A stretch of 64,000 nt of DNA, taken from NCBI GenBank assembly GCA_963663475.2, contig CAXXJV010000002.1:160001-224000 (forward strand), written 5' to 3'. The position numbers and the translations under genes were made by a program. Source of the stretch: Candidatus Cloacimonadales bacterium. Its GTDB lineage: Bacteria; Cloacimonadota; Cloacimonadia; Cloacimonadales; JAFGVF01. Shown one piece after another: positions 1 to 64,000 of the stretch (positions within the stretch are counted from its first letter, which is position 1; each line of letters begins with the position of its first letter). The notes under the pieces were generated by a model. That model ran no database searches. It saw nothing but the letters and a program-made list of their open reading frames with translations, and was not told where the DNA came from.

Positions 1-1489
1 ATCTCATCTCACTAAGTTGAGTTTGCAAATTTATTATGATAGCACTTAAAGCATCTTTCTGTCTGTGAAGATCATTTAACAGAGAAGAAACTTCAGGGTT
101 TAACTCCATACTCTTAATAATTCGTGCTAAAGCAATTTTCCTTTGGGAAAGAGAGATAACTTTTGTTTCTGATTTGATCAAATCTGATAGAATTTGTTGC
201 TTTAATGGATTATTACCAACACTTTTTAATTGAACATTCTGCTCAGCACCTTCTTCAATTAAAGTGGTTATATTTGCAATATTTCTTCTGATACCAATAA
301 CTTTAGGATGGTTTTCTCCATAGGAAGTTAAAGCTCTAGCAAGATCAACTTCGAGATTGAGAAGTCTCATTTTAAGGGGTTCACTGTAGGTTGTTTCGGT
401 AGTATATTCCGAATCTTCTTCTTTTAATCTTTGTTTTAATGCTCGAATATTGGCATTTTCTGATTCAAGTTCAACCTCTGTACTTGAGAGTATGTCTTTA
501 AAACTAGATAAACGCTTAAAATTATCTTCAATATCACCAGAAAAATTTTTAAAATTATGTTTTCTATAGAGATTTTCAATAGCTACATTTAGAGAATCTA
601 ATTCCCTATTATTCCTGTCTAATTGCTCTTCTAAATAGCGGATAGTCTGAGCATAGTTATCATTTCTGATAGACATATCATAGTCATTGACTGCGTAATA
701 GTAGTAATTAGCAATCTGGGCTGCGATATTAGGGTTTGTGTGGGTAGAAGTGAGGTTAATGACTCTTTCTTCATCTCTTAAGGTAGAGGTCTCTAGAGAA
801 GCTTTAATAGCTCCTGGAGAAACAATTCCTTCCATATAACGAGATACTCTAGTAGCTACATCAGATGATTCGATAATCTGTATCCAAGTAGAAAGTTTCA
901 TTTGTTCTTTAAGAACAGGTTTCTGATTAATAACTTTAAGTTCCATAATGTCATTATTAATCAAGAGTTTAGTAGTTGCCTTGTAGATAGGAGTCTGGTT
1001 TATTGAGTAAATATAGGCTGCTAAAATTAAAGCAATTGTTACTAAAATTATCATAAACTTATAACGATAAGCAATCTCTAAATAATCCATGATATTTATT
1101 TCATCTTCAAATATGTTCTTCTTAGGTGGAGCAGGGGGATAATTTGTATAGCGATTTACTTGGTCATTGTTTAGAGAAGAAGTCTGTTGATTTGAACCTG
1201 TATCTGGATTATTCACAAAATCAGTTCCATAAGAACCAATATTGGCTGGCTGATTAATTTCTAAATTAGTCTGATTAGTTACTTGCTGATTAGTTTGGTC
1301 AATATTATTGCTCTTAAGATTAGACTGTAGATCAGGAGAACCATCCTTTTTTTCACTTCTATTAACGAAAACAGATTTTTTCCCATCTTCATTTTTCTCA
1401 GAAGTAAAAGCATTTTTATCAATCTCGCTAGCTTTAGCAGCTGCTCTCATTGATCTTAATTCTGCAATAGATATTTTTTTATCTGCCAT
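1..1489 (-). CDS. Wzc/GumC-type polysaccharide co-polymerase (chain-length determinant), runs off window edge
   Basis: Not in ORF track (open at edge). Hand translation from ATG 1489: MADKKISIAELRSMR..., about 125 aa N/Q-rich leader, then Wzz-type start 'EDEINIMDYLEIAYRYKFMIILVTIALILAAYIYSINQTPIYKATTKLLI', 'NPNIAAQIAN', coiled coils and 'YGENHPKV'. C-terminus (possible BY-kinase) not visible. Confidence 0.85.
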   Translation of the reverse strand, partial: MADKKISIAELRSMRAAAKASEIDKNAFTSEKNEDGKKSVFVNRSEKKDGSPDLQSNLKSNNIDQTNQQVTNQTNLEINQPANIGSYGTDFVNNPDTGSNQQTSSLNNDQVNRYTNYPPAPPKKNIFEDEINIMDYLEIAYRYKFMIILVTIALILAAYIYSINQTPIYKATTKLLINNDIMELKVINQKPVLKEQMKLSTWIQIIESSDVATRVSRYMEGIVSPGAIKASLETSTLRDEERVINLTSTHTNPNIAAQIANYYYYAVNDYDMSIRNDNYAQTIRYLEEQLDRNNRELDSLNVAIENLYRKHNFKNFSGDIEDNFKRLSSFKDILSSTEVELESENANIRALKQRLKEEDSEYTTETTYSEPLKMRLLNLEVDLARALTSYGENHPKVIGIRRNIANITTLIEEGAEQNVQLKSVGNNPLKQQILSDLIKSETKVISLSQRKIALARIIKSMELNPEVSSLLNDLHRQKDALSAIIINLQTQLSEMR

Positions 1490-1492
1490 TAG

Positions 1493-2326
1493 TTACTGCC
1501 CATTGTTTTCTAAATCTTGAAAGACAATTTCTACTAAGTCTTTATCGATAAGTTTGATAGATTCCATAGAGGCTATATCCATGGATATTTTGCAAACTCG
1601 GTTAATTTCTCTTGGAATTCCGTTAGTTTTAGCATGGATTAAGTTTCTTGCTTCAGGAGAAAAAACATGGCTTTCTGCACCTGCTATCTTTAATCTATGC
1701 TGAATATATTTACTAGTCTCATTTGCTGAAAGATGGGAAAGATGGTAACGCATACCTATTCTTTGGTTGACTTGAGGTAACTTTTCAACATTTTTAATTA
1801 AAGATGGTTGACCTATCAAGATGATAATAATTGGACTATCAAAACCAAAGGTTATATTGGTTAAATCTTTTAAATAATCAAGGTCTCGAGAGGCAATTTT
1901 CTGAGCTTCATCAAATAAAAGAAAGAGTCTATTATTTGAGCTATTGAGTTTTTTTTCTAGAAGTTTTCTTAATTTAATTTCTAAAGAATATCTACGGGAA
2001 GGTAGGTTATCAGGGTCTTCTTTAGTTAGCTGATAGAGGGTTTCTTTCATTATCTCAGCAAAACTGTAGGAAGTAGAATTGATATTAACAAGCATGTTGT
2101 CAGGATTTTCTGTTTTTAAAGATTCAATAAGAACTAGTTTTGTAATAGTTTTTCCTGTGCCTACATCACCACTCAGCATTCCCATATTCATAGAACCTGA
2201 TTCTGTAACGTAATGCAGACGTTCTAGTGCTTCTAAATGGTCAGAACTTTTATAGTAAAATCTTGGGTCGTTGTTATCCTGAAAAGGAGGGATTTTTAAG
2301 TTCCAAAAGGAATAATAATCTATCAT
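1493..2326 (-). CDS. ExeA/GspA-type AAA ATPase (stand-alone, no PG-binding tail)
   Basis: N-terminal 'YYSFWNLKIPPFQDNNDPRFYY', Walker A GDVGTGKT, Walker B LLFDEAQ, 'ILIGQP', 'YIQHRL', 'GIPREINRVC'. Confidence 0.9.
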   Translation of the reverse strand: MIDYYSFWNLKIPPFQDNNDPRFYYKSSDHLEALERLHYVTESGSMNMGMLSGDVGTGKTITKLVLIESLKTENPDNMLVNINSTSYSFAEIMKETLYQLTKEDPDNLPSRRYSLEIKLRKLLEKKLNSSNNRLFLLFDEAQKIASRDLDYLKDLTNITFGFDSPIIIILIGQPSLIKNVEKLPQVNQRIGMRYHLSHLSANETSKYIQHRLKIAGAESHVFSPEARNLIHAKTNGIPREINRVCKISMDIASMESIKLIDKDLVEIVFQDLENNGQ

Positions 2327-3015
2327 TAGCTTTCCTCTTTTCTCTGTTTGCTAAGTTTAATCTCAACTCTTCTATTCTTTTCTCTATTTATTTCAGTATC
2401 ATTTGGGGCAATAGGTTTAAATTCTCCATAGCCCATAATCTGCAATTGATCAGCAGAAAAATAATTATTTCTTAAGAAAAATTTAACTATACTAAGAGCT
2501 CTTGCTGTTGATAGCTCCCAGTTAGAAGCATACTTAGTAGTTGATATGGGAATATTATCAGTATGACCTTCTATTCTAATACTCCAACTGTCGCCGTCAT
2601 CAATTATGCTTTGTATTTCTTTAGCAATATCTAAAAGAGTGGACTGTGAGTTCCATTTTAAATCTGCCTTACCACTTTCAAACAAAATTTCTCCTGGAAT
2701 GGAAATAACTTTTTCATTGAGGTCAGAAACTTCTTCATAGAGAGTTGAATCAACTGCTACTTCATTTTCTGATAGTATCTTCTGGGCTTGCTGATCAGCA
2801 ACATTTTGCCAGCCTATTTCAGTGTCTTTTATTAAATAGAAAAAAACAAAGAATATTAAGAGAAGGGTCATCATATCAGAGTAGGGAACTAAGCTCACAT
2901 AAAAACCTGAAAAATCACTCTCAGGGCTGTCAAAATCTTGCCCTTTATGCTGATCTTCTGCAATATCATATTTGTTAGTCTTGATTTTATCCCTATCCTT
3001 TAAAGAATTAAACAT
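2326..3015 (-). CDS. motB: MotB/PomB-type stator subunit
   Basis: TM motif 'VPYSDMMTLLLIFFV' with the conserved ion-binding Asp; OmpA-like PG-binding domain 'EGHTDN...SNWELSTARA...GYGEFKP...NRRVEI'. Confidence 0.92.
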   Translation of the reverse strand: MFNSLKDRDKIKTNKYDIAEDQHKGQDFDSPESDFSGFYVSLVPYSDMMTLLLIFFVFFYLIKDTEIGWQNVADQQAQKILSENEVAVDSTLYEEVSDLNEKVISIPGEILFESGKADLKWNSQSTLLDIAKEIQSIIDDGDSWSIRIEGHTDNIPISTTKYASNWELSTARALSIVKFFLRNNYFSADQLQIMGYGEFKPIAPNDTEINREKNRRVEIKLSKQRKEES

Positions 3016-3745
3016 AAATCTTTTCTAGACCTGCTTTAATCAATTCTGAGTTCTTTTTGTTCATAATTCCGATTACACCTTCAATGATAATTTTCCTACT
3101 CATAAAGGAATATTCAGCCTTGCTGGCTAGTTTACCTGACATAGGTCTGAAGATAACAACAGATATAATTAGTCCATAAAGGGTAGTAACTAAGGCCAAA
3201 CTCATGGCTTTAGGAATGACTGTTGGGTTGGTAATATTTCCTAACATAGCAATCAAACCAATAACTGTTCCTATCATTCCAAAGAGAGGGGCAATATTAC
3301 TGGCAACTGAAAATATTTTAGCTGAATTCTTATGCTTATTCAAAATAGAATAAGATTCTTTTTCTAATAATCTGGGTATTTCTTCGGCAGGAAGATTATC
3401 AGTAATTAACTTTAAAGCATTTCTAAAAAATGGTAACTTCTGAACTTCATCGTAGTCCATGATTTCCTTGATAGTAACAGAACGAGAATCTTTACTAATG
3501 GAAACTATAGTATCTACTAGGTCATCATGACTATATTGATCTTGTGGGTTACTATGAAAGAAGTCCTTTAGAGCTCTCATAAGAGAAGTAGCTGAATAAG
3601 TGCTTATTAAAGATGTAATGGTTCCACCAAAAGTTACCAAAAGAGCTATGGGATCCAAATAAGAACTAAGGTCTCCTTTATTATTAATAGCAATAAAGAG
3701 TATTAAAACACAGAGAAACCCACCAATAAAAGTAGAAATTTTCAT
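3008..3745 (-). CDS. motA: MotA/PomA-type stator subunit
   Basis: 'ALLVTFGGT' in TM2, 'APLFGMIGTVIGLIAML' and 'AMSLALVTTLYGL' in TM3/TM4, 'IIEGVIGI'; 8-nt overlap with motB. Confidence 0.92.
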   Translation of the reverse strand: MKISTFIGGFLCVLILFIAINNKGDLSSYLDPIALLVTFGGTITSLISTYSATSLMRALKDFFHSNPQDQYSHDDLVDTIVSISKDSRSVTIKEIMDYDEVQKLPFFRNALKLITDNLPAEEIPRLLEKESYSILNKHKNSAKIFSVASNIAPLFGMIGTVIGLIAMLGNITNPTVIPKAMSLALVTTLYGLIISVVIFRPMSGKLASKAEYSFMSRKIIIEGVIGIMNKKNSELIKAGLEKIYV

Positions 3746-3757
3746 AAATTAAAATCC

Positions 3758-5140
3758 TTAATAGTTTAGTATATAACGTATTTTTTGAAGTGAATGATTT
3801 ATAATTTTTTCAGCTTCATCTTCTTGAATTTTACCGATTACTTCCATATCTTCTTTAAGAATAATAACAGCTCTTTCTGATAATTGAGAGAAAAACTTCT
3901 GCCTAATATTATCTGGCAAGCATTTAAGGAACTGTACCATTTCTAAATGACTAAACTCACTGTTAATCTGCTCAATTTGGACATTCTTGAGATTTAAAAT
4001 ATCATCCATTAGGAATATTTTCTGTTTAACTTGCTCAGCAATTTCTGGTTTTAACTCTTTTAACTTGTTGAAAAGAGTTTGGGCTACACTCAATGAAGAA
4101 GAATTGATAAAGTTTATCATTGTCTTCACATTGTTAATTTTAACAGGATTTTTATCAAGGGCTTCCAGATACTTCTGATACATTCCAACAACCATAATTT
4201 TCATGTCTAATTGCAGAATATTTTCCATCTCTATTATATGTTTCAAGACTTCATCAATAGATCCATCATAAAATTTGAAAAAGTAATCGACCTTACTAGC
4301 TTCAACCTGTGTCAAGATTAAAGCGATTTCACGAGGATTCTCGTTTTTCACAATAGAGAGAAAATTACTGTTAGATAATTCATTAAGGAAATCAAGATTG
4401 GTATTCTCAGCCTCATCATCATCCTTGAGTAATTTTACCTGTAGAGGTTTATTTGAACCTCCTGAAAGCTGATTATTTGCAGCTGATTCTGCACTTTTGA
4501 ACATTTGAAAATCTCTAGTTTCCCCTAACTTTAGCTGGTCAAGGTTAGATATCTTTATTCTTCTTAGGGACTTAGCAATGATTCTTGTTGAATTTCTAAT
4601 ATTATTAATTATCAACATAGCTAAAAGAAAAGCTATGAGTAATAATACGTTTCTAAAATTAAAGAGGGAAGAACTAGCACTAGTAACCAGGGGTAGGTCT
4701 GCTCTAATAGATACTTGGTCCTGAGTTACTAATTCTTGGGAAGAAGTGTTTATGACGATTTCTTCAATCTCTTTAAGTAGCTCTTCTTTAGTGTCTTCTG
4801 GAACCCGCACCATAATCGATAATTTTGTTATTTCAGTAGGTGCATAGTCGCTTAGATCTATGTTAGGCATTGAAGAATCACTCTTACCAACTGGTAATCC
4901 TGGTAGACTTAATTTCTCATCAAGTCTTAAATTACCTTGGTTTGACTCAAATAGATTATACTTTAAATCTAAATCTACAAAGACAATCGCTCTATCAACA
5001 AAAATACTTAAATTTTTCTCTATTCTCTCAGCTAACTCATTTTCTGCCTTTATTTCTCCTAGCGAGTTTTTAGGAGTTGCTGTCAGTAGTGTGTTAGTGC
5101 AAAAGAATAGTGCTAAGATTAATCCAATATATGATTTCAT
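3758..5140 (-). CDS. Membrane-anchored FliG-like rotor protein with N-terminal FliF/RBM3-like periplasmic domain (FliF-FliG-like fusion)
   Basis: Likely ATG 5140 (AGGGGT RBS; track starts at TTG 5194). Signal/TM 'MKSYIGLILALFFC', FliF_C-like 'VFVDLDL...PGLP...ITKLSIMVRV...ELLKEIEEIV...DQVSI', TM 'VLLLIAFLLAMLII', FliG_M-like 'ENPREIALIL', 'IFLMDDI' (MFxF-like), FliG_C torque helix 'FFSQLSERAVIILKEDM'. Confidence 0.8.
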   Translation of the reverse strand: MKSYIGLILALFFCTNTLLTATPKNSLGEIKAENELAERIEKNLSIFVDRAIVFVDLDLKYNLFESNQGNLRLDEKLSLPGLPVGKSDSSMPNIDLSDYAPTEITKLSIMVRVPEDTKEELLKEIEEIVINTSSQELVTQDQVSIRADLPLVTSASSSLFNFRNVLLLIAFLLAMLIINNIRNSTRIIAKSLRRIKISNLDQLKLGETRDFQMFKSAESAANNQLSGGSNKPLQVKLLKDDDEAENTNLDFLNELSNSNFLSIVKNENPREIALILTQVEASKVDYFFKFYDGSIDEVLKHIIEMENILQLDMKIMVVGMYQKYLEALDKNPVKINNVKTMINFINSSSLSVAQTLFNKLKELKPEIAEQVKQKIFLMDDILNLKNVQIEQINSEFSHLEMVQFLKCLPDNIRQKFFSQLSERAVIILKEDMEVIGKIQEDEAEKIINHSLQKIRYILNY

Positions 5141-5751
5141 TAAACTTACCCCTATTGTGGCAAGAATGAGAAATAAGCTAATTTTGGCAAGCACTTTTTT
5201 TTATAATCTTTATAATTCTGCAAAATTTGCATGTTTATGGTTATTATAAACTCAAAATGTCTCCCAAAAATAATGTTAAAATAATATAGTAAAATGTAGA
5301 TTATATCTATGTTAAACAGAAAGATAAGCTGAATATATAGAAATGAAATACTTATCTAAATTAGCAAAATGTCTTCTAAAAGTATCCATTTAGAAGGGAG
5401 ATTAATATTTTCTATACAATCTGCAAATTTAAGAGTCTATTTCCTAATAAACCCTAATATTGCTAGAGAATTTAGCCAATGTACTTATTTCTAATATTCT
5501 ACTATTTTCCCCGAGCTTACAGTCTGAATTTTTCTTTTAAGGAGTCTATCCTAACCAGCGAGTATTCAATGAATAATACATAAATTAATGCAAATAATTA
5601 AGTCTTAATTTTCATTATCCAACAAAGATACTACCAGTAAAAATATAGTGACAATACAAAGATAAATTCATTGATAAAAAAAACTGTTAATTCTTTCTTC
5701 TAGTAATGTGCCTATGGCTCACCTGTGTTTTGTTTCCCTTAGCCATGACTA

Positions 5752-5814
5752 ATCCTTCCTTTACAGTCTTTCGATGAAAGTCCAGGTTTCATCGAAAGAC
5801 TGTAAAGGAAGGAT
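5752..5814. repeat. Perfect 28-bp inverted repeat (palindromic element, copy 1)
   Basis: ATCCTTCCTTTACAGTCTTTCGATGAAA-gtccagg-TTTCATCGAAAGACTGTAAAGGAAGGAT; near-identical copy at about 47485-47544. Confidence 0.95.
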
Positions 5815-6058
5815 CAAGGATGAACCAAGGGTAAAAAACATAATTTCGGAAGGTGAAAATCATTTTAAAGCAATATAAAAACATGTTTATAATTTGCTAG
5901 TTAAAAAATATTTAATATAACTACTATAAATCTACAAAAATAAAATAAATTAAAAATAATCAAGAAATGCAAGCAGAATATTCTCTTGAATCCTATTTTT
6001 TTATTGACTATGATGCTTGTCTAAATATTATCAGCCCATAAATCATAGGAGCACTTTA

Positions 6059-9000
6059 ATGAAGTTATTTATAGCTAAAAATAAGACTATTCTTGTACTT
6101 GCTTATCTCTTAATGTTTGCTACTTTTCTCGCTGGAAACAAGCAGTTTGATCTAAACAGTTGGCAAGGAAACTATAATGTTAAAGGGAAAAATGCTTTTG
6201 ATCAATTTGGTTATCAAATTATGTCTGGTGACTTTAATGGCGATGGAATTGATGATATTATTGCCTCAAGTCCTTCAGCTGATCCATTAGGTAGAAACTC
6301 TGCAGGAGAAGTCTATATTTTTTGGGGTAATGAACAGAGTGAACAGTCTGTCAACATAGATTTAAGTTCTGCTACTGCAGATGTAACCATTATAGGGGCA
6401 GCAAGTGGAGACAAACTAGGCTACTCAATAGCTACCGGATCCTTTAATGGTGATAGCTATAGAGATTTTGCTATATCAGCTCCTTATAGCAATAATGGGC
6501 AGACTCTCCAAACTGGTTCTGTTTACTTATTTTATGGAGGCACAAATCTAGCAGGGACTATTGATTTAAGTATCGATACAGCCCAACACCACTTTCTGGG
6601 ACAAACAACAAATGATTATCTCGGGCAAGAATTAATCTTTACAGACCTTAATAATGACAATAAGGATGAATTAGTAATTTCTGCTCCTGAAGGAGATAAA
6701 GCAGAACTTAATAATTGTGGTTTGGTTTATCTTATATGGTCTCATGAAAGTTATGGACAAACAGTTAATTTATCACAAGCTAGTAATATTTCATTTTTGG
6801 CTGGTTTGTCTATTAATGATAATTTAGGACGATCCCTAGCAAGTGCCAATATTAATAATGATCTTTTTCAAGACTTACTTTTAGGAGCTCCTGGAGTTGA
6901 TGAGGAGAGTCTGATAAATAACGGGAGTGTATATCTTCTTAAAGGGCGGACTTTCTTTCCTTATGGGGAAATATCCCTAGTTAATGATAATTTTATTGAA
7001 ACTGAAATTAAGGGAGGCTTTCATTCCTCAAATTTAGGAAGGACTATGGCTGCTGGTGATATTAATGGAGATGGATTTGGAGATATTAGTCTAAGTGATT
7101 TTTCTCAAAATAGCGCTTCTAATCTGGTTTATATCGTCTATGGAAGCAATTCTCTAGCTAGCTCAATGAGCCTTAACGATGAATCAGCTAATATAAAGAT
7201 ATCTCATCAAGGAATCTCAGATAATTTATTTGCAACAAATCTCTTTATTGGTAATGTAAATCAAACCAGTCCCGAAGATTTAATAATTTCTTCTCCTCAG
7301 GCTTTTTCCAATAATGGTAATGAAAGTGGCTTAGTACATGTTCTTTATGGAAGAAATCAGTTTGAAACAAGCTATGATTTAGCACTAGATTCTTACGATG
7401 AGATATATCATGGACAGGTAGCTAATGCAAATTTGGGTTCTGCTCTAGCTTTAGCTGATTTTAACAATGACCTTAAAACAGATATATTCCTAGGTTCAAT
7501 CAATGCAGGTAATACTAAAGGTTCTCTTTATGGAGTCTATGGAGGAATACCATGGGCCTGGAACCTACTGCCAACTGACGGAGCAAGCAATGTTGATATT
7601 GATCAAGCAATAGCTTTTTCCTTGTCTGATGACCAGCAAATAGACTTAAACTCTCTTAATGTTAATATTGCTGGAACAGCTTATGATATCAATTCTAATA
7701 ATCTCTCCTATAGTGGTTCTGGAAACTTTTATAGGATAACAATTGTACCAGAAGCCTATTTTGGTTATAATCAGATAATCAATGTAAGTATTCAAGCAAG
7801 TGATAATGAAGGTTGGCAGATACCAACAAGCAATTATAGATTTTTTACTAGAGAAGATACTGATCCACCCTTTACTAACCAATGGTTACCAGCTCCTGAC
7901 CAACAAGGAGTTCCAATTGATACTAATATTGAATTTAATGTCTATGATTTAGGAGAAGGGGTTAATCTATCCTCAATTATCGTTAATATTGATGGAACAA
8001 ACTACTATTCTGGTTCTCCTTACTTCTCTCACTTAGGGCAAGTTAATAATTTTAGAATTATAGTTAATCCACCAGACAACTTTTCTTTTGGACAAGAAGT
8101 TTTTGTTACAATTGATTGCCAAGATTTAGCTCCCCTCCCTAATTCTATGTCCACCTTTAGTTATTCATTTATATGTGGACAGGATAACTCAGCTCCATCA
8201 ATTATTGTGATTGAGCCTAGTTATGGGGAAGAGGTGGCCAGAACTAATATCTTATCTGTTGAGGTAGCTGATAGTGAATCAAATCTTAACCAGAACTCCT
8301 TAATCTTTAGACTAGATAATGAAAATATCTTACCATTCTCAGATATTCAAACTCTTAGTAATGGCAATCTAAAAGTTACTTATAATCCTTTAGAAAATCA
8401 GTTATTAACTTATGGACAAAGAGAGATTTATTTTTATGTGGAAGATGCTTCAACTAATGCTAATAGTATTGATACAACTTCTGTTTTTACTGTGATAGCA
8501 GATAATCAAGCCCCCTATACAGCTAATCATTTCCCAGAAAAGTTCTCTGTAGATAATCCAACTAATAGCCAATTTAAGATTGATGTTTTTGATTTGCTCA
8601 GTGGTATCGATCTTACAACTTTATCAATAAAAATTAATGATGTAGAAATTAGTCTCAGTGAAACTACTTCAATATCTGCCCTCAATAATGGATATAGGGT
8701 CATTTATAACCCACCTGAAAGACTTGTGGGGGAGGTATCGGTAGAAGTTCAAGTAAGCGACTTAGAAAATCCAGCTAATACCATGCCTTTAGAAAGCTAT
8801 ACATTTACAACTTCTTTAGATGAAGATGCTCCTTATATTAGTGATTTGTATCCTGAGGAAGGGGCGGTTAATATACCCATAGATGCTAATCTTTCCTTTA
8901 AACTTTATGATGATAAAACAGGGGTAGATAGGTCGTCTATCCAAGTTTTAATAAATGATAATGATGTTAGCCAAGATTTGAATATTGCTACTATTTCAGG

Positions 9001-10723
9001 AGGCTTTGATCTTCTTTACCTGATAGATTACCCTTATGATTTTAATGAGCTGGTAAGTGTCTTTATCAAGTGTTCAGACTTAGAAGAACCAGCTAATTTT
9101 TACGAAAACAGCTATACCTTTAGAGTAACCCCTGACCTAGAAGCTCCTTACTTAGTTAACTTATTGCCTGAGGCTAATGCAAGTGGTGTTGCCGTTGATA
9201 GCGGTGTTTATTTCGAAATCCATGATAATGGTATAGGTATTGATATTGCAAGTCTTGTAATGAAGGTTAATAATGAAAATGTAGTTCCTGAAACTAGTCA
9301 AATTCCTGAAACTATGTTTTATGAGGTTTTTTATAGTGGCCAAGATTTTGAATATGGTCAAGAAGTAAGAGTGCTTGTATCTGTGGATGATTTAGCTACT
9401 AATCCTAATAGCTTAACTAATTTTAACTATAGTTTTACAGTAGTTGATGATGACCAAAGTCCACCAATTTTTACAGGACTAACCCCTGCTGAAGATAGTA
9501 GTGATAACCCTGTGAATACTTCTATATCAATGTCAATAATTGATACAGAATCTGATGTTGATCAGAATTCAATAATATTTAAAATTAATAACACTAGTAT
9601 TGAAGACTATCAGCTTACTCCTCTACAAACAGAAGAAGGGTTTGGTTATAAATTAAACTATCAACCTCAAATCCCTTTTGCATATGGAGAAATAGTCAGG
9701 ATTCAAATATATGCTATGGATACTTCGAGTAATAACAATGCTTCAAATAAATCATATTCTTTTACTTGCCAAGAAGATAATCAAGCTCCTTATCTAGAAA
9801 TATCAACTCCAGCCGATGGCGGTCAAGGTTATGCTAATTCTATTCTATACCTTTCCCTAAAAGATGATCTATCTGGTATTGATGATGATAGCTTCTCCCT
9901 GATCATTAATGGAGATTTTATTACTGCCTATCAAGATTCCTTACATGATAACCGCTTAGAAGTCTGGTATTCAACCCAATCTTTCTTTGCTAATGAAAGT
10001 GTAGCTGTGGACTTTTCTGTATCTGATAATGTAGGTAATACTTTCGAAGATTCTTATAGCTTTGATATTATTCCAGATATTTACCCACCTTATTTTGTTA
10101 TGGAGAAACCAGAAGATAATTCAGATCTTGCTATTTATGATTATTTAGAAATAGCAATCTTGGATAAGGGCGTTGGCATAGAAGAAGAATCTATTTCTTT
10201 TATGTTAAATGGGAGAATTATTGAAAATTATCATTTAGATAGAGATACTTATAATAGTAATCCAGATTCCCTAGGATTCATCCTCAAATATCAGATTGAT
10301 GATACTTATTATCCTGGTCAGAATCTTGCTATCCAGATTTCAGCAAATGATAAAAATCAACCACAAGCTCTTCAAAATATGCAAGAATATAATATTTTTG
10401 TTGAGAGGGCTTTAGCTCAAGATAAGGTGGAAGTTATACCTAATATAATTTCACTCAATTTTGATGGTATTAACGATTATAGCAGGATTATTATTCCTAG
10501 TAGAGCTAAAGTTTCGTGTAAGATATTTACTAGGGCAGGAAAGGAAATACGAGACCTAGCCACAAGTGTCTATCAAGTACAAGGTGATTCTGATAAGCAA
10601 TATCAAGTTGCTATTTGGGATGGTAAAAATTCAGATAATAAAGCTGTCAATGCAGGTATTTATATCTGCCAAGTTAAGTATGGAAGTAAGGTCCATAGAA
10701 ACACTATAACGGTGGCGAAGTAG
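6059..10723 (+). CDS. Giant secreted adhesin-like protein: 7 FG-GAP repeats, 9 Ig-like repeats, type-B T9SS/CHU_C-like C-terminal domain
   Basis: ATG 6059 with AGGAG RBS and signal peptide; seven 'GDxNGDGxxD'-type blades; nine about 110-aa 'DxxAPy...P...V..D..I.F...D' repeats; C-terminal 'VIPNIISLNFDGINDY...WDGKN...NAGIYI'. Confidence 0.85.
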   Translation: MKLFIAKNKTILVLAYLLMFATFLAGNKQFDLNSWQGNYNVKGKNAFDQFGYQIMSGDFNGDGIDDIIASSPSADPLGRNSAGEVYIFWGNEQSEQSVNIDLSSATADVTIIGAASGDKLGYSIATGSFNGDSYRDFAISAPYSNNGQTLQTGSVYLFYGGTNLAGTIDLSIDTAQHHFLGQTTNDYLGQELIFTDLNNDNKDELVISAPEGDKAELNNCGLVYLIWSHESYGQTVNLSQASNISFLAGLSINDNLGRSLASANINNDLFQDLLLGAPGVDEESLINNGSVYLLKGRTFFPYGEISLVNDNFIETEIKGGFHSSNLGRTMAAGDINGDGFGDISLSDFSQNSASNLVYIVYGSNSLASSMSLNDESANIKISHQGISDNLFATNLFIGNVNQTSPEDLIISSPQAFSNNGNESGLVHVLYGRNQFETSYDLALDSYDEIYHGQVANANLGSALALADFNNDLKTDIFLGSINAGNTKGSLYGVYGGIPWAWNLLPTDGASNVDIDQAIAFSLSDDQQIDLNSLNVNIAGTAYDINSNNLSYSGSGNFYRITIVPEAYFGYNQIINVSIQASDNEGWQIPTSNYRFFTREDTDPPFTNQWLPAPDQQGVPIDTNIEFNVYDLGEGVNLSSIIVNIDGTNYYSGSPYFSHLGQVNNFRIIVNPPDNFSFGQEVFVTIDCQDLAPLPNSMSTFSYSFICGQDNSAPSIIVIEPSYGEEVARTNILSVEVADSESNLNQNSLIFRLDNENILPFSDIQTLSNGNLKVTYNPLENQLLTYGQREIYFYVEDASTNANSIDTTSVFTVIADNQAPYTANHFPEKFSVDNPTNSQFKIDVFDLLSGIDLTTLSIKINDVEISLSETTSISALNNGYRVIYNPPERLVGEVSVEVQVSDLENPANTMPLESYTFTTSLDEDAPYISDLYPEEGAVNIPIDANLSFKLYDDKTGVDRSSIQVLINDNDVSQDLNIATISGGFDLLYLIDYPYDFNELVSVFIKCSDLEEPANFYENSYTFRVTPDLEAPYLVNLLPEANASGVAVDSGVYFEIHDNGIGIDIASLVMKVNNENVVPETSQIPETMFYEVFYSGQDFEYGQEVRVLVSVDDLATNPNSLTNFNYSFTVVDDDQSPPIFTGLTPAEDSSDNPVNTSISMSIIDTESDVDQNSIIFKINNTSIEDYQLTPLQTEEGFGYKLNYQPQIPFAYGEIVRIQIYAMDTSSNNNASNKSYSFTCQEDNQAPYLEISTPADGGQGYANSILYLSLKDDLSGIDDDSFSLIINGDFITAYQDSLHDNRLEVWYSTQSFFANESVAVDFSVSDNVGNTFEDSYSFDIIPDIYPPYFVMEKPEDNSDLAIYDYLEIAILDKGVGIEEESISFMLNGRIIENYHLDRDTYNSNPDSLGFILKYQIDDTYYPGQNLAIQISANDKNQPQALQNMQEYNIFVERALAQDKVEVIPNIISLNFDGINDYSRIIIPSRAKVSCKIFTRAGKEIRDLATSVYQVQGDSDKQYQVAIWDGKNSDNKAVNAGIYICQVKYGSKVHRNTITVAK

Positions 10724-10731
10724 GAGGCAAC

Positions 10732-12210
10732 ATGAGAAAAATCAATTTTAACCAATTAATATTACTTGCTTTCCTCTTACCTGTCATTACACTTAACTCC
10801 TTTGATTTTCAACAAGGAGGAATTAGGAACTACAGTCTTGGAGGAACAGGTATTGCTTCTTCTGAAGACTTATCTGCTTCTGTTTATAACCCTGCTTTAT
10901 TAGCAAATAGACAGCTTGAATTCCTAACTGACTCAAGAATCTATCTCTATGATTTAGAAAATGATGATTTGACTTATAACTTTTTCTCTTTTGCCTTTCC
11001 TTTAGCTTCTCTGGGAACTACTGCCTTTTCTGGAGATGTATTCTCTGCAAACCTCTATCAGGAAGTTAGGGCTGGTTTCCACTGGGGATCTTCCTTCTTT
11101 AACTCCCTTATGGAAGTTGGATTTGGCTTGAATTATTATAATATTTCTTATGAATCAAACGAGTTTACTCTTAATGATCCACTTTTTATTAATAATGAAA
11201 ACTCTAGTTCAGCTCTAGATTTAGATTTAGGAGCTGGATTTAATCTTAATGAAAGACTCAAACTTGCTCTTGTAGCTAAAAATATTCTGGCTAGTGATTT
11301 AGCCCTTGATTCTGAAAATGAAGAGAAATTAAATAGAGACTTGGGTATTGGAGTAAATTATAATATCTCTCCAAAAATTACCCTCATGATGGATGCTAAA
11401 TTAACCCAGAACTCTACTTTAGAAGAAAATGAATACTTTTATGCTTTAGCTAGTGAGTATCGCTTGCTAGATGGCTTTACTATTAGAACAGGACTCAATA
11501 ATAATGAAATAACTTCAGGATTTGGCTTTAAACTTATTGAAAAAAATTATGTTAAGTCTTATCGCAATCCTTTCAATTCTAAGAGGATGATAGAGAGTAG
11601 GTCTTTACGCTTATCTCTTGATTATGCCTTCTCTTACCCTCTTTTCACAGACTTAGAAATTCCTTATGGAAATCACTTCTTAGGACTCAGTTTTCAGCTT
11701 GGTTCATCAAATTCTTGGGAAGATGATCTAAAAAACCATGTTCAACCTAAAATTGAGACTTCAATATTAGAAGTACCTGTAAGAGCTAACTTAGAATCTG
11801 CTAAACCTCAAGTTCTTATTGATACTATTTATGTTGAGAAGTTAGTGAGAGATACTGTATTCGTAATTGATACTTTAGAAGTTATGGTAGGGGTTAGTCA
11901 AGATGATTATGTTAAGAAGCTTCAAGAGTTGGATGTGGCTAAATCAAGAATAGAAACCTATAAGACTAATAATCAAGCCTTAATACACTTGATGAATGCT
12001 ACTAACCTTTTCTACAATAGCCAATTAGAATCTGCTGCTCAAGAATGTATTCAAGCTATTAAACTGGCTCCAGATATGGCCTTAGCATATATAAAATTAG
12101 GGTCTATCTATTATCGGCAAGGGAAACAAGATCTAGCTATTAAAAATTGGAGAAAAGCTAAGGAATTAGATCCTAATAATCCTGAGATAAAAGCAATTTT
12201 CAAAGAGTAA
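10732..12210 (+). CDS. PorV/PorP-SprF-like outer-membrane beta-barrel with C-terminal TPR
   Basis: Signal peptide; 'GIRNYSLGGTGIASSEDLSASVYNPALLA' (PorV/FadL-like N-terminal motif); amphipathic strands ending 'NHFLGLSFQLG'; TPR 'AYIKLGSIYYRQGKQDLAIKNWRKAKELDPNN'; 8 nt after the adhesin. Confidence 0.75.
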   Translation: MRKINFNQLILLAFLLPVITLNSFDFQQGGIRNYSLGGTGIASSEDLSASVYNPALLANRQLEFLTDSRIYLYDLENDDLTYNFFSFAFPLASLGTTAFSGDVFSANLYQEVRAGFHWGSSFFNSLMEVGFGLNYYNISYESNEFTLNDPLFINNENSSSALDLDLGAGFNLNERLKLALVAKNILASDLALDSENEEKLNRDLGIGVNYNISPKITLMMDAKLTQNSTLEENEYFYALASEYRLLDGFTIRTGLNNNEITSGFGFKLIEKNYVKSYRNPFNSKRMIESRSLRLSLDYAFSYPLFTDLEIPYGNHFLGLSFQLGSSNSWEDDLKNHVQPKIETSILEVPVRANLESAKPQVLIDTIYVEKLVRDTVFVIDTLEVMVGVSQDDYVKKLQELDVAKSRIETYKTNNQALIHLMNATNLFYNSQLESAAQECIQAIKLAPDMALAYIKLGSIYYRQGKQDLAIKNWRKAKELDPNNPEIKAIFKE

Positions 12211-12306
12211 CGTAATTGTGAAAAAAAAGAAAAATATATACAAGATAGCTCATCTGTAAAATATAGTGTAAATTAATAACTAATCAAGCAGGGATAAAAT
12301 AAAATA

Positions 12307-15300
12307 ATGAAAAAGATATTACTCATATTAGCTCTAGTAATAAATCTGTTAATAATATCGAAAGTCTTCGGTAGTGAAGTCGATTTAACATACACCGAAG
12401 AACAATACTTACAAGAACTGGGACCAATAAAAATAGCAGTAGATCCAGATTGGTACCCCTATGAGTTTGTCGATGAACATGATAACTATGCTGGTATTAT
12501 TCCAGAGATATTGATTTTATTAGAAAACAGATTAAATATCAGGTTCGAAAGAATCCCTACTAAAGATTGGTCAGAAACAATTGCCTTATCCCAAAAAGGA
12601 CAAGTAAGCTTAATCCCTGCCTTAAACCAAACAGAATATCGAGAAGAATGGCTATATTTTACTGATCCAATAATGATAGAACCTAATGTAATTATCACTA
12701 AAAAAGATGCAAGTTCCATCAATAATTTAGCAAAGATTAAAAACAAAACTCTTGTAACTATACCCAATACTATGATTGATGAATGGGCAAGAAAAGATTT
12801 TACTAACCTTAACTTAATCTATCGCGGTACAGAATATGAATGCTTACAAGCCGTTGAATCAGGTCAAGCTGATCTAACAGTTCTTAACCTTCTCTTAACA
12901 CCCTATAGATTAAAAAGACAAGGTTTCCTAGACTTAAAAATAAACAATGAAATCCCAGGATATGCTAACCATATTAGAATGGGAGTTGTAAAATCTGAGC
13001 CCCTCTTAGTTGAAATACTTAATAAGGGGATTAGGTCAATTGCTTTCTATGAAAAAGAAGCAATTATCCAGAAATTTATTCAAAGTAATATGGAAGAACC
13101 TCTCAATTATCCTGTTATATTTACTATTAGTTTCGTAGCTATTCTCATTGCTTTAATTTTGTTTCTTTGGAATAGAAAACTAAGAAAACTAAACTTGCAA
13201 ATTAAAGCAGGAGAAGAAAAACAACGAGCAATTATTCAAGCAATACCTGATGGTTTAGCTATTTCTGATTTGCAAGGTATGATAACCTATGTTTCTAAAG
13301 AAGCATTAAAGATGTGGGGCTTTTCTTCAAAAAATGATGCTGTTGGTAAAAACATTTTGAACTTTATTCATCCCAGCTATCATGATAAAGCTCTAGATAA
13401 TATTAAACAAATGTTGCAAGGTATTTCAACAGGCTTTACAGAATACAAGATGCTAAAAAAGAATAGGAAAAGATTCTATGCAGAAGCTAATGCAGAGGTT
13501 ATAAAGGATAATAATGAAAAATCAAATGCTATTCTTTTTGTAATAAGAGATATTACTGAGAAAAAACAAACAGAACTTAAACTTAAAAAAGCTATTACCC
13601 GTTATGAATCAATAATAAATCATTCACGAACAATAAATTGGGAAATTGATAATAATGGACTATATACCTATGTAAGTAGTAATGTTAAGCATGTTCTCGG
13701 CTATGATAAAAAAGAAATTGTCAGGAAAATGCATTTTTATGATCTTTTCCCTGCAAATATGCCTGAAGATTTTAAAGAAAAAGTCTTAAATATAATGCGA
13801 GAAAAGAAGTCTATTTTGGATCTTGAAAACCCTGTTGTTCATAAAGAAGGAAGATTGATATGGTTACTTACTTCAGGCTTACCTAAGTTAAATGAACAAG
13901 GTAAAACAATTGGTTACCAAGGCTCAGGAACCGATATCTCTTTACGTAAGAATGCTGAAGAGAGACTTAAAGCTCAGAGTAAGTATCAAAAGACTATTGC
14001 AGAAGTCTCATCCCAGTTTATAGATGTTAACTTGGATAATTACCAAGATAAGTTTATGATGATGCTATCTAAACTAGGAAATGAACTAAATGCTAGTCAT
14101 ACCTTCATTCTAGAATTATCAGAAGATAAAAAGATCCTCAGAAACACCTATGAATGGACTGCTAAAGGAGTAATACCAAGTAAGAAAAAACTAGATCAAG
14201 TTAAATTGTCTGACTTCCCAGGAATAGCAGAAGTTATTGAAAAGCAAGAAAGAATTCTGGTTAAAGATATTGATGAACTTACTTCAGATAATCCTTTTAA
14301 AGACTTCTTAAAGTTTATTGGAGTAAAATCAGGAATATGTTTGCCTATTATCAGAAGTAATAAATTCTTTGGTTATTTTGGTTTTGATTCAGTTTATCTG
14401 CCCCTTAACATAGTTGAAGAAGATCTTGAACTTCTCCAAATTGCAGTTAATGTTATTGGAGATATTTATATTAGAAACAATATTGAACTAGAAAAAGCTA
14501 AAATACAAGATTCTCTGAGGGAAGCTAGTATCCAGGCCCAACAGGCTAATAAAGCTAAATCCGAATTCTTGGCTAATATGAGTCATGAAATTAGAACCCC
14601 TCTTAATGGTGTTATTGGTTTTACAGAGTTATTGTTAAATACAGACCTTGATCCAGTCCAAGAACAATATGCCTACCATACAAATGTCTCAGGACAAGCT
14701 CTACTAGGTATCATTAATGATATTCTAGATTTCTCAAAGATTGAAGCAGGCAAACTAGATCTGGATATCCATGAAGTACATATCCATGATCTGCTAAATC
14801 AAGTGGTAGATATTCTTCAATATCAAGCAGATAAAAAGAAGATTGAACTCCTAATTGATATTGATCCTAAACTTCCAGATTTAATAAAAGCAGACTCAAT
14901 AAGGCTCAAACAAATTTTGATTAATCTTTTAAGTAATGCTATTAAATTCACAGAAAAAGGGCAAGTCAAAATGAAAGTTGATTTTGAGCAAGCTGATAAC
15001 TTCAAGGGGGCTTGTACTTTTTCTATTGCTGATACTGGGATTGGAATTCCTCAAAATCAATTGAAGAAGCTCTTTCTTGCCTTCTCCCAAGCTGATGGTT
15101 CAATCACTAGAAAATATGGAGGGACTGGTTTAGGATTAACTATTTCTAACTTATTAGTCCAAAAAATGGGTGGGGAAATACAGGTTGATTCTCAAGAAGG
15201 TAAGGGCTCTAACTTCTATTTCACTATTATAACTGATTATTATCGACAAGATAGAAAGGATATCGAACACGATTATTCCCATAAAAAGATCTTGATAGTA

Positions 15301-16122
15301 GATGATAACGACCATAATCGCCAGATTATTGAAAAGAATCTTAATCATTGGGGAATTAATTATCTTAGTGCTAACTCAGGCCAAGAAGCCTTGGATATTC
15401 TTGCTAAGGATAATGAGATAGATTTAGCTATTTTTGATTTAATTATGCCAGGAAAGGATGGAATAGAAAGTATTAGGGAGCTAAGACAAAGATTTGATAA
15501 CTATAAAAATCTACCAATAATCCTCCTTCATAGCTCTGTAGAGGATAAAAAAATCAATCAAGAAGCACAAAACTTGAATATTGCTCACAAAATGGTAAAA
15601 CCACTTAAAGCAAAAGAGTTGAAAGAACTTATCTTCTCAATATTTGAAGATAATTCTCGTAACATAATTAAGCTCTCTGCTAAATCTTATGAACCAACCA
15701 CTTATACTCTTGATAAGGGTAAACAGAAGGTCCTTATAGCTGAAGATGTGGAGTTAAATTTAGTCTTAATTAAAACTATCATTAAAAAGGCTATTCCACT
15801 GGTAGAGACAGTTACTGTAGTCAATGGTCAGGAAGCAGTAGATGTCTTTAAAAAGAACAAGTTTGATTTAGTTTTAATGGATGTTCAAATGCCTGTTATG
15901 GATGGACTACAAGCTACTAAAATTATCAGAACTTTAGAAAAAACAAGAGATCATAAAACACCTATATTAGCTTTAACAGCTGGGGCAACTAAAGAAGAAA
16001 CTAGAAAATGCCTTGAAGCTGGTATGGATGAAATAGTTACAAAACCTATTGACCAAGAAAAACTAAGATCTATTTTAGATAAACTACTTAAACCCAATAA
16101 TGCAGTAGATCTTTGTGAATAG
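12307..16122 (+). CDS. Hybrid sensor histidine kinase (periplasmic SBP, 2 PAS, GAF, HisKA, HATPase, 2 REC)
   Basis: 'DPDWYPYEF' SBP domain; TM; H-box '[15 protein letters not shown]'; '[10 protein letters not shown]', 'DTGIGI', 'GGTGLGL'; REC 'DLIMP' and '[10 protein letters not shown]'. Confidence 0.95.
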
Positions 16123-16135
16123 CACTATCTGGGTT
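16091..16135 (+). repeat. Short REP/MITE-like element with inverted ends, overlapping the kinase stop codon
   Basis: AACCCAATAATGCAGTAGATCTTTGTGAATAGCACTATCTGGGTT; related sequences at 58153-58190 (+), 25429-25449 (-), 47214-47238 (+). Confidence 0.75.
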
Positions 16136-16157
16136 AGAAGAAAACAAGGAAATAATA

Positions 16158-16805
16158 ATGGATAATATTAAAATTAGATTAGAAGAAAAAAATGATTACC
16201 GAGAAGTTGAAATTCTTACAAAACAAGCATTTTGGAATATTCATGTTCCTGGCTGTGATGAACACTATTTAGTCCATGTTTTAAGAGACTGTCCAGCTTT
16301 TATCCCTCAACTTGATTTAGTAATGGAGCTTAATGGTAAAATAATTGGCCATATCATCTACACAAAAGCAAAAATTGTTAATGAAGGACAAGAAAAAGAG
16401 GTTCTTACTTTTGGACCTGTTAGTATTCATCCTGATTATCAAGGTTTAGGCTATGGTAGTAAGCTTATTAATCATTCTCTCCAAAAAGCTAAAGAACTTG
16501 GCTTTAAGATTGTAGTTATTTATGGTGATCCTGATTATTATAGAAGATTCGCTTTTCTTAGTGGTGAAGACTATGATATTTATTCAAGTGATGGTTACTA
16601 TAATCCAGCCTTACAAGTACTAGAATTAGAAGAATCTGCTCTAGATAATATTTCAGGTAGTTTTCATGAAGATAAGACTTTTGCAATTGACGAAGAGGCT
16701 GCCAAAGCTTTTGATAAGGACTTTCCTTTTATGGAGAAAAAGAATACTCCCTCACAGGTTAAGTTTATGAATATTATTAGCAAAAGGAAGAAAAGACTTA
16801 AGTAA
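16158..16805 (+). CDS. GNAT family N-acetyltransferase (YhbS-like)
   Basis: 'GPVSIHPDYQGLGYGSKLI' acetyl-CoA motif A; 'GDPDYYRRF'. Confidence 0.9.
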   Translation: MDNIKIRLEEKNDYREVEILTKQAFWNIHVPGCDEHYLVHVLRDCPAFIPQLDLVMELNGKIIGHIIYTKAKIVNEGQEKEVLTFGPVSIHPDYQGLGYGSKLINHSLQKAKELGFKIVVIYGDPDYYRRFAFLSGEDYDIYSSDGYYNPALQVLELEESALDNISGSFHEDKTFAIDEEAAKAFDKDFPFMEKKNTPSQVKFMNIISKRKKRLK

Positions 16806-16899
16806 GAGGAATCTCTTTTTTACAGCTTATGCGAAAAAACTTGCCATAAACAAGTAGCCAACTATTATTGTAAAAAGAATAAATTTAAGGATAAATCAG

Positions 16900-17505
16900 A
16901 TGCAAAGTAAATTACATCCCTTACTTCAATCTTTAGCTTTACTTGTGGTTCCTTGCCTAGTTTTGCTAATTATAAACTATATTTTCTCTGTTACAGGCAG
17001 AGTAGAAAATTCTGCTTATCTTACTGCAAGCTTAAAGATGAGTATTTTCGTTATACCTAATGCTTTTTATATTATCTTATATAAGTATAAGTTGGGTTAT
17101 TTAGGTTTTCTTGTTGCTCTGTTAGCAACTTTCTCAGCTGTAAATAGTCTTGCAACAAATCAATTAGCTCTCTTTTCAACTTTTTCTTTATATTTAATAA
17201 ACTTTATATATTTCCTATTTTTAATGGGGATTATTTATATAGCATACTTTGTAGTAAATGGCTTTAAATTAAAGAATATTATCTTTATTATAGGTGGGGT
17301 TATAGTTCATACATTTTCATTTATAGGGCTTTTCTCCATCAATAAAATACCTCTTGAAAGAGTAATAATCAGGGATATAATATTCCGTGGATTTAACTTA
17401 TATCTAATGGTAGGATTAGCTATAGCTATTGGACTACTCTTTTTTGAGCTTCCTAAGCAGGTTGATTCTTACCCTAGTGATATAGAAGAAGATGATGATT
17501 TATAG
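16900..17505 (+). CDS. Hypothetical multi-pass membrane protein
   Basis: About 6 hydrophobic segments, acidic tail; AAGGA RBS; first gene of trmB cluster. Confidence 0.75.
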   Translation: MQSKLHPLLQSLALLVVPCLVLLIINYIFSVTGRVENSAYLTASLKMSIFVIPNAFYIILYKYKLGYLGFLVALLATFSAVNSLATNQLALFSTFSLYLINFIYFLFLMGIIYIAYFVVNGFKLKNIIFIIGGVIVHTFSFIGLFSINKIPLERVIIRDIIFRGFNLYLMVGLAIAIGLLFFELPKQVDSYPSDIEEDDDL

Positions 17506-17528
17506 AAAAAAAAGACAAGGGATAGAGT

Positions 17529-18173
17529 GTGGGTAGAAGAAAAATAAGAAAGCCTGCTGATTATGAGCAGAGAAAAGATAAATTTGTTATTGAAGTTGAA
17601 GAAGGGAAAGTTTTGGATTTTAATCAAATCTTTAACAATAATAAGCCAGTTCATATAGAAATTGGATCGGGTAAAGGGGAGTTTATCTCTCAAAAAAGTC
17701 GTGAAATGCTTGATGTTAACTTTATCGGAATAGAACTTAACCCTCATAGGATTACCTCTATACTAAAGAAATTAGATTTAGAGGAAGACCATAATGTGAA
17801 ACTTTTAAATCATTATGTAGATAAAGAAATAAGTCAGGTTATTCCAAAATATTCTATACCTGTGATTTATATTCAGCATCCTGATCCTTGGCCTAAAAGA
17901 AGACATCACAAGTATCGTTTAATTAATCAAGATTTTATTGATGCTTTAAATCTTATGTTAGAGTTAGGAGGTAGGGTAGAGATAGCTACTGACCATCCTG
18001 AATATTCACAATGGATAATTGAGCATTTTGATCAAAGGAAAGATTTTGTTTCTCTTTTTGAAAAGGGTTATACCTATGAGAAACAAGCAGGACATATTGA
18101 AACATATTTTGAAGAAATTAAAAGAGCTGAAGGCTTTGAACCAATATTTATGTTTTATCAAAAAGTAAAGTAA
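17529..18173 (+). CDS. trmB: tRNA (guanine-N7)-methyltransferase
   Basis: 'EIGSGKG', 'HPDPWPKRRHHKYRL', 'ATDHPEY'. Confidence 0.95.
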   Translation: MGRRKIRKPADYEQRKDKFVIEVEEGKVLDFNQIFNNNKPVHIEIGSGKGEFISQKSREMLDVNFIGIELNPHRITSILKKLDLEEDHNVKLLNHYVDKEISQVIPKYSIPVIYIQHPDPWPKRRHHKYRLINQDFIDALNLMLELGGRVEIATDHPEYSQWIIEHFDQRKDFVSLFEKGYTYEKQAGHIETYFEEIKRAEGFEPIFMFYQKVK

Positions 18174-18185
18174 GTGGGAGCTATT

Positions 18186-19331
18186 ATGCAGAAAAATGAG
18201 ATATTTAAAAAGATTGTTGAATCTACTTATGAAAACCTTTCACCTTTTGCCTTTAAAGATAAGGATGCCTACCGTCTAAAAGCTGAGCCAAAGGAACATA
18301 TTCGGACTAACTTTGCCTTAGATAGAGATAGAATCTTGTATAGTGGTGCTTATAGAAGGTATCATGGCAAGACTCAAGTTTTTTCTTTTACTAACTTGAT
18401 AGATGAGGAAATGACAAACAGGAATCTTCATACAACCTATGTTTCTCAGATTTCAAGAACAATAGGTAAAGCTCTCAAACTTAATCTTGAGTTAATAGAA
18501 GCTATTGCTTTAGGTCATGATTTAGGTCATTGTCCTTTTGGCCATGATGGAGAAAAAGCTCTCTCAAGAGTCTGTCGAGCTCATGGAATTGCTTCTTTTC
18601 ACCATAATATTGAATCATTGCAGATTGTTGACCATATATCTAAGAAGGGTAGAGGAATGAATTTAACATTCCAAGTAAGGGATGGGATAATTTCCCATGA
18701 TGGGGAAGTTCATAATACAGTTTTAAAACCTCAAAGAGATAAATGTGAAGCTGATATAAAAAATTATATTAGCATGAAGAGTCAGGATAAGAAGGTAAAT
18801 TGGATGCCTGCCACTATGGAGGGTTGTGTTGTAAGAATTTCAGACACCATTGCCTATATTGGGCAAGACATAGAAGATGCAGTTAGGTTTAAGATTTTAA
18901 AAAGTCAGCAACTTCCTAAGGATTGTACTGATTTTTTAGGTAAGACTAATTCTCAGATTATTGATACTTTAGTTAAGAGTGTAATTGTTAATAGTTATGA
19001 ACATGAACATATTGCTTTTGATGAAGAAACTTCTCATTACCTCTTGAAGTTAAAAAAATTCAATTATCAATACATCTATACTGATGAGAACGTAAAACAT
19101 GCTAATGAAATAATTAATAGATCAATGGATATTTTATTTGAAAAGTATTTAACTGATTTAATACACAATAAGACTAATTCAAAGATTTTCTTACAATTCT
19201 TAAATCATAAGAATGATGAATATAGAGATAATTTCTCTAATGCTGAAAAAGTTAGAGATTTTATAGCTACAATGACTGACAGATATTATAATGAAGAGAT
19301 AAAAGACTATCTTTTACCATGGAAACTATAA
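18186..19331 (+). CDS. dgt: dGTP triphosphohydrolase-like HD protein
   Basis: 'DRDRILYSGAYRRYHGKTQVF', 'GHDLGHCPFGHDGE', 'DFIATMTDRY'; ATG 18186 with GGGAG RBS. Confidence 0.9.
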   Translation: MQKNEIFKKIVESTYENLSPFAFKDKDAYRLKAEPKEHIRTNFALDRDRILYSGAYRRYHGKTQVFSFTNLIDEEMTNRNLHTTYVSQISRTIGKALKLNLELIEAIALGHDLGHCPFGHDGEKALSRVCRAHGIASFHHNIESLQIVDHISKKGRGMNLTFQVRDGIISHDGEVHNTVLKPQRDKCEADIKNYISMKSQDKKVNWMPATMEGCVVRISDTIAYIGQDIEDAVRFKILKSQQLPKDCTDFLGKTNSQIIDTLVKSVIVNSYEHEHIAFDEETSHYLLKLKKFNYQYIYTDENVKHANEIINRSMDILFEKYLTDLIHNKTNSKIFLQFLNHKNDEYRDNFSNAEKVRDFIATMTDRYYNEEIKDYLLPWKL

Positions 19332-19344
19332 AGGAGAAGTATAT

Positions 19345-20139
19345 ATGTATAAAGTAGGAGTTTTACAGTTCCAACCAAAGCTTATGCAAGTTGATGAAAA
19401 CTTAGCTTATTTAGAGAAGATGTTACAGGATGTTGATGCTGACCTTATTGTTTTACCTGAGTTAGCAACATCTGGATATGTGTTTCAGACAAAGTCAGAA
19501 GTTTTCCAAGTAGCTGAAGATGCCAAAACAGGAAAAACAGCTAAATTATTTACAAGATTAGCTAGTCAACTAAATGTTTCATTAGTTGTGGGTTTCCCTG
19601 AATTAGCTGAAGGAAAAGTCTATAATTCTGCTTCTCTCTTTAACCCAAACGGTGAGATATTTACTTATAGAAAAACCCATCTCTTTTTTGAAGAAAAGAC
19701 TTTTTTTGAAGCAGGGGACAGTGGTTTTAATGTATTTCCAGCTAAAAGTGGAGTAAAAGTTGGTTTAATGATTTGTTTTGACTGGCAGTTTCCTGAATCA
19801 GCCAGAACTTTAGCTCTTCGTGGTGCTCAAATTATTGCCCACCCCTCTAACTTAGTCTTGCCTTGGTGTCAAAAAGCTATGACTATTAGATCTCTAGAAA
19901 ATAGGGTATTCTCTATAACTTCAAACCGAGTGGGTAGAGAAGTTAATGGCGATAAGGAATTATACTTCACTGGAATTAGTCAAATCCTCAATACTAAGGG
20001 AGAGGTCTTGGCTTCTTTCAATAAAACAGAGGAAGGGATAGTTTATAGTCGAATTAATCCTACAGATGCTCTTGATAAGCAAGTTACAGAGCATAATAAT
20101 GCATTTTCAGATAGACGACCTGATATGTACGAAAGATAA
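19345..20139 (+). CDS. Nitrilase/carbon-nitrogen hydrolase family protein
   Basis: E-K-C triad: 'VLPEL', 'YRKTHLF', 'MICFDWQFPE'. Confidence 0.92.
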   Translation: MYKVGVLQFQPKLMQVDENLAYLEKMLQDVDADLIVLPELATSGYVFQTKSEVFQVAEDAKTGKTAKLFTRLASQLNVSLVVGFPELAEGKVYNSASLFNPNGEIFTYRKTHLFFEEKTFFEAGDSGFNVFPAKSGVKVGLMICFDWQFPESARTLALRGAQIIAHPSNLVLPWCQKAMTIRSLENRVFSITSNRVGREVNGDKELYFTGISQILNTKGEVLASFNKTEEGIVYSRINPTDALDKQVTEHNNAFSDRRPDMYER

Positions 20140-20167
20140 GAAATTTTAAAGAAAGAAGGAAATTACT

Positions 20168-21247
20168 ATGCATAGAATTATGAGAAAATTAAACATTCTG
20201 ATAAGTTTGATTTTAATTCTCTTTACTTTTGCATGTGCGGATAAAACTACTTCAACTCAAGCTAGTGAACAAGACCAAGGTCAAATCCCGATAGCAATAT
20301 CTTTAGTTCCTTTAGAAGAGATTGATATTACTGTTACTCAGGCAATAGCTACACTTACAAAGGATAATGATGAAATAAGCCAAGCTCTAACAATTAACCA
20401 GAATACTGCTTTTGCTACTATCAATAATTTAAGTCCAGGAATCTGGCATCTTGAAGTAGAATTGTTTTCTAATGAGTATGCTGTAGCTTTCGGGGAAACT
20501 GATGTAGAAGTCTTTCCTGGTCAAACTTCAGAGGTTAATCTTACCTTAAGACTTAATGACATTACAGGTTCTATTGAAATTCTAGTAGATTGGGAAATTA
20601 ACCAAACTCAGCCTGAACGCTTTTTATTTATAGGAAATTCATACACCTATTATAATGATGGTTTAGAGTACATGTTTAGAAATATTGCTCAATCTAGTTC
20701 AGAAGAATTAACTATTGAAGTTCAATCAATTACTGGTGGTGGACTTACCCTGCAAAATCATTTTCAAAATCATGCTACTCATTCTATGATCTTAAACGGA
20801 AATTGGGATATGGTTATTTTGCAAGAGCAAAGTCAAATGCCTATTTTGGATACTCAATCATTTCTTACCTATGCGAGTAAGTTAGATAGTTTGATAGATA
20901 TTAGTGGGGCTCAAACCTGTTTCTTTATGACCTGGGCAAGAGAATATGATCAAAGCCAAATAAATGGCCTTGCTTCGGCTTACTTACAAGCTGGACAAGA
21001 GCTTGATGCTATTGTAGTACCTGTTGGTCAGATTTTTAATTATGTATATGAAGATGATAATCAGATAAACCTCTACATGGGAGATGGTTCTCATCCTTCT
21101 CTGCATGGTAGCTACCTTGCTGGTCTTACTTTCTATAAAGAATTTTTCAATTATGACCTAAGTGATGTTCTTTATATACCTACAGGAATAAGTATAAATG
21201 AAGCTAATTATCTGAAGGAAAGTGTAGAGAATTGGTATTCGTTTTAA
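20168..21247 (+). CDS. Lipoprotein with Ig/carboxypeptidase-regulatory-like N-domain and SGNH hydrolase C-domain
   Basis: Lipobox 'FTFA-C'; 'FIGNSYT', 'WDMVILQEQS', 'DGSHP'. Confidence 0.8.
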   Translation: MHRIMRKLNILISLILILFTFACADKTTSTQASEQDQGQIPIAISLVPLEEIDITVTQAIATLTKDNDEISQALTINQNTAFATINNLSPGIWHLEVELFSNEYAVAFGETDVEVFPGQTSEVNLTLRLNDITGSIEILVDWEINQTQPERFLFIGNSYTYYNDGLEYMFRNIAQSSSEELTIEVQSITGGGLTLQNHFQNHATHSMILNGNWDMVILQEQSQMPILDTQSFLTYASKLDSLIDISGAQTCFFMTWAREYDQSQINGLASAYLQAGQELDAIVVPVGQIFNYVYEDDNQINLYMGDGSHPSLHGSYLAGLTFYKEFFNYDLSDVLYIPTGISINEANYLKESVENWYSF

Positions 21248-21284
21248 CAAAATAACAATACAAAAATAATATTGGGAGAAAATT

Positions 21285-21644
21285 ATGATAGGAAAACTAG
21301 CTTGGTATGATATACCTGTTTTAGATATGGATAGAGCTTGTAAGTTTTATAGTGAGATTTTTCAAATAGAAATCAAACAAGATTCAGCTGGAGAATACAA
21401 GATGGGGATTTTTCAAACTGAAGGGGCTACTGGAGCTTTAGTGTCAGGTCCAGGATTGACTCCTTCTAAGATTGGTTTTCTACCTTACTTCACAGGTGGG
21501 GAAGATCTAAATAATATCTTGCTTAGGGTGCCTGCAGCTGGGGGGAAAGTTGAATTAGTAAAAACTTCTCTTCAAGATCATGGCTACTATGCAATTTTCC
21601 ATGATACTGAAGGTAATAGACTAGGATTGCACTCTTCCAAATAA
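21285..21644 (+). CDS. VOC/glyoxalase family protein
   Basis: 'WYDIPVLDMDRACKFY', 'FHDTEGNRLGL'. Confidence 0.9.
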   Translation: MIGKLAWYDIPVLDMDRACKFYSEIFQIEIKQDSAGEYKMGIFQTEGATGALVSGPGLTPSKIGFLPYFTGGEDLNNILLRVPAAGGKVELVKTSLQDHGYYAIFHDTEGNRLGLHSSK

Positions 21645-21645
21645 T

Positions 21646-23055
21646 ATGAAAAGGAATACCTACAAGTCTTTTCAATGGTCTCTTTTTACAGCTCTATTTC
21701 GGAAGCTAATTCTCTTTGGTGTTTTTCTCTTAATAGCCAAAGAAATTGGTAAAGAAGACTTAGGTATTTTCCGAGAATTTTCATTAGTTATTGCCATTTT
21801 TGCTTCAATTTCATTTTTTGGTTTTAAAGACCTCTTAATCGTTAAAAAAGAAAGTACTAAATCACTTTTTCAAGAACTTCTTCAATTCTCTATTATTATT
21901 GCCCTTTTTTCTAGTCTGGCCCTCTTCTTGCTTGGTCCACGCATAGGACAATATTATAAGAGTAGCCTTTTAGGAGACTTGCTAGTCAGCTTGAGTCCTC
22001 TGATCGGACTTGAGATTTTTAGACTAGCCTTAAGGAGCTATTATCAGAAGAAACTTAGATTCAAAGCCTTAGCAATTATAGAAACAGTTAATGTCCTAGT
22101 TTATTCTGCTTTAATAATCCTCTTCCTATTCATTAGCTTAGATATTAAATCCTTAATTATTATCTTTTATTTTGGTAATTTAGTGGAATTAATCCTCTTA
22201 CTAGCCATGGAGTCTTCCTTAATGAAAGAAACTCTAGGCAAGGTCTTTTCTTTTAGCCTCTTAAAAGATTTTGCTTTAAGCTATAAGAGGAACAAAAAGT
22301 TTCTGCTAACTGCTAGTTCCAATAATCTACTTTCAATGCTGATCAATGATTTACCAGTCATTGTCTTAGGCATTCTTTTCAACCCTGCCTTGATAGGCTT
22401 ATATTATTTGGCAAATCAACTAATTGGCCAGCCAGTAGTCTTAGCCTGTAATTCACTAGGACAAGTTCTTTTTCCTACTTTTACCTTGATGACAAAAGCA
22501 GAGATTAGGGAGAGAATTGCTAAGTTCTTCAGAATTGTTACCCTCTTAGCTTTTCCACTCTTCTTCCTCTTCGTGATTTATGTTCTAAATCTGGTTCCAC
22601 TTGTGTTAGGTGATAAATGGAATCAAGCCCTTCCTATTGTTAGTATCTTAGCCTTCTCCCTAGCAACTACCATGTTGATGAATCCTATTTCTAGTCTTCC
22701 TTATGTTTTTCAACTTCCCCATATTGAAATGATTTTCATGATTATTAACCTATCAATTAAATCATTGGCTATTTATCTTGGTCATTCTGCTGGTTTCGAA
22801 ACAGCTCTTCTTTACTATGTAATTGCTAGTATGCTGATTCATTTAGTTTTTATATCCCTGGTAACTAAATTACTTGAGGGGTCTATTGTTAAATCTCTTG
22901 TGAGTATCCTAATCAAAAGTATTCCAACCTTGCTTTTAATCCTTATTTATCAACTCTTAGGAGACTGGACTAGCTTCTATAAGCTCCTTTTACTTTCTAT
23001 ACTGATTCTTATATATCTTATAATAGCTAAGCGGTTAGGGGCTTTTAATAAATAG
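21646..23055 (+). CDS. Wzx/MOP-family oligosaccharide flippase
   Basis: About 12-14 TMs; 'IGLYYLANQL', 'VLFPTF', 'LGDKWNQALP'. Confidence 0.85.
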   Translation: MKRNTYKSFQWSLFTALFRKLILFGVFLLIAKEIGKEDLGIFREFSLVIAIFASISFFGFKDLLIVKKESTKSLFQELLQFSIIIALFSSLALFLLGPRIGQYYKSSLLGDLLVSLSPLIGLEIFRLALRSYYQKKLRFKALAIIETVNVLVYSALIILFLFISLDIKSLIIIFYFGNLVELILLLAMESSLMKETLGKVFSFSLLKDFALSYKRNKKFLLTASSNNLLSMLINDLPVIVLGILFNPALIGLYYLANQLIGQPVVLACNSLGQVLFPTFTLMTKAEIRERIAKFFRIVTLLAFPLFFLFVIYVLNLVPLVLGDKWNQALPIVSILAFSLATTMLMNPISSLPYVFQLPHIEMIFMIINLSIKSLAIYLGHSAGFETALLYYVIASMLIHLVFISLVTKLLEGSIVKSLVSILIKSIPTLLLILIYQLLGDWTSFYKLLLLSILILIYLIIAKRLGAFNK

Positions 23056-23197
23056 TAATAACTAGTATCTTTTTATCCATTTTCTTCTTCACTTTCCCAC
23101 AAAGAAGAGTCTGAATTTAAAAAGAATTAAAAAATACTTTGACAAAATGGTCAAGGGTATTGAAATTGCTTAAATTGAAATTCTAAATGGAGGAATG

Positions 23198-24550
23198 ATG
23201 GCTAAAGGAACCAAGGACCATACATTTTCTTTAGTAGAATACTTAATGATTGTAATGATCGTTGGTATTCTAATTGTATTTATTGTGCCATTTACTCAGG
23301 CTAATCAAGCACAACCAAAAATTAGAGAAATGAAGAATAACGTGAATAGTATCTTGAAGGCATATGACCAAACAGGATTACTTAATGAGCTAAAACTAAG
23401 TGAAATTGAAGATCTTAACCGTGAAGAACTTAACTACTCAATTGGTGTTAATGATTTCTTAAAATATGTTAACTTTGAAAAAGATTTTGCCAAGAAGTAT
23501 CTAAGTTTTACTAAGAAAAAAGATTATCTTAACTTCTTAAAAACTGAAGTTAGACCTCTTGTAAAAGTTGCTTACTTATCAAAATTTGATAAATATGTCA
23601 ATGATGTTAGCTTAGTTAAACTTAATTTTGACTATGATGTACTTCCTAACTTAGGTACTTTCTTAGAAGATGATAAATTCTTTGATTTTTACGATTTAGC
23701 TGAAAGAAGATTTGGTGATTTTGTAACTCCAGGTTTAGAAGAACAATTCAATAATGAGATTATTCAAGTTATTACCTTTATTAAGGGCCTTAAACCAGAA
23801 GATGGATTCTATAACTTAACTTATAATCAAATTAGAAACTTCACTAATATTAATGTAGTTGACCTTAATAAAGTTGAAGATCAATATTTTGCTTATAAAG
23901 TAACTAGAGATTCTACTATTATTGCTGAAACAACTGAGAATTTCGGTAGTAAAGGTGCTCAAATAATCTATAGTATTCAAGATGAAATTTATCAAGTTGG
24001 ACCTAGAAGTGAATACATGGAATTAGGACCTAATTTCTTAGAAGAAAATATTGCTAAACTTCCTGCTCTTAGCCAAGAAAGAGATGCTGCTATTAATAGC
24101 TTTAAAGCATCAATCAAACCTGAGGAATTAGACCTTAATGTTAGTTTAATTTCTGATTCTGATCGTGAATTATTTACTTCTTTTGAAAGCTATATCAAAG
24201 AAAATTTCAAACATCAAGATATTGAGATTTACTCAGAATTCTATAAAAACTTTGATGCTATTATTTCTTCTGCAATTTCTAATAATAAGACTTCTCTAGA
24301 AAATGCTGTTGAAACTCATGATAAAATGAGAAATCCAAGCCAAAAGGCTAAAACTGAAATCACTGAAAGAGTTGATAACTGGGAAAAATTAATTGATGCT
24401 AAAGCAAAACTTGATAACAGAATCAAATCTCTTAACGAAATTAATACTTTGATTAATAAAGTTGAAACTGTTGAAGATTACCAATCTCTTAAAGAAAATT
24501 ATATTAACTCATTTAATGTAATTGATCAAGACTGGTTAATCTTAGAATAA
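23198..24550 (+). CDS. Large type IV pilin-like protein
   Basis: Class III-like signal 'KDHT|FSLVEYLMIVMIVGILIVFIVP' with E5; GGAGG RBS. Confidence 0.7.
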   Translation: MAKGTKDHTFSLVEYLMIVMIVGILIVFIVPFTQANQAQPKIREMKNNVNSILKAYDQTGLLNELKLSEIEDLNREELNYSIGVNDFLKYVNFEKDFAKKYLSFTKKKDYLNFLKTEVRPLVKVAYLSKFDKYVNDVSLVKLNFDYDVLPNLGTFLEDDKFFDFYDLAERRFGDFVTPGLEEQFNNEIIQVITFIKGLKPEDGFYNLTYNQIRNFTNINVVDLNKVEDQYFAYKVTRDSTIIAETTENFGSKGAQIIYSIQDEIYQVGPRSEYMELGPNFLEENIAKLPALSQERDAAINSFKASIKPEELDLNVSLISDSDRELFTSFESYIKENFKHQDIEIYSEFYKNFDAIISSAISNNKTSLENAVETHDKMRNPSQKAKTEITERVDNWEKLIDAKAKLDNRIKSLNEINTLINKVETVEDYQSLKENYINSFNVIDQDWLILE

Positions 24551-24568
24551 TAAAATTAAGAAGGGTGT

Positions 24569-24889
24569 ATGACTGATAATACTAATACTATCCAGAATTT
24601 CAAGATTAATTTTGATAGTTTATTGAAGTTAGGGTATGGCGTGATTGATGTAAGATATAAAGATTATGATCTTACTTGTGGTGGATTTAAATATATCATT
24701 ACACTTATCGAAAATGATAGAGACACTTTCTATATTGATATGCTTAAACAGTATAGTGGAACTGAATTTAAACAAAATGAAGTTTTAGATGTTTGGAAAA
24801 ATATCTTAGACCATAAAGTTAAAATGTCACAAGTCCTCAATAGAGACGTTTCTATAAAAGTTGCTACTTTAGATTTCCTTGAATCTTAA
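24569..24889 (+). CDS. Small hypothetical protein (DUF4032-like C-terminal motif)
   Basis: 'WKNILDHKVKMSQVLNRDVSIKVATLDF'. Confidence 0.65.
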   Translation: MTDNTNTIQNFKINFDSLLKLGYGVIDVRYKDYDLTCGGFKYIITLIENDRDTFYIDMLKQYSGTEFKQNEVLDVWKNILDHKVKMSQVLNRDVSIKVATLDFLES

Positions 24890-24914
24890 AGTAGAAAAAT
24901 GCTATTTAACTTTT

Positions 24915-24938
24915 GAGGGCTTTTATGCCCTCTTTTTG
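24915..24938 (+). terminator. Putative intrinsic terminator
   Basis: GAGGGC-tttta-tGCCCTC followed by TTTTTG. Confidence 0.55.
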
Positions 24939-24950
24939 TTTGGAGGTTTT

Positions 24951-25352
24951 ATGCTGGAATCTACTCTGCTACTTATTAAAGCTAATGCTGTGAAACATAA
25001 ACATGTAGGCGAAATTATCTCAATTATTGAGAAAGATGGATTCACTATCCAAGATATTAAAATTTTTACATTTGACCAAGAATTAATCAAAAACTTCTAC
25101 AAAGACCATTTAGGTAAGGCTTTCTTTCCTAATCTCCAAGAATTTATGATGTCTGGACCAACCATTGCCCTAAAACTTCAAAGAGATCAAGCAATTATGA
25201 GATTAAGACAACTTAATGGAGATGCTGATCCTGATAAAAGAGAAGCTGGTACTATAAGAGCTCTCTATGCTGATACTATCACTGCTAATGCAGTCCATTC
25301 TTCAGATTCTCAGGCAAATGCAATAAGAGAATTAGCTATTATTTTCCCTTAA
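24951..25352 (+). CDS. ndk: Nucleoside diphosphate kinase
   Basis: ATG 24951 after GGAGG; 'TLLLIK', 'GTIRALYA', 'NAVHSSDS' catalytic His. Confidence 0.93.
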   Translation: MLESTLLLIKANAVKHKHVGEIISIIEKDGFTIQDIKIFTFDQELIKNFYKDHLGKAFFPNLQEFMMSGPTIALKLQRDQAIMRLRQLNGDADPDKREAGTIRALYADTITANAVHSSDSQANAIRELAIIFP

Positions 25353-25544
25353 TCCCAAGTAGTGCAGTAGAACTTTAGTAATACTTCGCTAAAACTAGGT
25401 ATCACAGGTGAAGAGTGCAGAAAAATATGTGCTATTCGCAAAGGTCTACAATCTCCATCTGAAGTCCCTTACCTAGGGTTGAGGAAGTCCAGTCTACCAA
25501 TATCAGTCCGAAGTCCCTTACCTAGGGTTGAGGAACTCCGGTCT
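25349..25544. repeat. Cluster of REP-like modules between convergent ndk and M28 genes
   Basis: TTAATCCCAAGTAGTGCAGTAGAACTTTAGT at 25349; two copies of GAAGTCCCTTACCTAGGGTTGAGGAA(G/C)TCC(A/G)GTCT at 25461 and 25510, reverse complements of units at 47562-47745. Confidence 0.85.
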
Positions 25545-25555
25545 GGTATAAAAGT

Positions 25556-28444
25556 TTATTTCATAAGAATCATTTTATTAGTTTGACTTAACCCCTTGTC
25601 GGTAGTTAATTTGTAAAGATAAAGTCCAGAACTTAACTCTTTGCCCTGCTTATCTTGTCCATCCCATGACATCATATGCTGTCCTGTAGCAAGATTATTT
25701 CTTTTATGGCTATAGACTAGTTGCCCTTTAATATTATAAATCTTTAGGTGGATATCAGCCTTTGTCTTTAAGTAAAAACTAATTGTGGTTGCTGGATTAA
25801 AGGGATTAGGATAGGAAGATAGTCTTAAAGCAGATTCAAGCTGGTTTATCTCATTATCATGATTTGCTACACTCTCATTGAAAGACATTAAAGCTTGGTT
25901 AAGAAAATCTTTAGCTTGGTGATTCTTGATAAAGTAGAGTGGGATAGAGGTAAGTATAACTTGAGAGTTCTCTAGTTCCTTACTAACAGCTACAATATAA
26001 TCATCAAAGTCATTTTGCGGGGAAGTAGTTAAATCTGATTGATAGGTTAACAGATTTTGAACAGAGTCATCATCACTAGTTACAAGGGCTTCTAAACTAA
26101 AAACTCTTCCGTCAAAAGTTGGATAAATTTTATCAGGATCAATTTCTAAGTCTGGAATATCCCAATAGATTGATTGTCCTCTAGCGAACCTAGCAGAAGA
26201 ATTGTTATCTACCTGGTTAATACCAAAGACTTGGTTAGCTAAATCATTTGGGGTGAATGTAGCAGGATAAGTTTCATTGTTTAGTCCTAAGAAACGCAAA
26301 GGATCTGCTGCAGAGATTAAAAGGTTACCGCCTAACTGACTGTAGTTATTTAGGATTGGGACTAATTGAGAATTAGTAGTTGTTGAGAAGGAATTTTTAA
26401 AGATAATAAGGGTAGAGTAGATACCGATAGTTTCAATTTTTATTTCTTCTAAATCACTGGCAAGAATTAAATCATAAGAAAAATCATCAAGACTTTGCTC
26501 ATAGAAGCTCTCAATAGCTGTTTGGGCAGGGAAGAGAAGGTTAGATTCTGAGAAAGTAGTAAAATCTAGGATTCCTATACCTGCATTGAAGCTTAAAGGT
26601 CTGCTGACAATACTTTCAGAATAATCACTTTCATTATCATCAAAATCGTAAGCAGTAACTACATAGTTGTACCAAGAATGGTCTTGAACATCGTTGTCAA
26701 TATAGCTAGTAAGATCATTAGAAATACTTGCTAATAGACTATAATCACTTTCATTTTCTGCTTTTCTATAGATCTTGTAGCCTGCTAAATCTAATTCAGA
26801 ATTAGCCTGCCAAGTAAAGCTAATCTCATTAAGACCTGGTTGATGACTAAAGTTTTCAACTATTCTTGGTCTACTTTGAGGAGTGATAAATCTTGTTTCA
26901 CCAAAAGATATTGAATCGCTCCAGTGGGTGAAAAGTGTTACTTCATAAGGGGTATTATCTTCCAAATCTTCTATTGTATAAGAGTTGGAAATTGTGAAAA
27001 TTGAATTAAGTTCATCAGTAATAAGATTTTTAATATCTAACTTGTATTCTACATCCCATATATTAACTTCATCCCAAGATGCGTTAACGGAAGTTCCTGA
27101 ACCAGTATCTTCAAGGGTGAAGTTCTCAGGAGAAGGCATTAAATTACCTACAGAAATAGCTGTAGATGCTACAAGCTTGATAAATTGGGCAGCATAGTCT
27201 GGATTAGTGTTTTCACTTATGTCTTGGTCTGAATGATAATAGGGAGAGAACTCATACTCAGCAAAGAAAATTGCTTTAAAACCATTAGAATGATAGGCCC
27301 AGCTATCTGACCCAGTAATAGAAGTATCTAGGGCAAAAGTAGTCATATCCAATTCTGAGCTATTAGCAAGGGCTAGATTTGTAAGTCCTTCTGCTCCAGG
27401 ATAGTTTCTTAGAGTAAAGATATAATCATCTGAAGGAGAATTTGAAATCATATCACTGTTGAGCATGGCTACGACATTAACATTATTATCTGCTAAATAC
27501 TCAGCATCATGATAGCCACCAAAAAGACCAAACTCCTCCATAGCAAAAGTAACAAATCTAAGGGAATTATTGAGTTGAATATTGTTTTCTTTTAGAACAC
27601 GAGCTGTTTCTAAAACAGCTGCTGTTCCACTAGCATTATCATCTGCTCCAGGTGCATAAGTATATGCTTCATTTATATTTGGAGTAATTATTGAATCATG
27701 ATGACCACCAATTACTACATATTGGTCAGGAAATACAGATCCTTCTTCAATACAAACTACATTATACTGCCAAGTGTTGTAGTTATTTACATAGAAGGAA
27801 TCTATAGCTACATTTGTGTAGCCAAAACGAGTAAACTGACTAGCTATCCAGTCTGATATTTCTCTTCTATTGTCTAAAAGAGCAAAGCGAGAACCGTAGT
27901 CTTCTAAAGTCTGTATGTAAGAAGCTATTGAATCAGCATTAACAGACTCAAGAACTTGATCAAGATCACGAGTAATATTGGTATCTAAGCTTGTTTGTTT
28001 ACTATAAGAAGAAGCTTTATTACGGTAAAGTTTGGAACTTGTTCTGACAGGTATAAATTTAATTCCTGCCTGGGGAAGGAGATTATCAGGTCTTATTTGT
28101 GCTTTCTCAAGTCTAATTTTATCATTAATTAATATCTCATCTAAATAAGCTTGTTTTTGCAGTTGAAAGCCTGGTTTAGCTGAAATTATATAAAGTGGAG
28201 AAGTATTATTATCACTGGTCAAAAGCCTATAAGGTATTTTAGCTGCATCTAGATCAGCAGTTTCTTGAGGTGAAACTAGCAGGTAATCATCCATCTCAAA
28301 ACAGAGTTTTACATTAAGCTCTTCTAATTTATTTAGTGACTTGTGATCTGTTTTTTGAACTTCTATAATGGTTTGTGAGTCAAGTAAAGTTGAGAAAGAA
28401 CCTACAAAAATTAAAAGTGTTAGCAATAAGCTGTTCTTGGTCAT
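25556..28444 (-). CDS. Secreted M28 aminopeptidase with FN3 domains and T9SS/FlgD-like C-terminal domain
   Basis: 'GGHHDS', 'GADDNASG', 'MEEFG', 'NSDM', 'YYHS'; FN3 'WQANSELDLAGYKIYR'; CTD 'YPNPFNP...WDGQD...SSGLYLY'. Confidence 0.92.
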   Translation of the reverse strand: MTKNSLLLTLLIFVGSFSTLLDSQTIIEVQKTDHKSLNKLEELNVKLCFEMDDYLLVSPQETADLDAAKIPYRLLTSDNNTSPLYIISAKPGFQLQKQAYLDEILINDKIRLEKAQIRPDNLLPQAGIKFIPVRTSSKLYRNKASSYSKQTSLDTNITRDLDQVLESVNADSIASYIQTLEDYGSRFALLDNRREISDWIASQFTRFGYTNVAIDSFYVNNYNTWQYNVVCIEEGSVFPDQYVVIGGHHDSIITPNINEAYTYAPGADDNASGTAAVLETARVLKENNIQLNNSLRFVTFAMEEFGLFGGYHDAEYLADNNVNVVAMLNSDMISNSPSDDYIFTLRNYPGAEGLTNLALANSSELDMTTFALDTSITGSDSWAYHSNGFKAIFFAEYEFSPYYHSDQDISENTNPDYAAQFIKLVASTAISVGNLMPSPENFTLEDTGSGTSVNASWDEVNIWDVEYKLDIKNLITDELNSIFTISNSYTIEDLEDNTPYEVTLFTHWSDSISFGETRFITPQSRPRIVENFSHQPGLNEISFTWQANSELDLAGYKIYRKAENESDYSLLASISNDLTSYIDNDVQDHSWYNYVVTAYDFDDNESDYSESIVSRPLSFNAGIGILDFTTFSESNLLFPAQTAIESFYEQSLDDFSYDLILASDLEEIKIETIGIYSTLIIFKNSFSTTTNSQLVPILNNYSQLGGNLLISAADPLRFLGLNNETYPATFTPNDLANQVFGINQVDNNSSARFARGQSIYWDIPDLEIDPDKIYPTFDGRVFSLEALVTSDDDSVQNLLTYQSDLTTSPQNDFDDYIVAVSKELENSQVILTSIPLYFIKNHQAKDFLNQALMSFNESVANHDNEINQLESALRLSSYPNPFNPATTISFYLKTKADIHLKIYNIKGQLVYSHKRNNLATGQHMMSWDGQDKQGKELSSGLYLYKLTTDKGLSQTNKMILMK

Positions 28445-28522
28445 ATCATGCTCCTAAGTTATAATTTTTTTAACTAATATAAATATAAAGGGAAACTGCT
28501 CTAAGGCAATTATTAAGAAATC

Positions 28523-29089
28523 CTATTGGCCAATTACTCCAAAGAAAAAGAATCTAAGTAGGTCTTCTGATTGGTCATCAACTGAAGAATAGAAGCTGGA
28601 AAACTCCTTGTCACTCATGGTATCAATCATTACTCTTTTGTAGAGGCAGAGTAGTTTGTCAGCAGTAAATCTTTGCTTAATTCCCATTTTTTCAGACTCA
28701 AAAATAATAAACTGTATCATTCGTTGATTAATATATTCAATTTTCTTTTGGCAGATAGGGTTATCATTTGGTCTAAGAATATTGAGATCTGTATAAAAAA
28801 GTTGAGAATAGCCTGAGTGGTGACTTTTTTTTTGACTTATAAACTTATCAATTTTTTGGGTAAAAGAGGCATCTGAATCAAAGATTTTGATCATTTCCTC
28901 AGTATGTTTATCCATTTGCTTTAGCCACCATTGAAAAAAGCAATCATACTTATCTTTAAAAAACTTATAGAAATTTACCCTATTAATATCTGCTTCTTGA
29001 CATAGCTGTTTAACAGTTATTTTCTTTACACCAAATTCTCTGTATAGTTTATCACAGCTTTCGAATATTTTGTTTTTAATATTTTCCAT
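28523..29089 (-). CDS. TetR/AcrR family transcriptional regulator
   Basis: HTH 'GVKKITVKQLCQEADINRVNFYKFFKDK'; ATG 29089 with GGAG RBS. Confidence 0.88.
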   Translation of the reverse strand: MENIKNKIFESCDKLYREFGVKKITVKQLCQEADINRVNFYKFFKDKYDCFFQWWLKQMDKHTEEMIKIFDSDASFTQKIDKFISQKKSHHSGYSQLFYTDLNILRPNDNPICQKKIEYINQRMIQFIIFESEKMGIKQRFTADKLLCLYKRVMIDTMSDKEFSSFYSSVDDQSEDLLRFFFFGVIGQ

Positions 29090-29130
29090 GATTTCTCCAA
29101 TCATTTTTTTTCATTTTCTGAAAATACACT

Positions 29131-29303
29131 TATATGTCAAACAATTTTACAGATATTTTACATTTAAGAAGAATTAAAAAGGTCTAAATATGTAAGTTAC
29201 TGCTTTACATGAAATTATTGCATTACACTTGGGAAACAGTAAAATAACATAAAATTTATAAAATACTGACTTGAAAAATATATAAATTATTGTTTGACAT
29301 ATA
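29131..29303. promoter_or_regulatory. Mirror-image divergent promoters or operator pair (15-bp inverted repeat containing TTGACA)
   Basis: TATATGTCAAACAAT (29131-29145) is the exact reverse complement of ATTGTTTGACATATA (29289-29303). Confidence 0.65.
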
Positions 29304-29351
29304 TTTAGCAATATGAAAAAAGTGTATCAGAAAATAAAAAAGGGAGACATT

Positions 29352-31838
29352 ATGAAAGAACGAATTTTTATAGTATTAATGATTTGTATTGCTTTTGTAG
29401 GCGCTTATGCTCAAAATGAACAACTAACTCCTCCGACTGATTTAACATATAATGTAGGGGCTGATTTTGTTGAATTATCATGGTCTGGTCCACAATCCGT
29501 AGTAAGTAATTCATTTAACTTAAACTGGGGTATTCCAACAAATTTCCAAAATATTGATAATGATGGTGATGGTGAAAGCTGGCAAGAAATTAATGAGGCT
29601 GGTTTTTTAAATACTGGAGCTGCTATAAGCTATATGTCTAATACTGGTAATCCAGAAGATGTTGATAACTGGTTAATAACTATTCCTTATGACATTACAG
29701 AAGACTCTCATTTGATTCTCCATGTAAAATCTTTAGATAGTGGAATGAATCAAGAGTTTGAAGTATTAGTTAATAGTCAAGGCATTGATGTTAGTGACTT
29801 TGATGATGTAATATATAGTGGAAGTGTTTCTGATAATGAGATGCAAAGAATTGATATTGATTTAAGTAATTATGGAGAAAGCCAACTATTCTTTGCATTC
29901 AGACATACTAATAGTCAGGATTCTGGACTTGTTTTAGATGAAATTTGGTTAACTAATTTGCAAGAACCTGAAGAAAGAAATGATAGAGATGACTTACTCT
30001 ATGGTTTTAATATATACAAAGATAATGTTTTAGTTGGCTTTAACACGGGGCAGATGTTTTTTGATTTCCAACCTCTTATAGGAACAAGTGAGTACTATGT
30101 TACAAGTCTTTATAACAATGGTGAATCTCAACCTTCTACGAGTGTTTTTGTTGAATTCGGTAGTGTAGTGGAATCAGATGAGTCGTTTGAAGATGGAATT
30201 TTACCTGACTATTGGCAGATTATTGATAATGGTAACTTCCCTTTCTGGAAAGTATCTACATCAGAACCAAACTCAGGGGATTATTCTGTTTCTATAAGTG
30301 CTTATGGCCCTCAAGATGACTGGTTAATTACCCCCATGTTATCTCCTAATGAGATGGAGTCTACTCTTTCATTTTATGCTAAAGCAGATGTTTTTGAGCC
30401 TAATACCGCTATTTTAGATGTCTGGGTTTCTACTGAAAGTAACAATATTGAAGATTTTACTGATTTACTAGATGAAATCAATTTTACTGATGGTGAATAT
30501 CAAGAATATTCTTATTCTTTAGCAAACTATATTGATCAGCAAATTTATATTGCTTATCAATTTATGGGAGATCAGATTTCCTCAGTCTATATGGATGATA
30601 TTACCCATCCTCCAATAATAACACCTAATAACAGTATAGCTGTTTCTGATATCACTGTAGAAGATTTTCTACAAGTAGGTGTTAGTAATGAAGTTACATG
30701 TAGTATCATAAATAAAGGTTCTTATCCAATAGATGGTTATGTAGCTGATCTTGTTGATAGTGATAGTGGTGAGATTTTAGCTTCTTATCAAGGTGGATTC
30801 GTCATTCCTGGTATGAATGAGGAAATTTCAATTACTTATATTCCGCAACAAACAGGCATTAAGAATATCCATGTTGAAAGCTCTCTTACAGGGGATCCTT
30901 ACACTTTTGATAATGCTTCTCAAATACACCAAGTTTTTATTCAAGATGAAAATGACTCAGTTATTAGCCTTGGTACTGATAATCAAGTTGAATTAGGACT
31001 TCCTTTTAATATGCTATGGCCATATAATCTGACTCAAACTATTTATCCAAGTTCAGATATTAGTGATTTACAAGCTAATCAGAGTCAGATTACTGGACTT
31101 TCTTACTACTATGCAAACGAATATTCTCCTGAACCACTTGAAATAACCATTTGGTTGGGTGAAACAACTAATACTAACCTTGATGCAGGCTGGGAAAGTT
31201 ATGAAAATTTAACCCAAGTATATAATGGGCCTATTGAAATGGTAACAAATGAATATGTTGAATCTATGATGACTGTAGAGTTTGATCAAGTCTATAATTA
31301 TCGTGGACAAAATTTAGTAATTATGATTTATCGCCAAGACTCTGGAATTCATATTGGGGATAACAACTTGCTTTGTAGTCCGTCAGCTTCTCAAGAAAAT
31401 GTTAGTCTTGTTTTCTTTGATGATGATTTGAATCCTGATCCTCAAAATCCACCTGAAACAGGAAGCTATTGCTTCTTAAGTCAAAACTATCCTAACATAT
31501 CCTTTATTTATAGTGATGGACCTACTGCTAATGAAGAAAATGAAAATATAAGTCCTGTTCAAACACTTATCAAAGGTAATTATCCTAATCCATTTAATCC
31601 AGTAACAAGTATATCTTTCTCTTTAGCAAAGGATTCTTTTGTTGAGATTGAGATATACAACCTCAAAGGACAATTAGTTAAATCTCTTGTTAATGAGAGA
31701 TTAATTTCTGGAAATCATAATGTTGTCTGGAATGGTAAAAACTCACAAGGTCAGATAGTAAGCTCAGGTATCTATTTCTCTAAGCTAAAGACTGATGGAC
31801 AAAATAAATCACTTTCAAAAATGATATTGATAAAGTAA
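29352..31838 (+). CDS. Secreted protein with two cleaved-adhesin (choice-of-anchor J)-like domains, CARDB-like domain and T9SS/FlgD CTD
   Basis: Signal peptide; 'NIDNDGDGESW', 'DNWLIT', 'DDWLITP'; CTD 'NYPNPFNP...WNGKN...SSGIYF'. Confidence 0.85.
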   Translation: MKERIFIVLMICIAFVGAYAQNEQLTPPTDLTYNVGADFVELSWSGPQSVVSNSFNLNWGIPTNFQNIDNDGDGESWQEINEAGFLNTGAAISYMSNTGNPEDVDNWLITIPYDITEDSHLILHVKSLDSGMNQEFEVLVNSQGIDVSDFDDVIYSGSVSDNEMQRIDIDLSNYGESQLFFAFRHTNSQDSGLVLDEIWLTNLQEPEERNDRDDLLYGFNIYKDNVLVGFNTGQMFFDFQPLIGTSEYYVTSLYNNGESQPSTSVFVEFGSVVESDESFEDGILPDYWQIIDNGNFPFWKVSTSEPNSGDYSVSISAYGPQDDWLITPMLSPNEMESTLSFYAKADVFEPNTAILDVWVSTESNNIEDFTDLLDEINFTDGEYQEYSYSLANYIDQQIYIAYQFMGDQISSVYMDDITHPPIITPNNSIAVSDITVEDFLQVGVSNEVTCSIINKGSYPIDGYVADLVDSDSGEILASYQGGFVIPGMNEEISITYIPQQTGIKNIHVESSLTGDPYTFDNASQIHQVFIQDENDSVISLGTDNQVELGLPFNMLWPYNLTQTIYPSSDISDLQANQSQITGLSYYYANEYSPEPLEITIWLGETTNTNLDAGWESYENLTQVYNGPIEMVTNEYVESMMTVEFDQVYNYRGQNLVIMIYRQDSGIHIGDNNLLCSPSASQENVSLVFFDDDLNPDPQNPPETGSYCFLSQNYPNISFIYSDGPTANEENENISPVQTLIKGNYPNPFNPVTSISFSLAKDSFVEIEIYNLKGQLVKSLVNERLISGNHNVVWNGKNSQGQIVSSGIYFSKLKTDGQNKSLSKMILIK

Positions 31839-31911
31839 ATAACAAGAAATCTCAGAAAACTGCTAAAAGGCTTAGTAGCATTCTCCTCAATGGGTGGGTT
31901 TACCTCACCCA

Positions 31912-32241
31912 TTATTTCTTCATCTTCTTTTTAGCTTTTGGGTCTGGAAGCTCTCTTACTGATCTGACAACTAACTCAGTTAACCAATCACTATCTTCGA
32001 GCTTATCTTCTATTAGAAAATAGTTCTTTGCTCCAGGATAGGGTGGAGACTCAACAACATTTTCAATAAATTCTCTACCAGCCTTTGTTGGTTTTATATA
32101 TAACTTATTATCACATACTAGAGCAAAGATCTTTTTATCCGAATAGATACCATATTCACCAAACATCATTTTATAGCTTATCTGTCCTGCATCATGAATT
32201 TGTTCAACAATATAGTCTATCATTTCTTTGTCTGTCGCCAT
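31912..32241 (-). CDS. TfoX N-terminal domain protein
   Basis: 'KMMFGEYGIY', 'ALVCDNKLYIKPT', 'PPYPGAK'. Confidence 0.9.
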   Translation of the reverse strand: MATDKEMIDYIVEQIHDAGQISYKMMFGEYGIYSDKKIFALVCDNKLYIKPTKAGREFIENVVESPPYPGAKNYFLIEDKLEDSDWLTELVVRSVRELPDPKAKKKMKK

Positions 32242-32442
32242 TGGTAACTCCTCAAAGTTTTATTAATATTTTGAACTATGCTTCAAGAGTCAATCATTAA
32301 ATTATTAATTATTGTATTTTCCTTTAAAAATTTAAAGAAGGACTTGACAGATTGAAAGTAAAAAATAATAATGTATAAGTATGAATAAAATAGAATAAAT
32401 AAACAGATAAAATATTGACATAAATGATTTTATGAGAAGTCT

Positions 32443-32475
32443 AACCACTGTGACGAATTGCTAACAGTGGTTTTT
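32443..32475 (+). promoter_or_regulatory. Terminator-like hairpin in rimP leader (candidate attenuator)
   Basis: AACCACTGT-gacgaattgcta-ACAGTGGTT-TTT about 22 nt before the rimP start. Confidence 0.55.
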
Positions 32476-32497
32476 AATTTATTATTAAAGGTGTATA

Positions 32498-32977
32498 GTG
32501 ATGATAAGTGAAAGAGAAAAAGTATTAGAAGATGTTGCTAAAAGAGCTGCTAAAGAAGCTGGTGTAGCTTTATATGATGTTGAAGAGAAACAGACAAGTC
32601 ATGGTTTAGTAGCATTAATATATATTACAAAGATAGGTGGAGTAGCTGTTGAAGATTGCATAACTGTGAACAGGTTAGCAGGCTCAGAACTAGAGTTACT
32701 AGACGTCTATAATAAGAAGTACACATTAGAAGTATCTTCACCAGGATTAGAGCGTGATTTGAAGTATAAGAAACACTACGCAAGTGCTATTAATGAAAAG
32801 GTTAAGGTGAAATATCAAGCTGAAGAAAATCGTTTAGTGATTGAAGGTACCTTAACAGAAGTAACCCCACAAGCTATCAAAGTTGTTCCTAAGAATGAAG
32901 AAGAGGTTGTAATTCCTTTCACTTCTATAAAAAAAGCAAGAACAATATTTGACTTTTCAGATGAGAAGGAGAGATAA
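32498..32977 (+). CDS. rimP: Ribosome maturation factor RimP
   Basis: 'GVAVEDC', 'YTLEVSSPGLER'; upstream of nusA. Confidence 0.95.
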   Translation: MMISEREKVLEDVAKRAAKEAGVALYDVEEKQTSHGLVALIYITKIGGVAVEDCITVNRLAGSELELLDVYNKKYTLEVSSPGLERDLKYKKHYASAINEKVKVKYQAEENRLVIEGTLTEVTPQAIKVVPKNEEEVVIPFTSIKKARTIFDFSDEKER

Positions 32978-32978
32978 G

Positions 32979-34214
32979 ATGAGTTCTAACATATTAGTAG
33001 TATTGAATCAATTGGCCAATTTTAAGCAACTCGATAAAGAGATGCTTACCGAGATAATTAAAGAGAGTTTGTATTCTACAATCTCTAAAAAGCTATCACC
33101 TGAAAATGAGTTAAAGATTCATCTTGACTTTGCAACGAATGATATTTATGCAACCTTTAAGAAGATAGTTGTTCCAATGGATTCTGAATTAGGTGAGATT
33201 TCTTTAGCTGAAGCAAAAAAACAATATGGTAAAGGTATTGAACTTGGTGATGCTGTAGAAGTTAAAATGCACTTCCATGAATTTGGTCCTAAAATTATTA
33301 AGAATGCTAAAAAGGCTATTCAGGAGAGGATTAAAAGTGAAGATGCTAATAAGACATCACTCCATTTCGAAAACCAGAAGCATACTATTGTTACTGGTAA
33401 GGTAAAGTCTGAAGGCTTCAGTGGTATAAAAGTAGATATTGGTTATACAACAGCCCTACTTCCACCCGAAGAACAGATAGAAGAAGAATATTATAAACAA
33501 GGTGATATTATTAAGGCTTATGTTACTAATATTCGCAGAAAAGATTCTCTAGTAACTGTTATTCTATCTAGGACTAATCCTGAGTTTGTTAAGAAATTAT
33601 TTGAAAATGAAATTCCTGAAATTTTCAATGGTGATATAATAATTAAAAAGATTGTTAGAGAGCCAGGAATTAGAACAAAAGTAGAAGTCTATACCGAAAA
33701 AGACCATATTGATGCTGCTGGTTCTTGCTTAGGTACTAAAGGCCTAAGAATAGACTCTATTAGAAAAGAACTCCATGGTGAGCAAATAGATATAGTAGTC
33801 TCTAATCCTAATAGCGATGAGTATGTCGCAAATGCTATCGGCAAGGATTTAGTAGAACGTGTTATTATTTCTGAAAGAGGAAAATTCGCTAGGGTAATTG
33901 TTAAAGAAAAAAATAAAAACCTAGCAATTGGTAAGAAAGGTAAAAATGTTAGATTAGCTGCTAAGTTAACTAATTATAATATTGATATATTTACAAAAGA
34001 AGAGTATAATTCAAAGTTAGCTGAAGAGAGAAGAATCACTAACCATGTTACTGAGCTAGACGGCGTAACTGCTAATACTGCTCAAATTTTGAAAGCACAT
34101 GGTTATACTTCTGTCCAAGATATTTATCTGGCAACTGTAGATGAATTATGTAACTTAGGAAACATCGGTAGAAAGACTGCTGAAAAATTAAAAGAGTCTG
34201 CGGAGGCTTTCTAA
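32979..34214 (+). CDS. nusA: Transcription termination factor NusA
   Basis: ATG 32979 after AGGAG; S1 and KH domains 'REPGIRTK', 'AIGKKGKNVRLAAKLT'; HhH tail. Confidence 0.96.
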   Translation: MSSNILVVLNQLANFKQLDKEMLTEIIKESLYSTISKKLSPENELKIHLDFATNDIYATFKKIVVPMDSELGEISLAEAKKQYGKGIELGDAVEVKMHFHEFGPKIIKNAKKAIQERIKSEDANKTSLHFENQKHTIVTGKVKSEGFSGIKVDIGYTTALLPPEEQIEEEYYKQGDIIKAYVTNIRRKDSLVTVILSRTNPEFVKKLFENEIPEIFNGDIIIKKIVREPGIRTKVEVYTEKDHIDAAGSCLGTKGLRIDSIRKELHGEQIDIVVSNPNSDEYVANAIGKDLVERVIISERGKFARVIVKEKNKNLAIGKKGKNVRLAAKLTNYNIDIFTKEEYNSKLAEERRITNHVTELDGVTANTAQILKAHGYTSVQDIYLATVDELCNLGNIGRKTAEKLKESAEAF

Positions 34215-34215
34215 G

Positions 34216-34449
34216 TTGTGTTGTGAATCTCACAAGCCTATCCGTACTTGTGTAGTTTGTCGAGAAAAGGATTATCAAGCAAATCTGATTAGATTTCAAG
34301 TAATTGATAATAACCTAGTTTTCGATTTAAAGAGACTACTTACTGGTAGAGGATATTATGTTTGTGATAATAACCAATGTATAGAGAAGTTATCTATATG
34401 GAAACAAAAGAGATTAAAGAGGTTGCAGAAAAAACAGAAGAGAAACTAA
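34216..34449 (+). CDS. ylxR: YlxR/DUF448 family protein
   Basis: 'PIRTCVVCR', 'GRGYYVC'. Confidence 0.88.
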   Translation: MCCESHKPIRTCVVCREKDYQANLIRFQVIDNNLVFDLKRLLTGRGYYVCDNNQCIEKLSIWKQKRLKRLQKKQKRN

Positions 34450-34727
34450 TAAGACTTCTTCAATTTGCCCGGAGAGCAGGTAAATTGAAGTTTGGGATAA
34501 GTATGCTCAAGACTTTGAATAGAAAGATAAAAGTTATAATAATAAGTAAAGACATATCGGAAAATAATTTGAAAAAAATTACTAGATTTAATGATTCGAA
34601 AAGCCCTATAATTCAGATAAGATCAATGCAAAGTATTGGTAAAAGTATTGGCCATGAACCCGTGAGTGTTATTGTAATAACCGATACAGACTTTTCGAAT
34701 GGAATATTGAAATTAATAACTCACTAA
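34398..34727 (+). CDS. L7Ae/YlxQ family RNA-binding protein
   Basis: 'LLQFARRAGKLKFG', 'IGKSIG...VIVITD'; lies between ylxR and infB; start uncertain (34377 or 34398). Confidence 0.8.
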   Translation: METKEIKEVAEKTEEKLIRLLQFARRAGKLKFGISMLKTLNRKIKVIIISKDISENNLKKITRFNDSKSPIIQIRSMQSIGKSIGHEPVSVIVITDTDFSNGILKLITH

Positions 34728-34739
34728 TTGGGAGGAATA

Positions 34740-37535
34740 TTGTCTAATACCAGAGTACATGAACTTGCTAAAGAGTTAAAAATTTCTGCTTCTGCCTTGA
34801 AAAAGACTTTAGCCGATTTAGGTATTGTCGTTAAGAGCCATATGAGTTTGCTCGATGATGATGTGGCAACAAAAATTAGAGCTATGTTTAATGATCAAAT
34901 ATCAGCTAATAAAAAGCATGATAAAGAGGATGCACAACGACAAATAAAAGCTCAAGAAGATAAAGCAAGAGAAAAAAAGAAAGAAGTTGAAGAAGAAAGG
35001 GCTAAGGCTGCTAAAGCAGTTAAGAAAGATGAAACAGCCCAAGTTAAGAAAGAAAAGAATGATACTAAAAGAAATGAGAAAGTAGTTAAAGATAATTCTA
35101 GTCTTGAACAAGATACGAAAAATCGACCATCTCATAAAAAAGAAAGTAATAAAGATCATTCTTCTACAAAGAAAGCAAAAGAAGAACCAAAGACTAACGC
35201 TATTCCTATGGCTTCAACTGCTAGTATTTTAGCTCAGCTAAAGAAGAAAAGTCAGCCTGCAACTACTGATTCTTATTATCATGTTGATAATGTTGAAGAA
35301 AGAAAAGCTAATCAACAGAAAAATAATGATAATAGAGATAATAGAAGAGGTGGCTATCGTAGTGATAACCAAAATAGAGACAAAAGAAAGCCATTCACTA
35401 AAGATGGTGGACGTCCTCCTTATGATAAAAAACCAGGTTTTGCTGGCAAAGATGGTGGTCGTAAATTTGATTCTAAAAAGAGGGATTCTCATAATATTAA
35501 GAACTCAGTTATTGCTCCTAGTATTGCCCCAGCTAATGATTTAGCTAATAAACCAGAAATTTCTAAAAAGTTTGGCAAGAATAAGAAATCATCAAAAGAT
35601 TTTGGTGATACTAGTAGACACTTGCAAAACAAAATTAAATCTGCAAAGAAAAGAGATAAATATACTAATATTCCAGTAGAACTTGATGAATCTCAAATTT
35701 CAAAGAATATTAAGATGACACTTAAAAAGACTAAGAAAGTTAAAAAATATCATAAAGAATCTAAGCAAAAACAGCTTCCAGATGATGCAATAGTAAAGAT
35801 TTCAGAATTTACTTCAGTTAGTGAATTAGCTAATATTCTTGGTGTTGCTGCTACTGATATTATTGCAAAATTCTTTGGCTTAGGTCAGATGGTTACTATC
35901 AATCAAAGATTAGATCGTGATTCTCTAGAACTTATGTGTGCTGAATTTGGTATTGACTATGAGTTTGAAGATGAAGTAGGAGAAGAAATCATCTACAAGG
36001 ATGCAGAAGTCTTTGAAGATGCTGAAGAAGTTGAAAGACCTCCTATTGTTACAATTATGGGACATGTTGACCATGGTAAAACTTCAATATTAGATTACAT
36101 CAGAAATGAAAATGTAGTTGCTGGTGAATCTGGTGGTATTACTCAACACATTGGTGCTTATCAAATTTCCTATAATGATAGAAAAATTACCTTCTTAGAT
36201 ACTCCAGGTCATGAAGCATTTTCAGCAATGAGAGCTCGTGGAGCTAATGTTACAGATATAGCTGTAATTGTTGTTGCGGCTACTGATGGTGTAATGCCAC
36301 AAACTATTGAGGCTATAGATCATGCTAAGGCTTCTGGTGTAACTCTCATTATTGCTATTAATAAGATTGATCTTCCTAATGTGAATATCGATAAAACAAT
36401 ATCTCAACTTTTAGAAAAAGGAATTTATCTTGAAGGTTATGGTGGTGATGTTTTATGGACTAAATGTTCAGCTCATACAGGTGAAGGAATTAATGATCTC
36501 TTGGATTTAATGCTTTTAACTACTGATGTTGAAGAGTATAAAGCTAAAAAAGATATTCCTGGTGAAGGAATAGTTATTGAATCTGAAAAAGATGCTAGTA
36601 TGGGAACTATAATTACTCTCCTTCTTCGTCAGGGTTCTATAAAGAAAGGTGATTCAATTATTTGTGGATCAACTTATGGTAAAGTTAGAAAACTTGAAGA
36701 TGAGAGGGGCAAAGAACTCAAAAAGTTAGGTCCGTCTGATGTAGCTAGACTTTATGGTCTTAATGATGTGCCAAAAGCTGGTGATATTCTTAATGTTGTT
36801 GAATCTGACAAGGTAGCTAAAAATATCTCATCTGAAAGAACAATTATCAGAAGAGAAAGAGAAAACTTCCAAAACAAGGCTAGTTTGCATAATATTTTTG
36901 ATAGGATTAAAGAGAATGAAACTCTTACTATTGATCTTATCGTAAAAGCTGATACAGATGGTTCTGTAGAAGCTCTTTGTGATTCCTTTGAAAAGTTATC
37001 AACAGACCAAATTAAAGTGCAAATTATCCGTAAATCAGTTGGTGGTATAAATGAGGCTGATGTTTCTTTAGCTTCTGCTTCTAATGCTATTATAATTGGT
37101 TTCCATGTTCGTACTAACGGCAAGGCTCAGAAGTTAGCTGAACTTGAAGGTGTAGAAATAAAACTCTATCATATTATTTATGATGCTATAGAAGAGCTTA
37201 GATCTGCTATGGAAGGTATGTTAGCACCTAAGCTAGTTGAAAAAGCAACTGGTTCAGCAAGAGTAAAAGAAGTTTTCAAAATCAAGAAAGTTGGAAATAT
37301 TGCGGGTTGTGCTGTGGAGACAGGATATATTGAAAATTCAGGTAAGGCTCGTATTTATAGAAATGATGTTATGCTCTATGAAGGTAAGTTATCTTCATTA
37401 AAACACTTCGCAAATGATGTCAAAGTTGTAAAAGCAGGTACTGAGTGTGGTATTGGTTTTGAGAACTTTAATGATCTTAAAGAAGGTGATGTAATTGAAT
37501 CTTACATCGAAGTAGAAGAAAAACAAAAGTTGTAA
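34740..37535 (+). CDS. infB: Translation initiation factor IF-2
   Basis: TTG 34740 after GGAGG; 'RVHELAKEL', 'GHVDHGKT', 'DTPGHE', 'NKID'. Confidence 0.97.
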
Positions 37536-37536
37536 T

Positions 37537-37896
37537 ATGGCATCAATAAAAATATTAAGATTACAGAAAGAACTAAAAAAACTGTTCAATACTACTGTAT
37601 TATATAGTCTTAGAGATGAACGTCTGAAAAGTGTCTTCTTTTCAGACGTTGAAGTCTCTCCCGATTTACGGCAAGCAAAAATCTATTTCTATGATAATGT
37701 GTCTGATTTATCTCAAGAAGAAATGATTGATTGTTTAACAAGAGCATCTGGTCAGTTTAAAAAACATATAGCAGATGCTAAAATAATGAGAATTATTCCT
37801 GATCTTAGATTCTATTATGATAAATCACAAGACAACTTGATGAAAATTGAATCTATTTTTGATAAAATTCATAGAGAAGACGATGAATCAGAATAA
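37537..37896 (+). CDS. rbfA: Ribosome-binding factor A
   Basis: 'VEVSPDLRQAKIY', 'IPDLRFYYD'; follows infB. Confidence 0.92.
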   Translation: MASIKILRLQKELKKLFNTTVLYSLRDERLKSVFFSDVEVSPDLRQAKIYFYDNVSDLSQEEMIDCLTRASGQFKKHIADAKIMRIIPDLRFYYDKSQDNLMKIESIFDKIHREDDESE

Positions 37897-38893
37897 GATA
37901 AGTAATTTGGAAGAATTACATTCCAAACTATACACTATGCTGTCCTACGTAAAAGATGGCCAATCTTTTGCTATTATTACCCATAATAACCCAGATGGGG
38001 ATGGTTTGGCTGCTTGTTTAGGTATGAGAAGATTTTTTGCTGCTAAGCAGATTAATCTGGATATTGTCTTGCAAGGGGAAAGTCTAGATAAGTTAAGCTT
38101 TTTAGAAGTTGATAAGCACACAAAAGATCTAACAGATGATATGACCTACGATAATTTGCTGATTATTGATTGTCATGGTTATGATAGGATAAATGAAGCC
38201 AAAATTTTAGTTGAGAGAGCCAAAAGAATTCTTGTCATTGATCATCACATTATTACCAGCATAGTAGATAATGCAGATTATTATATCAATAGCCAGGCAA
38301 CATCTGTAGGTATCATTATCTATAATCTATTAAAGAATGAACTTAGATCAATAGATAAGGATAGTCAAAAGTATTTTGCCCAAGCTATTTACACAACTAT
38401 CATTAATGATACTAATAACTTTCTAAATACTAATGTAAATCAAGAAGTCTTTCAAGTTTGTCAAGAACTACTAGACTATGATATCAGCCCAGCTGACATT
38501 AGCTTGAAATTTCTTTATGAGAAAGAAGCAAGTGAATTCAAGATGATTGGTCAAAGCTTAGCTACAATACAAATGCATCATGATGATAAAACTCTTATCT
38601 TTCATACAAAACGTGAATTCTTAGATAGTAATCACTTAGATGATTCAGCAACATCAAAAATGACTCAATGGGTTAAAGGGGTTAAAGATGTTGAAGTTGT
38701 TATTTATTACTGGCATAAAACTAGTAATGAGTATAAGTTTTCTCTTAGATCTGAAAGACATAATGTACAAGAGATTGCTAAGTTATTTGGTGGTGGTGGT
38801 CACGACAAGGCTGCTGGTTTTACTGCCATAGGAAATATTGAAGAGATAATAACTAAGGTGTTGACAGAGATTAAAAATAGAATTTATGGATAA
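37883..38893 (+). CDS. nrnA: DHH family oligoribonuclease/PAP phosphatase
   Basis: 'HNNPDGDG', 'IDHH', 'SLRS', 'GGGGHDKAAG'. Confidence 0.9.
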   Translation: MNQNKISNLEELHSKLYTMLSYVKDGQSFAIITHNNPDGDGLAACLGMRRFFAAKQINLDIVLQGESLDKLSFLEVDKHTKDLTDDMTYDNLLIIDCHGYDRINEAKILVERAKRILVIDHHIITSIVDNADYYINSQATSVGIIIYNLLKNELRSIDKDSQKYFAQAIYTTIINDTNNFLNTNVNQEVFQVCQELLDYDISPADISLKFLYEKEASEFKMIGQSLATIQMHHDDKTLIFHTKREFLDSNHLDDSATSKMTQWVKGVKDVEVVIYYWHKTSNEYKFSLRSERHNVQEIAKLFGGGGHDKAAGFTAIGNIEEIITKVLTEIKNRIYG

Positions 38894-39743
38894 ACTAGGC
38901 ATCCTTTTAATTAATAAGCCAGTAGGAATAACTTCATTTGATATTATTAGACGGCTGAGACGAATAACCAATATTAAACAAATTGGTCATGCAGGAACTC
39001 TTGACCCTTTTGCTGAAGGTTTAATGCAAATTCTTGTTGGTAAAGCAACTAAGTTTGCTCAATACCTAACCAACTATGATAAATCTTATCAGGTTACAAT
39101 GCAGTTTGGAATAAAAACTGATACAGGTGATACTAGTGGAGAAATTATTAAAGAAAGCATGATAGAAGACTTAATTATTGATCCCATTCTTCTCAAAGAA
39201 CAAGTTGAAGCTCTAACTGAACAAGTTCCACCTATATATTCAGCAATAAAAGTTAATGGTCAAAGAGCCTATAAACTTGCAAGAAAGAAGGCAGACATTG
39301 CTATGAAAGCCAGACCAATAAAGGTAAGAGATTTCTTGCTTATAGATTATTCTTTCCCCTTTTTAACATATAAATGTAAGGTAAGTAAAGGTACTTATAT
39401 TAGGTCTCTTACTGAGCAGATAGCTGACATGTATTCAACTATTGCTACTACTATAAAATTAGACCGTTTATCAGTATCAGATAGTCAATTATCAGATGCA
39501 GTTAATTTGGACGATTTAACAGCAGAAAATTGGTTTGACTACTTACTTCCTGTTGATAGATTTATAGAGTGGCCTGTTATCCAACTAAATCAAGCAGAAG
39601 TTGATGACTTCTGGTACGGAAGAGAAATCAAGTTGCCTAAACAAGCTGATGCAGAATTAGTGATTGTTAAGCATAATCAAGAGACCAAAGGGATAGGTAG
39701 GTTAGTTAACTCTGTTTTGCAACCTAAAAAGGTATTCAAATAA
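38886..39743 (+). CDS. truB: tRNA pseudouridine(55) synthase
   Basis: 'GHAGTLDPFAEG', 'PPIYSAIKVNG', 'SKGTYIRSL'. Confidence 0.96.
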   Translation: MDKLGILLINKPVGITSFDIIRRLRRITNIKQIGHAGTLDPFAEGLMQILVGKATKFAQYLTNYDKSYQVTMQFGIKTDTGDTSGEIIKESMIEDLIIDPILLKEQVEALTEQVPPIYSAIKVNGQRAYKLARKKADIAMKARPIKVRDFLLIDYSFPFLTYKCKVSKGTYIRSLTEQIADMYSTIATTIKLDRLSVSDSQLSDAVNLDDLTAENWFDYLLPVDRFIEWPVIQLNQAEVDDFWYGREIKLPKQADAELVIVKHNQETKGIGRLVNSVLQPKKVFK

Positions 39744-40651
39744 TGAAAGACTTTGTTTTAACTGTAGGAAATTTTGATGGGGTTCATTTAGGGCACTGTA
39801 AGTTACTTAGTAAGCTCTTACAAGTTGCAGAAGATTATCAAGCTCAACCCTTAATCGTAACCTACCAAACTCATCCTAAGATTACTTTAGATGAAACACC
39901 AAAAGCTTATCTTTTAACTACAACAAGTCAGAAAATTTCTTTGCTTAACCAATGTGGCTTTGATCATATCGAACTACTTAATTTTACCAAAGAATTTGCT
40001 GATATGCCTCCTTATGAGTTTTTGAAAAATGAATTAATCGAAAAATTTCATCCCAAGGCTATTGTACTAGGTTATGATACTAAATTTGGGAAAAATAGAC
40101 AGGGTGATTATGACTTTATAAAAAATCATGAAAGTGAATTTTCTTATAAAACTTTTCAAGTTGAACCACTATCTATCAACAATACTATAGTCTCTTCTTC
40201 AATTATTAGGCAATTAATCAAAGAAGGCCAATTATTTAAAGCAAATGAGTTTTTAGGTAGATTATTTTCTTTTTGGGGTAAAATAATAGAAGGTAAGCGT
40301 CTTGGCAGAAGACTAGGCTATCCAACCATTAATATTAAGGCATTAACAGCTTCTCAGCTTACACCTCCTGATGGTGTTTATCTTACAAAGACATATACTA
40401 ATGATGGTCAATACTTTAGTATTACTAATATTGGTAAGAATCCAACAGTGAGTAATTCTCTTGACCAGAAAATTGAATCTTATATCTTGGATTTTAATAA
40501 AGAAATTTATGGTCAGGTAGTAGAGACCAGATTCATAAAGAAACTTCGTGATGAAATGAAATACTCCAGTATTGATGAACTAAAACATGCTATTGCAACA
40601 GATGTAGTTAATTCCAGAAGGATGATTAATGAACTTAAAGATACTCTTTAA
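39743..40651 (+). CDS. ribF: Bifunctional riboflavin kinase/FAD synthetase
   Basis: 'GNFDGVHLGH', 'VSSSIIR', 'GRRLGYPTIN', 'LRDE'. Confidence 0.96.
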   Translation: MKDFVLTVGNFDGVHLGHCKLLSKLLQVAEDYQAQPLIVTYQTHPKITLDETPKAYLLTTTSQKISLLNQCGFDHIELLNFTKEFADMPPYEFLKNELIEKFHPKAIVLGYDTKFGKNRQGDYDFIKNHESEFSYKTFQVEPLSINNTIVSSSIIRQLIKEGQLFKANEFLGRLFSFWGKIIEGKRLGRRLGYPTINIKALTASQLTPPDGVYLTKTYTNDGQYFSITNIGKNPTVSNSLDQKIESYILDFNKEIYGQVVETRFIKKLRDEMKYSSIDELKHAIATDVVNSRRMINELKDTL

Positions 40652-42542
40652 ATGGCTTATATTCTTAAGTATGTTAAATGTTACTTGCCTGTTCTCAATT
40701 GAAAGAATTGAAACCCAGCAAATATTAAGTACACCCAGAGACTATTCCCTTTCCTATTTCGAAAATGATACAGCTATTTCTCATTGGTATGGCTCCGATA
40801 CTTGGGCAGTGAAAATTGTTGCTGAAGATTTTAGACCTAATGTTCTTTCAATGACTATTAATGCTGTTAATATTTATTTCCCAACTATTCCAGAAAATCC
40901 TGTTAATATAAGAGCTTTTACTTATGATGAAGATTCTGAGTTAGACCCTTTATTTGGAGATTTAATATCTCAACTAAATCTTCAGAATATAACAATTAAT
41001 GAAATAGGCTGGAATACCTTCCCTCTTACAGGCTCTTATACAGGCCAAGGCATTTGGCTAATTGTAGATAATGTAACTAATTTTTCTGATAATTTTATGG
41101 CTACTACAGCAGGAGAGGGCACTAACAGTTTCTATAAGATTAGTCAAAATGGAGATGTTGCTTTTAATAGCTTCTATGATATAAATGTAAGACAAGAACT
41201 TCTCTATTCTGTTGATGGTTATTTGAACTTAGATTATGATATAGTAGCAGACTCAATAAGAGTGGAATTGCTTGATGTAGCTGTAGATTATAGTCATGAA
41301 GATTTATGGGAATATAAGTATAATATTAGAAATTACTCAGAAGAAAATTTAACTAATGCAGTAATGGAAATTGAAATTCAACATCCTGATCCAGAAGTCT
41401 ATGATACTACCTATACTTATCTTGAATTAAATATACCAGCTTTATCTGATACAAATCATGAGAGCCAAGAGCCAATTTATCTACAGTTACCTATAGAAGA
41501 TTCTCAATATAAAATAACTAGCAGACTACTCAGTGCTTATGATGGCTATCTTCTAGATTCTGATTTATTCAAGGTAACTAATTTTTCTCAAGATTCTGAT
41601 CTAGCAATTATTATGAATTTCTTATCTGCAAACTATGAATTAACAGAGGGACTTTTGGAAAGTCAAAGAGAATTAGCTCAATCCAACTGGTTAATCTTTA
41701 ACTATGGTATTGATGGTTCTGACCAGCTTTTCTATTCTGACTATGCTTATAATTATTATCAAAGTTTAGATATAAATCTAAATCCTTTAACTCTCATTAA
41801 TGGTACAAAATATTTCAATAGCTATAACCTGCCTGCTCTTGAAGCAAACTTGGAAAATAATATCTATTATATTCCTAAAGTTTTTGATATTAGCGATGAA
41901 GGTCTAGAAGAAGAAGACTCAAGTCTCATATATTTTTCTCACTTTAATTATGGACAAAGATATGTTTTTGATACTTTTACAGATGACTTAGCTATGGATG
42001 TCTTTATATCACAGAAAACTAAGCATTATTCTGAAGCAGGTGATGAATTTATCCTTAGCCAAGTAAGTGATGCCTATGCTGATTTTCAACGACTAAATGA
42101 AGAAGGAGAAGGTTACTTCGAATTCTCATATGATACTGACAGTGTAGATAGTCTTATGACTAATGCTAATGGGGAAAAATTTGCTAATGTAATTATTTAT
42201 AGACAGGATTCTAATGAAATTGTCAGCTATCATAGATATAATTTAATAAATAATGTATTAGTCTCTAACCAAGATAATGATCTTCCTAGTCTAGCTCCAA
42301 TTACTATTTATCCTAACCCAATAAATAATGGAAAATACTTTAACATAAAGACTAGTGGAAAAGAAAAAATAGATTTTGTTAGCTTGTATAACCTCAGAGG
42401 ACAGAAAGTTGCCAAGCTTAAGTACGATAATTCTCGTCTTACTTTACCTAAAAATATTGCAAGTGGAATCTATTTCTTAAGAGCTACATATCAAAACTCT
42501 CGTAAAAGTCCTCTGCGCAAATTATCAATTATTAAGGAGTAA
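40629..42542 (+). CDS. Secreted acidic protein with T9SS type-A-like CTD
   Basis: Signal peptide; C-terminal 'IYPNPI...YNLRGQKV...ASGIYFLR'. Confidence 0.8.
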   Translation: MNLKILFKWLIFLSMLNVTCLFSIERIETQQILSTPRDYSLSYFENDTAISHWYGSDTWAVKIVAEDFRPNVLSMTINAVNIYFPTIPENPVNIRAFTYDEDSELDPLFGDLISQLNLQNITINEIGWNTFPLTGSYTGQGIWLIVDNVTNFSDNFMATTAGEGTNSFYKISQNGDVAFNSFYDINVRQELLYSVDGYLNLDYDIVADSIRVELLDVAVDYSHEDLWEYKYNIRNYSEENLTNAVMEIEIQHPDPEVYDTTYTYLELNIPALSDTNHESQEPIYLQLPIEDSQYKITSRLLSAYDGYLLDSDLFKVTNFSQDSDLAIIMNFLSANYELTEGLLESQRELAQSNWLIFNYGIDGSDQLFYSDYAYNYYQSLDINLNPLTLINGTKYFNSYNLPALEANLENNIYYIPKVFDISDEGLEEEDSSLIYFSHFNYGQRYVFDTFTDDLAMDVFISQKTKHYSEAGDEFILSQVSDAYADFQRLNEEGEGYFEFSYDTDSVDSLMTNANGEKFANVIIYRQDSNEIVSYHRYNLINNVLVSNQDNDLPSLAPITIYPNPINNGKYFNIKTSGKEKIDFVSLYNLRGQKVAKLKYDNSRLTLPKNIASGIYFLRATYQNSRKSPLRKLSIIKE

Positions 42543-42548
42543 TATTTA

Positions 42549-43490
42549 ATGAATAGAATAAATGTAAATGATTTGGCAAACTGTATAAACCAAGAAATTG
42601 ATAGCTACTATATGGTGGTTGAAAAAGATCTCAGGCAAGGTGCAAGAGATTATTTCCTACGCCTGAAATTAGCTGATAATACTGGATTTGTTGTTGCAAA
42701 TATTTGGAAGAATGCAAGTCAATTCTCTGAAATGTTTGAAGTTGGTGAGGTAATTCAAGTCAGTGGATTAGTAATTAAATACAATAAAAATATCCAGATA
42801 ACTATTAACGAAGTTCTAAATATGGAAGAAAAAGACTATGATTTAGCAGAACTCGTACCTGCAACAAAAAAAGATATTAATGAACTAACTGATAGTTTTT
42901 TTGAGTTTGTTGATTCAGTTGAAAATAGCTATTTATCTCAACTACTCAGATCAATCTTTGATAATAAGCAGATTCTAAACCTCTTTATCTCATCTCCAGC
43001 AGCTAAAGGCTGGCATCATAACTATGCTGGTGGATTATTAGAACATACTCTAGCTGTAACTAAAATTTGTGCCTTTGCTTGCCAAATGTATCCTGTTGAT
43101 AAAGACCTCATGATTAGTGGTGCTATTCTGCACGATCTTGGAAAAATCTATGAATATGATTCTGCTATAGGTATAGATTTCTCAGATGAAGGACGGTTAA
43201 TTGGACATTTTGTGATTGTTGATAGAATTATTACTGAACATGCAAGTAAAATAGATCTATTCCCTAAAGAACTATTAATGAAGTTAAGACACATGGTTTT
43301 AGCTCATCATGGAGAGTATGACAAGGGTTCTGTAAGATTACCTCAAACTTTAGAAGCCCATCTCTTGCATTTAGCAGATAATATGGATGCTCAGGTTACT
43401 GGGGTAAAACAGATTATCGAGGCTAGCTCTGATAAATCAAAATGGTCTGAATTCGATAAACTTAATCAAAAATTCTATTATAAAGGTTAA
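42549..43490 (+). CDS. YhaM-like OB-fold/HD 3'-5' exoribonuclease
   Basis: 'LADNTG', 'PAAKGWHHNYAGGLLEHT', 'LHDLGK', 'HHG', 'ADNMDA'. Confidence 0.9.
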   Translation: MNRINVNDLANCINQEIDSYYMVVEKDLRQGARDYFLRLKLADNTGFVVANIWKNASQFSEMFEVGEVIQVSGLVIKYNKNIQITINEVLNMEEKDYDLAELVPATKKDINELTDSFFEFVDSVENSYLSQLLRSIFDNKQILNLFISSPAAKGWHHNYAGGLLEHTLAVTKICAFACQMYPVDKDLMISGAILHDLGKIYEYDSAIGIDFSDEGRLIGHFVIVDRIITEHASKIDLFPKELLMKLRHMVLAHHGEYDKGSVRLPQTLEAHLLHLADNMDAQVTGVKQIIEASSDKSKWSEFDKLNQKFYYKG

Positions 43491-43493
43491 TAA

Positions 43494-44279
43494 ATGTTAC
43501 GAACTTCTGTATTATCCAGTGGAAGTAAAGGTAACGCTAACCTAATTTTCACTGATAACACATACCTGCTTTTGGATGCTGGCTTGTCAGCAAAAAGAAT
43601 CTTTGAAGCTATGCAAGCGATTGACTTAGACTACAATAAACTAAATGGGATAATAATATCTCACGAGCATAGTGACCATGTTAATGGAGCAGGTATAATA
43701 AGTAGAAAATTAAAAATCCCCATCTATTTTACTAGACAAACTTATTCGTGTTGTCAAAAAAAGATAGGTAAACTCACTCAAGAACCTGTCTTCTTTAATG
43801 TAGGAGATGAATTTTCTATTAGAGATATTCACGTTACATCTTTTGCTTCATCTCATGATGCCATTGATTCTAGTAATTTTGTCTTTCAGCAATTAAATAA
43901 TGATAATCAAAAGTTAGCTATTGCTACTGATTTGGGCTTTGCTACAAAATTACTACTTGAAAAAATTAAGGAGGTTACTACCTTAGTTTTAGAAAGCAAC
44001 CATGATGAAGTAACCTTACTAACTGGTCCTTATCCTTGGGAACTAAAACAGAGAGTTAAGAGCTCTAGAGGCCATTTATCTAATAAACAAGCTGTGGCTG
44101 TTGTTAGTCAAATAATACATAACAGACTGAGTAATTTGGTTCTAGCCCATCTATCTGAGAAAAATAACACTCCTGAGTTAGCTTTGAAAGAAATGTCTGA
44201 CTATTTAAGTGCTATTAAATCAGAGGTTAAACTCTTTTTAGCAGACCAATACAAACCAACTCCAATTATTAAAGTATAG
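43494..44279 (+). CDS. MBL-fold hydrolase (YycJ/WalJ-like)
   Basis: 'SGSKGN', 'HEHSDH', 'ESNHD', 'GHLSN', 'LAHLSEKNN'. Confidence 0.9.
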   Translation: MLRTSVLSSGSKGNANLIFTDNTYLLLDAGLSAKRIFEAMQAIDLDYNKLNGIIISHEHSDHVNGAGIISRKLKIPIYFTRQTYSCCQKKIGKLTQEPVFFNVGDEFSIRDIHVTSFASSHDAIDSSNFVFQQLNNDNQKLAIATDLGFATKLLLEKIKEVTTLVLESNHDEVTLLTGPYPWELKQRVKSSRGHLSNKQAVAVVSQIIHNRLSNLVLAHLSEKNNTPELALKEMSDYLSAIKSEVKLFLADQYKPTPIIKV

Positions 44280-44287
44280 AGGATTTA

Positions 44288-45577
44288 ATGAAATTTTATA
44301 TAGAAACCTATGGCTGTCAAATGAATATTGCTGATAGTGAACTAGTAACTACAATTCTTAACAATAATGGCTACCAAGAAGCTGAAAGTTTAGATGAAGC
44401 TGATATTATTATCTTTAATACATGCTCAGTAAGACAACATGCTGAAGAGAGAGTTCTGGGAAGAATCGCTAATGAAAAGTCCCGTAAAAGAACTAAACCT
44501 CAGCTCAAAATTGGGGTGATTGGTTGTATGGCTCAAAGACTCCAGAATGAACTCATGGATATGCAAGATGGAATAGACTTTGTAGTTGGAGTTGATCAAT
44601 ATAGCGAAATACCCCATATCCTACACATGGATTCCACTAACATAAAAGCTGATTTTAATCAAGAAGAAATTTATAATGAAATCTATCCTACCAGACAAGG
44701 CAAACTAAACGCTTTTGTTACTATAATGCGAGGTTGTAATAACTTCTGTTCTTACTGCATTGTGCCTTATACTAGGGGAAGGGAGAGATCTAGACCAATT
44801 TCTGATATACTAACTGAAGTTGAACAAGCTGGTCATAATGGCTACCCTGATGTTACACTCTTAGGCCAAAATGTTAATTCCTATAATTATCAAGGAATTA
44901 AATTCCCAGACTTAATAAGAGAAATTAATAAAATTGAATCTATTCAAAGAATTCGTTTTGTTACTTCCCACCCTAAAGATCTTTCGGATGATTTAATCTT
45001 GGCTATGAAAGAGTCTGATAAAGTCTGCAAGAATATTCATTTTGCTATGCAATCAGGTAATAGTCAAATCCTCAAAAGAATGAATAGAGGCTATACTGCA
45101 GAGCATTTCTATGATAGAATTCTCAAGCTTAGACAACATATGCCAGATATTGCTATTACTACTGATGTAATTGCTGGTTTCCCAGGAGAAACAGAAGAGC
45201 AATTCATGGACACCTATAATTTAATGAAAAAGATTGAATTCGATTATGCCTTTATGTATAAGTATTCTCCAAGAAGAGGAACTAAAGCTGCTGAATTTAC
45301 TGATCAAGTTCCTGAAGAAGTCAGACTTGAAAGACTTCAACGACTTATCGAGATGCAGAGAAAAATCACCTTAGAAAAGTATCAAAAGCAAATTGGTAAG
45401 GTTGTTACAGTTCTTGTAGAAAATACTTCTAAGAAATCTGAAGCTGAACTTTCAGGCAAAACTGATGATTTTAAAATATGTGTTTTCCCTGCTAGTAAGG
45501 ACTTGATAGGAAAATTTGTTAAGGTAAAAATACTTGATGCTACTGCTGGTACTCTAATAGGAGAATTATATGAGTAA
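44288..45577 (+). CDS. miaB: tRNA-i6A37 methylthiotransferase
   Basis: 'TYGCQMN', 'NTCSVR', 'CNNFCSYC', 'GFPGET', TRAM domain. Confidence 0.96.
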   Translation: MKFYIETYGCQMNIADSELVTTILNNNGYQEAESLDEADIIIFNTCSVRQHAEERVLGRIANEKSRKRTKPQLKIGVIGCMAQRLQNELMDMQDGIDFVVGVDQYSEIPHILHMDSTNIKADFNQEEIYNEIYPTRQGKLNAFVTIMRGCNNFCSYCIVPYTRGRERSRPISDILTEVEQAGHNGYPDVTLLGQNVNSYNYQGIKFPDLIREINKIESIQRIRFVTSHPKDLSDDLILAMKESDKVCKNIHFAMQSGNSQILKRMNRGYTAEHFYDRILKLRQHMPDIAITTDVIAGFPGETEEQFMDTYNLMKKIEFDYAFMYKYSPRRGTKAAEFTDQVPEEVRLERLQRLIEMQRKITLEKYQKQIGKVVTVLVENTSKKSEAELSGKTDDFKICVFPASKDLIGKFVKVKILDATAGTLIGELYE

Positions 45578-46169
45578 AATCCCCATGGAAGATTTACTAA
45601 CTAATAATGAAAAAAAGTCCAAGAAAAAGAAAAAAACTCTTGTTTCCAAGAGATTATTAATTACTTTCCTAGTATTTTCTTTTATTATTGCTACTTCTAT
45701 TATCCTGATAATTAATAAATTAGTTGATTTACCTTTTAAAGCTGAAAGTAGAAATGTTAATCTTGTTGTGCAAGACTCTGTTAATGTTAAAGAAGTTAAA
45801 ATTAATCAAGTCAAACAAGCTTTTTTGCTCATTTTACCTAACTCCTTCTGGGACCATAGTAACTTTACAGATATTGACTATAGCAATAAAACTATAAACT
45901 TAGCCATAAACAATGTCCTAGGCTACGATGATAAAAAACAAAGCTGGGACTATTTTATTGCTGATGATGGAGTCTCTGAAATTGTTTCTGTTGTGGGTAA
46001 ACTAACTCTTGATAATGTTAAATATGAAGCAAATATTCAATTTAATATCCTAGATAACTACACTTATTTTTATGATCTCTATCTCAAAGAAGATAGAAGA
46101 AGAGCCAGGTATCTTCCTGCAACACCAAGACAGAAAAGCCTCTTGATTCAAATGATGTATAGGTCTTAG
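45570..46169 (+). CDS. Hypothetical single-TM protein
   Basis: Basic N-terminus, one TM; overlaps miaB stop. Confidence 0.7.
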   Translation: MSKIPMEDLLTNNEKKSKKKKKTLVSKRLLITFLVFSFIIATSIILIINKLVDLPFKAESRNVNLVVQDSVNVKEVKINQVKQAFLLILPNSFWDHSNFTDIDYSNKTINLAINNVLGYDDKKQSWDYFIADDGVSEIVSVVGKLTLDNVKYEANIQFNILDNYTYFYDLYLKEDRRRARYLPATPRQKSLLIQMMYRS

Positions 46170-46200
46170 CTGTTTATATTCAAAACTATAAAGAGGAAAC

Positions 46201-47091
46201 ATGATAGATTTAGATAAGTATAAATGCGGTTTTGTTGCTATTATTGGTAAACCTAATGTTGGTAAATCAACCCTTATGAACCATTTGATAGGAACTAAAC
46301 TTTCAATTATATCTTCCAAACCTCAGACAACCAGACAGAGTCTTAAAGGCTTTTATTCAGACGAAAAAAAACAAATTATCTTTGTTGATACTCCTGGTTT
46401 TCTAAAACCTAGATACGAATTGCATAATAGAATGCTTGATATTATTAAAAATTCTCTCAAAGATTCTGATCTAATTGTCTTTATTACCGATGCTAATCAT
46501 TTCCCAACAGATTATGATAAAGAACTACTCAAAGAATTAAAATCAATAAGAGCTCCTAAAATTGCCCTCCTTAACAAAATTGACCTAGTTACTGAAGATG
46601 TTACTCAAGAAAAACTAGACTTATTGAGAGAATCTTTTGATAGAGCTGAAGGTATTTCAGCCCTTAAAGGTGAGAAAACTGATGAACTCTTAGACATCTT
46701 TGCTGAGATGCTACCCTTTTCTCCACCCCTTTATGATCCAGAAAATTTGTCTGACCTACCTATGCGTTTCTTTGCCCAAGAAATTATTAGGGAGAAGATT
46801 TTCCTCAATTATACCGATGAAATCCCTTACTCCTCAGCTATTCTAATAGATTCTTATCAGGAAGAAGAGGAAAAAGTAAATATAGCTGCTACTATCTGGA
46901 TTGAAAGAAGCTCACAAAAGCCAATAGTTATTGGTAAAGGTGGAGCCTCTATTAAAAAAGTCAGACTTGATGCTCAGAGAGAACTTAAGAAGTTTGTTGG
47001 CAAACCAGTGTCTATCGAGCTATTTGTTAAAATTAAAAAGAACTGGCGTAAAAATAATAGCTCCTTAAATGAATTAGGTTTTAGAAAGTAA
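46201..47091 (+). CDS. era: GTPase Era
   Basis: 'GKPNVGKST', 'KPQTTR', 'DTPG', 'NKID', KH 'VIGKGG'. Confidence 0.96.
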   Translation: MIDLDKYKCGFVAIIGKPNVGKSTLMNHLIGTKLSIISSKPQTTRQSLKGFYSDEKKQIIFVDTPGFLKPRYELHNRMLDIIKNSLKDSDLIVFITDANHFPTDYDKELLKELKSIRAPKIALLNKIDLVTEDVTQEKLDLLRESFDRAEGISALKGEKTDELLDIFAEMLPFSPPLYDPENLSDLPMRFFAQEIIREKIFLNYTDEIPYSSAILIDSYQEEEEKVNIAATIWIERSSQKPIVIGKGGASIKKVRLDAQRELKKFVGKPVSIELFVKIKKNWRKNNSSLNELGFRK

Positions 47092-47100
47092 TTAAGATTA

Positions 47101-47745
47101 TTTCCAAGTAGTACAGTCTTACATCTTATACCATCTTTAACCCCAATGGCTCAATAGAACTTTGGAAAAGAATCTTGCACCCTTCATCAAAGTTCTATTG
47201 GGCCATTCGGTTTAACCCAAATAGCGCAGTAGACCTTTTTGGGGATTCAAGACTTATCCCTGACTTGAACTTGAGCCTGCTTTTTGTTGGAGACCAGACT
47301 TCCTCAGCGGTAGGCAAGGGACTTCGGGTGAAGAGTGTCGGAAGTCGCTACTCCTTGAGCAACTCCCGTCACTCTTCACTAAAGCTCTACTACACTATCT
47401 GTGTTTAACTTCCAACTGATGAAAGGGATTTCATCCCTTGTGAGAATTATATTCTACTAAATCTTACCCTATTCATCCTTATTTCTTCCTTTACACTCTT
47501 TCGATGAAAACTGGACTTTCATCGAAAGACTGTAAAGGAAGGATCAATGATGATAGGGGAAAAGTAGACTGGAGTTTCTCACCGTAGGCAAGGTACTTAA
47601 ACGGAGAGCACTCTCTCAAGTAGACTGGAGTTCCTCAACCGTAGGCAAGGGACTTCAACGGAGAGCACTCTCTCAAGTAGACCGGAGTTCCTCAACCGCA
47701 GGTAAGGGACTTCGGACGGAGAGGTAAGGGACTTCAACGGAGAGC
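47101..47745. repeat. Mosaic of palindromic REP/MITE-like modules (BIME-like)
   Basis: 20-bp IR 47145-47207; IR-bounded unit 47212-47408; 28-bp-type palindrome 47485-47544; three tandem 56-57-bp GTAG units 47562-47745; several modules recur at 5752, 16091, 25349-25544, 53699 and 58153. Confidence 0.85.
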
Positions 47746-47759
47746 TTTATTAAAAAAAG

Positions 47760-47791
47760 AAAAGACCTTCCTGACAAGAGAAGGTCTTTTT
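47760..47791. terminator. Bidirectional intrinsic terminator between era and feoB
   Basis: AAAAGACCTTC-ctgacaaga-GAAGGTCTTTT flanked by A and T tracts. Confidence 0.8.
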
Positions 47792-47817
47792 ATCTGGGAT
47801 GTTAGGAGAAACTATAC

Positions 47818-50052
47818 TTATAAGATTGGTTTCTTTTTATATTTTAGGGAGATGAAAAATACTAGGAAGATAGCCACACTGATAGCTATCCACATGAAAG
47901 ACATGGCAGGATGAAGTGTAAAGGTGCTTATCTGGTAGAATAGGGTAGCAACTACCCATGCTAAGACGGTTAGATAAGCCACTGCAAAGATTGTCCAGTT
48001 TAGATTTGTCTCACGGTAGATAGCTCCTATTGCAGCCACACAAGGTGCATAGATTAAGATAAATAATAAGTAGGCATAGGCTGCAAATTTATCATTATTA
48101 AAACCAGCTTGGACATAGCCCACTAAGGCTGAACCTTCTTCTTCCTCATCAGCTTCTAGCCAACCAAAACCAATTGGTATAGTCAAGAATGAATCTTTAA
48201 TACCAGACCAGAAAGAAAAATCTTCATCTATGTCAGATTCTGAAGTCCAATTAGGATCACGTTGTGAATAGAGAGCATCCATTGTTCCGATAACAGCTTC
48301 CTTAGCAAATATTCCTGTAAACAAGCCTACAGTTGCAGGCCAGTTATCATCAGTTAACCCCATTGGCTTGAAAATTGGAGTTGTTTTCTGTCCAATCCAA
48401 GTTAAGACTGATTTAGATGAATCATCATTGCCAAAGGAACCATCTGTGCCAATTGAATTAACAAAGGATACTAGAATTACAATTAAGAGAATTACCTTAC
48501 CTGCTTTAATCATAAAAGATTTTAACTTGTTCCAAGTATGAAGCATAACACCATTAAAGGTGGGAATATGATAAGTTGGTAATTCCATCACAAATGTTGC
48601 AGCTTCTCCCTTGAGAATTGTTGATTTGAAAAGAAAACCAGAAAGAACTGCTAAGATTATACCACTAAAATAGATAGAAAACATTATTAAACCAGCAGAT
48701 TTAGAGAAAAAGGCAGAAATAAGTAAGGTGTAAACTGGCAATCTAGCTCCACAAGACATAAAAGGGTTCATCAAGATAGCTAACATCCTATCTCGATTGT
48801 TCTCTAAAGTTCTTGTGGCCATGATTGCAGGTACTGTACAACCAAAGCCAACTAACATGGGAATAAAGGCTTTACCTGGTAAACCAATAGTTCTCATAAA
48901 TCTATCCATAATAAAGGCAGCACGAGCCATATATCCAGAATCTTCTAAGATTGATAAAGATAAGAAAATAAAGAAGATTGGGGGAATAAAGGTAGATAAA
49001 GTCTGAAGTCCACCTCCTATTCCATTAGCTAGTAAGGTAGTTAACCACTCGGGAGAGGACATGGCATTGAGGACAAAACGGAAGCCATCAACAAAGATTG
49101 TACCAAAAAGTCCATCAAAAAAGTCTATAAAAGGAGCTCCTACATTCATAGTAAGATAAAAAACTCCCATCATAACTAATAAGAAAATAGGTATTCCCAA
49201 ATACTTATTGATAACAATTTTATCAATTATATCTGTTACAGATTCCCTTGTAACTGTCTTAATAACTAAAACATCCTTGACTAATCCTCTTATGAAACCA
49301 TATCTACCGTCAGCAATGACAACATCAATTGGGTCTCCTGTATGTTTCTCCACTCTCTGAACAGCCTGATTTCTTATATCATTTAGATTTCTTGTTACAA
49401 ATCTATCAGCAATTGGATCACTCTCAAGAATTTTTAAAGTTAACCAACGACTATCAACATTGGCAGCCTTAGCATCTTTACTAACTTCCTTTTCAATTGA
49501 TTTTATCTCTTTTTCTAATTCATCATCATAAGCTATATTGAATTTTGGAGGATTAACTTTGCCAATATGCTCTTTGATTACTTCTTTAAGTTTGTTAATT
49601 CCTTCTTTTTTACTAGCATTTGTGGGAACTACCACACAATCTAAATGTTTTGCAAAATGCTCTACTTCTAAAGTCATATTCTTATCTTTTAAAGTATCCA
49701 TCATATTTAAGACTATAACTAATGGAACATTCATCTCAATCAACTGAACTGTTAAATATAAGTTCCTTTGAAGATTAGACGCGTCTAATACTTGAACGAT
49801 TAAATCAGCATCCTTGCTAAGTATATAATCTCTGGAAACCTTTTCATCTTCCGAAAAGGCCGAAAATGAATAAATCCCTGGCATATCTACAACATCAACT
49901 GCTATATCGCCATCTACATAGGTCCCAACTTTTTTCTCTACAGTAACACCAGGCCAGTTCCCTATAGTCTGCTTTGCCCCTGTAAGAGCATTGAAAACAG
50001 TGGTCTTACCACTATTAGGGTTGCCTGCAAGGGCAATAGTGAACTTTTTCAT
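47818..50052 (-). CDS. feoB: Ferrous iron transporter FeoB
   Basis: 'GNPNSGKT', 'NWPGVTVE', 'DMPGIYS', 'NMMD', 'GFGCTVPA', 'MSCGARLP'; ATG 50052 with GGAG RBS. Confidence 0.96.
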   Translation of the reverse strand: MKKFTIALAGNPNSGKTTVFNALTGAKQTIGNWPGVTVEKKVGTYVDGDIAVDVVDMPGIYSFSAFSEDEKVSRDYILSKDADLIVQVLDASNLQRNLYLTVQLIEMNVPLVIVLNMMDTLKDKNMTLEVEHFAKHLDCVVVPTNASKKEGINKLKEVIKEHIGKVNPPKFNIAYDDELEKEIKSIEKEVSKDAKAANVDSRWLTLKILESDPIADRFVTRNLNDIRNQAVQRVEKHTGDPIDVVIADGRYGFIRGLVKDVLVIKTVTRESVTDIIDKIVINKYLGIPIFLLVMMGVFYLTMNVGAPFIDFFDGLFGTIFVDGFRFVLNAMSSPEWLTTLLANGIGGGLQTLSTFIPPIFFIFLSLSILEDSGYMARAAFIMDRFMRTIGLPGKAFIPMLVGFGCTVPAIMATRTLENNRDRMLAILMNPFMSCGARLPVYTLLISAFFSKSAGLIMFSIYFSGIILAVLSGFLFKSTILKGEAATFVMELPTYHIPTFNGVMLHTWNKLKSFMIKAGKVILLIVILVSFVNSIGTDGSFGNDDSSKSVLTWIGQKTTPIFKPMGLTDDNWPATVGLFTGIFAKEAVIGTMDALYSQRDPNWTSESDIDEDFSFWSGIKDSFLTIPIGFGWLEADEEEEGSALVGYVQAGFNNDKFAAYAYLLFILIYAPCVAAIGAIYRETNLNWTIFAVAYLTVLAWVVATLFYQISTFTLHPAMSFMWIAISVAIFLVFFISLKYKKKPIL

Positions 50053-50122
50053 ACTCACTCCATTTTTGTTTAATAATTATTTTATACCAAAAAAGTAGGA
50101 TATAAAATAATGTCAAGAAAAA

Positions 50123-50140
50123 TGTTAGTAGTTTCTAACA
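50123..50140. promoter_or_regulatory. Candidate DtxR/MntR-type metalloregulator box upstream of feoB
   Basis: TGTTAG-tagttt-CTAACA palindrome just upstream of minus-strand TTGACA (50111-50116). Confidence 0.5.
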
Positions 50141-50255
50141 ATAGACTGATTATATGAGAAAAAATAGTGTAATATCATAAATCTCTCAAGAATAAAAGAC
50201 CTTGACTAAATTAAGGCTGCTACTTAATTAGTGAAAAATACCAAAGGATAAAAAA

Positions 50256-50762
50256 ATGGATAATAACTTTATATTAAAGAAAATAAGATATGCCTTAGAT
50301 TATAATGATTTTAAGCTTATTGATATCTTTAAACTTGGTGGATTAAACTTATCTCGTGATCAAGTCTGTTCTTATTGTGCTAAAGATAATGATGAAAACT
50401 TTCAAGTTTGTGATGAAAAAACTCTTCTAGCATTCTTAAATGGCTTGATTATATATAGAAGGGGAAAGGCAAAAAATAGTCAAGAAACAATCATAGAACC
50501 TGAGCTAGATAACAATCAAGTTCTCAGAAAACTAAGGATAGCTTTAAATTATAAAGATAGTGATATGTTAGAAGTCTTGGCCTTAGATGGAATGAAGTTC
50601 TCTAAGAATCAGCTGAGTGCTTTATTTAGGGCTAAGGATAACCATCATTATCAAGCTTGCAAAGACCAGTTATTAAGAAAGTTTTTACAAGGCTTAGTCA
50701 AGAAATATAGAGATAATAAAAAGAAAGCTCCTTCTGCAATATTGGATTTTGATAACTTTTAA
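50256..50762 (+). CDS. YehS/DUF1456 family protein
   Basis: Duplicated 'NNxILKKIRYAL / NNQVLRKLRIAL', 'FLNGLI', 'CKDQLLRKFLQGL'. Confidence 0.88.
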   Translation: MDNNFILKKIRYALDYNDFKLIDIFKLGGLNLSRDQVCSYCAKDNDENFQVCDEKTLLAFLNGLIIYRRGKAKNSQETIIEPELDNNQVLRKLRIALNYKDSDMLEVLALDGMKFSKNQLSALFRAKDNHHYQACKDQLLRKFLQGLVKKYRDNKKKAPSAILDFDNF

Positions 50763-50783
50763 AATTATGGAACTATTACTTGA

Positions 50784-51917
50784 ATGAATCAGCAACTTCT
50801 TTCTGAAAAAGATAATATTCGCAAGATAATCCATGTTGATATGGATGCCTATTTTGCTGCTATAGAGCAGAGAGATTTTCCTGAACTAAGAGGGAAACCA
50901 GTAATAGTAGGTGGCGCAGTAGGTGAGAGAGGAGTAGTTTCTACTTGTTCTTATGAAGCTAGAAAATATGGGATTCATTCAGCAATGCCTGCTACAACTG
51001 CCCATAAGTTATGTCCTCATGGTATCTTTGTTAGACCTAGATTTGAAGCATATAAAGAAGCAACTGAAAAGATATTTGCAATTTTTAGAGAATATACAGA
51101 TTTAGTGCAACCTATGTCTTTAGATGAAGCTTATTTAGATGTAACTACTAATAAAATTGGAATGCCTTCAGCTACCTTAATTGCCAAAGAAATCAGGGCA
51201 AGAATTAAAGCTGAACTTAATTTAACAGCTTCTGCTGGAGTATCTTATAATAAATTTTTAGCTAAAATTGCCTCAGATTTAAATAAACCTGATGGTCTAT
51301 GTGTGATTACTCCTAAAGATGCGATAAAAGTATTATCAAGTCTTCCCATTGGTAAATTTCATGGAATAGGTAAATCAACAACTAGCCAGTTAAAAAAGTA
51401 TGGTATTCATACAGGTGCTGATTTACTAAAAAAAGAACTTACTTGGTTAATAGATAATTTTGGAAAGATTGGCTATCAATATTATTATTTGGTCAGAGGA
51501 ATAGATAACAGGCAGGTTAGTACTAACCATATAAGGAAATCTATAGGCAAGGAAAGTACTTTTCGGATAGATGTTGATGATTTAAGGGTCTTATTTCAAC
51601 ATTTGGAAAGACTAATAAGAAGATTGGTAGAAAAGTTAAAGAAGGAAGAGATAGAAGTTAAAACTTTAACTCTTAAATTACGGTATGATAATTTTGATAC
51701 TTTAACAAGAGGTAAGACTTTAACAGCATATACTTCAGATTATCATGAATTATTAAAAGAATGTAGGCGAATACTAATAGATACTTATGATACAAATCGT
51801 AAAGTTAGATTATTAGGGGTCTCATTTACAAGTTTAAAACATTTAAATGCCCAAGCTTGGGAACAGTTAATTATTGAGTGGGAGGAAAATTATGTCACTA
51901 GTAAAAGCACTAGATGA
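50784..51917 (+). CDS. dinB: DNA polymerase IV
   Basis: 'HVDMDAYFAAIE', 'CSYEAR', 'SLDEAYLD', 'AKIASDLNKPDG'. Confidence 0.96.
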   Translation: MNQQLLSEKDNIRKIIHVDMDAYFAAIEQRDFPELRGKPVIVGGAVGERGVVSTCSYEARKYGIHSAMPATTAHKLCPHGIFVRPRFEAYKEATEKIFAIFREYTDLVQPMSLDEAYLDVTTNKIGMPSATLIAKEIRARIKAELNLTASAGVSYNKFLAKIASDLNKPDGLCVITPKDAIKVLSSLPIGKFHGIGKSTTSQLKKYGIHTGADLLKKELTWLIDNFGKIGYQYYYLVRGIDNRQVSTNHIRKSIGKESTFRIDVDDLRVLFQHLERLIRRLVEKLKKEEIEVKTLTLKLRYDNFDTLTRGKTLTAYTSDYHELLKECRRILIDTYDTNRKVRLLGVSFTSLKHLNAQAWEQLIIEWEENYVTSKSTR

Positions 51918-52659
51918 TCCGAGGGTATATAAAAAATCATATTTAGTTGAGACATATAATACAAGTTATTTTCAGACAATAAAAGTATCAGACCTATTTA
52001 AATATTTACAGGAAGTGGCTTCCTTACATTCTGAATCTATGAAGATAGGCTATAATGATTTAAAATCAATTAATGGAGCTTGGGTTCTTACTAAGCAAAA
52101 ACTTGAAGTAGAAAGACTACCTGAGTCTCTGGAAGAAATAAAAATCCATACTTGGAGTCATAAATATAACAAGATCATTGCGACCAGAAATTTTGTGGTA
52201 ACCGATAGTAACAATGAAATTCTAATAAAGGTAATTTCAGACTGGCTTGTATTAAATTTAAGCAAAAGAAGAATAACTCCATTGACTAAGGTTAACTTAG
52301 ATTCGATAATGTCTTATGATTTGCAATTATTCCCTGAAGATTTAGCTAAGATTGAGATTATTAGAGAGAATTTAGTAAATTCTTTTAGCAAAAAGGTCAG
52401 ATTTTCTGATATTGACTTAAATGGACATATGAATAACACTTCTTATATTGATATGGTTCTTGATTCTATAGCTGAATTCTTTAATCAGCACTATCAGTTA
52501 AAGGTTATTGATACAAATTTTATCCAAGAAGTAAAATATTTAGAAGAAATCCTTATCAATACTTATCAAATAGAAGAATACCTATTTCATCATGAAATTA
52601 TATCTCAACTTGATAATAAACAAGTCTTTACTGCAACCACAAGCTGGGAAAAAGGCTAA
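51892..52659 (+). CDS. Acyl-ACP thioesterase (double hot-dog)
   Basis: 'YLQEVASLH', 'VRFSDIDLNGHMNN'; ATG 51892 after GGAGG. Confidence 0.9.
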   Translation: MSLVKALDDPRVYKKSYLVETYNTSYFQTIKVSDLFKYLQEVASLHSESMKIGYNDLKSINGAWVLTKQKLEVERLPESLEEIKIHTWSHKYNKIIATRNFVVTDSNNEILIKVISDWLVLNLSKRRITPLTKVNLDSIMSYDLQLFPEDLAKIEIIRENLVNSFSKKVRFSDIDLNGHMNNTSYIDMVLDSIAEFFNQHYQLKVIDTNFIQEVKYLEEILINTYQIEEYLFHHEIISQLDNKQVFTATTSWEKG

Positions 52660-53696
52660 TGAAGTTTTATTTTCTTAGCCTGGTGATTTCTCTCTTAATA
52701 AGCAGTCTTTTCTCTGTAAATCAATATCCCTTAGATAGTGATTATCATGATTGGGCTTCTCTAGGAGATTCATTACTTCACTACCACCAAGCTAATAGAC
52801 TATTCACAGATATTGAAATAATTGGAAATTCAAGTGTAAACAAGTTACCCTTGTATGCTTTCCATATTCATAAGTCTGATAAAATTAAAAATAAAAAGAA
52901 AAAACTCTGGGAACATAAGCTTGAGAAAAATGTTAAAAAGGTTATCATAATTGGACAGCATCACGGAGAAGAACCGATTGGAGTTGAAATATCTCTTGCT
53001 CTACTTAAGAATTTAACCAGTAATGATGACTTGTCAGACTTGATAAGAAACTATTATTTTGTGATAATTCCAACAGTAAACCCTGAAGCCTTTAAAATAG
53101 TAAATAGTGGTCAATATCCTCTAAAAAGGAAAAATAATTCTGATACCAATAAAAATGGGGTGTTTGACCTTAAAACAGACGGGGTTGATTTAAATAAAAA
53201 TTATCCCAGCAATTGGGAATTAGCTGATTTAAATGACCCCCAAGATCAATACTACAAAGGCCATTCTCCAGGCTCAGAAGCAGAAACTCAGGCAGTTATG
53301 CAACTTGCCCAAAGGTTTTCTTTCGATTATGCATTTTTTTACCACTCATCAGCCAATGGTACTTATCCTGAAATGATATTTTTCCCCTACCATTGGGAGC
53401 AAGAGAAGAGTCAGGATTGGGAAAAAATGAAGACTATTGCTGATTCATTAGCTAGTGATTTACCCTGCTTTTTTAAAGATGAGTATTATCATGTTTACAC
53501 TGGGCAAACAAGCAAGTATGGCTATGCTAGAGATTATTTTTATCGAAATTATGCTACTTATTCCTTCACTATTGAAGTTAGTGGAATTACCCCCCAAGGT
53601 GTCTCATTATTTCTCCCAGATAATAAAGACCTAAGGAAAATAGTTGATAAACATACAAAAGCTCTAATAAAACTCCTTCACGGACTTATAGACTAA
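52659..53696 (+). CDS. Secreted M14 zinc carboxypeptidase
   Basis: Signal peptide; 'HHGEE', 'RKN', 'GVDLNKNY', 'SEAETQA', 'YHS', 'FTIEV'. Confidence 0.9.
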   Translation: MKFYFLSLVISLLISSLFSVNQYPLDSDYHDWASLGDSLLHYHQANRLFTDIEIIGNSSVNKLPLYAFHIHKSDKIKNKKKKLWEHKLEKNVKKVIIIGQHHGEEPIGVEISLALLKNLTSNDDLSDLIRNYYFVIIPTVNPEAFKIVNSGQYPLKRKNNSDTNKNGVFDLKTDGVDLNKNYPSNWELADLNDPQDQYYKGHSPGSEAETQAVMQLAQRFSFDYAFFYHSSANGTYPEMIFFPYHWEQEKSQDWEKMKTIADSLASDLPCFFKDEYYHVYTGQTSKYGYARDYFYRNYATYSFTIEVSGITPQGVSLFLPDNKDLRKIVDKHTKALIKLLHGLID

Positions 53697-53698
53697 TC

Positions 53699-53738
53699 TG
53701 CACTCTTCACTAAAGCTCTACTAGACTATCTGGGTTAA
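53699..53738 (-). repeat. REP/MITE-like end module
   Basis: CACTCTTCACTAAAGCTCTACTAGACTATCTGGGTTAA, nearly identical to 47370-47408. Confidence 0.85.
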
Positions 53739-53898
53739 ATTGCAAAAAAATCAACATTGCTGAAAATTATTACACTTTTGGAACAAAAGTTACATATTAA
53801 AAATCTGTTACATGATGCCCAGTTTAACTGACAACCAAAAGCCATTTAAGCTGATTAATACTAAGAACATATACAGACTAAATTAATAGAGGTAATGT

Positions 53899-56800
53899 AT
53901 GACTCAGAAAAAAAACTTTTTTTGTGTAGTATTCGGACTATTGATACTGCTAACACCTATCTTAGCATATGGACAGTTTCGAGTCGAAAATGAAACCCGC
54001 TCAAACTTGAACATTATTTTCAAAAATCCTGATTTCGAAATCAAACAAGAAACAATTGGTGCAGCTAGTTATGACTATATTAGCTCTCAATCACTCAGCC
54101 TTACTGTAGATGTTGGTTGTCCTGAACTTCCATTTTACTCTTCAGCTATTGAAATTCCTAATACTGGGAAACCTACTATCAATATTAGAGTTCTTGATTC
54201 TGAATTAGTAGAAAATATTAATATTAAACCTTTCAGAGAAAATGAACAAGAAATCTATACTTTTAATAATGAAGTATATACAAAGAACAAATATTATCCC
54301 ACATCTATAGCACAAATCGGGGAACCTGCAATTTTAAGAAATAAAAGAATAGTTAACTTCATAGTTCACCCATTTAGATATAACGATGCTACTAATACAT
54401 TAGAAGTTATTAAAAAGGCTGAAATCGAAATTACTTTCGAAAACCAACCTTCTGTAAATGAAATTACCAGATCATTTATGAAGCCAGATACAAGTTTCGA
54501 AAACTTCTTCGCTTCAACATTATTAAATTATAAAGAACCTACATCTAGAGATGATTACCAAAATCCTACTATCCTCTATATCTATCCTTCAGCTTTAGAA
54601 GGTAATCCTATAGCTAATAACCTTTTCAATTGGAGAAAAGAACAAGGTTGGACTGTTTATACCGCAAGTACAACTCAAACTGGTACTTCAACTTCTACTA
54701 TCAAAGCTTATATTCAAGATGCTTATGATAACTGGGAAAATCCTCCTGCATACGTTACTTTTATAGGCGATGGTTCAGGTTCTTTCTCAATTCCAGTTTA
54801 TACTATCTCTTCTTATAGTGCTGGCGGAGACCACTGGTATGGACTCTTAGAAGGTAATGATGATTTAGAAGATATTTTCTTAGGAAGACTTTCTATTGAA
54901 AATTTAGTTGATCTTTCTACTTTAATTACTAAAACTATAAAGTATGAAAAAGCTACTACTATCCCTGATACAACCTACTACACTAGAAGTCTTTTAGTCG
55001 CTGATACAACTCCATCAGGTCAATCAACTATTATCACTAATCTTTTTGTTAAAGAAATTATGAGTGAATACAATGATGAATATACCTTCATCGAACATTT
55101 TGGTGATTCTCCATCTCCATCTTCAGTATCCAGTGGAATGAATGCTGGTGTTGGTTTCTGGAATTATCGCGGTTGGATTGGTATGGATGGCTGGGGTACT
55201 TCTCAAGCTGCCTCTCTTAATAACGTTAACAAACTTACTGTTTGTGTTATTCTAACCTGTTCAACAGGTACCTTCTACTCAGGAACTTCAGTAACTGAAG
55301 CTGTAGTTCGTTCTGGTTCAGCTTCCTCACCTACTGGTGGTGTTTGTTCTATCGGATTGGCAACTTCAGGTACTCACACAACCTTCAATAATAACCTTAA
55401 TGGTGGTATCATGGGTTACCTCTTCCAAGAAGATGGTTGGACTATGGGTGCTGCTAATAATCGTGGTAAATTCCATCTTTGGGAAGCTTATGGTGTTTCA
55501 AAACCTGAAAGAGTTAACTTCTTCTCTACAATCTGTAACTTAATTGGTGATTCAGCATTGAGAGTTTATAAAGAACAACCAAAATATTTTGAAACAGAAT
55601 ATATCCAAAATGTTGCGGCAGGAACTAATCAGTATAAAGTTAAAACTACTGAAGATGGTTTCGGACTAGAACATGTTTGGGCAACATTAAATATTGGCCA
55701 AGACTATTATACTGGCTATACTAATTCATATGGTGAGATATTCTTTGATATTCCTACTGATGCTAGTGGTGATGGTGTCTTGACTGTTACTAAAGAAGGT
55801 TATAAACCTAACCAATATGACTTAACTTTTGGATTAGAAGCTCCTGTTGTTAATGCTACTGGCTACACTATATATGATGATGCCACTGAAGTAGATTACC
55901 TTACTCCTGGTAAAGACATTAATTTAAAAATTCAAGCTTCAAATGCTGGTTCTGCTGATGTAACAAACATCTCTGCAACTATTTCTGCTATCTCTAATGG
56001 AATTGTTATCAATAATGCTACTGCTGATTTCGGTAACATTTTACAAGGCCAAGATGCTGAAAATACTACAGACTTTGAATTTACAATTCCTAATATTGCT
56101 TTTGAAAACGATATTGCCTTCAGAGTTATCTTCTCTAATGCTACTTATAGCTGGGAAAGACAAATCTTACTCCCAATTCATAGCCCAATTGTACAAGTTG
56201 TCGATTATGAAATGGTAAATACAGACTTTGCTCCAGGTGAAACTTCTGCTATTAATATTGAAGTTACTAATCAAGGTAATGGAGACTTGACTCTTGCTGA
56301 CGCTTACCTATCAACTACTGATAATAGAATTACTATCAATATGGATGAAGCTCTGCTTGGTTCAATAGCTGCTGGTGCAAGTGGAAGTGTTGGTTTCAAT
56401 ATTACTGCTTCTGACGACCTACTTCCTGGTGACTTAGTACCTATGACTCTTACTGTTGAAGATGATGGCTTTGAAACAGCTGCTTACTTCAGTCTTCAAG
56501 TTGGTACTGCAAGTGTTACTGATCCACTTGGTCCTGATGCTTATGGCTACTATATATTCGACTCTTATGATACAGAGTATGATGAATGCCCTGAATATGA
56601 TTGGATTGAACTTGACCCAAGTGAAGGTGGATTTGGTACTATTGTTCCTCTACCTGATGGTGGCGATAACCAAGAACAAGTTGATGTTGTTGACCTTCCT
56701 TTCACATTTAGATTCTATGATAGAGAATATGATAAAATCTCAATCTGTTCTAATGGTTGGTTAGCTATGGGTGAAACTGAACAAGCTACCTTTAGAAACT

Positions 56801-58071
56801 GGAGACTTCCTGGTCCTCTAGGTGCTTCACCAATGATTGCTCCTTTCTGGGATGACCTCATGACTGGTGGCTCAGGCCAAGTCTTTATTGCCCATGACCA
56901 AGCTGAACACTACTTTGTTGTTACTTGGAATGAATGGAAAAATCATTATAATACTTCTTATGAAGAAACTTTCCAGGTTATCTTATATGACCCTGAATAC
57001 TATGGTTCTTCTACAGGAGATGCTCCAATTAAAATTCAATATAAAGTTGTAAATAATATTGATACAGCAGGTGGAAACTCACATGGTGAATATGCAACTG
57101 TTGGTATCGAAGACCATACTGGTACTGTAGGTTTAGAATATACTTATAATAATCAATATCCTCAAGCTGCAAGACCTCTTGAAAATGAAATGGCTCTCTT
57201 TATCACAACTAAGATTGGGCAATTACCTCCATTTGTAACTAATCAACCAAATGATATTACTTTTGAAGAAGACCACTCTGATGAAACAATTGATCTTTAT
57301 AATATCTTTAAAGATCCTAATAATGATATCTTAGAGTTTTCTTTCTCAGAATCTGAAAATCTATCTTTTGAAGTTAATGAAGCTGGTTTCTTAGTTGTTA
57401 CTCCTGCTGATAACTGGCATGGTACAGAAACTGTGACTATTTATGCAGAAGATGGTGTTACCGATATGGTTGTCTCAGTATCCTTCTTAGTTGCTGTTAC
57501 TCCTGTTAATGATAGACCTTCTTTACAAGCTAAGTTCCCAGGAACAACTAACTTTGAATCTACTAATAACTTTGTAAGTTTCGGTGTTGATGTCCTTGAT
57601 GTTGATAGTGAATTAGTTTACGAGTGGAAAGTAGATAATGTTGTAGTTGAAGGTGCAGTTACTGATACTTTAGATTATGTATTTGATAGTGTTGGAGAAT
57701 TCCAAGTTAAATGTTATGCTGCAGATTCAGATTTCACTGTTATTGCTACATGGAATGTTACTGTTCCTGTTTCTAATGATGTTCAAGTCGTTGCTGTTAA
57801 TAACTTAAGCCAGAATATCCCTAACCCATTCAATCCTACTACTACAATAAACTTCTCATTAAGAAAATCTAGTAATGTATCAATTATTGTTTATAATGTT
57901 AAAGGACAAAAAGTAAGAACTCTTGTCTCTGATAACTATAAACAAGGAAATCATACTATCGTTTGGAATGGTTTAGATGATAACCAAAGACCAGTCTCAT
58001 CAGGCGTTTACTTCTACCGTATGTTATCTGATGAATTCCAAGCTACTAAGAAAGCTATAATGATGAAATAA
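53899..58071 (+). CDS. Gingipain-like C25 family protein with propeptide, Ig/cadherin-like domains and T9SS/FlgD CTD
   Basis: Propeptide 'GCPELP'; 'WRKEQGW', 'FIGDG', 'DIFLGRL', 'LTCSTG', 'NLIGDSAL'; CTD 'QNIPNPFNP...SSGVYFYR'. Confidence 0.9.
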   Translation: MTQKKNFFCVVFGLLILLTPILAYGQFRVENETRSNLNIIFKNPDFEIKQETIGAASYDYISSQSLSLTVDVGCPELPFYSSAIEIPNTGKPTINIRVLDSELVENINIKPFRENEQEIYTFNNEVYTKNKYYPTSIAQIGEPAILRNKRIVNFIVHPFRYNDATNTLEVIKKAEIEITFENQPSVNEITRSFMKPDTSFENFFASTLLNYKEPTSRDDYQNPTILYIYPSALEGNPIANNLFNWRKEQGWTVYTASTTQTGTSTSTIKAYIQDAYDNWENPPAYVTFIGDGSGSFSIPVYTISSYSAGGDHWYGLLEGNDDLEDIFLGRLSIENLVDLSTLITKTIKYEKATTIPDTTYYTRSLLVADTTPSGQSTIITNLFVKEIMSEYNDEYTFIEHFGDSPSPSSVSSGMNAGVGFWNYRGWIGMDGWGTSQAASLNNVNKLTVCVILTCSTGTFYSGTSVTEAVVRSGSASSPTGGVCSIGLATSGTHTTFNNNLNGGIMGYLFQEDGWTMGAANNRGKFHLWEAYGVSKPERVNFFSTICNLIGDSALRVYKEQPKYFETEYIQNVAAGTNQYKVKTTEDGFGLEHVWATLNIGQDYYTGYTNSYGEIFFDIPTDASGDGVLTVTKEGYKPNQYDLTFGLEAPVVNATGYTIYDDATEVDYLTPGKDINLKIQASNAGSADVTNISATISAISNGIVINNATADFGNILQGQDAENTTDFEFTIPNIAFENDIAFRVIFSNATYSWERQILLPIHSPIVQVVDYEMVNTDFAPGETSAINIEVTNQGNGDLTLADAYLSTTDNRITINMDEALLGSIAAGASGSVGFNITASDDLLPGDLVPMTLTVEDDGFETAAYFSLQVGTASVTDPLGPDAYGYYIFDSYDTEYDECPEYDWIELDPSEGGFGTIVPLPDGGDNQEQVDVVDLPFTFRFYDREYDKISICSNGWLAMGETEQATFRNWRLPGPLGASPMIAPFWDDLMTGGSGQVFIAHDQAEHYFVVTWNEWKNHYNTSYEETFQVILYDPEYYGSSTGDAPIKIQYKVVNNIDTAGGNSHGEYATVGIEDHTGTVGLEYTYNNQYPQAARPLENEMALFITTKIGQLPPFVTNQPNDITFEEDHSDETIDLYNIFKDPNNDILEFSFSESENLSFEVNEAGFLVVTPADNWHGTETVTIYAEDGVTDMVVSVSFLVAVTPVNDRPSLQAKFPGTTNFESTNNFVSFGVDVLDVDSELVYEWKVDNVVVEGAVTDTLDYVFDSVGEFQVKCYAADSDFTVIATWNVTVPVSNDVQVVAVNNLSQNIPNPFNPTTTINFSLRKSSNVSIIVYNVKGQKVRTLVSDNYKQGNHTIVWNGLDDNQRPVSSGVYFYRMLSDEFQATKKAIMMK

Positions 58072-58126
58072 AATATTAATAAGAGAGAATGTTTGTCTAT
58101 AATCTACCAAACATTCGAAGATATAT

Positions 58127-58152
58127 AGGCCCTGCTTGCAGGGCCTTTTTTT
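58127..58152 (+). terminator. Intrinsic terminator after the C25 gene
   Basis: AGGCCCTG-cttg-CAGGGCCT followed by a T tract. Confidence 0.88.
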
Positions 58153-58480
58153 ACCCAAAATAATGCAGAAGTCCTTTGTGAATAGCACTAACTTATTATG
58201 TTTTGTTTGATGAAAAGTCCTAAATCCTGAAGGGCTAAATTATTTTATCCCTTTCAGGGATACCTTGGATAATCCAACTAATGATAAAATTTTATATTTT
58301 ACTAATTTTCTTCCACCAGACTTGAACTTGATCCAAAAAAAAGTGATAATGATTGCTACTATAGGGAAAACTATAAACTTAGTAAGGGAATAATTGATTA
58401 TGAGTAAAATTTAGGCATACTTATCCTAGTTAGGAAATTGTTTTATGGTTATCAACAGCCTGTATTTATAGAATCTCTAC

Positions 58481-59128
58481 TTATCTAGATTCTTTTACCC
58501 CTATTCTTTGGCAACCATCATAGATAGGGCATTCACTGCATTTTGGTTTGAGAGGGGTACAGAGGTTTTGACCAAAAGCAACAAAATATGAGTTAAAATT
58601 AATCCAATACTTTACAGGTAACTCTTTCCTCAGAGTCATTTCAGTTTCTAGAGGATTCTTTGTCCTTATCATACCAAGTCTGTTAAAAATTCTATGCACA
58701 TGAACATCTACACAAACAGCAGGTTTTTTAAAAGCTATAGCTCTAACTAAATTTGCAGTCTTTCTACCTACTCCTGGTAGTTTGACAAGTTGCTCAATTT
58801 CTTCAGGTATTTGATTGTTAAACTCTTCTCTTAAAACTTTAGGAAGAGCTTTGAGATATTCTGTCTTATGTTTATAAAAGCCTACAGGATAGAGCATTTT
58901 TTCAAGTTCCTGACTAGGAATTTCATCTAAGTCTTCTATTTTTGTAACTTTCTTAAAAAGTTCTTTTACGACCTTAGTAGTAGTACCATCTTTAGTTCTA
59001 GCACTCAATATTGTTGCTACTAGTATTTTAAAGGGGTCTTTTGTTTGTGCTTCAATGAAATCAACAACAGGGGTAGGAAACTCTTTAAAACGAGTCTCAA
59101 GAATTTTATACATCTTATCAAAAGTCAT
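58481..59128 (-). CDS. nth: Endonuclease III
   Basis: HhH 'LPGVGRKTAN', 'VDVHV', 4Fe-4S 'CTPLKPKCSECPIYDGC'. Confidence 0.95.
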   Translation of the reverse strand: MTFDKMYKILETRFKEFPTPVVDFIEAQTKDPFKILVATILSARTKDGTTTKVVKELFKKVTKIEDLDEIPSQELEKMLYPVGFYKHKTEYLKALPKVLREEFNNQIPEEIEQLVKLPGVGRKTANLVRAIAFKKPAVCVDVHVHRIFNRLGMIRTKNPLETEMTLRKELPVKYWINFNSYFVAFGQNLCTPLKPKCSECPIYDGCQRIGVKESR

Positions 59129-59464
59129 TTTTACCTCTTTTTTCTAAAATCTCACTGCAATAAAAAACTGTCCAGAAAATTCTTACTTTTCTTATATTTT
59201 CATCCTTATCCTAGATTATTTAGGATTATACATAAGAAATATATGCTATGGATTTTTTTAGATAAAAAGAAATAGTAAATATCGTTTACAGCTGAAAGTC
59301 TAAGAAGGCTTTCTTAATCTGCCATCATCTTAGTTAAGACTGATGGTTGATTAAAAAGTATTTTTTTTCTGTAGAATAGAAATCTAGTAACTAATCACAA
59401 AAGATGAACAAGAGAGAGCTTACTTAGTTTGATAGATAGTAAGCATTATTAGGCAATATCTTAG

Positions 59465-59860
59465 CTATCCCTTATCAATCTGAACGAAATCCTTTACAGA
59501 ATAATCGTATCTCAGGTGATTAACTGGCATATCTCCAATATTATCTAACATCTTCTTCTTATTAAGTTTGCTTATAATTTGACTAAGAAATAAATCTAGT
59601 CCCTCTAAGTAAGGGAATTCTTCCTTATGTTTCATAGGAAGTTCAAAATTTGCAAGAATAACTTCTGTTTCTGTTTCTAAATGAGCTTCAAGTTTTCCCA
59701 CATGATATTCTATTAATATTGTCACATTATTGATTGTAAGAATATCATTATCAAATTTCATATTAAAAGCATAAGTGTTATTTTGATTGATAAACTTACA
59801 CATTCTTGGTAAAAATCTTTTGAATAGCTCAATTTTAAATTGATTCTCTAATGAGTTCAT
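59465..59860 (-). CDS. Hypothetical protein
   Basis: 131-aa ORF with AAGGGAG RBS; no motif recognised. Confidence 0.6.
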   Translation of the reverse strand: MNSLENQFKIELFKRFLPRMCKFINQNNTYAFNMKFDNDILTINNVTILIEYHVGKLEAHLETETEVILANFELPMKHKEEFPYLEGLDLFLSQIISKLNKKKMLDNIGDMPVNHLRYDYSVKDFVQIDKG

Positions 59861-60077
59861 TTTTTATCTCCCTTACATATTATTTATATAAAAAATTATA
59901 ATGCGTTATTAACAACTAGCAAATATTTATTAGGGAAGAATATTTTAATTTAGATTAAACTGTAACTAATCTCATTATTAACGTTTAAAATTATAGAAGT
60001 TCAGAAATATTTAATTTTTATTGACTTAGATGTTAGTTAATAATAACTTGAAACAAACACAAAAAAAGAGGTAGTTA

Positions 60078-60293
60078 ATGAAAGGTAAAGTAAAATGGTT
60101 TAATGAGAATAAAGGTTACGGATTTATTCTGTCTGAAGATAATGTAGAATACTTTGTACATTGGAAAAGTATTGTAACTCCTAACCCTATGCAACAGAAA
60201 ATACTAATTCAAGATGAAAGAGTAGAATTCGATACAATTGAAACTCCTAGAGGTATTCAGGCTATCAATATCATAAGAGTTGACGCTCAGTAG
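60078..60293 (+). CDS. Cold-shock domain protein
   Basis: 'GKVKWFNENKGYGFI', 'FVHWKSI'. Confidence 0.93.
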   Translation: MKGKVKWFNENKGYGFILSEDNVEYFVHWKSIVTPNPMQQKILIQDERVEFDTIETPRGIQAINIIRVDAQ

Positions 60294-60332
60294 TGAGGTG
60301 CTATTTCTGATAAAGTAAAAGGATCTGTTTAG

Positions 60333-62186
60333 ATGGCTAAAATCGGGGCACAGGATTTTTTACCAATATCTCGCCAAGATATGCAAGCGAGGGGGTGGCA
60401 AGAACTAGATATTATTATTGTTTCTGGTGATGCATATATTGACCATCCCAGTTTCGCTGCGTCTGTTATTGGTCGTAGCTTAGAATCTAAGGGTTATAGA
60501 GTCGGAATAATCCCCCAACCCTCTATTACTAATCTAGATGACATCTCTGCTCTAGGACATCCTAGGCTTATGTGGGGAGTAACTTCTGGCAATATGGATT
60601 CTATGGTAAATCACTACACTGCCCAAAAGAAACTCCGCTCAGAAGACGCTTATAGTCCTGATGGACAAATTGGTTTAAGACCTGATAGAGCTGTCTTAAG
60701 ATACACAAATTTAATAAAACAATTTAGCAAAGATAAACCAATAATTATTGGAGGTATAGAGGCTTCAATGCGAAGAATTTCCCACTATGATTATTGGAGT
60801 GATAAAGTAAGAAATTCAATCTTGATAGATTCAAAAGCTGATATGCTTGTCTATGGTATGGGAGAATCAATAATTCAAGAAATAGCAGATAAGTTAAATG
60901 CTGGCTTCCCTATAGAATCCTTACAAGATATTAAAGGCACTGTTACTGTGCTTACTGAAATAGATGAATCTCAAGCCTATGAATTACTCCCAGATGCCTC
61001 AACTTGTTCTGATAAATCTAATTTTATAAAATTAACTCAGATTTTTCAAAATAATTATTCTTCTTCAATAATTTATCAGAAGTATGATAAACGCTATATT
61101 AAACATAACTTACCTGCTGATACTCCTCATTCTCAAGACTTAGATGATATCTATTCTCTACCATTTGTCAGAGATGTTCACCCTATATACAAAAATAAAA
61201 CTTTAAAAGCCTGGGAACAAATCAGAGACTCTATTACTGCTCATAGAGGTTGTGGGGGAGGATGTAATTTTTGTGCTATAGGTTATCATCAGGGGAAAAA
61301 AGTAGCTTCCAGAAGTTTAAAATCAATAATAGAAGAAGTTGAAAATCTAAGTCAAAAAGCATATTTTCATGGTACAATTTCTGACCTTGGTGGCCCTTCT
61401 GCTAATATGTATGGAATGTCATGCAAATTACCTCAAGGATTGGTCTGTAAAAGGTCATCCTGTCTCTACCCAAGTATTTGCCCAAACTTTGATTCAAATC
61501 ATGACTACTACCTAAAACTCCTAGATAAAGTTAATTGTCTTCCAGGTGTTAAAAACCTCTTTATCGCTTCTGGTATCCGTTTTGACCTAGCTCTTAAATC
61601 ACCTAAGTTTATTAAAACTATTACTAAAAGATATATTGGTGGCCATTTAAAATTAGCACCTGAACATAGTGTTCCAAAAGTTCTTAAACTAATGAACAAA
61701 CCAAATATTGATTTATATGAAGACTTTTCTAAACAATTCTTGCACTTCAGTCGGCAGGTAGATAAGAAACAACAAATAATTCCTTACATCATTGTAGGTC
61801 ATCCAGGAACAGACACCAAAGATGCAATCAAATTAGCACTCTACCTGAAAAAACATAATCTGCAATTAGAACAGGTACAAGAGTTTTATCCAACTCCTAT
61901 GACCCCTAGTACTGCTATGTATTATACTGAAAAAGATATTTCCACAGGAAATAAGATATTTGTAGCTAAAGGAAGAAATATCAGACTTCAAAAAGCTTTA
62001 GTTCAGTGGTTTATACCTAGCAACAAGAAATATGTGATTGAAGCTTTAAAATCTCAAGGTATGCTCAATCTCTTAGATGAATTCTACCCTAAGTCTTCAG
62101 CTAAGAAAAGTAAAAACTCAAAATTCTCGCCACAAGATAAGGGAAAGGAATATAGGCAGACTAAAAAGAGAAAGCAGAAAAAATGA
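60333..62186 (+). CDS. YgiQ family radical SAM protein
   Basis: 'GDAYIDHPSF', 'GNMDSMVNHYT', 'RGCGGGCNFC', 'LAPEH'. Confidence 0.93.
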   Translation: MAKIGAQDFLPISRQDMQARGWQELDIIIVSGDAYIDHPSFAASVIGRSLESKGYRVGIIPQPSITNLDDISALGHPRLMWGVTSGNMDSMVNHYTAQKKLRSEDAYSPDGQIGLRPDRAVLRYTNLIKQFSKDKPIIIGGIEASMRRISHYDYWSDKVRNSILIDSKADMLVYGMGESIIQEIADKLNAGFPIESLQDIKGTVTVLTEIDESQAYELLPDASTCSDKSNFIKLTQIFQNNYSSSIIYQKYDKRYIKHNLPADTPHSQDLDDIYSLPFVRDVHPIYKNKTLKAWEQIRDSITAHRGCGGGCNFCAIGYHQGKKVASRSLKSIIEEVENLSQKAYFHGTISDLGGPSANMYGMSCKLPQGLVCKRSSCLYPSICPNFDSNHDYYLKLLDKVNCLPGVKNLFIASGIRFDLALKSPKFIKTITKRYIGGHLKLAPEHSVPKVLKLMNKPNIDLYEDFSKQFLHFSRQVDKKQQIIPYIIVGHPGTDTKDAIKLALYLKKHNLQLEQVQEFYPTPMTPSTAMYYTEKDISTGNKIFVAKGRNIRLQKALVQWFIPSNKKYVIEALKSQGMLNLLDEFYPKSSAKKSKNSKFSPQDKGKEYRQTKKRKQKK

Positions 62187-62251
62187 AATTATGTTTGACA
62201 TATTCTTAGCTCTTGCAAAGTTTAAATATCACAAAAGTCTTGGAGAAAGTA

Positions 62252-63445
62252 ATGTTTAGAGTTATTATGATTTTATTAATCTTATCAACTAGTAGTTTGC
62301 TACAAGGATACCAAAGCCAAAATCCTGATGAAATAACTCTTAAAGAAAATGAACTAAAATCTAAGAAAAAAGAGATTCAAGCCTTAAAAGAAGATATAAA
62401 AAAACTACAAGACCAAGAAAATGCTATCAAGAATGATAAATCATTAACAAGTAAAGAAAAGGAAAGAAAAGGAAGAAAGCTCAGACAGCTGATTAAAGAT
62501 AAAACATACCTGAAAAACAATCTCCAATGGTGGGTAAATCAGGCAGAAAATGTGGAAAGTGAACTTAATCAGAAAAAAAATCAATCACAAAAAACTAAAT
62601 CATCCTTCGAGAATCTCCAAAATTCCTATGAAAAAGAACTTATAGCCCTCTTTCTACTCAATATCCCCAAAACTAATAATGATAATGTTCGTAAGAAAAT
62701 GTTATTGAAATCGCTAATGACCTACCAAGAAGACCTTATCTTTAACCTGGATACAGACTATCTGAAAGCTCAAAATGCTATTGCTGAAAACCAAGATAAA
62801 TTAACTAATATAAATGAGAAAATTGAAGATAAGCAAAAGCAACAAAATCAAGTTGACCAAGAATATGAAGAATATAAAAAAGAAACTGATAAACTTGAAA
62901 GTAAAATAGCTAATCTTAGCCAACAAGAAGCTCAAGTTCTCAAGCAAAGAAAGGCACTTCTCTCAGAAAAAGAAAGATTGGAAAGAGAAGCAGCAGAATT
63001 AGAAACTTTCATTGATGATTTGATTAGAGCTAAAGAAGATATTGATGCTTCTAAACTTGTAAATAATATTTTAATAAAAAGACCTTGTCAAGGAAACATA
63101 ATAAAAGAATTTGGTGCTAAACTAAATCAACTGTCAAAAGTAACTAGTAAAGGTATAGAAATAAACGCTAAACCAGGTAGTCCTATTCTTGCTGTTTATG
63201 ATGGACAAGTCCTTTTTAGTGGATTAGTTAAGTCAAGAGGTCAGCTAGTTATTGTAGATCATCTTAATGGATTTGTTTCTGTCTATGCTAATAACAGTTC
63301 CCTGAAAGTCTCTAAAGGAGAGCAGGTTCAACAAGGCCAAGTTATTGGATATTCTGGTACAGATTCAGAAGGCAGACCTATTGTTTACTTTGAATTAAGA
63401 AAAAACGGCAACCCAGTTAACCCAAAAATATATTTTATTAAATAA
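62252..63445 (+). CDS. EnvC-like murein hydrolase activator (coiled coil plus degenerate M23 domain)
   Basis: ATG 62252 after GGAG; signal peptide, long coiled coil; M23 motifs lacking Zn ligands ('SKGIEI', 'VYAN', 'IVYFELR'). Confidence 0.85.
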   Translation: MFRVIMILLILSTSSLLQGYQSQNPDEITLKENELKSKKKEIQALKEDIKKLQDQENAIKNDKSLTSKEKERKGRKLRQLIKDKTYLKNNLQWWVNQAENVESELNQKKNQSQKTKSSFENLQNSYEKELIALFLLNIPKTNNDNVRKKMLLKSLMTYQEDLIFNLDTDYLKAQNAIAENQDKLTNINEKIEDKQKQQNQVDQEYEEYKKETDKLESKIANLSQQEAQVLKQRKALLSEKERLEREAAELETFIDDLIRAKEDIDASKLVNNILIKRPCQGNIIKEFGAKLNQLSKVTSKGIEINAKPGSPILAVYDGQVLFSGLVKSRGQLVIVDHLNGFVSVYANNSSLKVSKGEQVQQGQVIGYSGTDSEGRPIVYFELRKNGNPVNPKIYFIK

Positions 63446-63487
63446 TAATAGAAAATTACTCATAAAAAAAGAATCTCAGGAGCTAAA

Positions 63488-64000
63488 TTGAAGCTTTATA
63501 AGGATATTAAGTTTAAAAATGTAGAAAAGATGATAGATAAATCTTTTCATGCTGATTCAGTTTTTTTACACCATACTGGATTTATGTTCGGAATAGGTGG
63601 AAGTATTGATAGTGAAATCGCTCTGACTAAAATTGCCAAAGTCAAGTCTCGCGATTCACTAAAGGGTTTTGTCGTCTTAGTTTCTAGCCTTGAAACTATC
63701 TTGCAAGCTATAGATAATCCTGATGGCAAAACTTGTCGCTTGTTAGAACAGTACTCACCAGGTAATGTTACTTTTGTGCTAAAATGTTCAGACCCTAGAT
63801 ACAAAAAGGTTGCCCAAGATGGCTATGTTGCTTTTAGACTTCCCCAAAATCCTATACTCTGCTATTTTATCAATAAGATTGGTAGTCCTATAGTCTCTTC
63901 AAGTATAAATCACAATGGTATGCCTCCTGAGACAGACTTAAAAACTATTGTAAAAACTTATATGTCATGGTTTGATTTTGGTTTCACTCCATATAAAAGC
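63488..64000 (+). CDS. TsaC/Sua5-family threonylcarbamoyl-AMP synthase (runs off window edge)
   Basis: Not in ORF track. Hand translation from TTG 63488 (AGGAG RBS): 'KVKSRDSLKGF', 'YSPGNVTFVL', 'VAFRLP', 'PIVSSSIN'. Confidence 0.8.
   Translation, partial: MKLYKDIKFKNVEKMIDKSFHADSVFLHHTGFMFGIGGSIDSEIALTKIAKVKSRDSLKGFVVLVSSLETILQAIDNPDGKTCRLLEQYSPGNVTFVLKCSDPRYKKVAQDGYVAFRLPQNPILCYFINKIGSPIVSSSINHNGMPPETDLKTIVKTYMSWFDFGFTPYKS

Follow-up and report, generated by a model that had tools for sequence, protein, structure and literature searches.

A FliF-FliG fusion rotor with MotA/MotB stators beside adhesin and polymer-export genes in a Cloacimonadota genome without detected flagellar export, switch or filament genes

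Genes at the locus

The window analysed here (the whole stretch of 64,000 nucleotides) opens with an operon of five minus-strand genes in the ORF list, spaced by 12, -8, -1 and 3 nt, as the original prediction had described it (Table 1). The start of the rotor gene was placed at M19 (window position 5140), where its homologues begin. The operon extends left of the window with genes for an SLBB-LCP protein, a short Wza (246 aa) and a 921-aa unknown protein, and the genes in the order rotor, motA, motB, exeA, wzc, SLBB-LCP and wza are translationally coupled. Genes for a giant surface protein and a barrel protein lie divergently upstream. The intergenic region between the two operons contains 11 promoter-like sites, a number not significantly different from that in shuffled sequences (6.8 +/- 2.5), and matched no Rfam family. 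An MscS-type channel gene adjoins the locus, as it does at L034. The hybrid sensor kinase is a recurrent neighbour, with relatives adjoining the system at L008-L013, while at L016, L019 and L023 kinase and receiver genes directly precede the rotor gene; it is possibly a regulator of the system.

Table 1. Positions of the features in the window
Feature	Position	Strand	Remarks
Wzc, N-terminal 496 aa	1..1489 (ORF 2-1489, runs off window)	-	Wzz 9.4e-11
ExeA-like AAA ATPase	1493..2326	-	277 aa; AAA_22 1.2e-15
MotB-type stator B subunit	2326..3015	-	229 aa; MotB_plug 4.8e-7, OmpA 5.4e-19
MotA-type stator A subunit	3008..3745	-	245 aa; MotA_ExbB 5.1e-25
Rotor fusion	3758..5140	-	460 aa from M19; longest ORF 3758-5194 = 478 aa
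Divergent intergenic region, motor operon versus adhesin operon	5141..6016	.	
Giant surface protein	6017..10723	+	1568 aa; FG-GAP 5.8e-38, CHU_C 2.3e-6
PorV/FadL-like barrel + TPR protein	10732..12210	+	PorV_fam 1.1e-9; AF2; Foldseek
Hybrid sensor kinase	12307..16122	+	1271 aa; two receiver domains

The export proteins of the operon best match sets of the TIGR03015, 03007, 03018 and 03027 type (ATPase, chain-length determinant/tyrosine kinase and Wza). The ExeA-like protein consists of an ATPase domain only and matches the XrtA/PEP-CTERM ATPase model TIGR03015 at 1.2e-41, with 143 bits against a cut-off of 324.5. The full wzc gene, which ends left of the window at L007:6814 (G000:C2:158814), encodes 891 aa: a 130-aa N/Q-rich cytoplasmic extension and the Wzz domain in its N-terminal part, and a GNVR region, kinase domain and tyrosine cluster encoded left of the window. 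At full length it matches Wzz (6e-11), AAA_31 (1.2e-11) and TIGR01007 (114.1 bits, above the cut-off of 108.05), and its translation contains the motifs GEGKST, VDAD and IIDTP and ends in a Y-rich tail. With a Wzz domain, second TM segment, P-loop kinase and C-terminal tyrosine cluster it has the features of a PCP-2a tyrosine autokinase, which confirms the earlier assignment as Wzc-type. The same prediction had pointed to the sequence left of the window as the place to look for wza, wzy and glycosyltransferase genes. The short Wza was found there, and no exosortase, glycosyltransferase, flippase or polymerase occurs among the 10 neighbouring proteins scanned.

The rotor, its stator and the missing flagellum

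From N to C terminus, the rotor protein comprises a signal-anchor TM segment, a periplasmic FliF-RBM3-like domain, a second TM segment, a disordered linker and FliG M and C domains. FliG_C (PF01706) matches at 1.8e-15 (57.6 bits against a Pfam cut-off of 23.3), and the NCBIfam fliG model TIGR00207 at 3.3e-21, covering only model positions 109-308 of 338 and scoring 76 bits, below the equivalog cut-off of 226.7. In structural comparisons, for which Foldseek was used as well, this part matches the FliG fold (Z 14.9). It lacks the FliG N-terminal domain, the binder of the FliF C-terminus, and is instead joined covalently to the membrane domain. The periplasmic half matches no sequence family, PF01514 being absent from the protein and genome-wide. 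In the AF2 model, residues 43-170 resemble RBM3 of Salmonella FliF (234-438; Z 13.3, rmsd 2.6 A, 94 residues), ahead of PrgK (9.1) and SpoIIIAG (8.9). A FliF identity for this half is supported by the fold. Long helices at the N terminus and at 180-221, read as the two TM segments, flank its alpha-beta-beta-alpha-beta domain, and the periplasmic region of about 140 aa holds a single RBM, RBM1 and RBM2 (the PrgK-homology region) being missing from the model. The place of the FliF beta-collar is taken by an invariant SLPGLPVGK loop. The FliF/FliG fusion that had been proposed is thus borne out by the FliG_C and TIGR00207 sequence matches and the RBM3 fold match. We infer that the protein forms a ring in the inner membrane.

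The stator is of the flagellar MotA/MotB type. The nearest solved relatives of MotA are flagellar MotA (8ucs_C, 2.1e-30) and PomA (5.4e-28), and among NCBIfam models MotP (1e-43) scores far better than TolQ (2.4e-4) or ExbB (1.6e-3), placing the protein nearer to flagellar than to Exb/Tol proteins. MotB carries a plug, a TM segment with Asp47 and an OmpA-like peptidoglycan-binding domain, and matches the MotD, MotB and MotS models at 1e-33 to 1e-38. The best equivalog scores nonetheless stay below their NCBIfam cut-offs, at 149 bits against 394 for MotA and 133 against 283 for MotB. The channel prolines P153 and P201 of MotA are retained in 27/27 loci and D47 of MotB in 92% of 25 sequences. 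The rotor sequence aligns with the torque helix of T. maritima FliG, and all 27 loci likewise retain R441 and the acidic pair 448/449, while the position of the EHPQR motif reads ENPRE and varies across the loci; conservation is not strict for the MotA loop charges paired with FliG. Judged from the alignments, the torque-generating residues appear fully conserved, as expected of a working motor.

The original prediction noted no other flagellar genes in the window, and a search of the whole genome (99.2% complete) for FlhA, FliP, FliM/N (including FliMN_C), FliF, flagellin and FliG bore this out for these six: the first five gave 0 matches, and no second FliG was found besides the rotor gene. 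Controls were positive in four flagellated genomes. A rotor-stator set is thus present in a genome with no detected flagellar export, switch or filament genes. Among 121 Cloacimonadota genomes, 24 carry the fusion and 15 a canonical FliG; because two of them (G001 and G020) encode both proteins, the fusion represents a device of its own rather than a flagellum in decay.

Partners of the motor and alternative explanations

The giant surface protein contains FG-GAP repeats, a Big_5 Ig-like domain and a C-terminal type IX secretion sorting domain. The barrel protein was modelled (AF2, pLDDT 73.7) as a 14-strand PorV/FadL-like barrel (62-329), a disordered linker of about 55 residues and a TPR domain (390-491). 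Foldseek matches it to FadL (7.7e-11) and, in structures of the type IX translocon, to the PorV chains 8gl6_F (rmsd 4.9 A) and 6h3i_F, and the PorV_fam model NF033709 matches with 38 bits, below its cut-off of 90. Because the barrel has 14 strands, the TPR tail should lie in the periplasm according to the model, and the barrel presumably holds the sorting domain of the adjacent giant adhesin. The original prediction had not linked these two proteins to the operon, yet they accompany the motor at nearly all loci: the barrel-TPR gene adjoins it in 23/27 loci, in three different gene orders, and a homologue of the giant protein or its tail adjoins the barrel gene in 22/27. Three loci without a barrel (L035, L042 and L043) are exactly those whose rotor lacks the SLPGLP loop, a co-occurrence that, kin not being independent, may go back to no more than two or three events in evolution. 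Because the L035/L043 type has a separate TPR lipoprotein as its partner and no adhesin gene nearby, the adhesin is not obligatory. A motor beside adhesin and barrel genes in a genome without a flagellum points to an undescribed ion-driven surface machine; no description of such a system was found in print.

The motor could instead energise, rotate or position a Wzc-Wza complex directly, with polymer extrusion as its primary output. Translational coupling of the motor genes with the export genes speaks for this, as does the conservation of the linkage with exeA and wzc, which the original prediction had singled out for checking and which extends to 13 loci in three lineages: all nine genomes of the window's family (f1), genome G068 from a second Cloacimonadota family and three Neomarinimicrobiota loci with permuted gene order. 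The ExeA-like ATPase occurs almost solely beside the motor, lying directly after motB in 10 of the 11 Cloacimonadota genomes (of 121) that encode it, and the short Wza resembles Class-3 OPX proteins, which require additional partners (PMC12819527). However, ExeA, Wzc, SLBB-LCP and Wza are all absent from the fetched flanks of 15 further distinct motor loci, which argues that the motor works without export genes; only one of the two motor copies in G068 is linked to them, and the genome of the window has further Wzc-like and Wza-like genes elsewhere, one of each. Moreover, no Wzc/Wza system is known to require an ion motor. Extrusion as the primary output appears unlikely. Of the two roles in the original prediction, extrusion is not supported as the core function, and the evidence agrees better with surface motility without a flagellum. 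Linkage of the polysaccharide genes to the motor might serve regulation only. A sensory role is improbable to much the same degree: binding of the adhesin to a surface would change the load on the rotor-stator, and the hybrid kinase/receiver proteins or the Wzc kinase would relay this to polymer export and attachment. Flagellar stators act as load sensors, a tyrosine autokinase is encoded within the same operon, and the repeated kinase and receiver neighbours and the adjoining MscS-type channel gene are consistent with signalling. Nevertheless, kinases are common neighbours in any genome, no domain connects the kinase with the rotor, and the conserved torque residues fit a working motor and offer no specific argument for a sensor.

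That the motor powers type IX secretion in place of GldLM is very unlikely. The genome contains SprA and 115 sorting-domain matches, a PorV-like barrel stands beside most motor loci together with type IX cargo, and GldL and GldM (TIGR03513, TIGR03517, PF12081) gave 0 genome matches at E <= 0.1, although with controls below cut-off the proteins may be too divergent for the models used; GldM was above cut-off in none of the 121 Cloacimonadota genomes. SprA, in contrast, was above cut-off in 115/121 genomes as opposed to 24/121 for the motor, and in family f3 it occurs in 57/57 genomes and the motor in 0/57. Because of these distributions, type IX secretion in the phylum is independent of the motor, a general role as type IX energiser was rejected, and on the genomic record replacement of GldLM in that role appears largely refuted. 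Least probable is a functionless, decaying remnant of a lost flagellum. Persistence of canonical FliG elsewhere in the phylum is compatible with it, whereas the pattern of conservation contradicts it: reading frames are intact, functional residues are kept down to 24% overall identity and across two phyla, about 30 representatives at the 50% identity level match the fusion architecture along almost its entire length, the fusion coexists with canonical FliG, and non-flagellar partners are conserved alongside.

Proposed mechanism and comparison with known systems

We see an even chance that the genes encode a stand-alone, flagellum-independent rotor-stator that couples to an adhesin complex at the surface and in this lineage acts in coordination with polymer export. 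Architecture, conserved residues, synteny and the missing flagellar export, switch and filament genes were computed, and from these we infer that a ring forms and rotates, how it is coupled and what its output is. The 460-aa fusion would form a ring in the inner membrane through its RBM3-like domain, with the ring of FliG M and C domains hanging beneath the membrane. Peptidoglycan-anchored MotA/MotB would take ion flow through the MotB aspartate and push on the FliG torque helix, turning the ring. With no export gate, filament or FliM/N found, the output would leave through the periplasmic face of the ring at the SLPGLPVGK loop, and its receiver would be the TPR tail of the PorV-like barrel, which in turn would hold the type IX sorting domain of the adhesin. 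The periplasmic part of the modelled rotor is small (one RBM), and its reach to the outer membrane is hypothetical. The likely job of the machine would be moving, turning or tensioning the surface adhesin, e.g., in gliding or controlled attachment. Because the motor heads an operon with ExeA, Wzc, SLBB-LCP and the short Wza, export of a polymer (slime or matrix) is probably coordinated with the adhesin machine in this lineage, the two being made and placed together. A more specific proposal, possible though doubtful, is that of a third ion-driven surface-motility apparatus, next to flagella and to the gliding motors of the GldLM or Agl type, in which a MotAB-turned FliF-FliG ring drives the adhesin via the barrel-TPR protein while the co-transcribed Wzc/Wza lays polymer. 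If true, the system would be either a living case of flagellar motor components that operate in the absence of an export apparatus or a relative of the pre-flagellar motor.

With the flagellar core (FliF, FliG and MotA5B2/PomA5B2) the system shares the RBM3-type ring domain, FliG M and C domains with torque-helix charges, the MotA prolines, and the MotB plug, aspartate and peptidoglycan-binding domain. It differs in that FliF and FliG are one polypeptide, without the FliG N domain, RBM1 and RBM2, that a short conserved loop takes the place of the beta-collar, that FliM/N, export gate and flagellin were not found in the genome, and that an outer-membrane barrel-TPR protein and type IX cargo accompany it. 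In Myxococcus, the AglRQS-Glt/Nfs systems combine a motor of the MotAB/TolQR family with outer-membrane barrels and TPR proteins and are tied to Wzc/Wza-type slime or spore-coat polysaccharide. Their motor is of the TolQR type without a FliG rotor and their components have no detectable relation to those found here, making the likeness one of analogy only.

A natural FliF-FliG fusion of about 330 aa with the FliG M region only is described in Chlamydiaceae, where it is thought to act with the type III secretion system (Bergeron, bioRxiv 10.1101/023564). Because that preprint lists only FliF, FliL and FlhA as chlamydial flagellar genes, no MotAB appears to accompany that fusion, whereas the protein described here includes FliG C, torque helix and all, and comes with a MotAB of its own. 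Laboratory fusions in Salmonella and Vibrio indicate that covalently fused FliF-FliG can still form rings (PMC6079021, PMC10941966), and PDB 8z4d has a chain named FliF,FliG. Those fusions join full-length FliF to full-length FliG in a complete flagellum, in contrast to the natural, minimal fusion found here outside any flagellum. The export genes resemble XrtA/PEP-CTERM-type and Class-3 OPX sets (PMC12819527) in their ExeA-like ATPase, chain-length determinant with tyrosine kinase and short Wza. They differ in that all scores fall below the curated cut-offs of those models and that an SLBB-LCP fusion and the motor share the operon.

In gliding by GldLM, SprB and SprF, an ion-driven inner-membrane motor moves a type IX-tailed giant adhesin on the cell surface, and a dedicated PorV/PorP-family barrel is encoded alongside. 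GldLM motors with SprB/SprF-type adhesin-barrel pairs belong to Bacteroidota gliding and type IX secretion (PMC8986121). The locus described here likewise combines an inner-membrane motor (presumably ion-driven), a giant type IX-tailed adhesin and the gene of a PorV-like barrel alongside. It differs in that GldL and GldM are unmatched, that its barrel bears a TPR tail of its own, and that a FliG ring would serve as the rotor instead of the periplasmic shaft of GldM.

Operon structure and rotor architecture

The five minus-strand genes at the left end of the window, for which spacings of 12, -8, -1 and 3 nt had been proposed, were borne out exactly by the ORF coordinates (table). The genome to which they belong (3.30 Mb in two contigs, 99.24% complete, the window being G000:C2:160001-224000) also supplied the DNA to the left, locus L007, into which the operon continues. 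The rotor frame likely begins at window position 5140, where homologues also begin (M19), which gives a protein of 460 aa.

Features of the motor operon and of the genes divergently upstream of it (window coordinates unless a locus is named)
Feature	Location	Strand	Matches
Rotor ORF	3758-5194	minus	FliG_C 1.8e-15 (Pfam)
MotA	3008-3745	minus	MotA_ExbB 5.1e-25 (Pfam)
MotB	2326-3015	minus	MotB_plug and OmpA (Pfam)
ExeA-like ATPase	1493-2326	minus	AAA_22 (Pfam); XrtA/PEP-CTERM-associated ATPase model 1.2e-41 (NCBIfam), below curated cut-off
Wzc, N-terminal part	2-1489	minus	Wzz (Pfam)
SLBB and LytR_cpsA_psr (LCP) protein, 375 aa	L007:5721-6848 = G000:C2:157721-158848	minus	Domain matches
Short Wza, 246 aa	Left of window	As motor operon	Poly_export and one SLBB domain
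921-aa protein, last gene of operon	L007:2126-4891, left of window	minus	
Giant adhesin, 1568 aa	Divergently upstream of motor		FG-GAP repeats 5.8e-38, Big_5, CHU_C type IX sorting domain
Barrel, 492 aa	Divergently upstream, second gene		PorV_fam weak, TPR strong

Read past the window edge (window 1-1489 joined to L007:6814-9489), wzc encodes an 891-aa protein that passes the TIGR01007 cut-off (NCBIfam) and contains a Wzz domain, a weak GNVR match, a P-loop tyrosine-kinase domain and a C-terminal tyrosine-rich cluster. It also carries an unusual 130-aa N/Q-rich cytoplasmic extension at its N terminus and, beyond the tyrosine cluster, a long tail that is lysine-rich first and acidic after. The SLBB-LCP gene, which sits between wzc and wza in this diderm polysaccharide-export operon and joins SLBB to the glycopolymer-transferase domain LCP, is kept in all polysaccharide-linked loci. 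The original prediction had pointed to the DNA left of the window as the place to look for wza, polymerase and glycosyltransferase genes; a Wza was indeed found there, but no glycosyltransferase, flippase or polymerase was present among the 10 neighbouring proteins scanned. The 921-aa protein had no family match in Pfam or NCBIfam, and its Atlas features resemble TolB/PD40-like clusters, as a lead only; its gene is found in six of the eight other loci of the window's family (f1) and is absent from the Neomarinimicrobiota loci. This protein is a candidate for the outer-membrane partner that the short Wza lacks; that Wza resembles the Class-3 OPX proteins, described as having no outer-membrane pore and needing a porin partner (PMC12819527). 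At the operon end lies a gene for an MscS-type mechanosensitive channel (L007:880-2115, plus strand), and such a gene also directly follows motB in another motor locus (L034:6964-7869). An Rfam search of the whole window gave no match at gathering scores, and thus no riboswitch, while promoter and terminator scans of the divergent region between motor and adhesin did not rise above shuffled sequences.

The rotor protein is matched by the NCBIfam FliG model below its curated cut-off and at positions 109-308 of 338 only, which comprise the middle and C-terminal domains. In an AlphaFold model built from 18 sequences (mean pLDDT 67.7, and 80-92 in the FliG part), an N-terminal membrane helix is followed by a domain at residues 45-167 and then by another long helix, from which a disordered stretch (208-264) leads to the FliG helices. 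The domain at 45-167 has an alpha-beta-beta-alpha-beta order broken by a low-confidence loop (79-120), within which lies an invariant SLPGLPVGK motif. Foldseek returned FliG chains (2.8e-8) and the RBM3/S-ring of FliF (7.5e-4). FliF sequence models gave no match to the protein; structural alignment with VIA-align placed residues 43-170 on Salmonella FliF 234-438 (Z 13.3, rmsd 2.6 A over 94 residues, 19-21% identity), above PrgK (Z 9.1), SpoIIIAG (8.9) and EscJ (8.9). By this alignment, the rotor loop occupies the position of the FliF beta-collar.

Distribution and genomic neighbours

A profile search of 1.84 billion representatives recovered 57 rotor-family proteins under 1e-30, about 30 of them matching almost end to end, with canonical FliG appearing near 1e-25. 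The members looked up bear the names 'hypothetical protein', 'FliG C-terminal domain-containing protein' or, at JGI, 'flagellar motor switch protein FliG', and the named ones come from Cloacimonadota and one KSB1 bin. Full-length fusions are encoded by 24 of the 121 Cloacimonadota genomes, distributed as 9/9 in f1 (including the window's genome), 2/6 in f2, 11/18 in f5 and 2/12 in f13. Canonical-length FliG occurs in 15 of the same 121, and two genomes, G001 and G020, contain both. The fusion was also present in 2/121 genomes of the phylum of G121, and FlhA had no match in G121-G123, whose completeness is not given. Many genomes of a Neomarinimicrobiota sample (G124-G238) contain a frame of ~317 aa that matches the FliG middle region only (profile positions 247-423, E 1e-7 to 1e-10) and is distinct from canonical FliG frames of ~345 aa.

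The barrel and adhesin genes, which the original prediction had left unconnected to the motor, proved to be its near-constant neighbours across 27 distinct loci (the window, 14 related loci and 12 from other genomes, with L038 and L039 omitted as duplicates of L018 and L020). The barrel-TPR gene adjoins the motor in 23 of the 27, and in 22 the barrel gene is itself flanked by one for a giant protein that has the sorting domain, if not more, in common. The gene order takes three forms: the window's family has the divergent arrangement, other Cloacimonadota have adhesin, barrel, rotor, motA and motB on one strand, and Neomarinimicrobiota have rotor, motA, motB, adhesin and barrel. The barrel is missing from L035, L042 and L043, and for L017 the upstream sequence is lacking. 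Directly upstream in L042 lies a gene for a different protein, of 955 aa and with a Por_Secre_tail, and L035 and L043 have a 376-aa TPR lipoprotein-like gene after motB in place of the barrel. The three barrel-less loci are exactly the three whose rotor is without the SLPGLP loop, which suggests this loop as the contact site, although the loci are related and the pattern may reflect few events. In one locus of the pair from G001 and G020 (L031, L032), L031, motB is followed by a second giant type IX-tailed protein (1578 aa, MAM and CarboxypepD_reg).

In the model of the barrel protein (pLDDT 73.7), residues 62-329 form a barrel of 14 strands, which a disordered linker of ~55 residues connects to a TPR domain at the C terminus; its Foldseek matches include FadL (7.7e-11) and the type IX translocon F chains 8gl6_F (rmsd 4.9 A) and 6h3i_F, which we take to be PorV. 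Since the predicted strand number is even, the TPR tail should be periplasmic. A predicted complex of rotor residues 40-182 with the barrel TPR tail (386-492) scored 0.02, which gives no answer and weighs neither way on binding.

The link between motor and exeA/wzc genes that had been proposed from the window is real but lineage-specific: it is conserved in f1, in one f5 genome (G068) and in three Neomarinimicrobiota loci. In the window and all eight other f1 loci, motB is followed by the genes for ExeA, Wzc, SLBB-LCP and Wza; in L016, L019 and L023 of Neomarinimicrobiota these four precede the rotor gene, with which they share a strand. In L019, a sigma-54 gene (L019:1519-2904) sits just upstream of the exeA-wzc block. 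In G068, a contig break divides the array into rotor-motA-motB-exeA and exeA-wzc-SLBB-LCP-wza, and a second motor copy has no such genes in the ~4 kb from motB to the contig end. With the ExeA protein as query (E <= 1e-20), 11 of 121 Cloacimonadota genomes matched, the gene following motB in 10 of these. None of the four genes was found in the flanks of the other 15 distinct motor loci, which span about 2 to 10 kb and in some cases stop at contig ends. In a midpoint-rooted tree of rotor, MotA and MotB from 24 loci (L038 and L039, being duplicates, were excluded, as were L017, L033 and L044), the polysaccharide-linked loci form two clades, which would fit a single as well as a double origin of the link.

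Flagellar and type IX alternatives

The lack of further flagellar genes noted for the window held genome-wide for the families searched: the rotor gene was the sole FliG_C match, and searches for FHIPEP/FlhA, FliP, FliMN_C, YscJ_FliF and Flagellin_N gave no match, while the same searches gave matches in the controls E. coli, B. subtilis, Caulobacter and Thermotoga. Each of three further MotA_ExbB genes has one or two small ORFs next to it that resemble ExbD genes in size (150-200 aa). The motor itself looks functional from its conserved torque and channel residues. Relative to T. maritima FliG, the rotor segment SERAVIILKEDME aligns with the torque helix, whose arginine, together with the acidic pair after it, is conserved in all 27 aligned loci. 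The EHPQR motif marks the FliM-binding position of flagellar FliG; this position reads ENPRE in the window's rotor and varies across the aligned loci, which fits the absence of FliM/N. Among solved structures, MotA comes closest to the flagellar MotA from Clostridium sporogenes (2.1e-30) and to PomA from Vibrio (5.4e-28), TolQ/ExbB models matching at about 1e-3 to 1e-4 only; P153 and P201 are invariant (n=27 sequences), and D47 of MotB is kept in 92% of 25 sequences. On grounds of conservation, the reading as a relic of a decaying flagellum was rejected. A non-flagellar rotor-stator is very likely, as originally interpreted, but the part of that interpretation resting on export genes is confined to certain lineages, none being found in the flanks obtained for 15 other loci.

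A role in energising type IX secretion was also considered, because the genome encodes SprA (2133 aa, G000:C1:1089911-1096300) and 115 sorting-domain matches with no match to GldL or GldM, for which the motor might stand in. Three large ORFs within the window, 25556-28444 (-), 29313-31838 (+) and 53899-58071 (+), end in such sorting-domain matches (C2:185571, C2:191638 and C2:217799). Across Cloacimonadota, SprA exceeds the cut-off in 115 of 121 genomes, including all 57 of family f3, and GldM in none of 121; the fusion is found in 0/57 of f3. On this phyletic pattern, a general role as type IX energiser was rejected, and it was concluded that the motor is an accessory machine. The Gld models may miss divergent GldL and GldM forms in Cloacimonadota; either the type IX motor has diverged strongly in this phylum, or secretion draws its energy from another source.

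Proposed mechanism and comparison with known systems

The computed evidence comprises the domain architecture, the conservation of torque and channel residues, the synteny, and searches in which genes for flagellar export, switch and filament gave no match. On this basis, the fusion would assemble into a ring by means of RBM3, in the manner of FliF, and MotAB would turn it; torque or position might then pass from the collar-site loop to the TPR tail tethered to the barrel, and the barrel would hold the giant adhesin by its sorting domain once SprA has exported it. In the window's lineage, the motor transcript would also supply a polymer export route. That the output is adhesin movement coordinated with polymer export is a reading to which we give even chances.

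To our knowledge, FliG and MotAB have been described only as the pair that generates torque in the flagellum. A conserved rotor-stator for which no export, switch or filament genes were found suggests that this pair can serve another output, and would bear on the origin or re-use of the flagellar motor, on the coordination of adhesin display with polymer export, and on how non-flagellated bacteria of the FCB group adhere to particles or move over them, in this case Cloacimonadota, Neomarinimicrobiota and KSB1 (the last by one named protein). The system is small, with five core genes, and its single 460-aa ring protein should suit expression and cryo-EM.

No description of a non-flagellar FliG-MotAB machine was found in the literature searched, mostly outside subscription journals and supplements aside. 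A 2025 survey of MotAB relatives separates flagellar from generic transporters, and the available text, supplements aside, was found to make no mention of a non-flagellar FliG partner (PMC12505986). A Fibrobacter lead with MotA/TPR/OmpA concerns ExbBD/TonB and is a different system (PMC6851124). New in this window are the fusion of barrel and TPR into a single protein, the joining of the motor to ExeA, Wzc, SLBB-LCP and Wza within an operon, the co-occurrence of loop and barrel, and the use of phyletic distribution to test against a role in type IX secretion.

By analogy only, a motor that goes together with an adhesin and slime brings to mind gliding in Flavobacterium, which uses GldLM with SprB/SprF, and in Myxococcus, where Agl-Glt/Nfs acts with exported polysaccharide. 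Cross-talk between an EPS operon and FliG is exemplified by the EpsE clutch of B. subtilis. Laboratory FliF-FliG fusions form rings, as reported in two studies (PMC6079021, PMC10941966). The closest natural precedent of the rotor is the FliF-FliG fusion of Chlamydiaceae, which, according to its description, includes the FliG M region only and occurs in bacteria for which no MotAB is listed (10.1101/023564).

What the first reader, a model, noticed from the sequence alone, without database searches (positions are those of the whole stretch)
3758..5140. Natural single-chain MS-ring/C-ring protein: RBM3-like domain, TM, FliG_M-FliG_C
Seen: export signal, a periplasmic segment with the FliF C-terminal ring-motif pattern (beta strand, long insertion with 'PGLP', 'KLSIMV', helix 'ELLKEIEEIV', 'DQVSI'), a TM helix, then FliG hallmarks: EHPQ-like 'ENPREIALIL', MFxF-like 'IFLMDDI' and torque helix 'SERA...KEDM' keeping charges equivalent to E. 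coli FliG R281/D288/D289. FliF RBM1/2, which house the export gate, appear absent. Known: laboratory FliF-FliG fusions can support rotation in Salmonella. Inference: a self-assembling rotor without an export apparatus, whose load is something other than a flagellar rod.
Basis: partly seen in the sequence, partly recalled or inferred. Interest (0 to 1): 0.85.

Follow-up and report, generated by a model that had tools for sequence, protein, structure and literature searches.

The report
Flagellum-free FliF-FliG rotor with stator
One gene fuses the ring-building end of the flagellar membrane ring (FliF) to the torque-receiving protein FliG and sits beside its own MotA/MotB ion motor, an outer-membrane barrel and a giant surface adhesin in a bacterium with no flagellum, so it looks like a flagellar motor core reused for another, still undescribed job.

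Summary
Window 3758-5140 (-) encodes a 460-aa protein with these parts: N-terminal signal or anchor, a ~130-aa periplasmic domain, one TM helix, and FliG middle and C-terminal domains.

- **FliG part:** it matches solved FliG structures (E 7e-21).
- **Torque-helix charges:** they are kept in 27-28 of 28 diverse relatives.
- **Periplasmic domain:** it is homologous to FliF RBM3 by three sequence tests (PDB FliF E 3e-6; Pfam YscJ_FliF_C in 5 of 24 members; hhalign 94%).

The next genes are flagellar-type MotA and MotB. The genome (99% complete) has no FlhA, canonical FliF, FliM, FliN or flagellin.

In 30 of 30 Cloacimonadota loci the fusion is followed by MotA (MotB in 29). A PorV/PorP-like barrel with TPR repeats and a giant T9SS-type adhesin travel with them, also in Candidatus Electryoneota.

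My reading is a non-flagellar ion-driven rotor-stator machine whose output is probably the barrel-adhesin pair. Rotation and ring assembly are inferred, not shown.

I found no published description. The closest is the Chlamydia FliF-FliG(M) fusion. This scan has noted related five-gene modules in at least 40 other genomes.

The parts
3758..5140 (-). FliF(RBM3)-TM-FliG(M+C) fusion protein, 460 aa (P0001)
   Evidence: ORF; domain matches; the only FliG_C match in the genome
5078..5140 (-). N-terminal hydrophobic segment (residues 1-21): signal peptide or N-terminal anchor
   Evidence: Read from the sequence; hydrophobic N-termini in most relatives; cleavage not tested
4685..5071 (-). Periplasmic FliF RBM3-like domain (residues ~24-152) with a short insert carrying the invariant SLPGLPV motif
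   Evidence: A3 profile against PDB FliF 9yh6_Oj, E 3.4e-6; A2 profile against FliF 8z5s/6scn; Pfam YscJ_FliF_C in 5 of 24 members; hhalign 94%
4607..4663 (-). Transmembrane helix (residues 160-178), followed by a conserved basic juxtamembrane stretch
   Evidence: Hydropathy scan; invariant N180, I188, A189, K190, R193, K196
3767..4408 (-). FliG middle and C-terminal domains (residues ~245-458)
   Evidence: 3hjl FliG 6.8e-21 and 1lkv 2.3e-20; 1lkv 6.9e-46 with the broader profile
3842..3880 (-). Torque helix 'SERAVIILKEDME' (R423, E430, D431)
   Evidence: Aligned to the FliG torque helix; R in 27/28, acidic in 28/28 and 27/28 family members
3008..3745 (-). MotA/PomA-type stator A subunit, 245 aa
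   Evidence: MotA_ExbB 5.1e-25; MotP 1e-43, PomA 4.9e-39, against TolQ 2.4e-4; PDB MotA/PomA 2e-30 to 5e-28; follows the fusion in 30 of 30 loci
2326..3015 (-). MotB-type stator B subunit, 229 aa: plug, TM with conserved Asp47, OmpA-like peptidoglycan-binding domain
   Evidence: MotB_plug 4.8e-7 and OmpA 5.4e-19; Asp47 in 38 of 42 homologues; overlaps motA by 8 nt
1493..2326 (-). ExeA/GspA-like AAA ATPase (PEP-CTERM-associated type); co-operonic only in the window's own family
   Evidence: AAA_22 1.2e-15; TIGR03015 1.2e-41, below cut-off; present in 8 of 8 close loci, absent from the distant loci
2..1489 (-). Wzz/Wzc-type polysaccharide co-polymerase (N part; continues beyond the window into a BY-kinase-like domain, then LytR/SLBB, Wza and a 921-aa protein)
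   Evidence: Wzz 9.4e-11; downstream genes; linkage specific to this family
6017..10723 (+). Giant surface protein (FG-GAP repeats, Ig-like domains, C-terminal CHU_C type-B T9SS signal), divergently transcribed; the true start may be the ATG 14 codons in
   Evidence: FG-GAP 5.8e-38; CHU_C 2.3e-6, 28.1 bits against cut-off 27; homologues or other giant adhesins next to the module in 8/8 close and 6/7 distant Cloacimonadota loci and 3/3 Electryoneota-type loci
10732..12210 (+). PorV/PorQ/PorP-like outer-membrane beta-barrel with C-terminal TPR extension, 492 aa
   Evidence: PorV_fam 1.1e-9, below cut-off, plus TPR; 9 of 9 homologues hit PorV_fam and 5 of 9 hit PorP/SprF; Electryonea homologue passes the Pfam PorP_SprF cut-off; directly upstream of the fusion on the same strand in 22 of 30 loci

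Best explanation
The gene encodes a bitopic inner-membrane protein. A FliF RBM3-type ring-building domain faces the periplasm. A FliG middle plus C-terminal domain, with an intact torque helix, faces the cytoplasm.

Together with the co-transcribed flagellar-type MotA5B2-like stator it forms a flagellum-independent rotor-stator unit driven by ion flow. The stator has its ion-binding Asp, plug and peptidoglycan anchor.

**Shown**
- The domain homologies.
- The conserved charges.
- The strict FliFG-MotA-MotB linkage.
- The absence of every other flagellar part.
- The conserved company of a PorV/PorP-like barrel with a periplasmic TPR tail and a giant adhesin with a type-B T9SS signal.

**Inferred**
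- The fusion oligomerises through RBM3 into a ring.
- MotAB turns that ring by acting on the FliG torque helix.
- The motion or force is passed through the periplasm, probably via the TPR tail, to the barrel-adhesin pair in the outer membrane. This would move, present or help secrete the adhesin, by analogy with SprB/SprF driven by GldLM in Flavobacterium.

In the window's own family the operon runs straight on into Wzc/Wza-type polysaccharide export genes. This may be a lineage-specific second link.
For: **FliG_M/C homology.**

**Torque-helix charges.** R423 in 27/28, position 430 acidic in 28/28, position 431 acidic in 27/28. The MotA R90-FliG D289 and MotA E98-FliG R281 pairing is stated in the abstract of PMC7564593 (listing) and in a passage of PMC12505986.

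**RBM3 homology.**

**Stator.**
- Best matches are MotP/PomA/MotA, not TolQ/ExbB.
- MotB plug and OmpA domain.
- MotB Asp47 in 38/42 homologues.
- MotA Arg at the PomA R88 column in 36/45, plus 5 Lys.

**Operon structure.** The motA-motB and motB-AAA overlaps are 8 and 1 nt.

**Linkage.**
- 30/30 loci from 30 Cloacimonadota genomes have MotA after the fusion; 29/30 have MotB, the exception being cut by a contig end.
- 8/8 named Cloacimonadales MAG loci keep the full order.
- 3/3 Electryoneota-type metagenome loci have FliFG-MotA-MotB-adhesin-barrel/TPR in a different order.

**No flagellum.**
- The own genome lacks FHIPEP, YscJ_FliF, flagellin, FliM and FliMN_C, while the controls ring in 4 flagellated genomes.
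- By my count of the rows, 47 of 232 phylum genomes hold an N-domain-containing match. Only 3 of them (G118, G119, G121) have FlhA.

**Not a recent copy of the phylum's own FliG.** The fusion FliG domains form one clade (45 rows, SH-like support 95), away from the canonical Cloacimonadota FliGs.

**T9SS link.**
- CHU_C on the adhesin.
- PorV/PorP-like barrel.
- SprA present in the genome.
- Type-B CTD proteins pair with PorP-like proteins (abstract of PMC9143113, listing).
Against: - **No structure or complex prediction could be run**. The RBM fold, ring formation and the FliG-MotA contact are untested.
- **Stator acidic residue.** The MotA column aligned to PomA E96 (E. coli E98) is hydrophobic in this family. 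An acidic residue sits one column on in only 24 of 45.
- **A further FliG charge.** The basic residue after 'GPV' in canonical FliG is S/T/N here.
- **Short insert.** The RBM3 insert is only about 35 aa, against about 85-110 aa in the FliFs I aligned. A FliF-like beta-collar may therefore not form.
- **Weak barrel matches.** All barrel matches to PorV/PorP models lie below the curated NCBIfam cut-offs.
- **Incomplete adhesin signal.** Only 3 of the 7 adhesins scanned show a CHU_C hit at E <= 1e-3.
- **An exception to the partnership.** One genome (G144) has two tandem FliFG-MotA-MotB sets with TPR lipoproteins but no barrel or adhesin nearby.
- **No expression data**.
- **Sampling.** Genomes of one phylum are kin, so the counts are not independent.
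Confidence: 0.6

Rival explanations
1. A non-rotary force transducer. The fusion does not form a ring. It works as single or paired copies, as TonB, TolA or GldM do with their 5:2 motors. The FliG domain serves only as the handle that this MotAB grips, and energy is passed to the outer-membrane barrel.
For: The RBM3 insert is much shorter than in FliF. The known non-flagellar relatives of MotAB (ExbBD, TolQR, GldLM, ZorAB) energise envelope processes without a large rotor ring (abstracts of PMC9389320 and PMC12505986, listings). The partner is an outer-membrane barrel with a periplasmic TPR tail.
Against: RBM domains are ring-building by name, and the best PDB match (9yh6, FliF) is deposited with 34 chains. 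In all those other systems the transducer is held by the B subunit or inside the A pentamer, not by a FliG torque helix. Here the torque-helix charges are conserved.
Confidence: 0.2
2. An energiser of polysaccharide export. The rotor-stator pair drives or gates the Wzc/Wza exopolysaccharide machinery encoded directly downstream in the same operon.
For: In the window, motB overlaps the ExeA-like ATPase gene by 1 nt. The Wzz/Wzc gene follows after 3 nt, then LytR/SLBB and Wza. This order is kept in 8 of 8 close Cloacimonadales loci.
Against: None of the 7 extended distant Cloacimonadota loci and none of the 3 Electryoneota-type loci has these genes next to the module. The barrel/TPR and adhesin genes are the partners that persist.
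Confidence: 0.12
3. The general motor of the type IX secretion system in this phylum, replacing the GldLM/PorLM that could not be found.
For: SprA is present. No GldL or GldM match was found in the genome. No GldM_1st match over the cut-off was found in 232 phylum genomes. The module's partners are T9SS-like.
Against: SprA occurs in 218 of 232 genomes, including 96 of 98 in family f3. The fusion is absent from all 98 f3 genomes. The GldL/GldM searches had no positive control, since none of the 14 control genomes rang, so absence is not shown.
Confidence: 0.05
4. A decaying remnant of a lost flagellum with no function of its own.
For: Some Cloacimonadota are flagellated: 24 of 232 genomes have FlhA, and a passage of 10.1101/2021.10.08.463351 reports flagellar genes in 5 genomes.
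Against: Frames are intact in all but one of the full-length matches listed (one TAG). Conservation runs from 99% down to about 19% identity with invariant functional residues. Synteny is fixed across two phyla. The FliG domain is not derived from the phylum's canonical FliG.
Confidence: 0.03

Closest known systems
Core of the bacterial flagellar motor: FliF MS-ring (RBM3/S-ring), FliG, and the MotAB/PomAB stator
   Same: RBM3-like periplasmic domain, a TM helix, FliG_M and FliG_C with torque-helix charges, a flagellar-type MotA, and MotB with plug, Asp and OmpA-like domain.
   Different: It is one polypeptide. There is no RBM1/RBM2, no FliG_N and no FliF C-tail. The genome has no FliM/FliN, export gate, rod, hook or filament. 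The RBM3 insert is short. The partners are an outer-membrane barrel/TPR protein and a giant adhesin.
Chlamydiaceae FliF-FliG fusion (Bergeron 2016, PeerJ, PMC4768692; passages read)
   Same: A natural fusion of a shortened FliF to a FliG-like cytosolic domain in a non-flagellated bacterium.
   Different: According to that paper, the Chlamydia protein (~330 aa) keeps RBM2 plus one further RBM-like segment and carries only a FliG M-like region. Its author discusses it in connection with the injectisome. The present family has RBM3, FliG_M and FliG_C with the torque helix, and its own MotAB.
Laboratory FliF-FliG fusions of Salmonella and Vibrio (Francis 1992 and Thomas 2001 as cited in PMC4768692; abstracts of PMC10941966 and PMC11481574 in the listing; PDB 8z4d)
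   Same: FliF and FliG on one chain can assemble rings. The Salmonella fusions did not impair assembly or rotation, as stated in PMC4768692.
   Different: Those are full-length FliF joined to full-length FliG inside a complete flagellum. This one is natural, trimmed, and has no flagellum around it.
Bacteroidota T9SS/gliding: SprB-type adhesin with type-B CTD, its PorP/SprF-like barrel, and the GldLM 5:2 motor (abstracts of PMC9143113 and PMC8986121 in the listing)
   Same: A giant adhesin with a CHU_C signal is encoded next to a PorV/PorP-like barrel and an ion-driven 5:2-type motor. SprA is present in the genome.
   Different: The motor is MotAB plus a FliF-FliG fusion, not GldLM. The barrel carries a TPR tail. 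The barrel matches lie below curated cut-offs. The module is accessory, since SprA is nearly universal in the phylum and the fusion is not.
Related five-gene 'FliF-FliG fusion, OM protein, TPR lipoprotein, MotA, MotB' modules noted earlier in this scan (unchecked AI notes). The long form was seen here in L063 and L071-L077.
   Same: The same rotor-stator core. The long form has a 662-674-aa fusion, a 368-408-aa protein, a ~220-aa TPR protein, and (in L063) MotA and MotB.
   Different: Here the fusion is shorter (about 460 aa), and the TPR part is fused to a PorV/PorP-like barrel. That barrel shows no detectable similarity to the 368-408-aa protein of the long form (hhalign 0.3%). A giant adhesin gene is part of the set.

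Membership tests
FliG (flagellar motor switch protein) | FliG middle and C-terminal (ARM) domains | tested here: met
   FliG_C 1.8e-15; TIGR00207 positions 109-308 of 338; PDB FliG 6.8e-21 with A1 and 6.9e-46 with A2
FliG (flagellar motor switch protein) | Charged torque-helix residues facing MotA (E. coli R281, D288, D289) | tested here: met
   R423 in 27/28; position 430 acidic in 28/28; position 431 acidic in 27/28. The further basic residue after 'GPV' is not kept. E. coli numbering comes from PMC12505986 and PMC7564593.
FliG (flagellar motor switch protein) | FliG_N domain that binds the FliF C-terminal tail | tested here: not met
   No PF14842 match in the window protein. The FliG part starts at model position 109. 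A TM helix and linker take its place.
FliG (flagellar motor switch protein) | EHPQR motif and a FliM/FliN partner (switch complex) | tested here: not met
   The motif columns read E 20/28, variable, P 14/28, E 14/28. There is no FliM or FliMN_C match in the genome.
FliG (flagellar motor switch protein) | Score above the curated equivalog cut-off | tested here: not met
   TIGR00207 scores 76 bits against a cut-off of 226.7
FliF (MS-ring protein) | RBM3 domain (Pfam YscJ_FliF_C region) | tested here: met
   Sequence-profile level only: PDB FliF 9yh6_Oj 3.4e-6; 8z5s 6.8e-6 and 6scn 3.7e-4 with A2; 5 of 24 members hit PF08345; hhalign 94%. The window protein alone does not hit PF08345.
FliF (MS-ring protein) | RBM1 and RBM2 (SctJ-like, house the export gate) | tested here: not met
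   The periplasmic part is about 135 aa. PF01514 finds no match anywhere in the genome.
FliF (MS-ring protein) | Assembly into a ~34-mer ring | not testable with these tools
Flagellar stator MotAB/PomAB | A subunit closer to MotA/PomA/MotP than to ExbB/TolQ | tested here: met
   MotP 1e-43, PomA 4.9e-39 and MotA 1.4e-37 against TolQ 2.4e-4 and ExbB 1.6e-3, all below the equivalog cut-offs; PDB MotA/PomA 2e-30 to 5e-28
Flagellar stator MotAB/PomAB | B subunit with the ion-binding Asp, plug and OmpA-like peptidoglycan-binding domain | tested here: met
   MotB_plug 4.8e-7 and OmpA 5.4e-19; Asp47 in 38/42 homologues
Flagellar stator MotAB/PomAB | MotA R90 and E98 equivalents | tested here: inconclusive
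   Arg at the PomA R88 column in 36/45 (plus 5 Lys). The E96 column is L/I/M. The next column is D/E in 24/45. The loop alignment may be off by one.
Bacterial flagellum (whole system) | Type III export gate, rod/hook, filament | tested here: not met
   No FHIPEP and no Flagellin_N match in a 99.2% complete genome, with positive controls. Rod and hook families were not searched.
Type IX secretion / gliding apparatus | Cargo with a type-B CTD plus a cognate PorP/SprF- or PorV-like barrel | tested here: inconclusive
   CHU_C scores 28.1 bits against cut-off 27 on the window adhesin. The barrel hits PorV_fam in 10 of 10 homologues, all below cut-off 90. PorP_SprF passes Pfam's cut-off only in the Electryonea homologue.
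Type IX secretion / gliding apparatus | GldLM/PorLM motor | tested here: inconclusive
   TIGR03513, TIGR03517 and PF12081 give no match, but no control genome rang, so sensitivity is unproven.

The most novel reading that the evidence does not exclude
A second kind of rotary envelope machine built from flagellar parts. A ring of RBM3-FliG fusion proteins is spun by MotAB stators. It is coupled through the TPR tail of a PorV/PorP-like barrel to a giant T9SS-type adhesin. The adhesin is thereby driven around or along the cell surface. This would give non-flagellated Cloacimonadota and Electryoneota a new form of surface motility or powered adhesion. The separate, deep position of these FliG domains would also make the module informative about what the rotor-stator pair did apart from the flagellum.
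Probability: 0.3. Interest if true: 0.92.

Novelty: categorically new. Interest (0 to 1): 0.85.

Why it matters
The FliG-MotAB torque interface is known only from flagella. All other relatives of MotAB (ExbBD, TolQR, GldLM, ZorAB) use different partners.

This module is conserved, intact and free of any flagellum. It keeps exactly that interface and pairs it with outer-membrane and surface proteins. If it works as read, the rotor-stator pair can operate without the export apparatus, rod and filament.

That bears on three things:
- How the flagellar motor arose or was reused.
- How large adhesins are handled in the FCB group.
- The surface behaviour of abundant but uncultured wastewater and sediment bacteria.

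It also offers a minimal system (one rotor protein, two stator proteins) for studying torque generation.

Tried and rejected
**Structure and complex tools**
There is therefore no model and no fold search.
- Complex prediction (four copies of the N-domain) was not available.
- The ESM Atlas did not hold the window protein. The stored homologue P0024 has a poor Atlas model (pTM 0.28) and gave only family-level neighbours.

**Weak or negative searches**
- Single-sequence Pfam scans of the N-domain gave nothing meaningful. Homology appeared only with profiles.
- The profile of close homologues alone (A1) found no FliF in the PDB.
- hhalign of this barrel against the 368-408-aa middle protein of the long-form operons gave 0.3% probability, so no detectable relation.
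- A look for a gldKLMN-like cluster found FGE-sulfatase-domain proteins only, with no clear cluster.
- Rfam on the intergenic region gave only sub-threshold miRNA-like hairpin matches, taken as chance.
- No RNA holder was listed for the locus.

**Readings rejected**
- General T9SS motor: rejected on distribution.
- Flagellar remnant: rejected on conservation and phylogeny.

**Literature**
- Searches found no description of a natural FliF-FliG fusion with its own MotAB. One search was a mistyped search.
- Supplementary tables of the Cloacimonadota papers were not open. They may list these genes as 'FliG' or 'MotA' hits.
Full report
**What is there**

The minus strand of window 3758-5194 holds one long ORF. 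The ATG at 5140 gives a 460-aa protein, P0001.

The protein has these parts, in order:
- a hydrophobic N-terminus;
- about 135 residues with no hydrophobic segment;
- a TM helix at residues 160-178;
- a strongly basic, conserved juxtamembrane stretch;
- a low-complexity linker;
- a C-terminal half of about 215 residues.

**The C-terminal half is FliG**

- Pfam gives FliG_C at 1.8e-15. MgtE_N reaches only 0.0026, below its cut-off, and FliG_M is weak.
- NCBIfam's fliG model aligns positions 109-308 of 338, that is the M and C domains without N. The score is 76 bits, far below the equivalog cut-off.
- A profile of 12 close homologues (A1) hits Aquifex FliG 3hjl at 6.8e-21 and Thermotoga FliG 1lkv at 2.3e-20.
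- A profile of 30 diverse members (A2) reaches 6.9e-46.

Across 28 diverse members:
- the arginine at position 423 is kept in 27;
- the two acidic positions, 430 and 431, are kept in 28 and 27;
- the EHPQ-like motif is loose (E 20/28, P 14/28);
- the basic residue that follows 'GPV' in canonical FliG is S/T/N.

**The periplasmic part is FliF RBM3-like**

Single-sequence scans say nothing, and the close-homologue profile finds no FliF. Broader profiles do:

- The A2 profile hits FliF chains 8z5s (6.8e-6), 9yh6_Oj (2.5e-4), 6scn (3.7e-4) and 12dr (1.4e-3).
- Those hits could lean on the TM helix. I therefore built an alignment of the periplasmic stretch alone, 24 sequences with no signal and no TM (A3).
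- A3 hits FliF 9yh6_Oj, a 144-residue chain deposited 34 times, at 3.4e-6 over the whole domain. Four more of its six listed hits are FliF chains. The sixth, at E 0.9, is unrelated.
- Five of the 24 members hit Pfam YscJ_FliF_C on their own (best 4.2e-5). No other family is hit by more than one member.
- hhalign of the family's N-domain profile against six FliF RBM3 regions, taken from flagellar loci fetched here, gives 94% probability, E 1.5e-7, over 113 columns.

The insert between the first two strands is about 35 residues and carries an invariant SLPGLPV motif. In the FliFs I aligned, the corresponding insert is about 85-110 residues.

The fold itself was not modelled.

**Context in the window**

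Twelve bases downstream of the fusion starts a 245-aa MotA. Its best matches are MotP, PomA and MotA (1e-43 to 1e-37). TolQ and ExbB are at 1e-4 to 1e-3. Solved MotA/PomA chains match at 2e-30 to 5e-28.

MotB overlaps MotA by 8 nt. It has a plug, a TM segment with the usual Asp (38 of 42 homologues) and an OmpA-like domain.

The operon then continues without gaps into:
- an ExeA-like AAA ATPase;
- a Wzz/Wzc co-polymerase;
- beyond the window edge, a LytR/SLBB protein, Wza and a 921-aa protein.

Divergently transcribed are two more genes:
- a 1568-aa FG-GAP/Ig-like protein with a C-terminal CHU_C type-B T9SS signal, just over Pfam's cut-off;
- a 492-aa protein made of a PorV/PorQ-like barrel (1.1e-9, below cut-off) and a TPR tail.

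**No flagellum**

The genome is 3.30 Mb in 2 contigs and 99.2% complete.
- Its only FliG_C match is this gene.
- It has no FHIPEP, YscJ_FliF, Flagellin_N, FliMN_C or FliM match. Each of these searches rang in the four flagellated control genomes.

**Relatives and linkage**

- The word-indexed search found 16 family members at 40-99% identity, all unnamed, followed by canonical FliGs at 1e-8.
- The exhaustive profile search found 37 representatives at E <= 1e-30. About 30 are full-length forms of 440-490 aa. It also found many other FliG-domain architectures.
- Source names place them in Cloacimonadota and Candidatus Electryonea clarkiae, which belongs to phylum Ca. Electryoneota in the FCB group.
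- Among 232 species genomes of the window's phylum, 76 have some match. By my count of the rows, 47 hold a match that includes the N-domain. Only three of those (G118, G119, G121) also have FlhA, which occurs in 24 of 232 genomes.
- In 30 loci from 30 genomes the fusion is followed by MotA in 30 and by MotB in 29. The exception is cut by a contig end.
- In 22 of those loci the barrel/TPR gene lies directly upstream on the same strand. In 6, the window's family, the adhesin gene lies divergently. In 2, neither is within the short flank.
- Eight named Cloacimonadales MAG loci keep the whole window order, including the EPS genes. These eight probably overlap the 30 genomes.
- Seven extended distant loci show adhesin, barrel/TPR, fusion, MotA and MotB as one co-directional block in six. 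None has EPS genes. The seventh (G144) has two tandem fusion-MotA-MotB sets, each followed by a TPR lipoprotein.
- The adhesins differ between loci (FG-GAP, Big_9, cadherin-like, PKD; 956 to more than 3399 aa).
- Three Electryoneota-type metagenome loci carry the same five genes in another order: fusion, MotA, MotB, an FG-GAP/CHU_C adhesin (1e-117 to 1e-135 against the window's), then barrel/TPR. In these the barrel passes Pfam's PorP_SprF cut-off.
- Nine of nine further barrel homologues hit PorV_fam and five hit PorP/SprF, all below the curated cut-offs.

The stable set is therefore five genes. The EPS linkage belongs to the window's family only.

**Origin**

A FastTree of 167 FliG_MC domains puts the Cloacimonadota-type fusions in one clade (45 rows, SH-like support 95). 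The Electryoneota type forms another (10 rows, support 100). The canonical FliGs of flagellated Cloacimonadota sit deep inside the canonical cluster.

The fusion is therefore not a recent derivative of the phylum's own flagellar FliG. There are caveats: the method is quick, the root is at the midpoint, and the rows were sampled as the best hits to the fusion profile.

**Mechanism**

The parts that define torque generation in flagella are all kept:
- the FliG torque helix with its charges;
- a flagellar-type MotA with the Arg at the PomA R88 column (36 of 45, plus 5 Lys);
- a MotB with Asp, plug and peptidoglycan anchor.

I therefore read the unit as a rotor-stator pair. Ring formation through RBM3 is an inference from homology. 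The output is inferred from gene linkage: a barrel with a periplasmic TPR tail and a giant adhesin with a T9SS type-B signal. This resembles the SprB/SprF pair that GldLM drives in Flavobacterium (abstracts of PMC9143113 and PMC8986121, listing).

Points against this reading:
- The MotA column equivalent to E. coli E98 is hydrophobic, with an acidic neighbour in only 24 of 45.
- The RBM3 insert is short.
- The T9SS-type matches are weak.

Other readings:
- **General T9SS motor: rejected.** SprA is in 218 of 232 genomes, including 96 of 98 in family f3, which has no fusion at all. GldL/GldM were not found, but those searches lacked a positive control.
- **Flagellar remnant: rejected.** This follows from the conservation, synteny and tree above.
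- **Still open:** a non-rotary TonB-like transducer, and an EPS-export energiser for this family only.

**What is known**

- The only published natural FliF-FliG fusion I found is the Chlamydiaceae FliF. It is about 330 aa, with RBM2 plus one RBM-like segment and a FliG M-like region only (PMC4768692, passages read).
- The same paper cites the Salmonella laboratory fusions as compatible with assembly and rotation.
- The MotAB evolution paper (PMC12505986, passages read) classifies flagellar and generic stators. The passages I saw do not mention this module.
- Eight literature searches found no description of it.
- Two Cloacimonadota genomics papers do not mention FliG or MotA in the main text. 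Their supplements were not open.

**Earlier notes of this scan**

After I had reached this reading I looked up earlier notes. They report 51 findings in at least 40 genomes of a 'FliF-FliG fusion, OM protein, TPR lipoprotein, MotA, MotB' operon. One, from Elusimicrobiota, includes a PorV-like protein and a giant adhesin. These are unchecked AI notes.

Here I saw the long form myself in six small Cloacimonadota genomes and in metagenome contigs. It consists of a 662-674-aa fusion, a 368-408-aa protein and a ~220-aa TPR protein; in L063 these are followed by MotA and MotB. So the scan has found this kind of module before on other DNA.

The present window adds three things:
- a short-form family;
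- the barrel-TPR fusion;
- the tie to a T9SS-type adhesin across two phyla.

Noticed in passing
window 5726-5840 and 47484-47542: An imperfect palindrome (54-nt arms, 78% complementary, with a perfect 26-nt core) lies in the intergenic region between the two divergent operons. It is a dispersed repeat: 80 strand-matches, about 40 sites, across the genome. Rfam gives only sub-threshold hairpin matches.
   Followed up: partly
L063 (G208:C1:606000-625000) 4643-9897 (-); L071, L073, L076, L077: This is a long-form variant. It has a 662-674-aa FliF-like/FliG_M/FliG_C fusion, then a 368-408-aa protein with no family match, then a ~220-aa TPR protein. In L063 these are followed by MotA and MotB. The six 1.5-1.6-Mb Cloacimonadota genomes that carry it (family f14) have neither FlhA nor SprA.
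   Followed up: partly
L055 (G144:C42) 11586-20000: Two tandem copies of fusion-MotA-MotB sit here. Each is followed by a TPR/YfiO-like lipoprotein gene, with no PorV-like barrel or adhesin nearby. An ECF-type sigma factor gene lies upstream on the other strand.
   Followed up: no
phylum-wide: The T9SS translocon SprA is found in 218 of 232 Cloacimonadota genomes. No GldM_1st match reaches the cut-off in any of them, and GldL/GldM models find nothing in the window's genome. The searches had no positive control, so how the T9SS is powered here is open.
   Followed up: partly
P0104 (552 aa, named Desulfomonilia by its source): This is a different natural fusion: N-terminal TM, an RBM3-like segment, a TM, then a canonical-looking FliG_MC (EHPQTIAVVL, MFVFDDI). 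Its FliG domain nests among canonical FliGs in the tree. It therefore looks like an independent fusion event.
   Followed up: no
P0123 and P0131 (195-196 aa): These are split forms consisting of the RBM3-like domain and TM only. Whether a separate FliG_MC gene lies next to them was not examined, as no DNA was fetched.
   Followed up: no
window 12307-16122 (+): A 1271-aa hybrid sensor kinase lies directly after the barrel/TPR gene. It has a solute-binding domain, PAS domains, HisKA/HATPase and two receiver domains. It is a possible regulator of the module but was not tested.
   Followed up: no
L058 8499-9404 (-) and L059 14088-14990 (+): In two distant loci an MscS-like mechanosensitive channel gene (about 300 aa) overlaps the end of motB. 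An MscS-family gene also lies near the window's operon, at L006 7880-9115.
   Followed up: no
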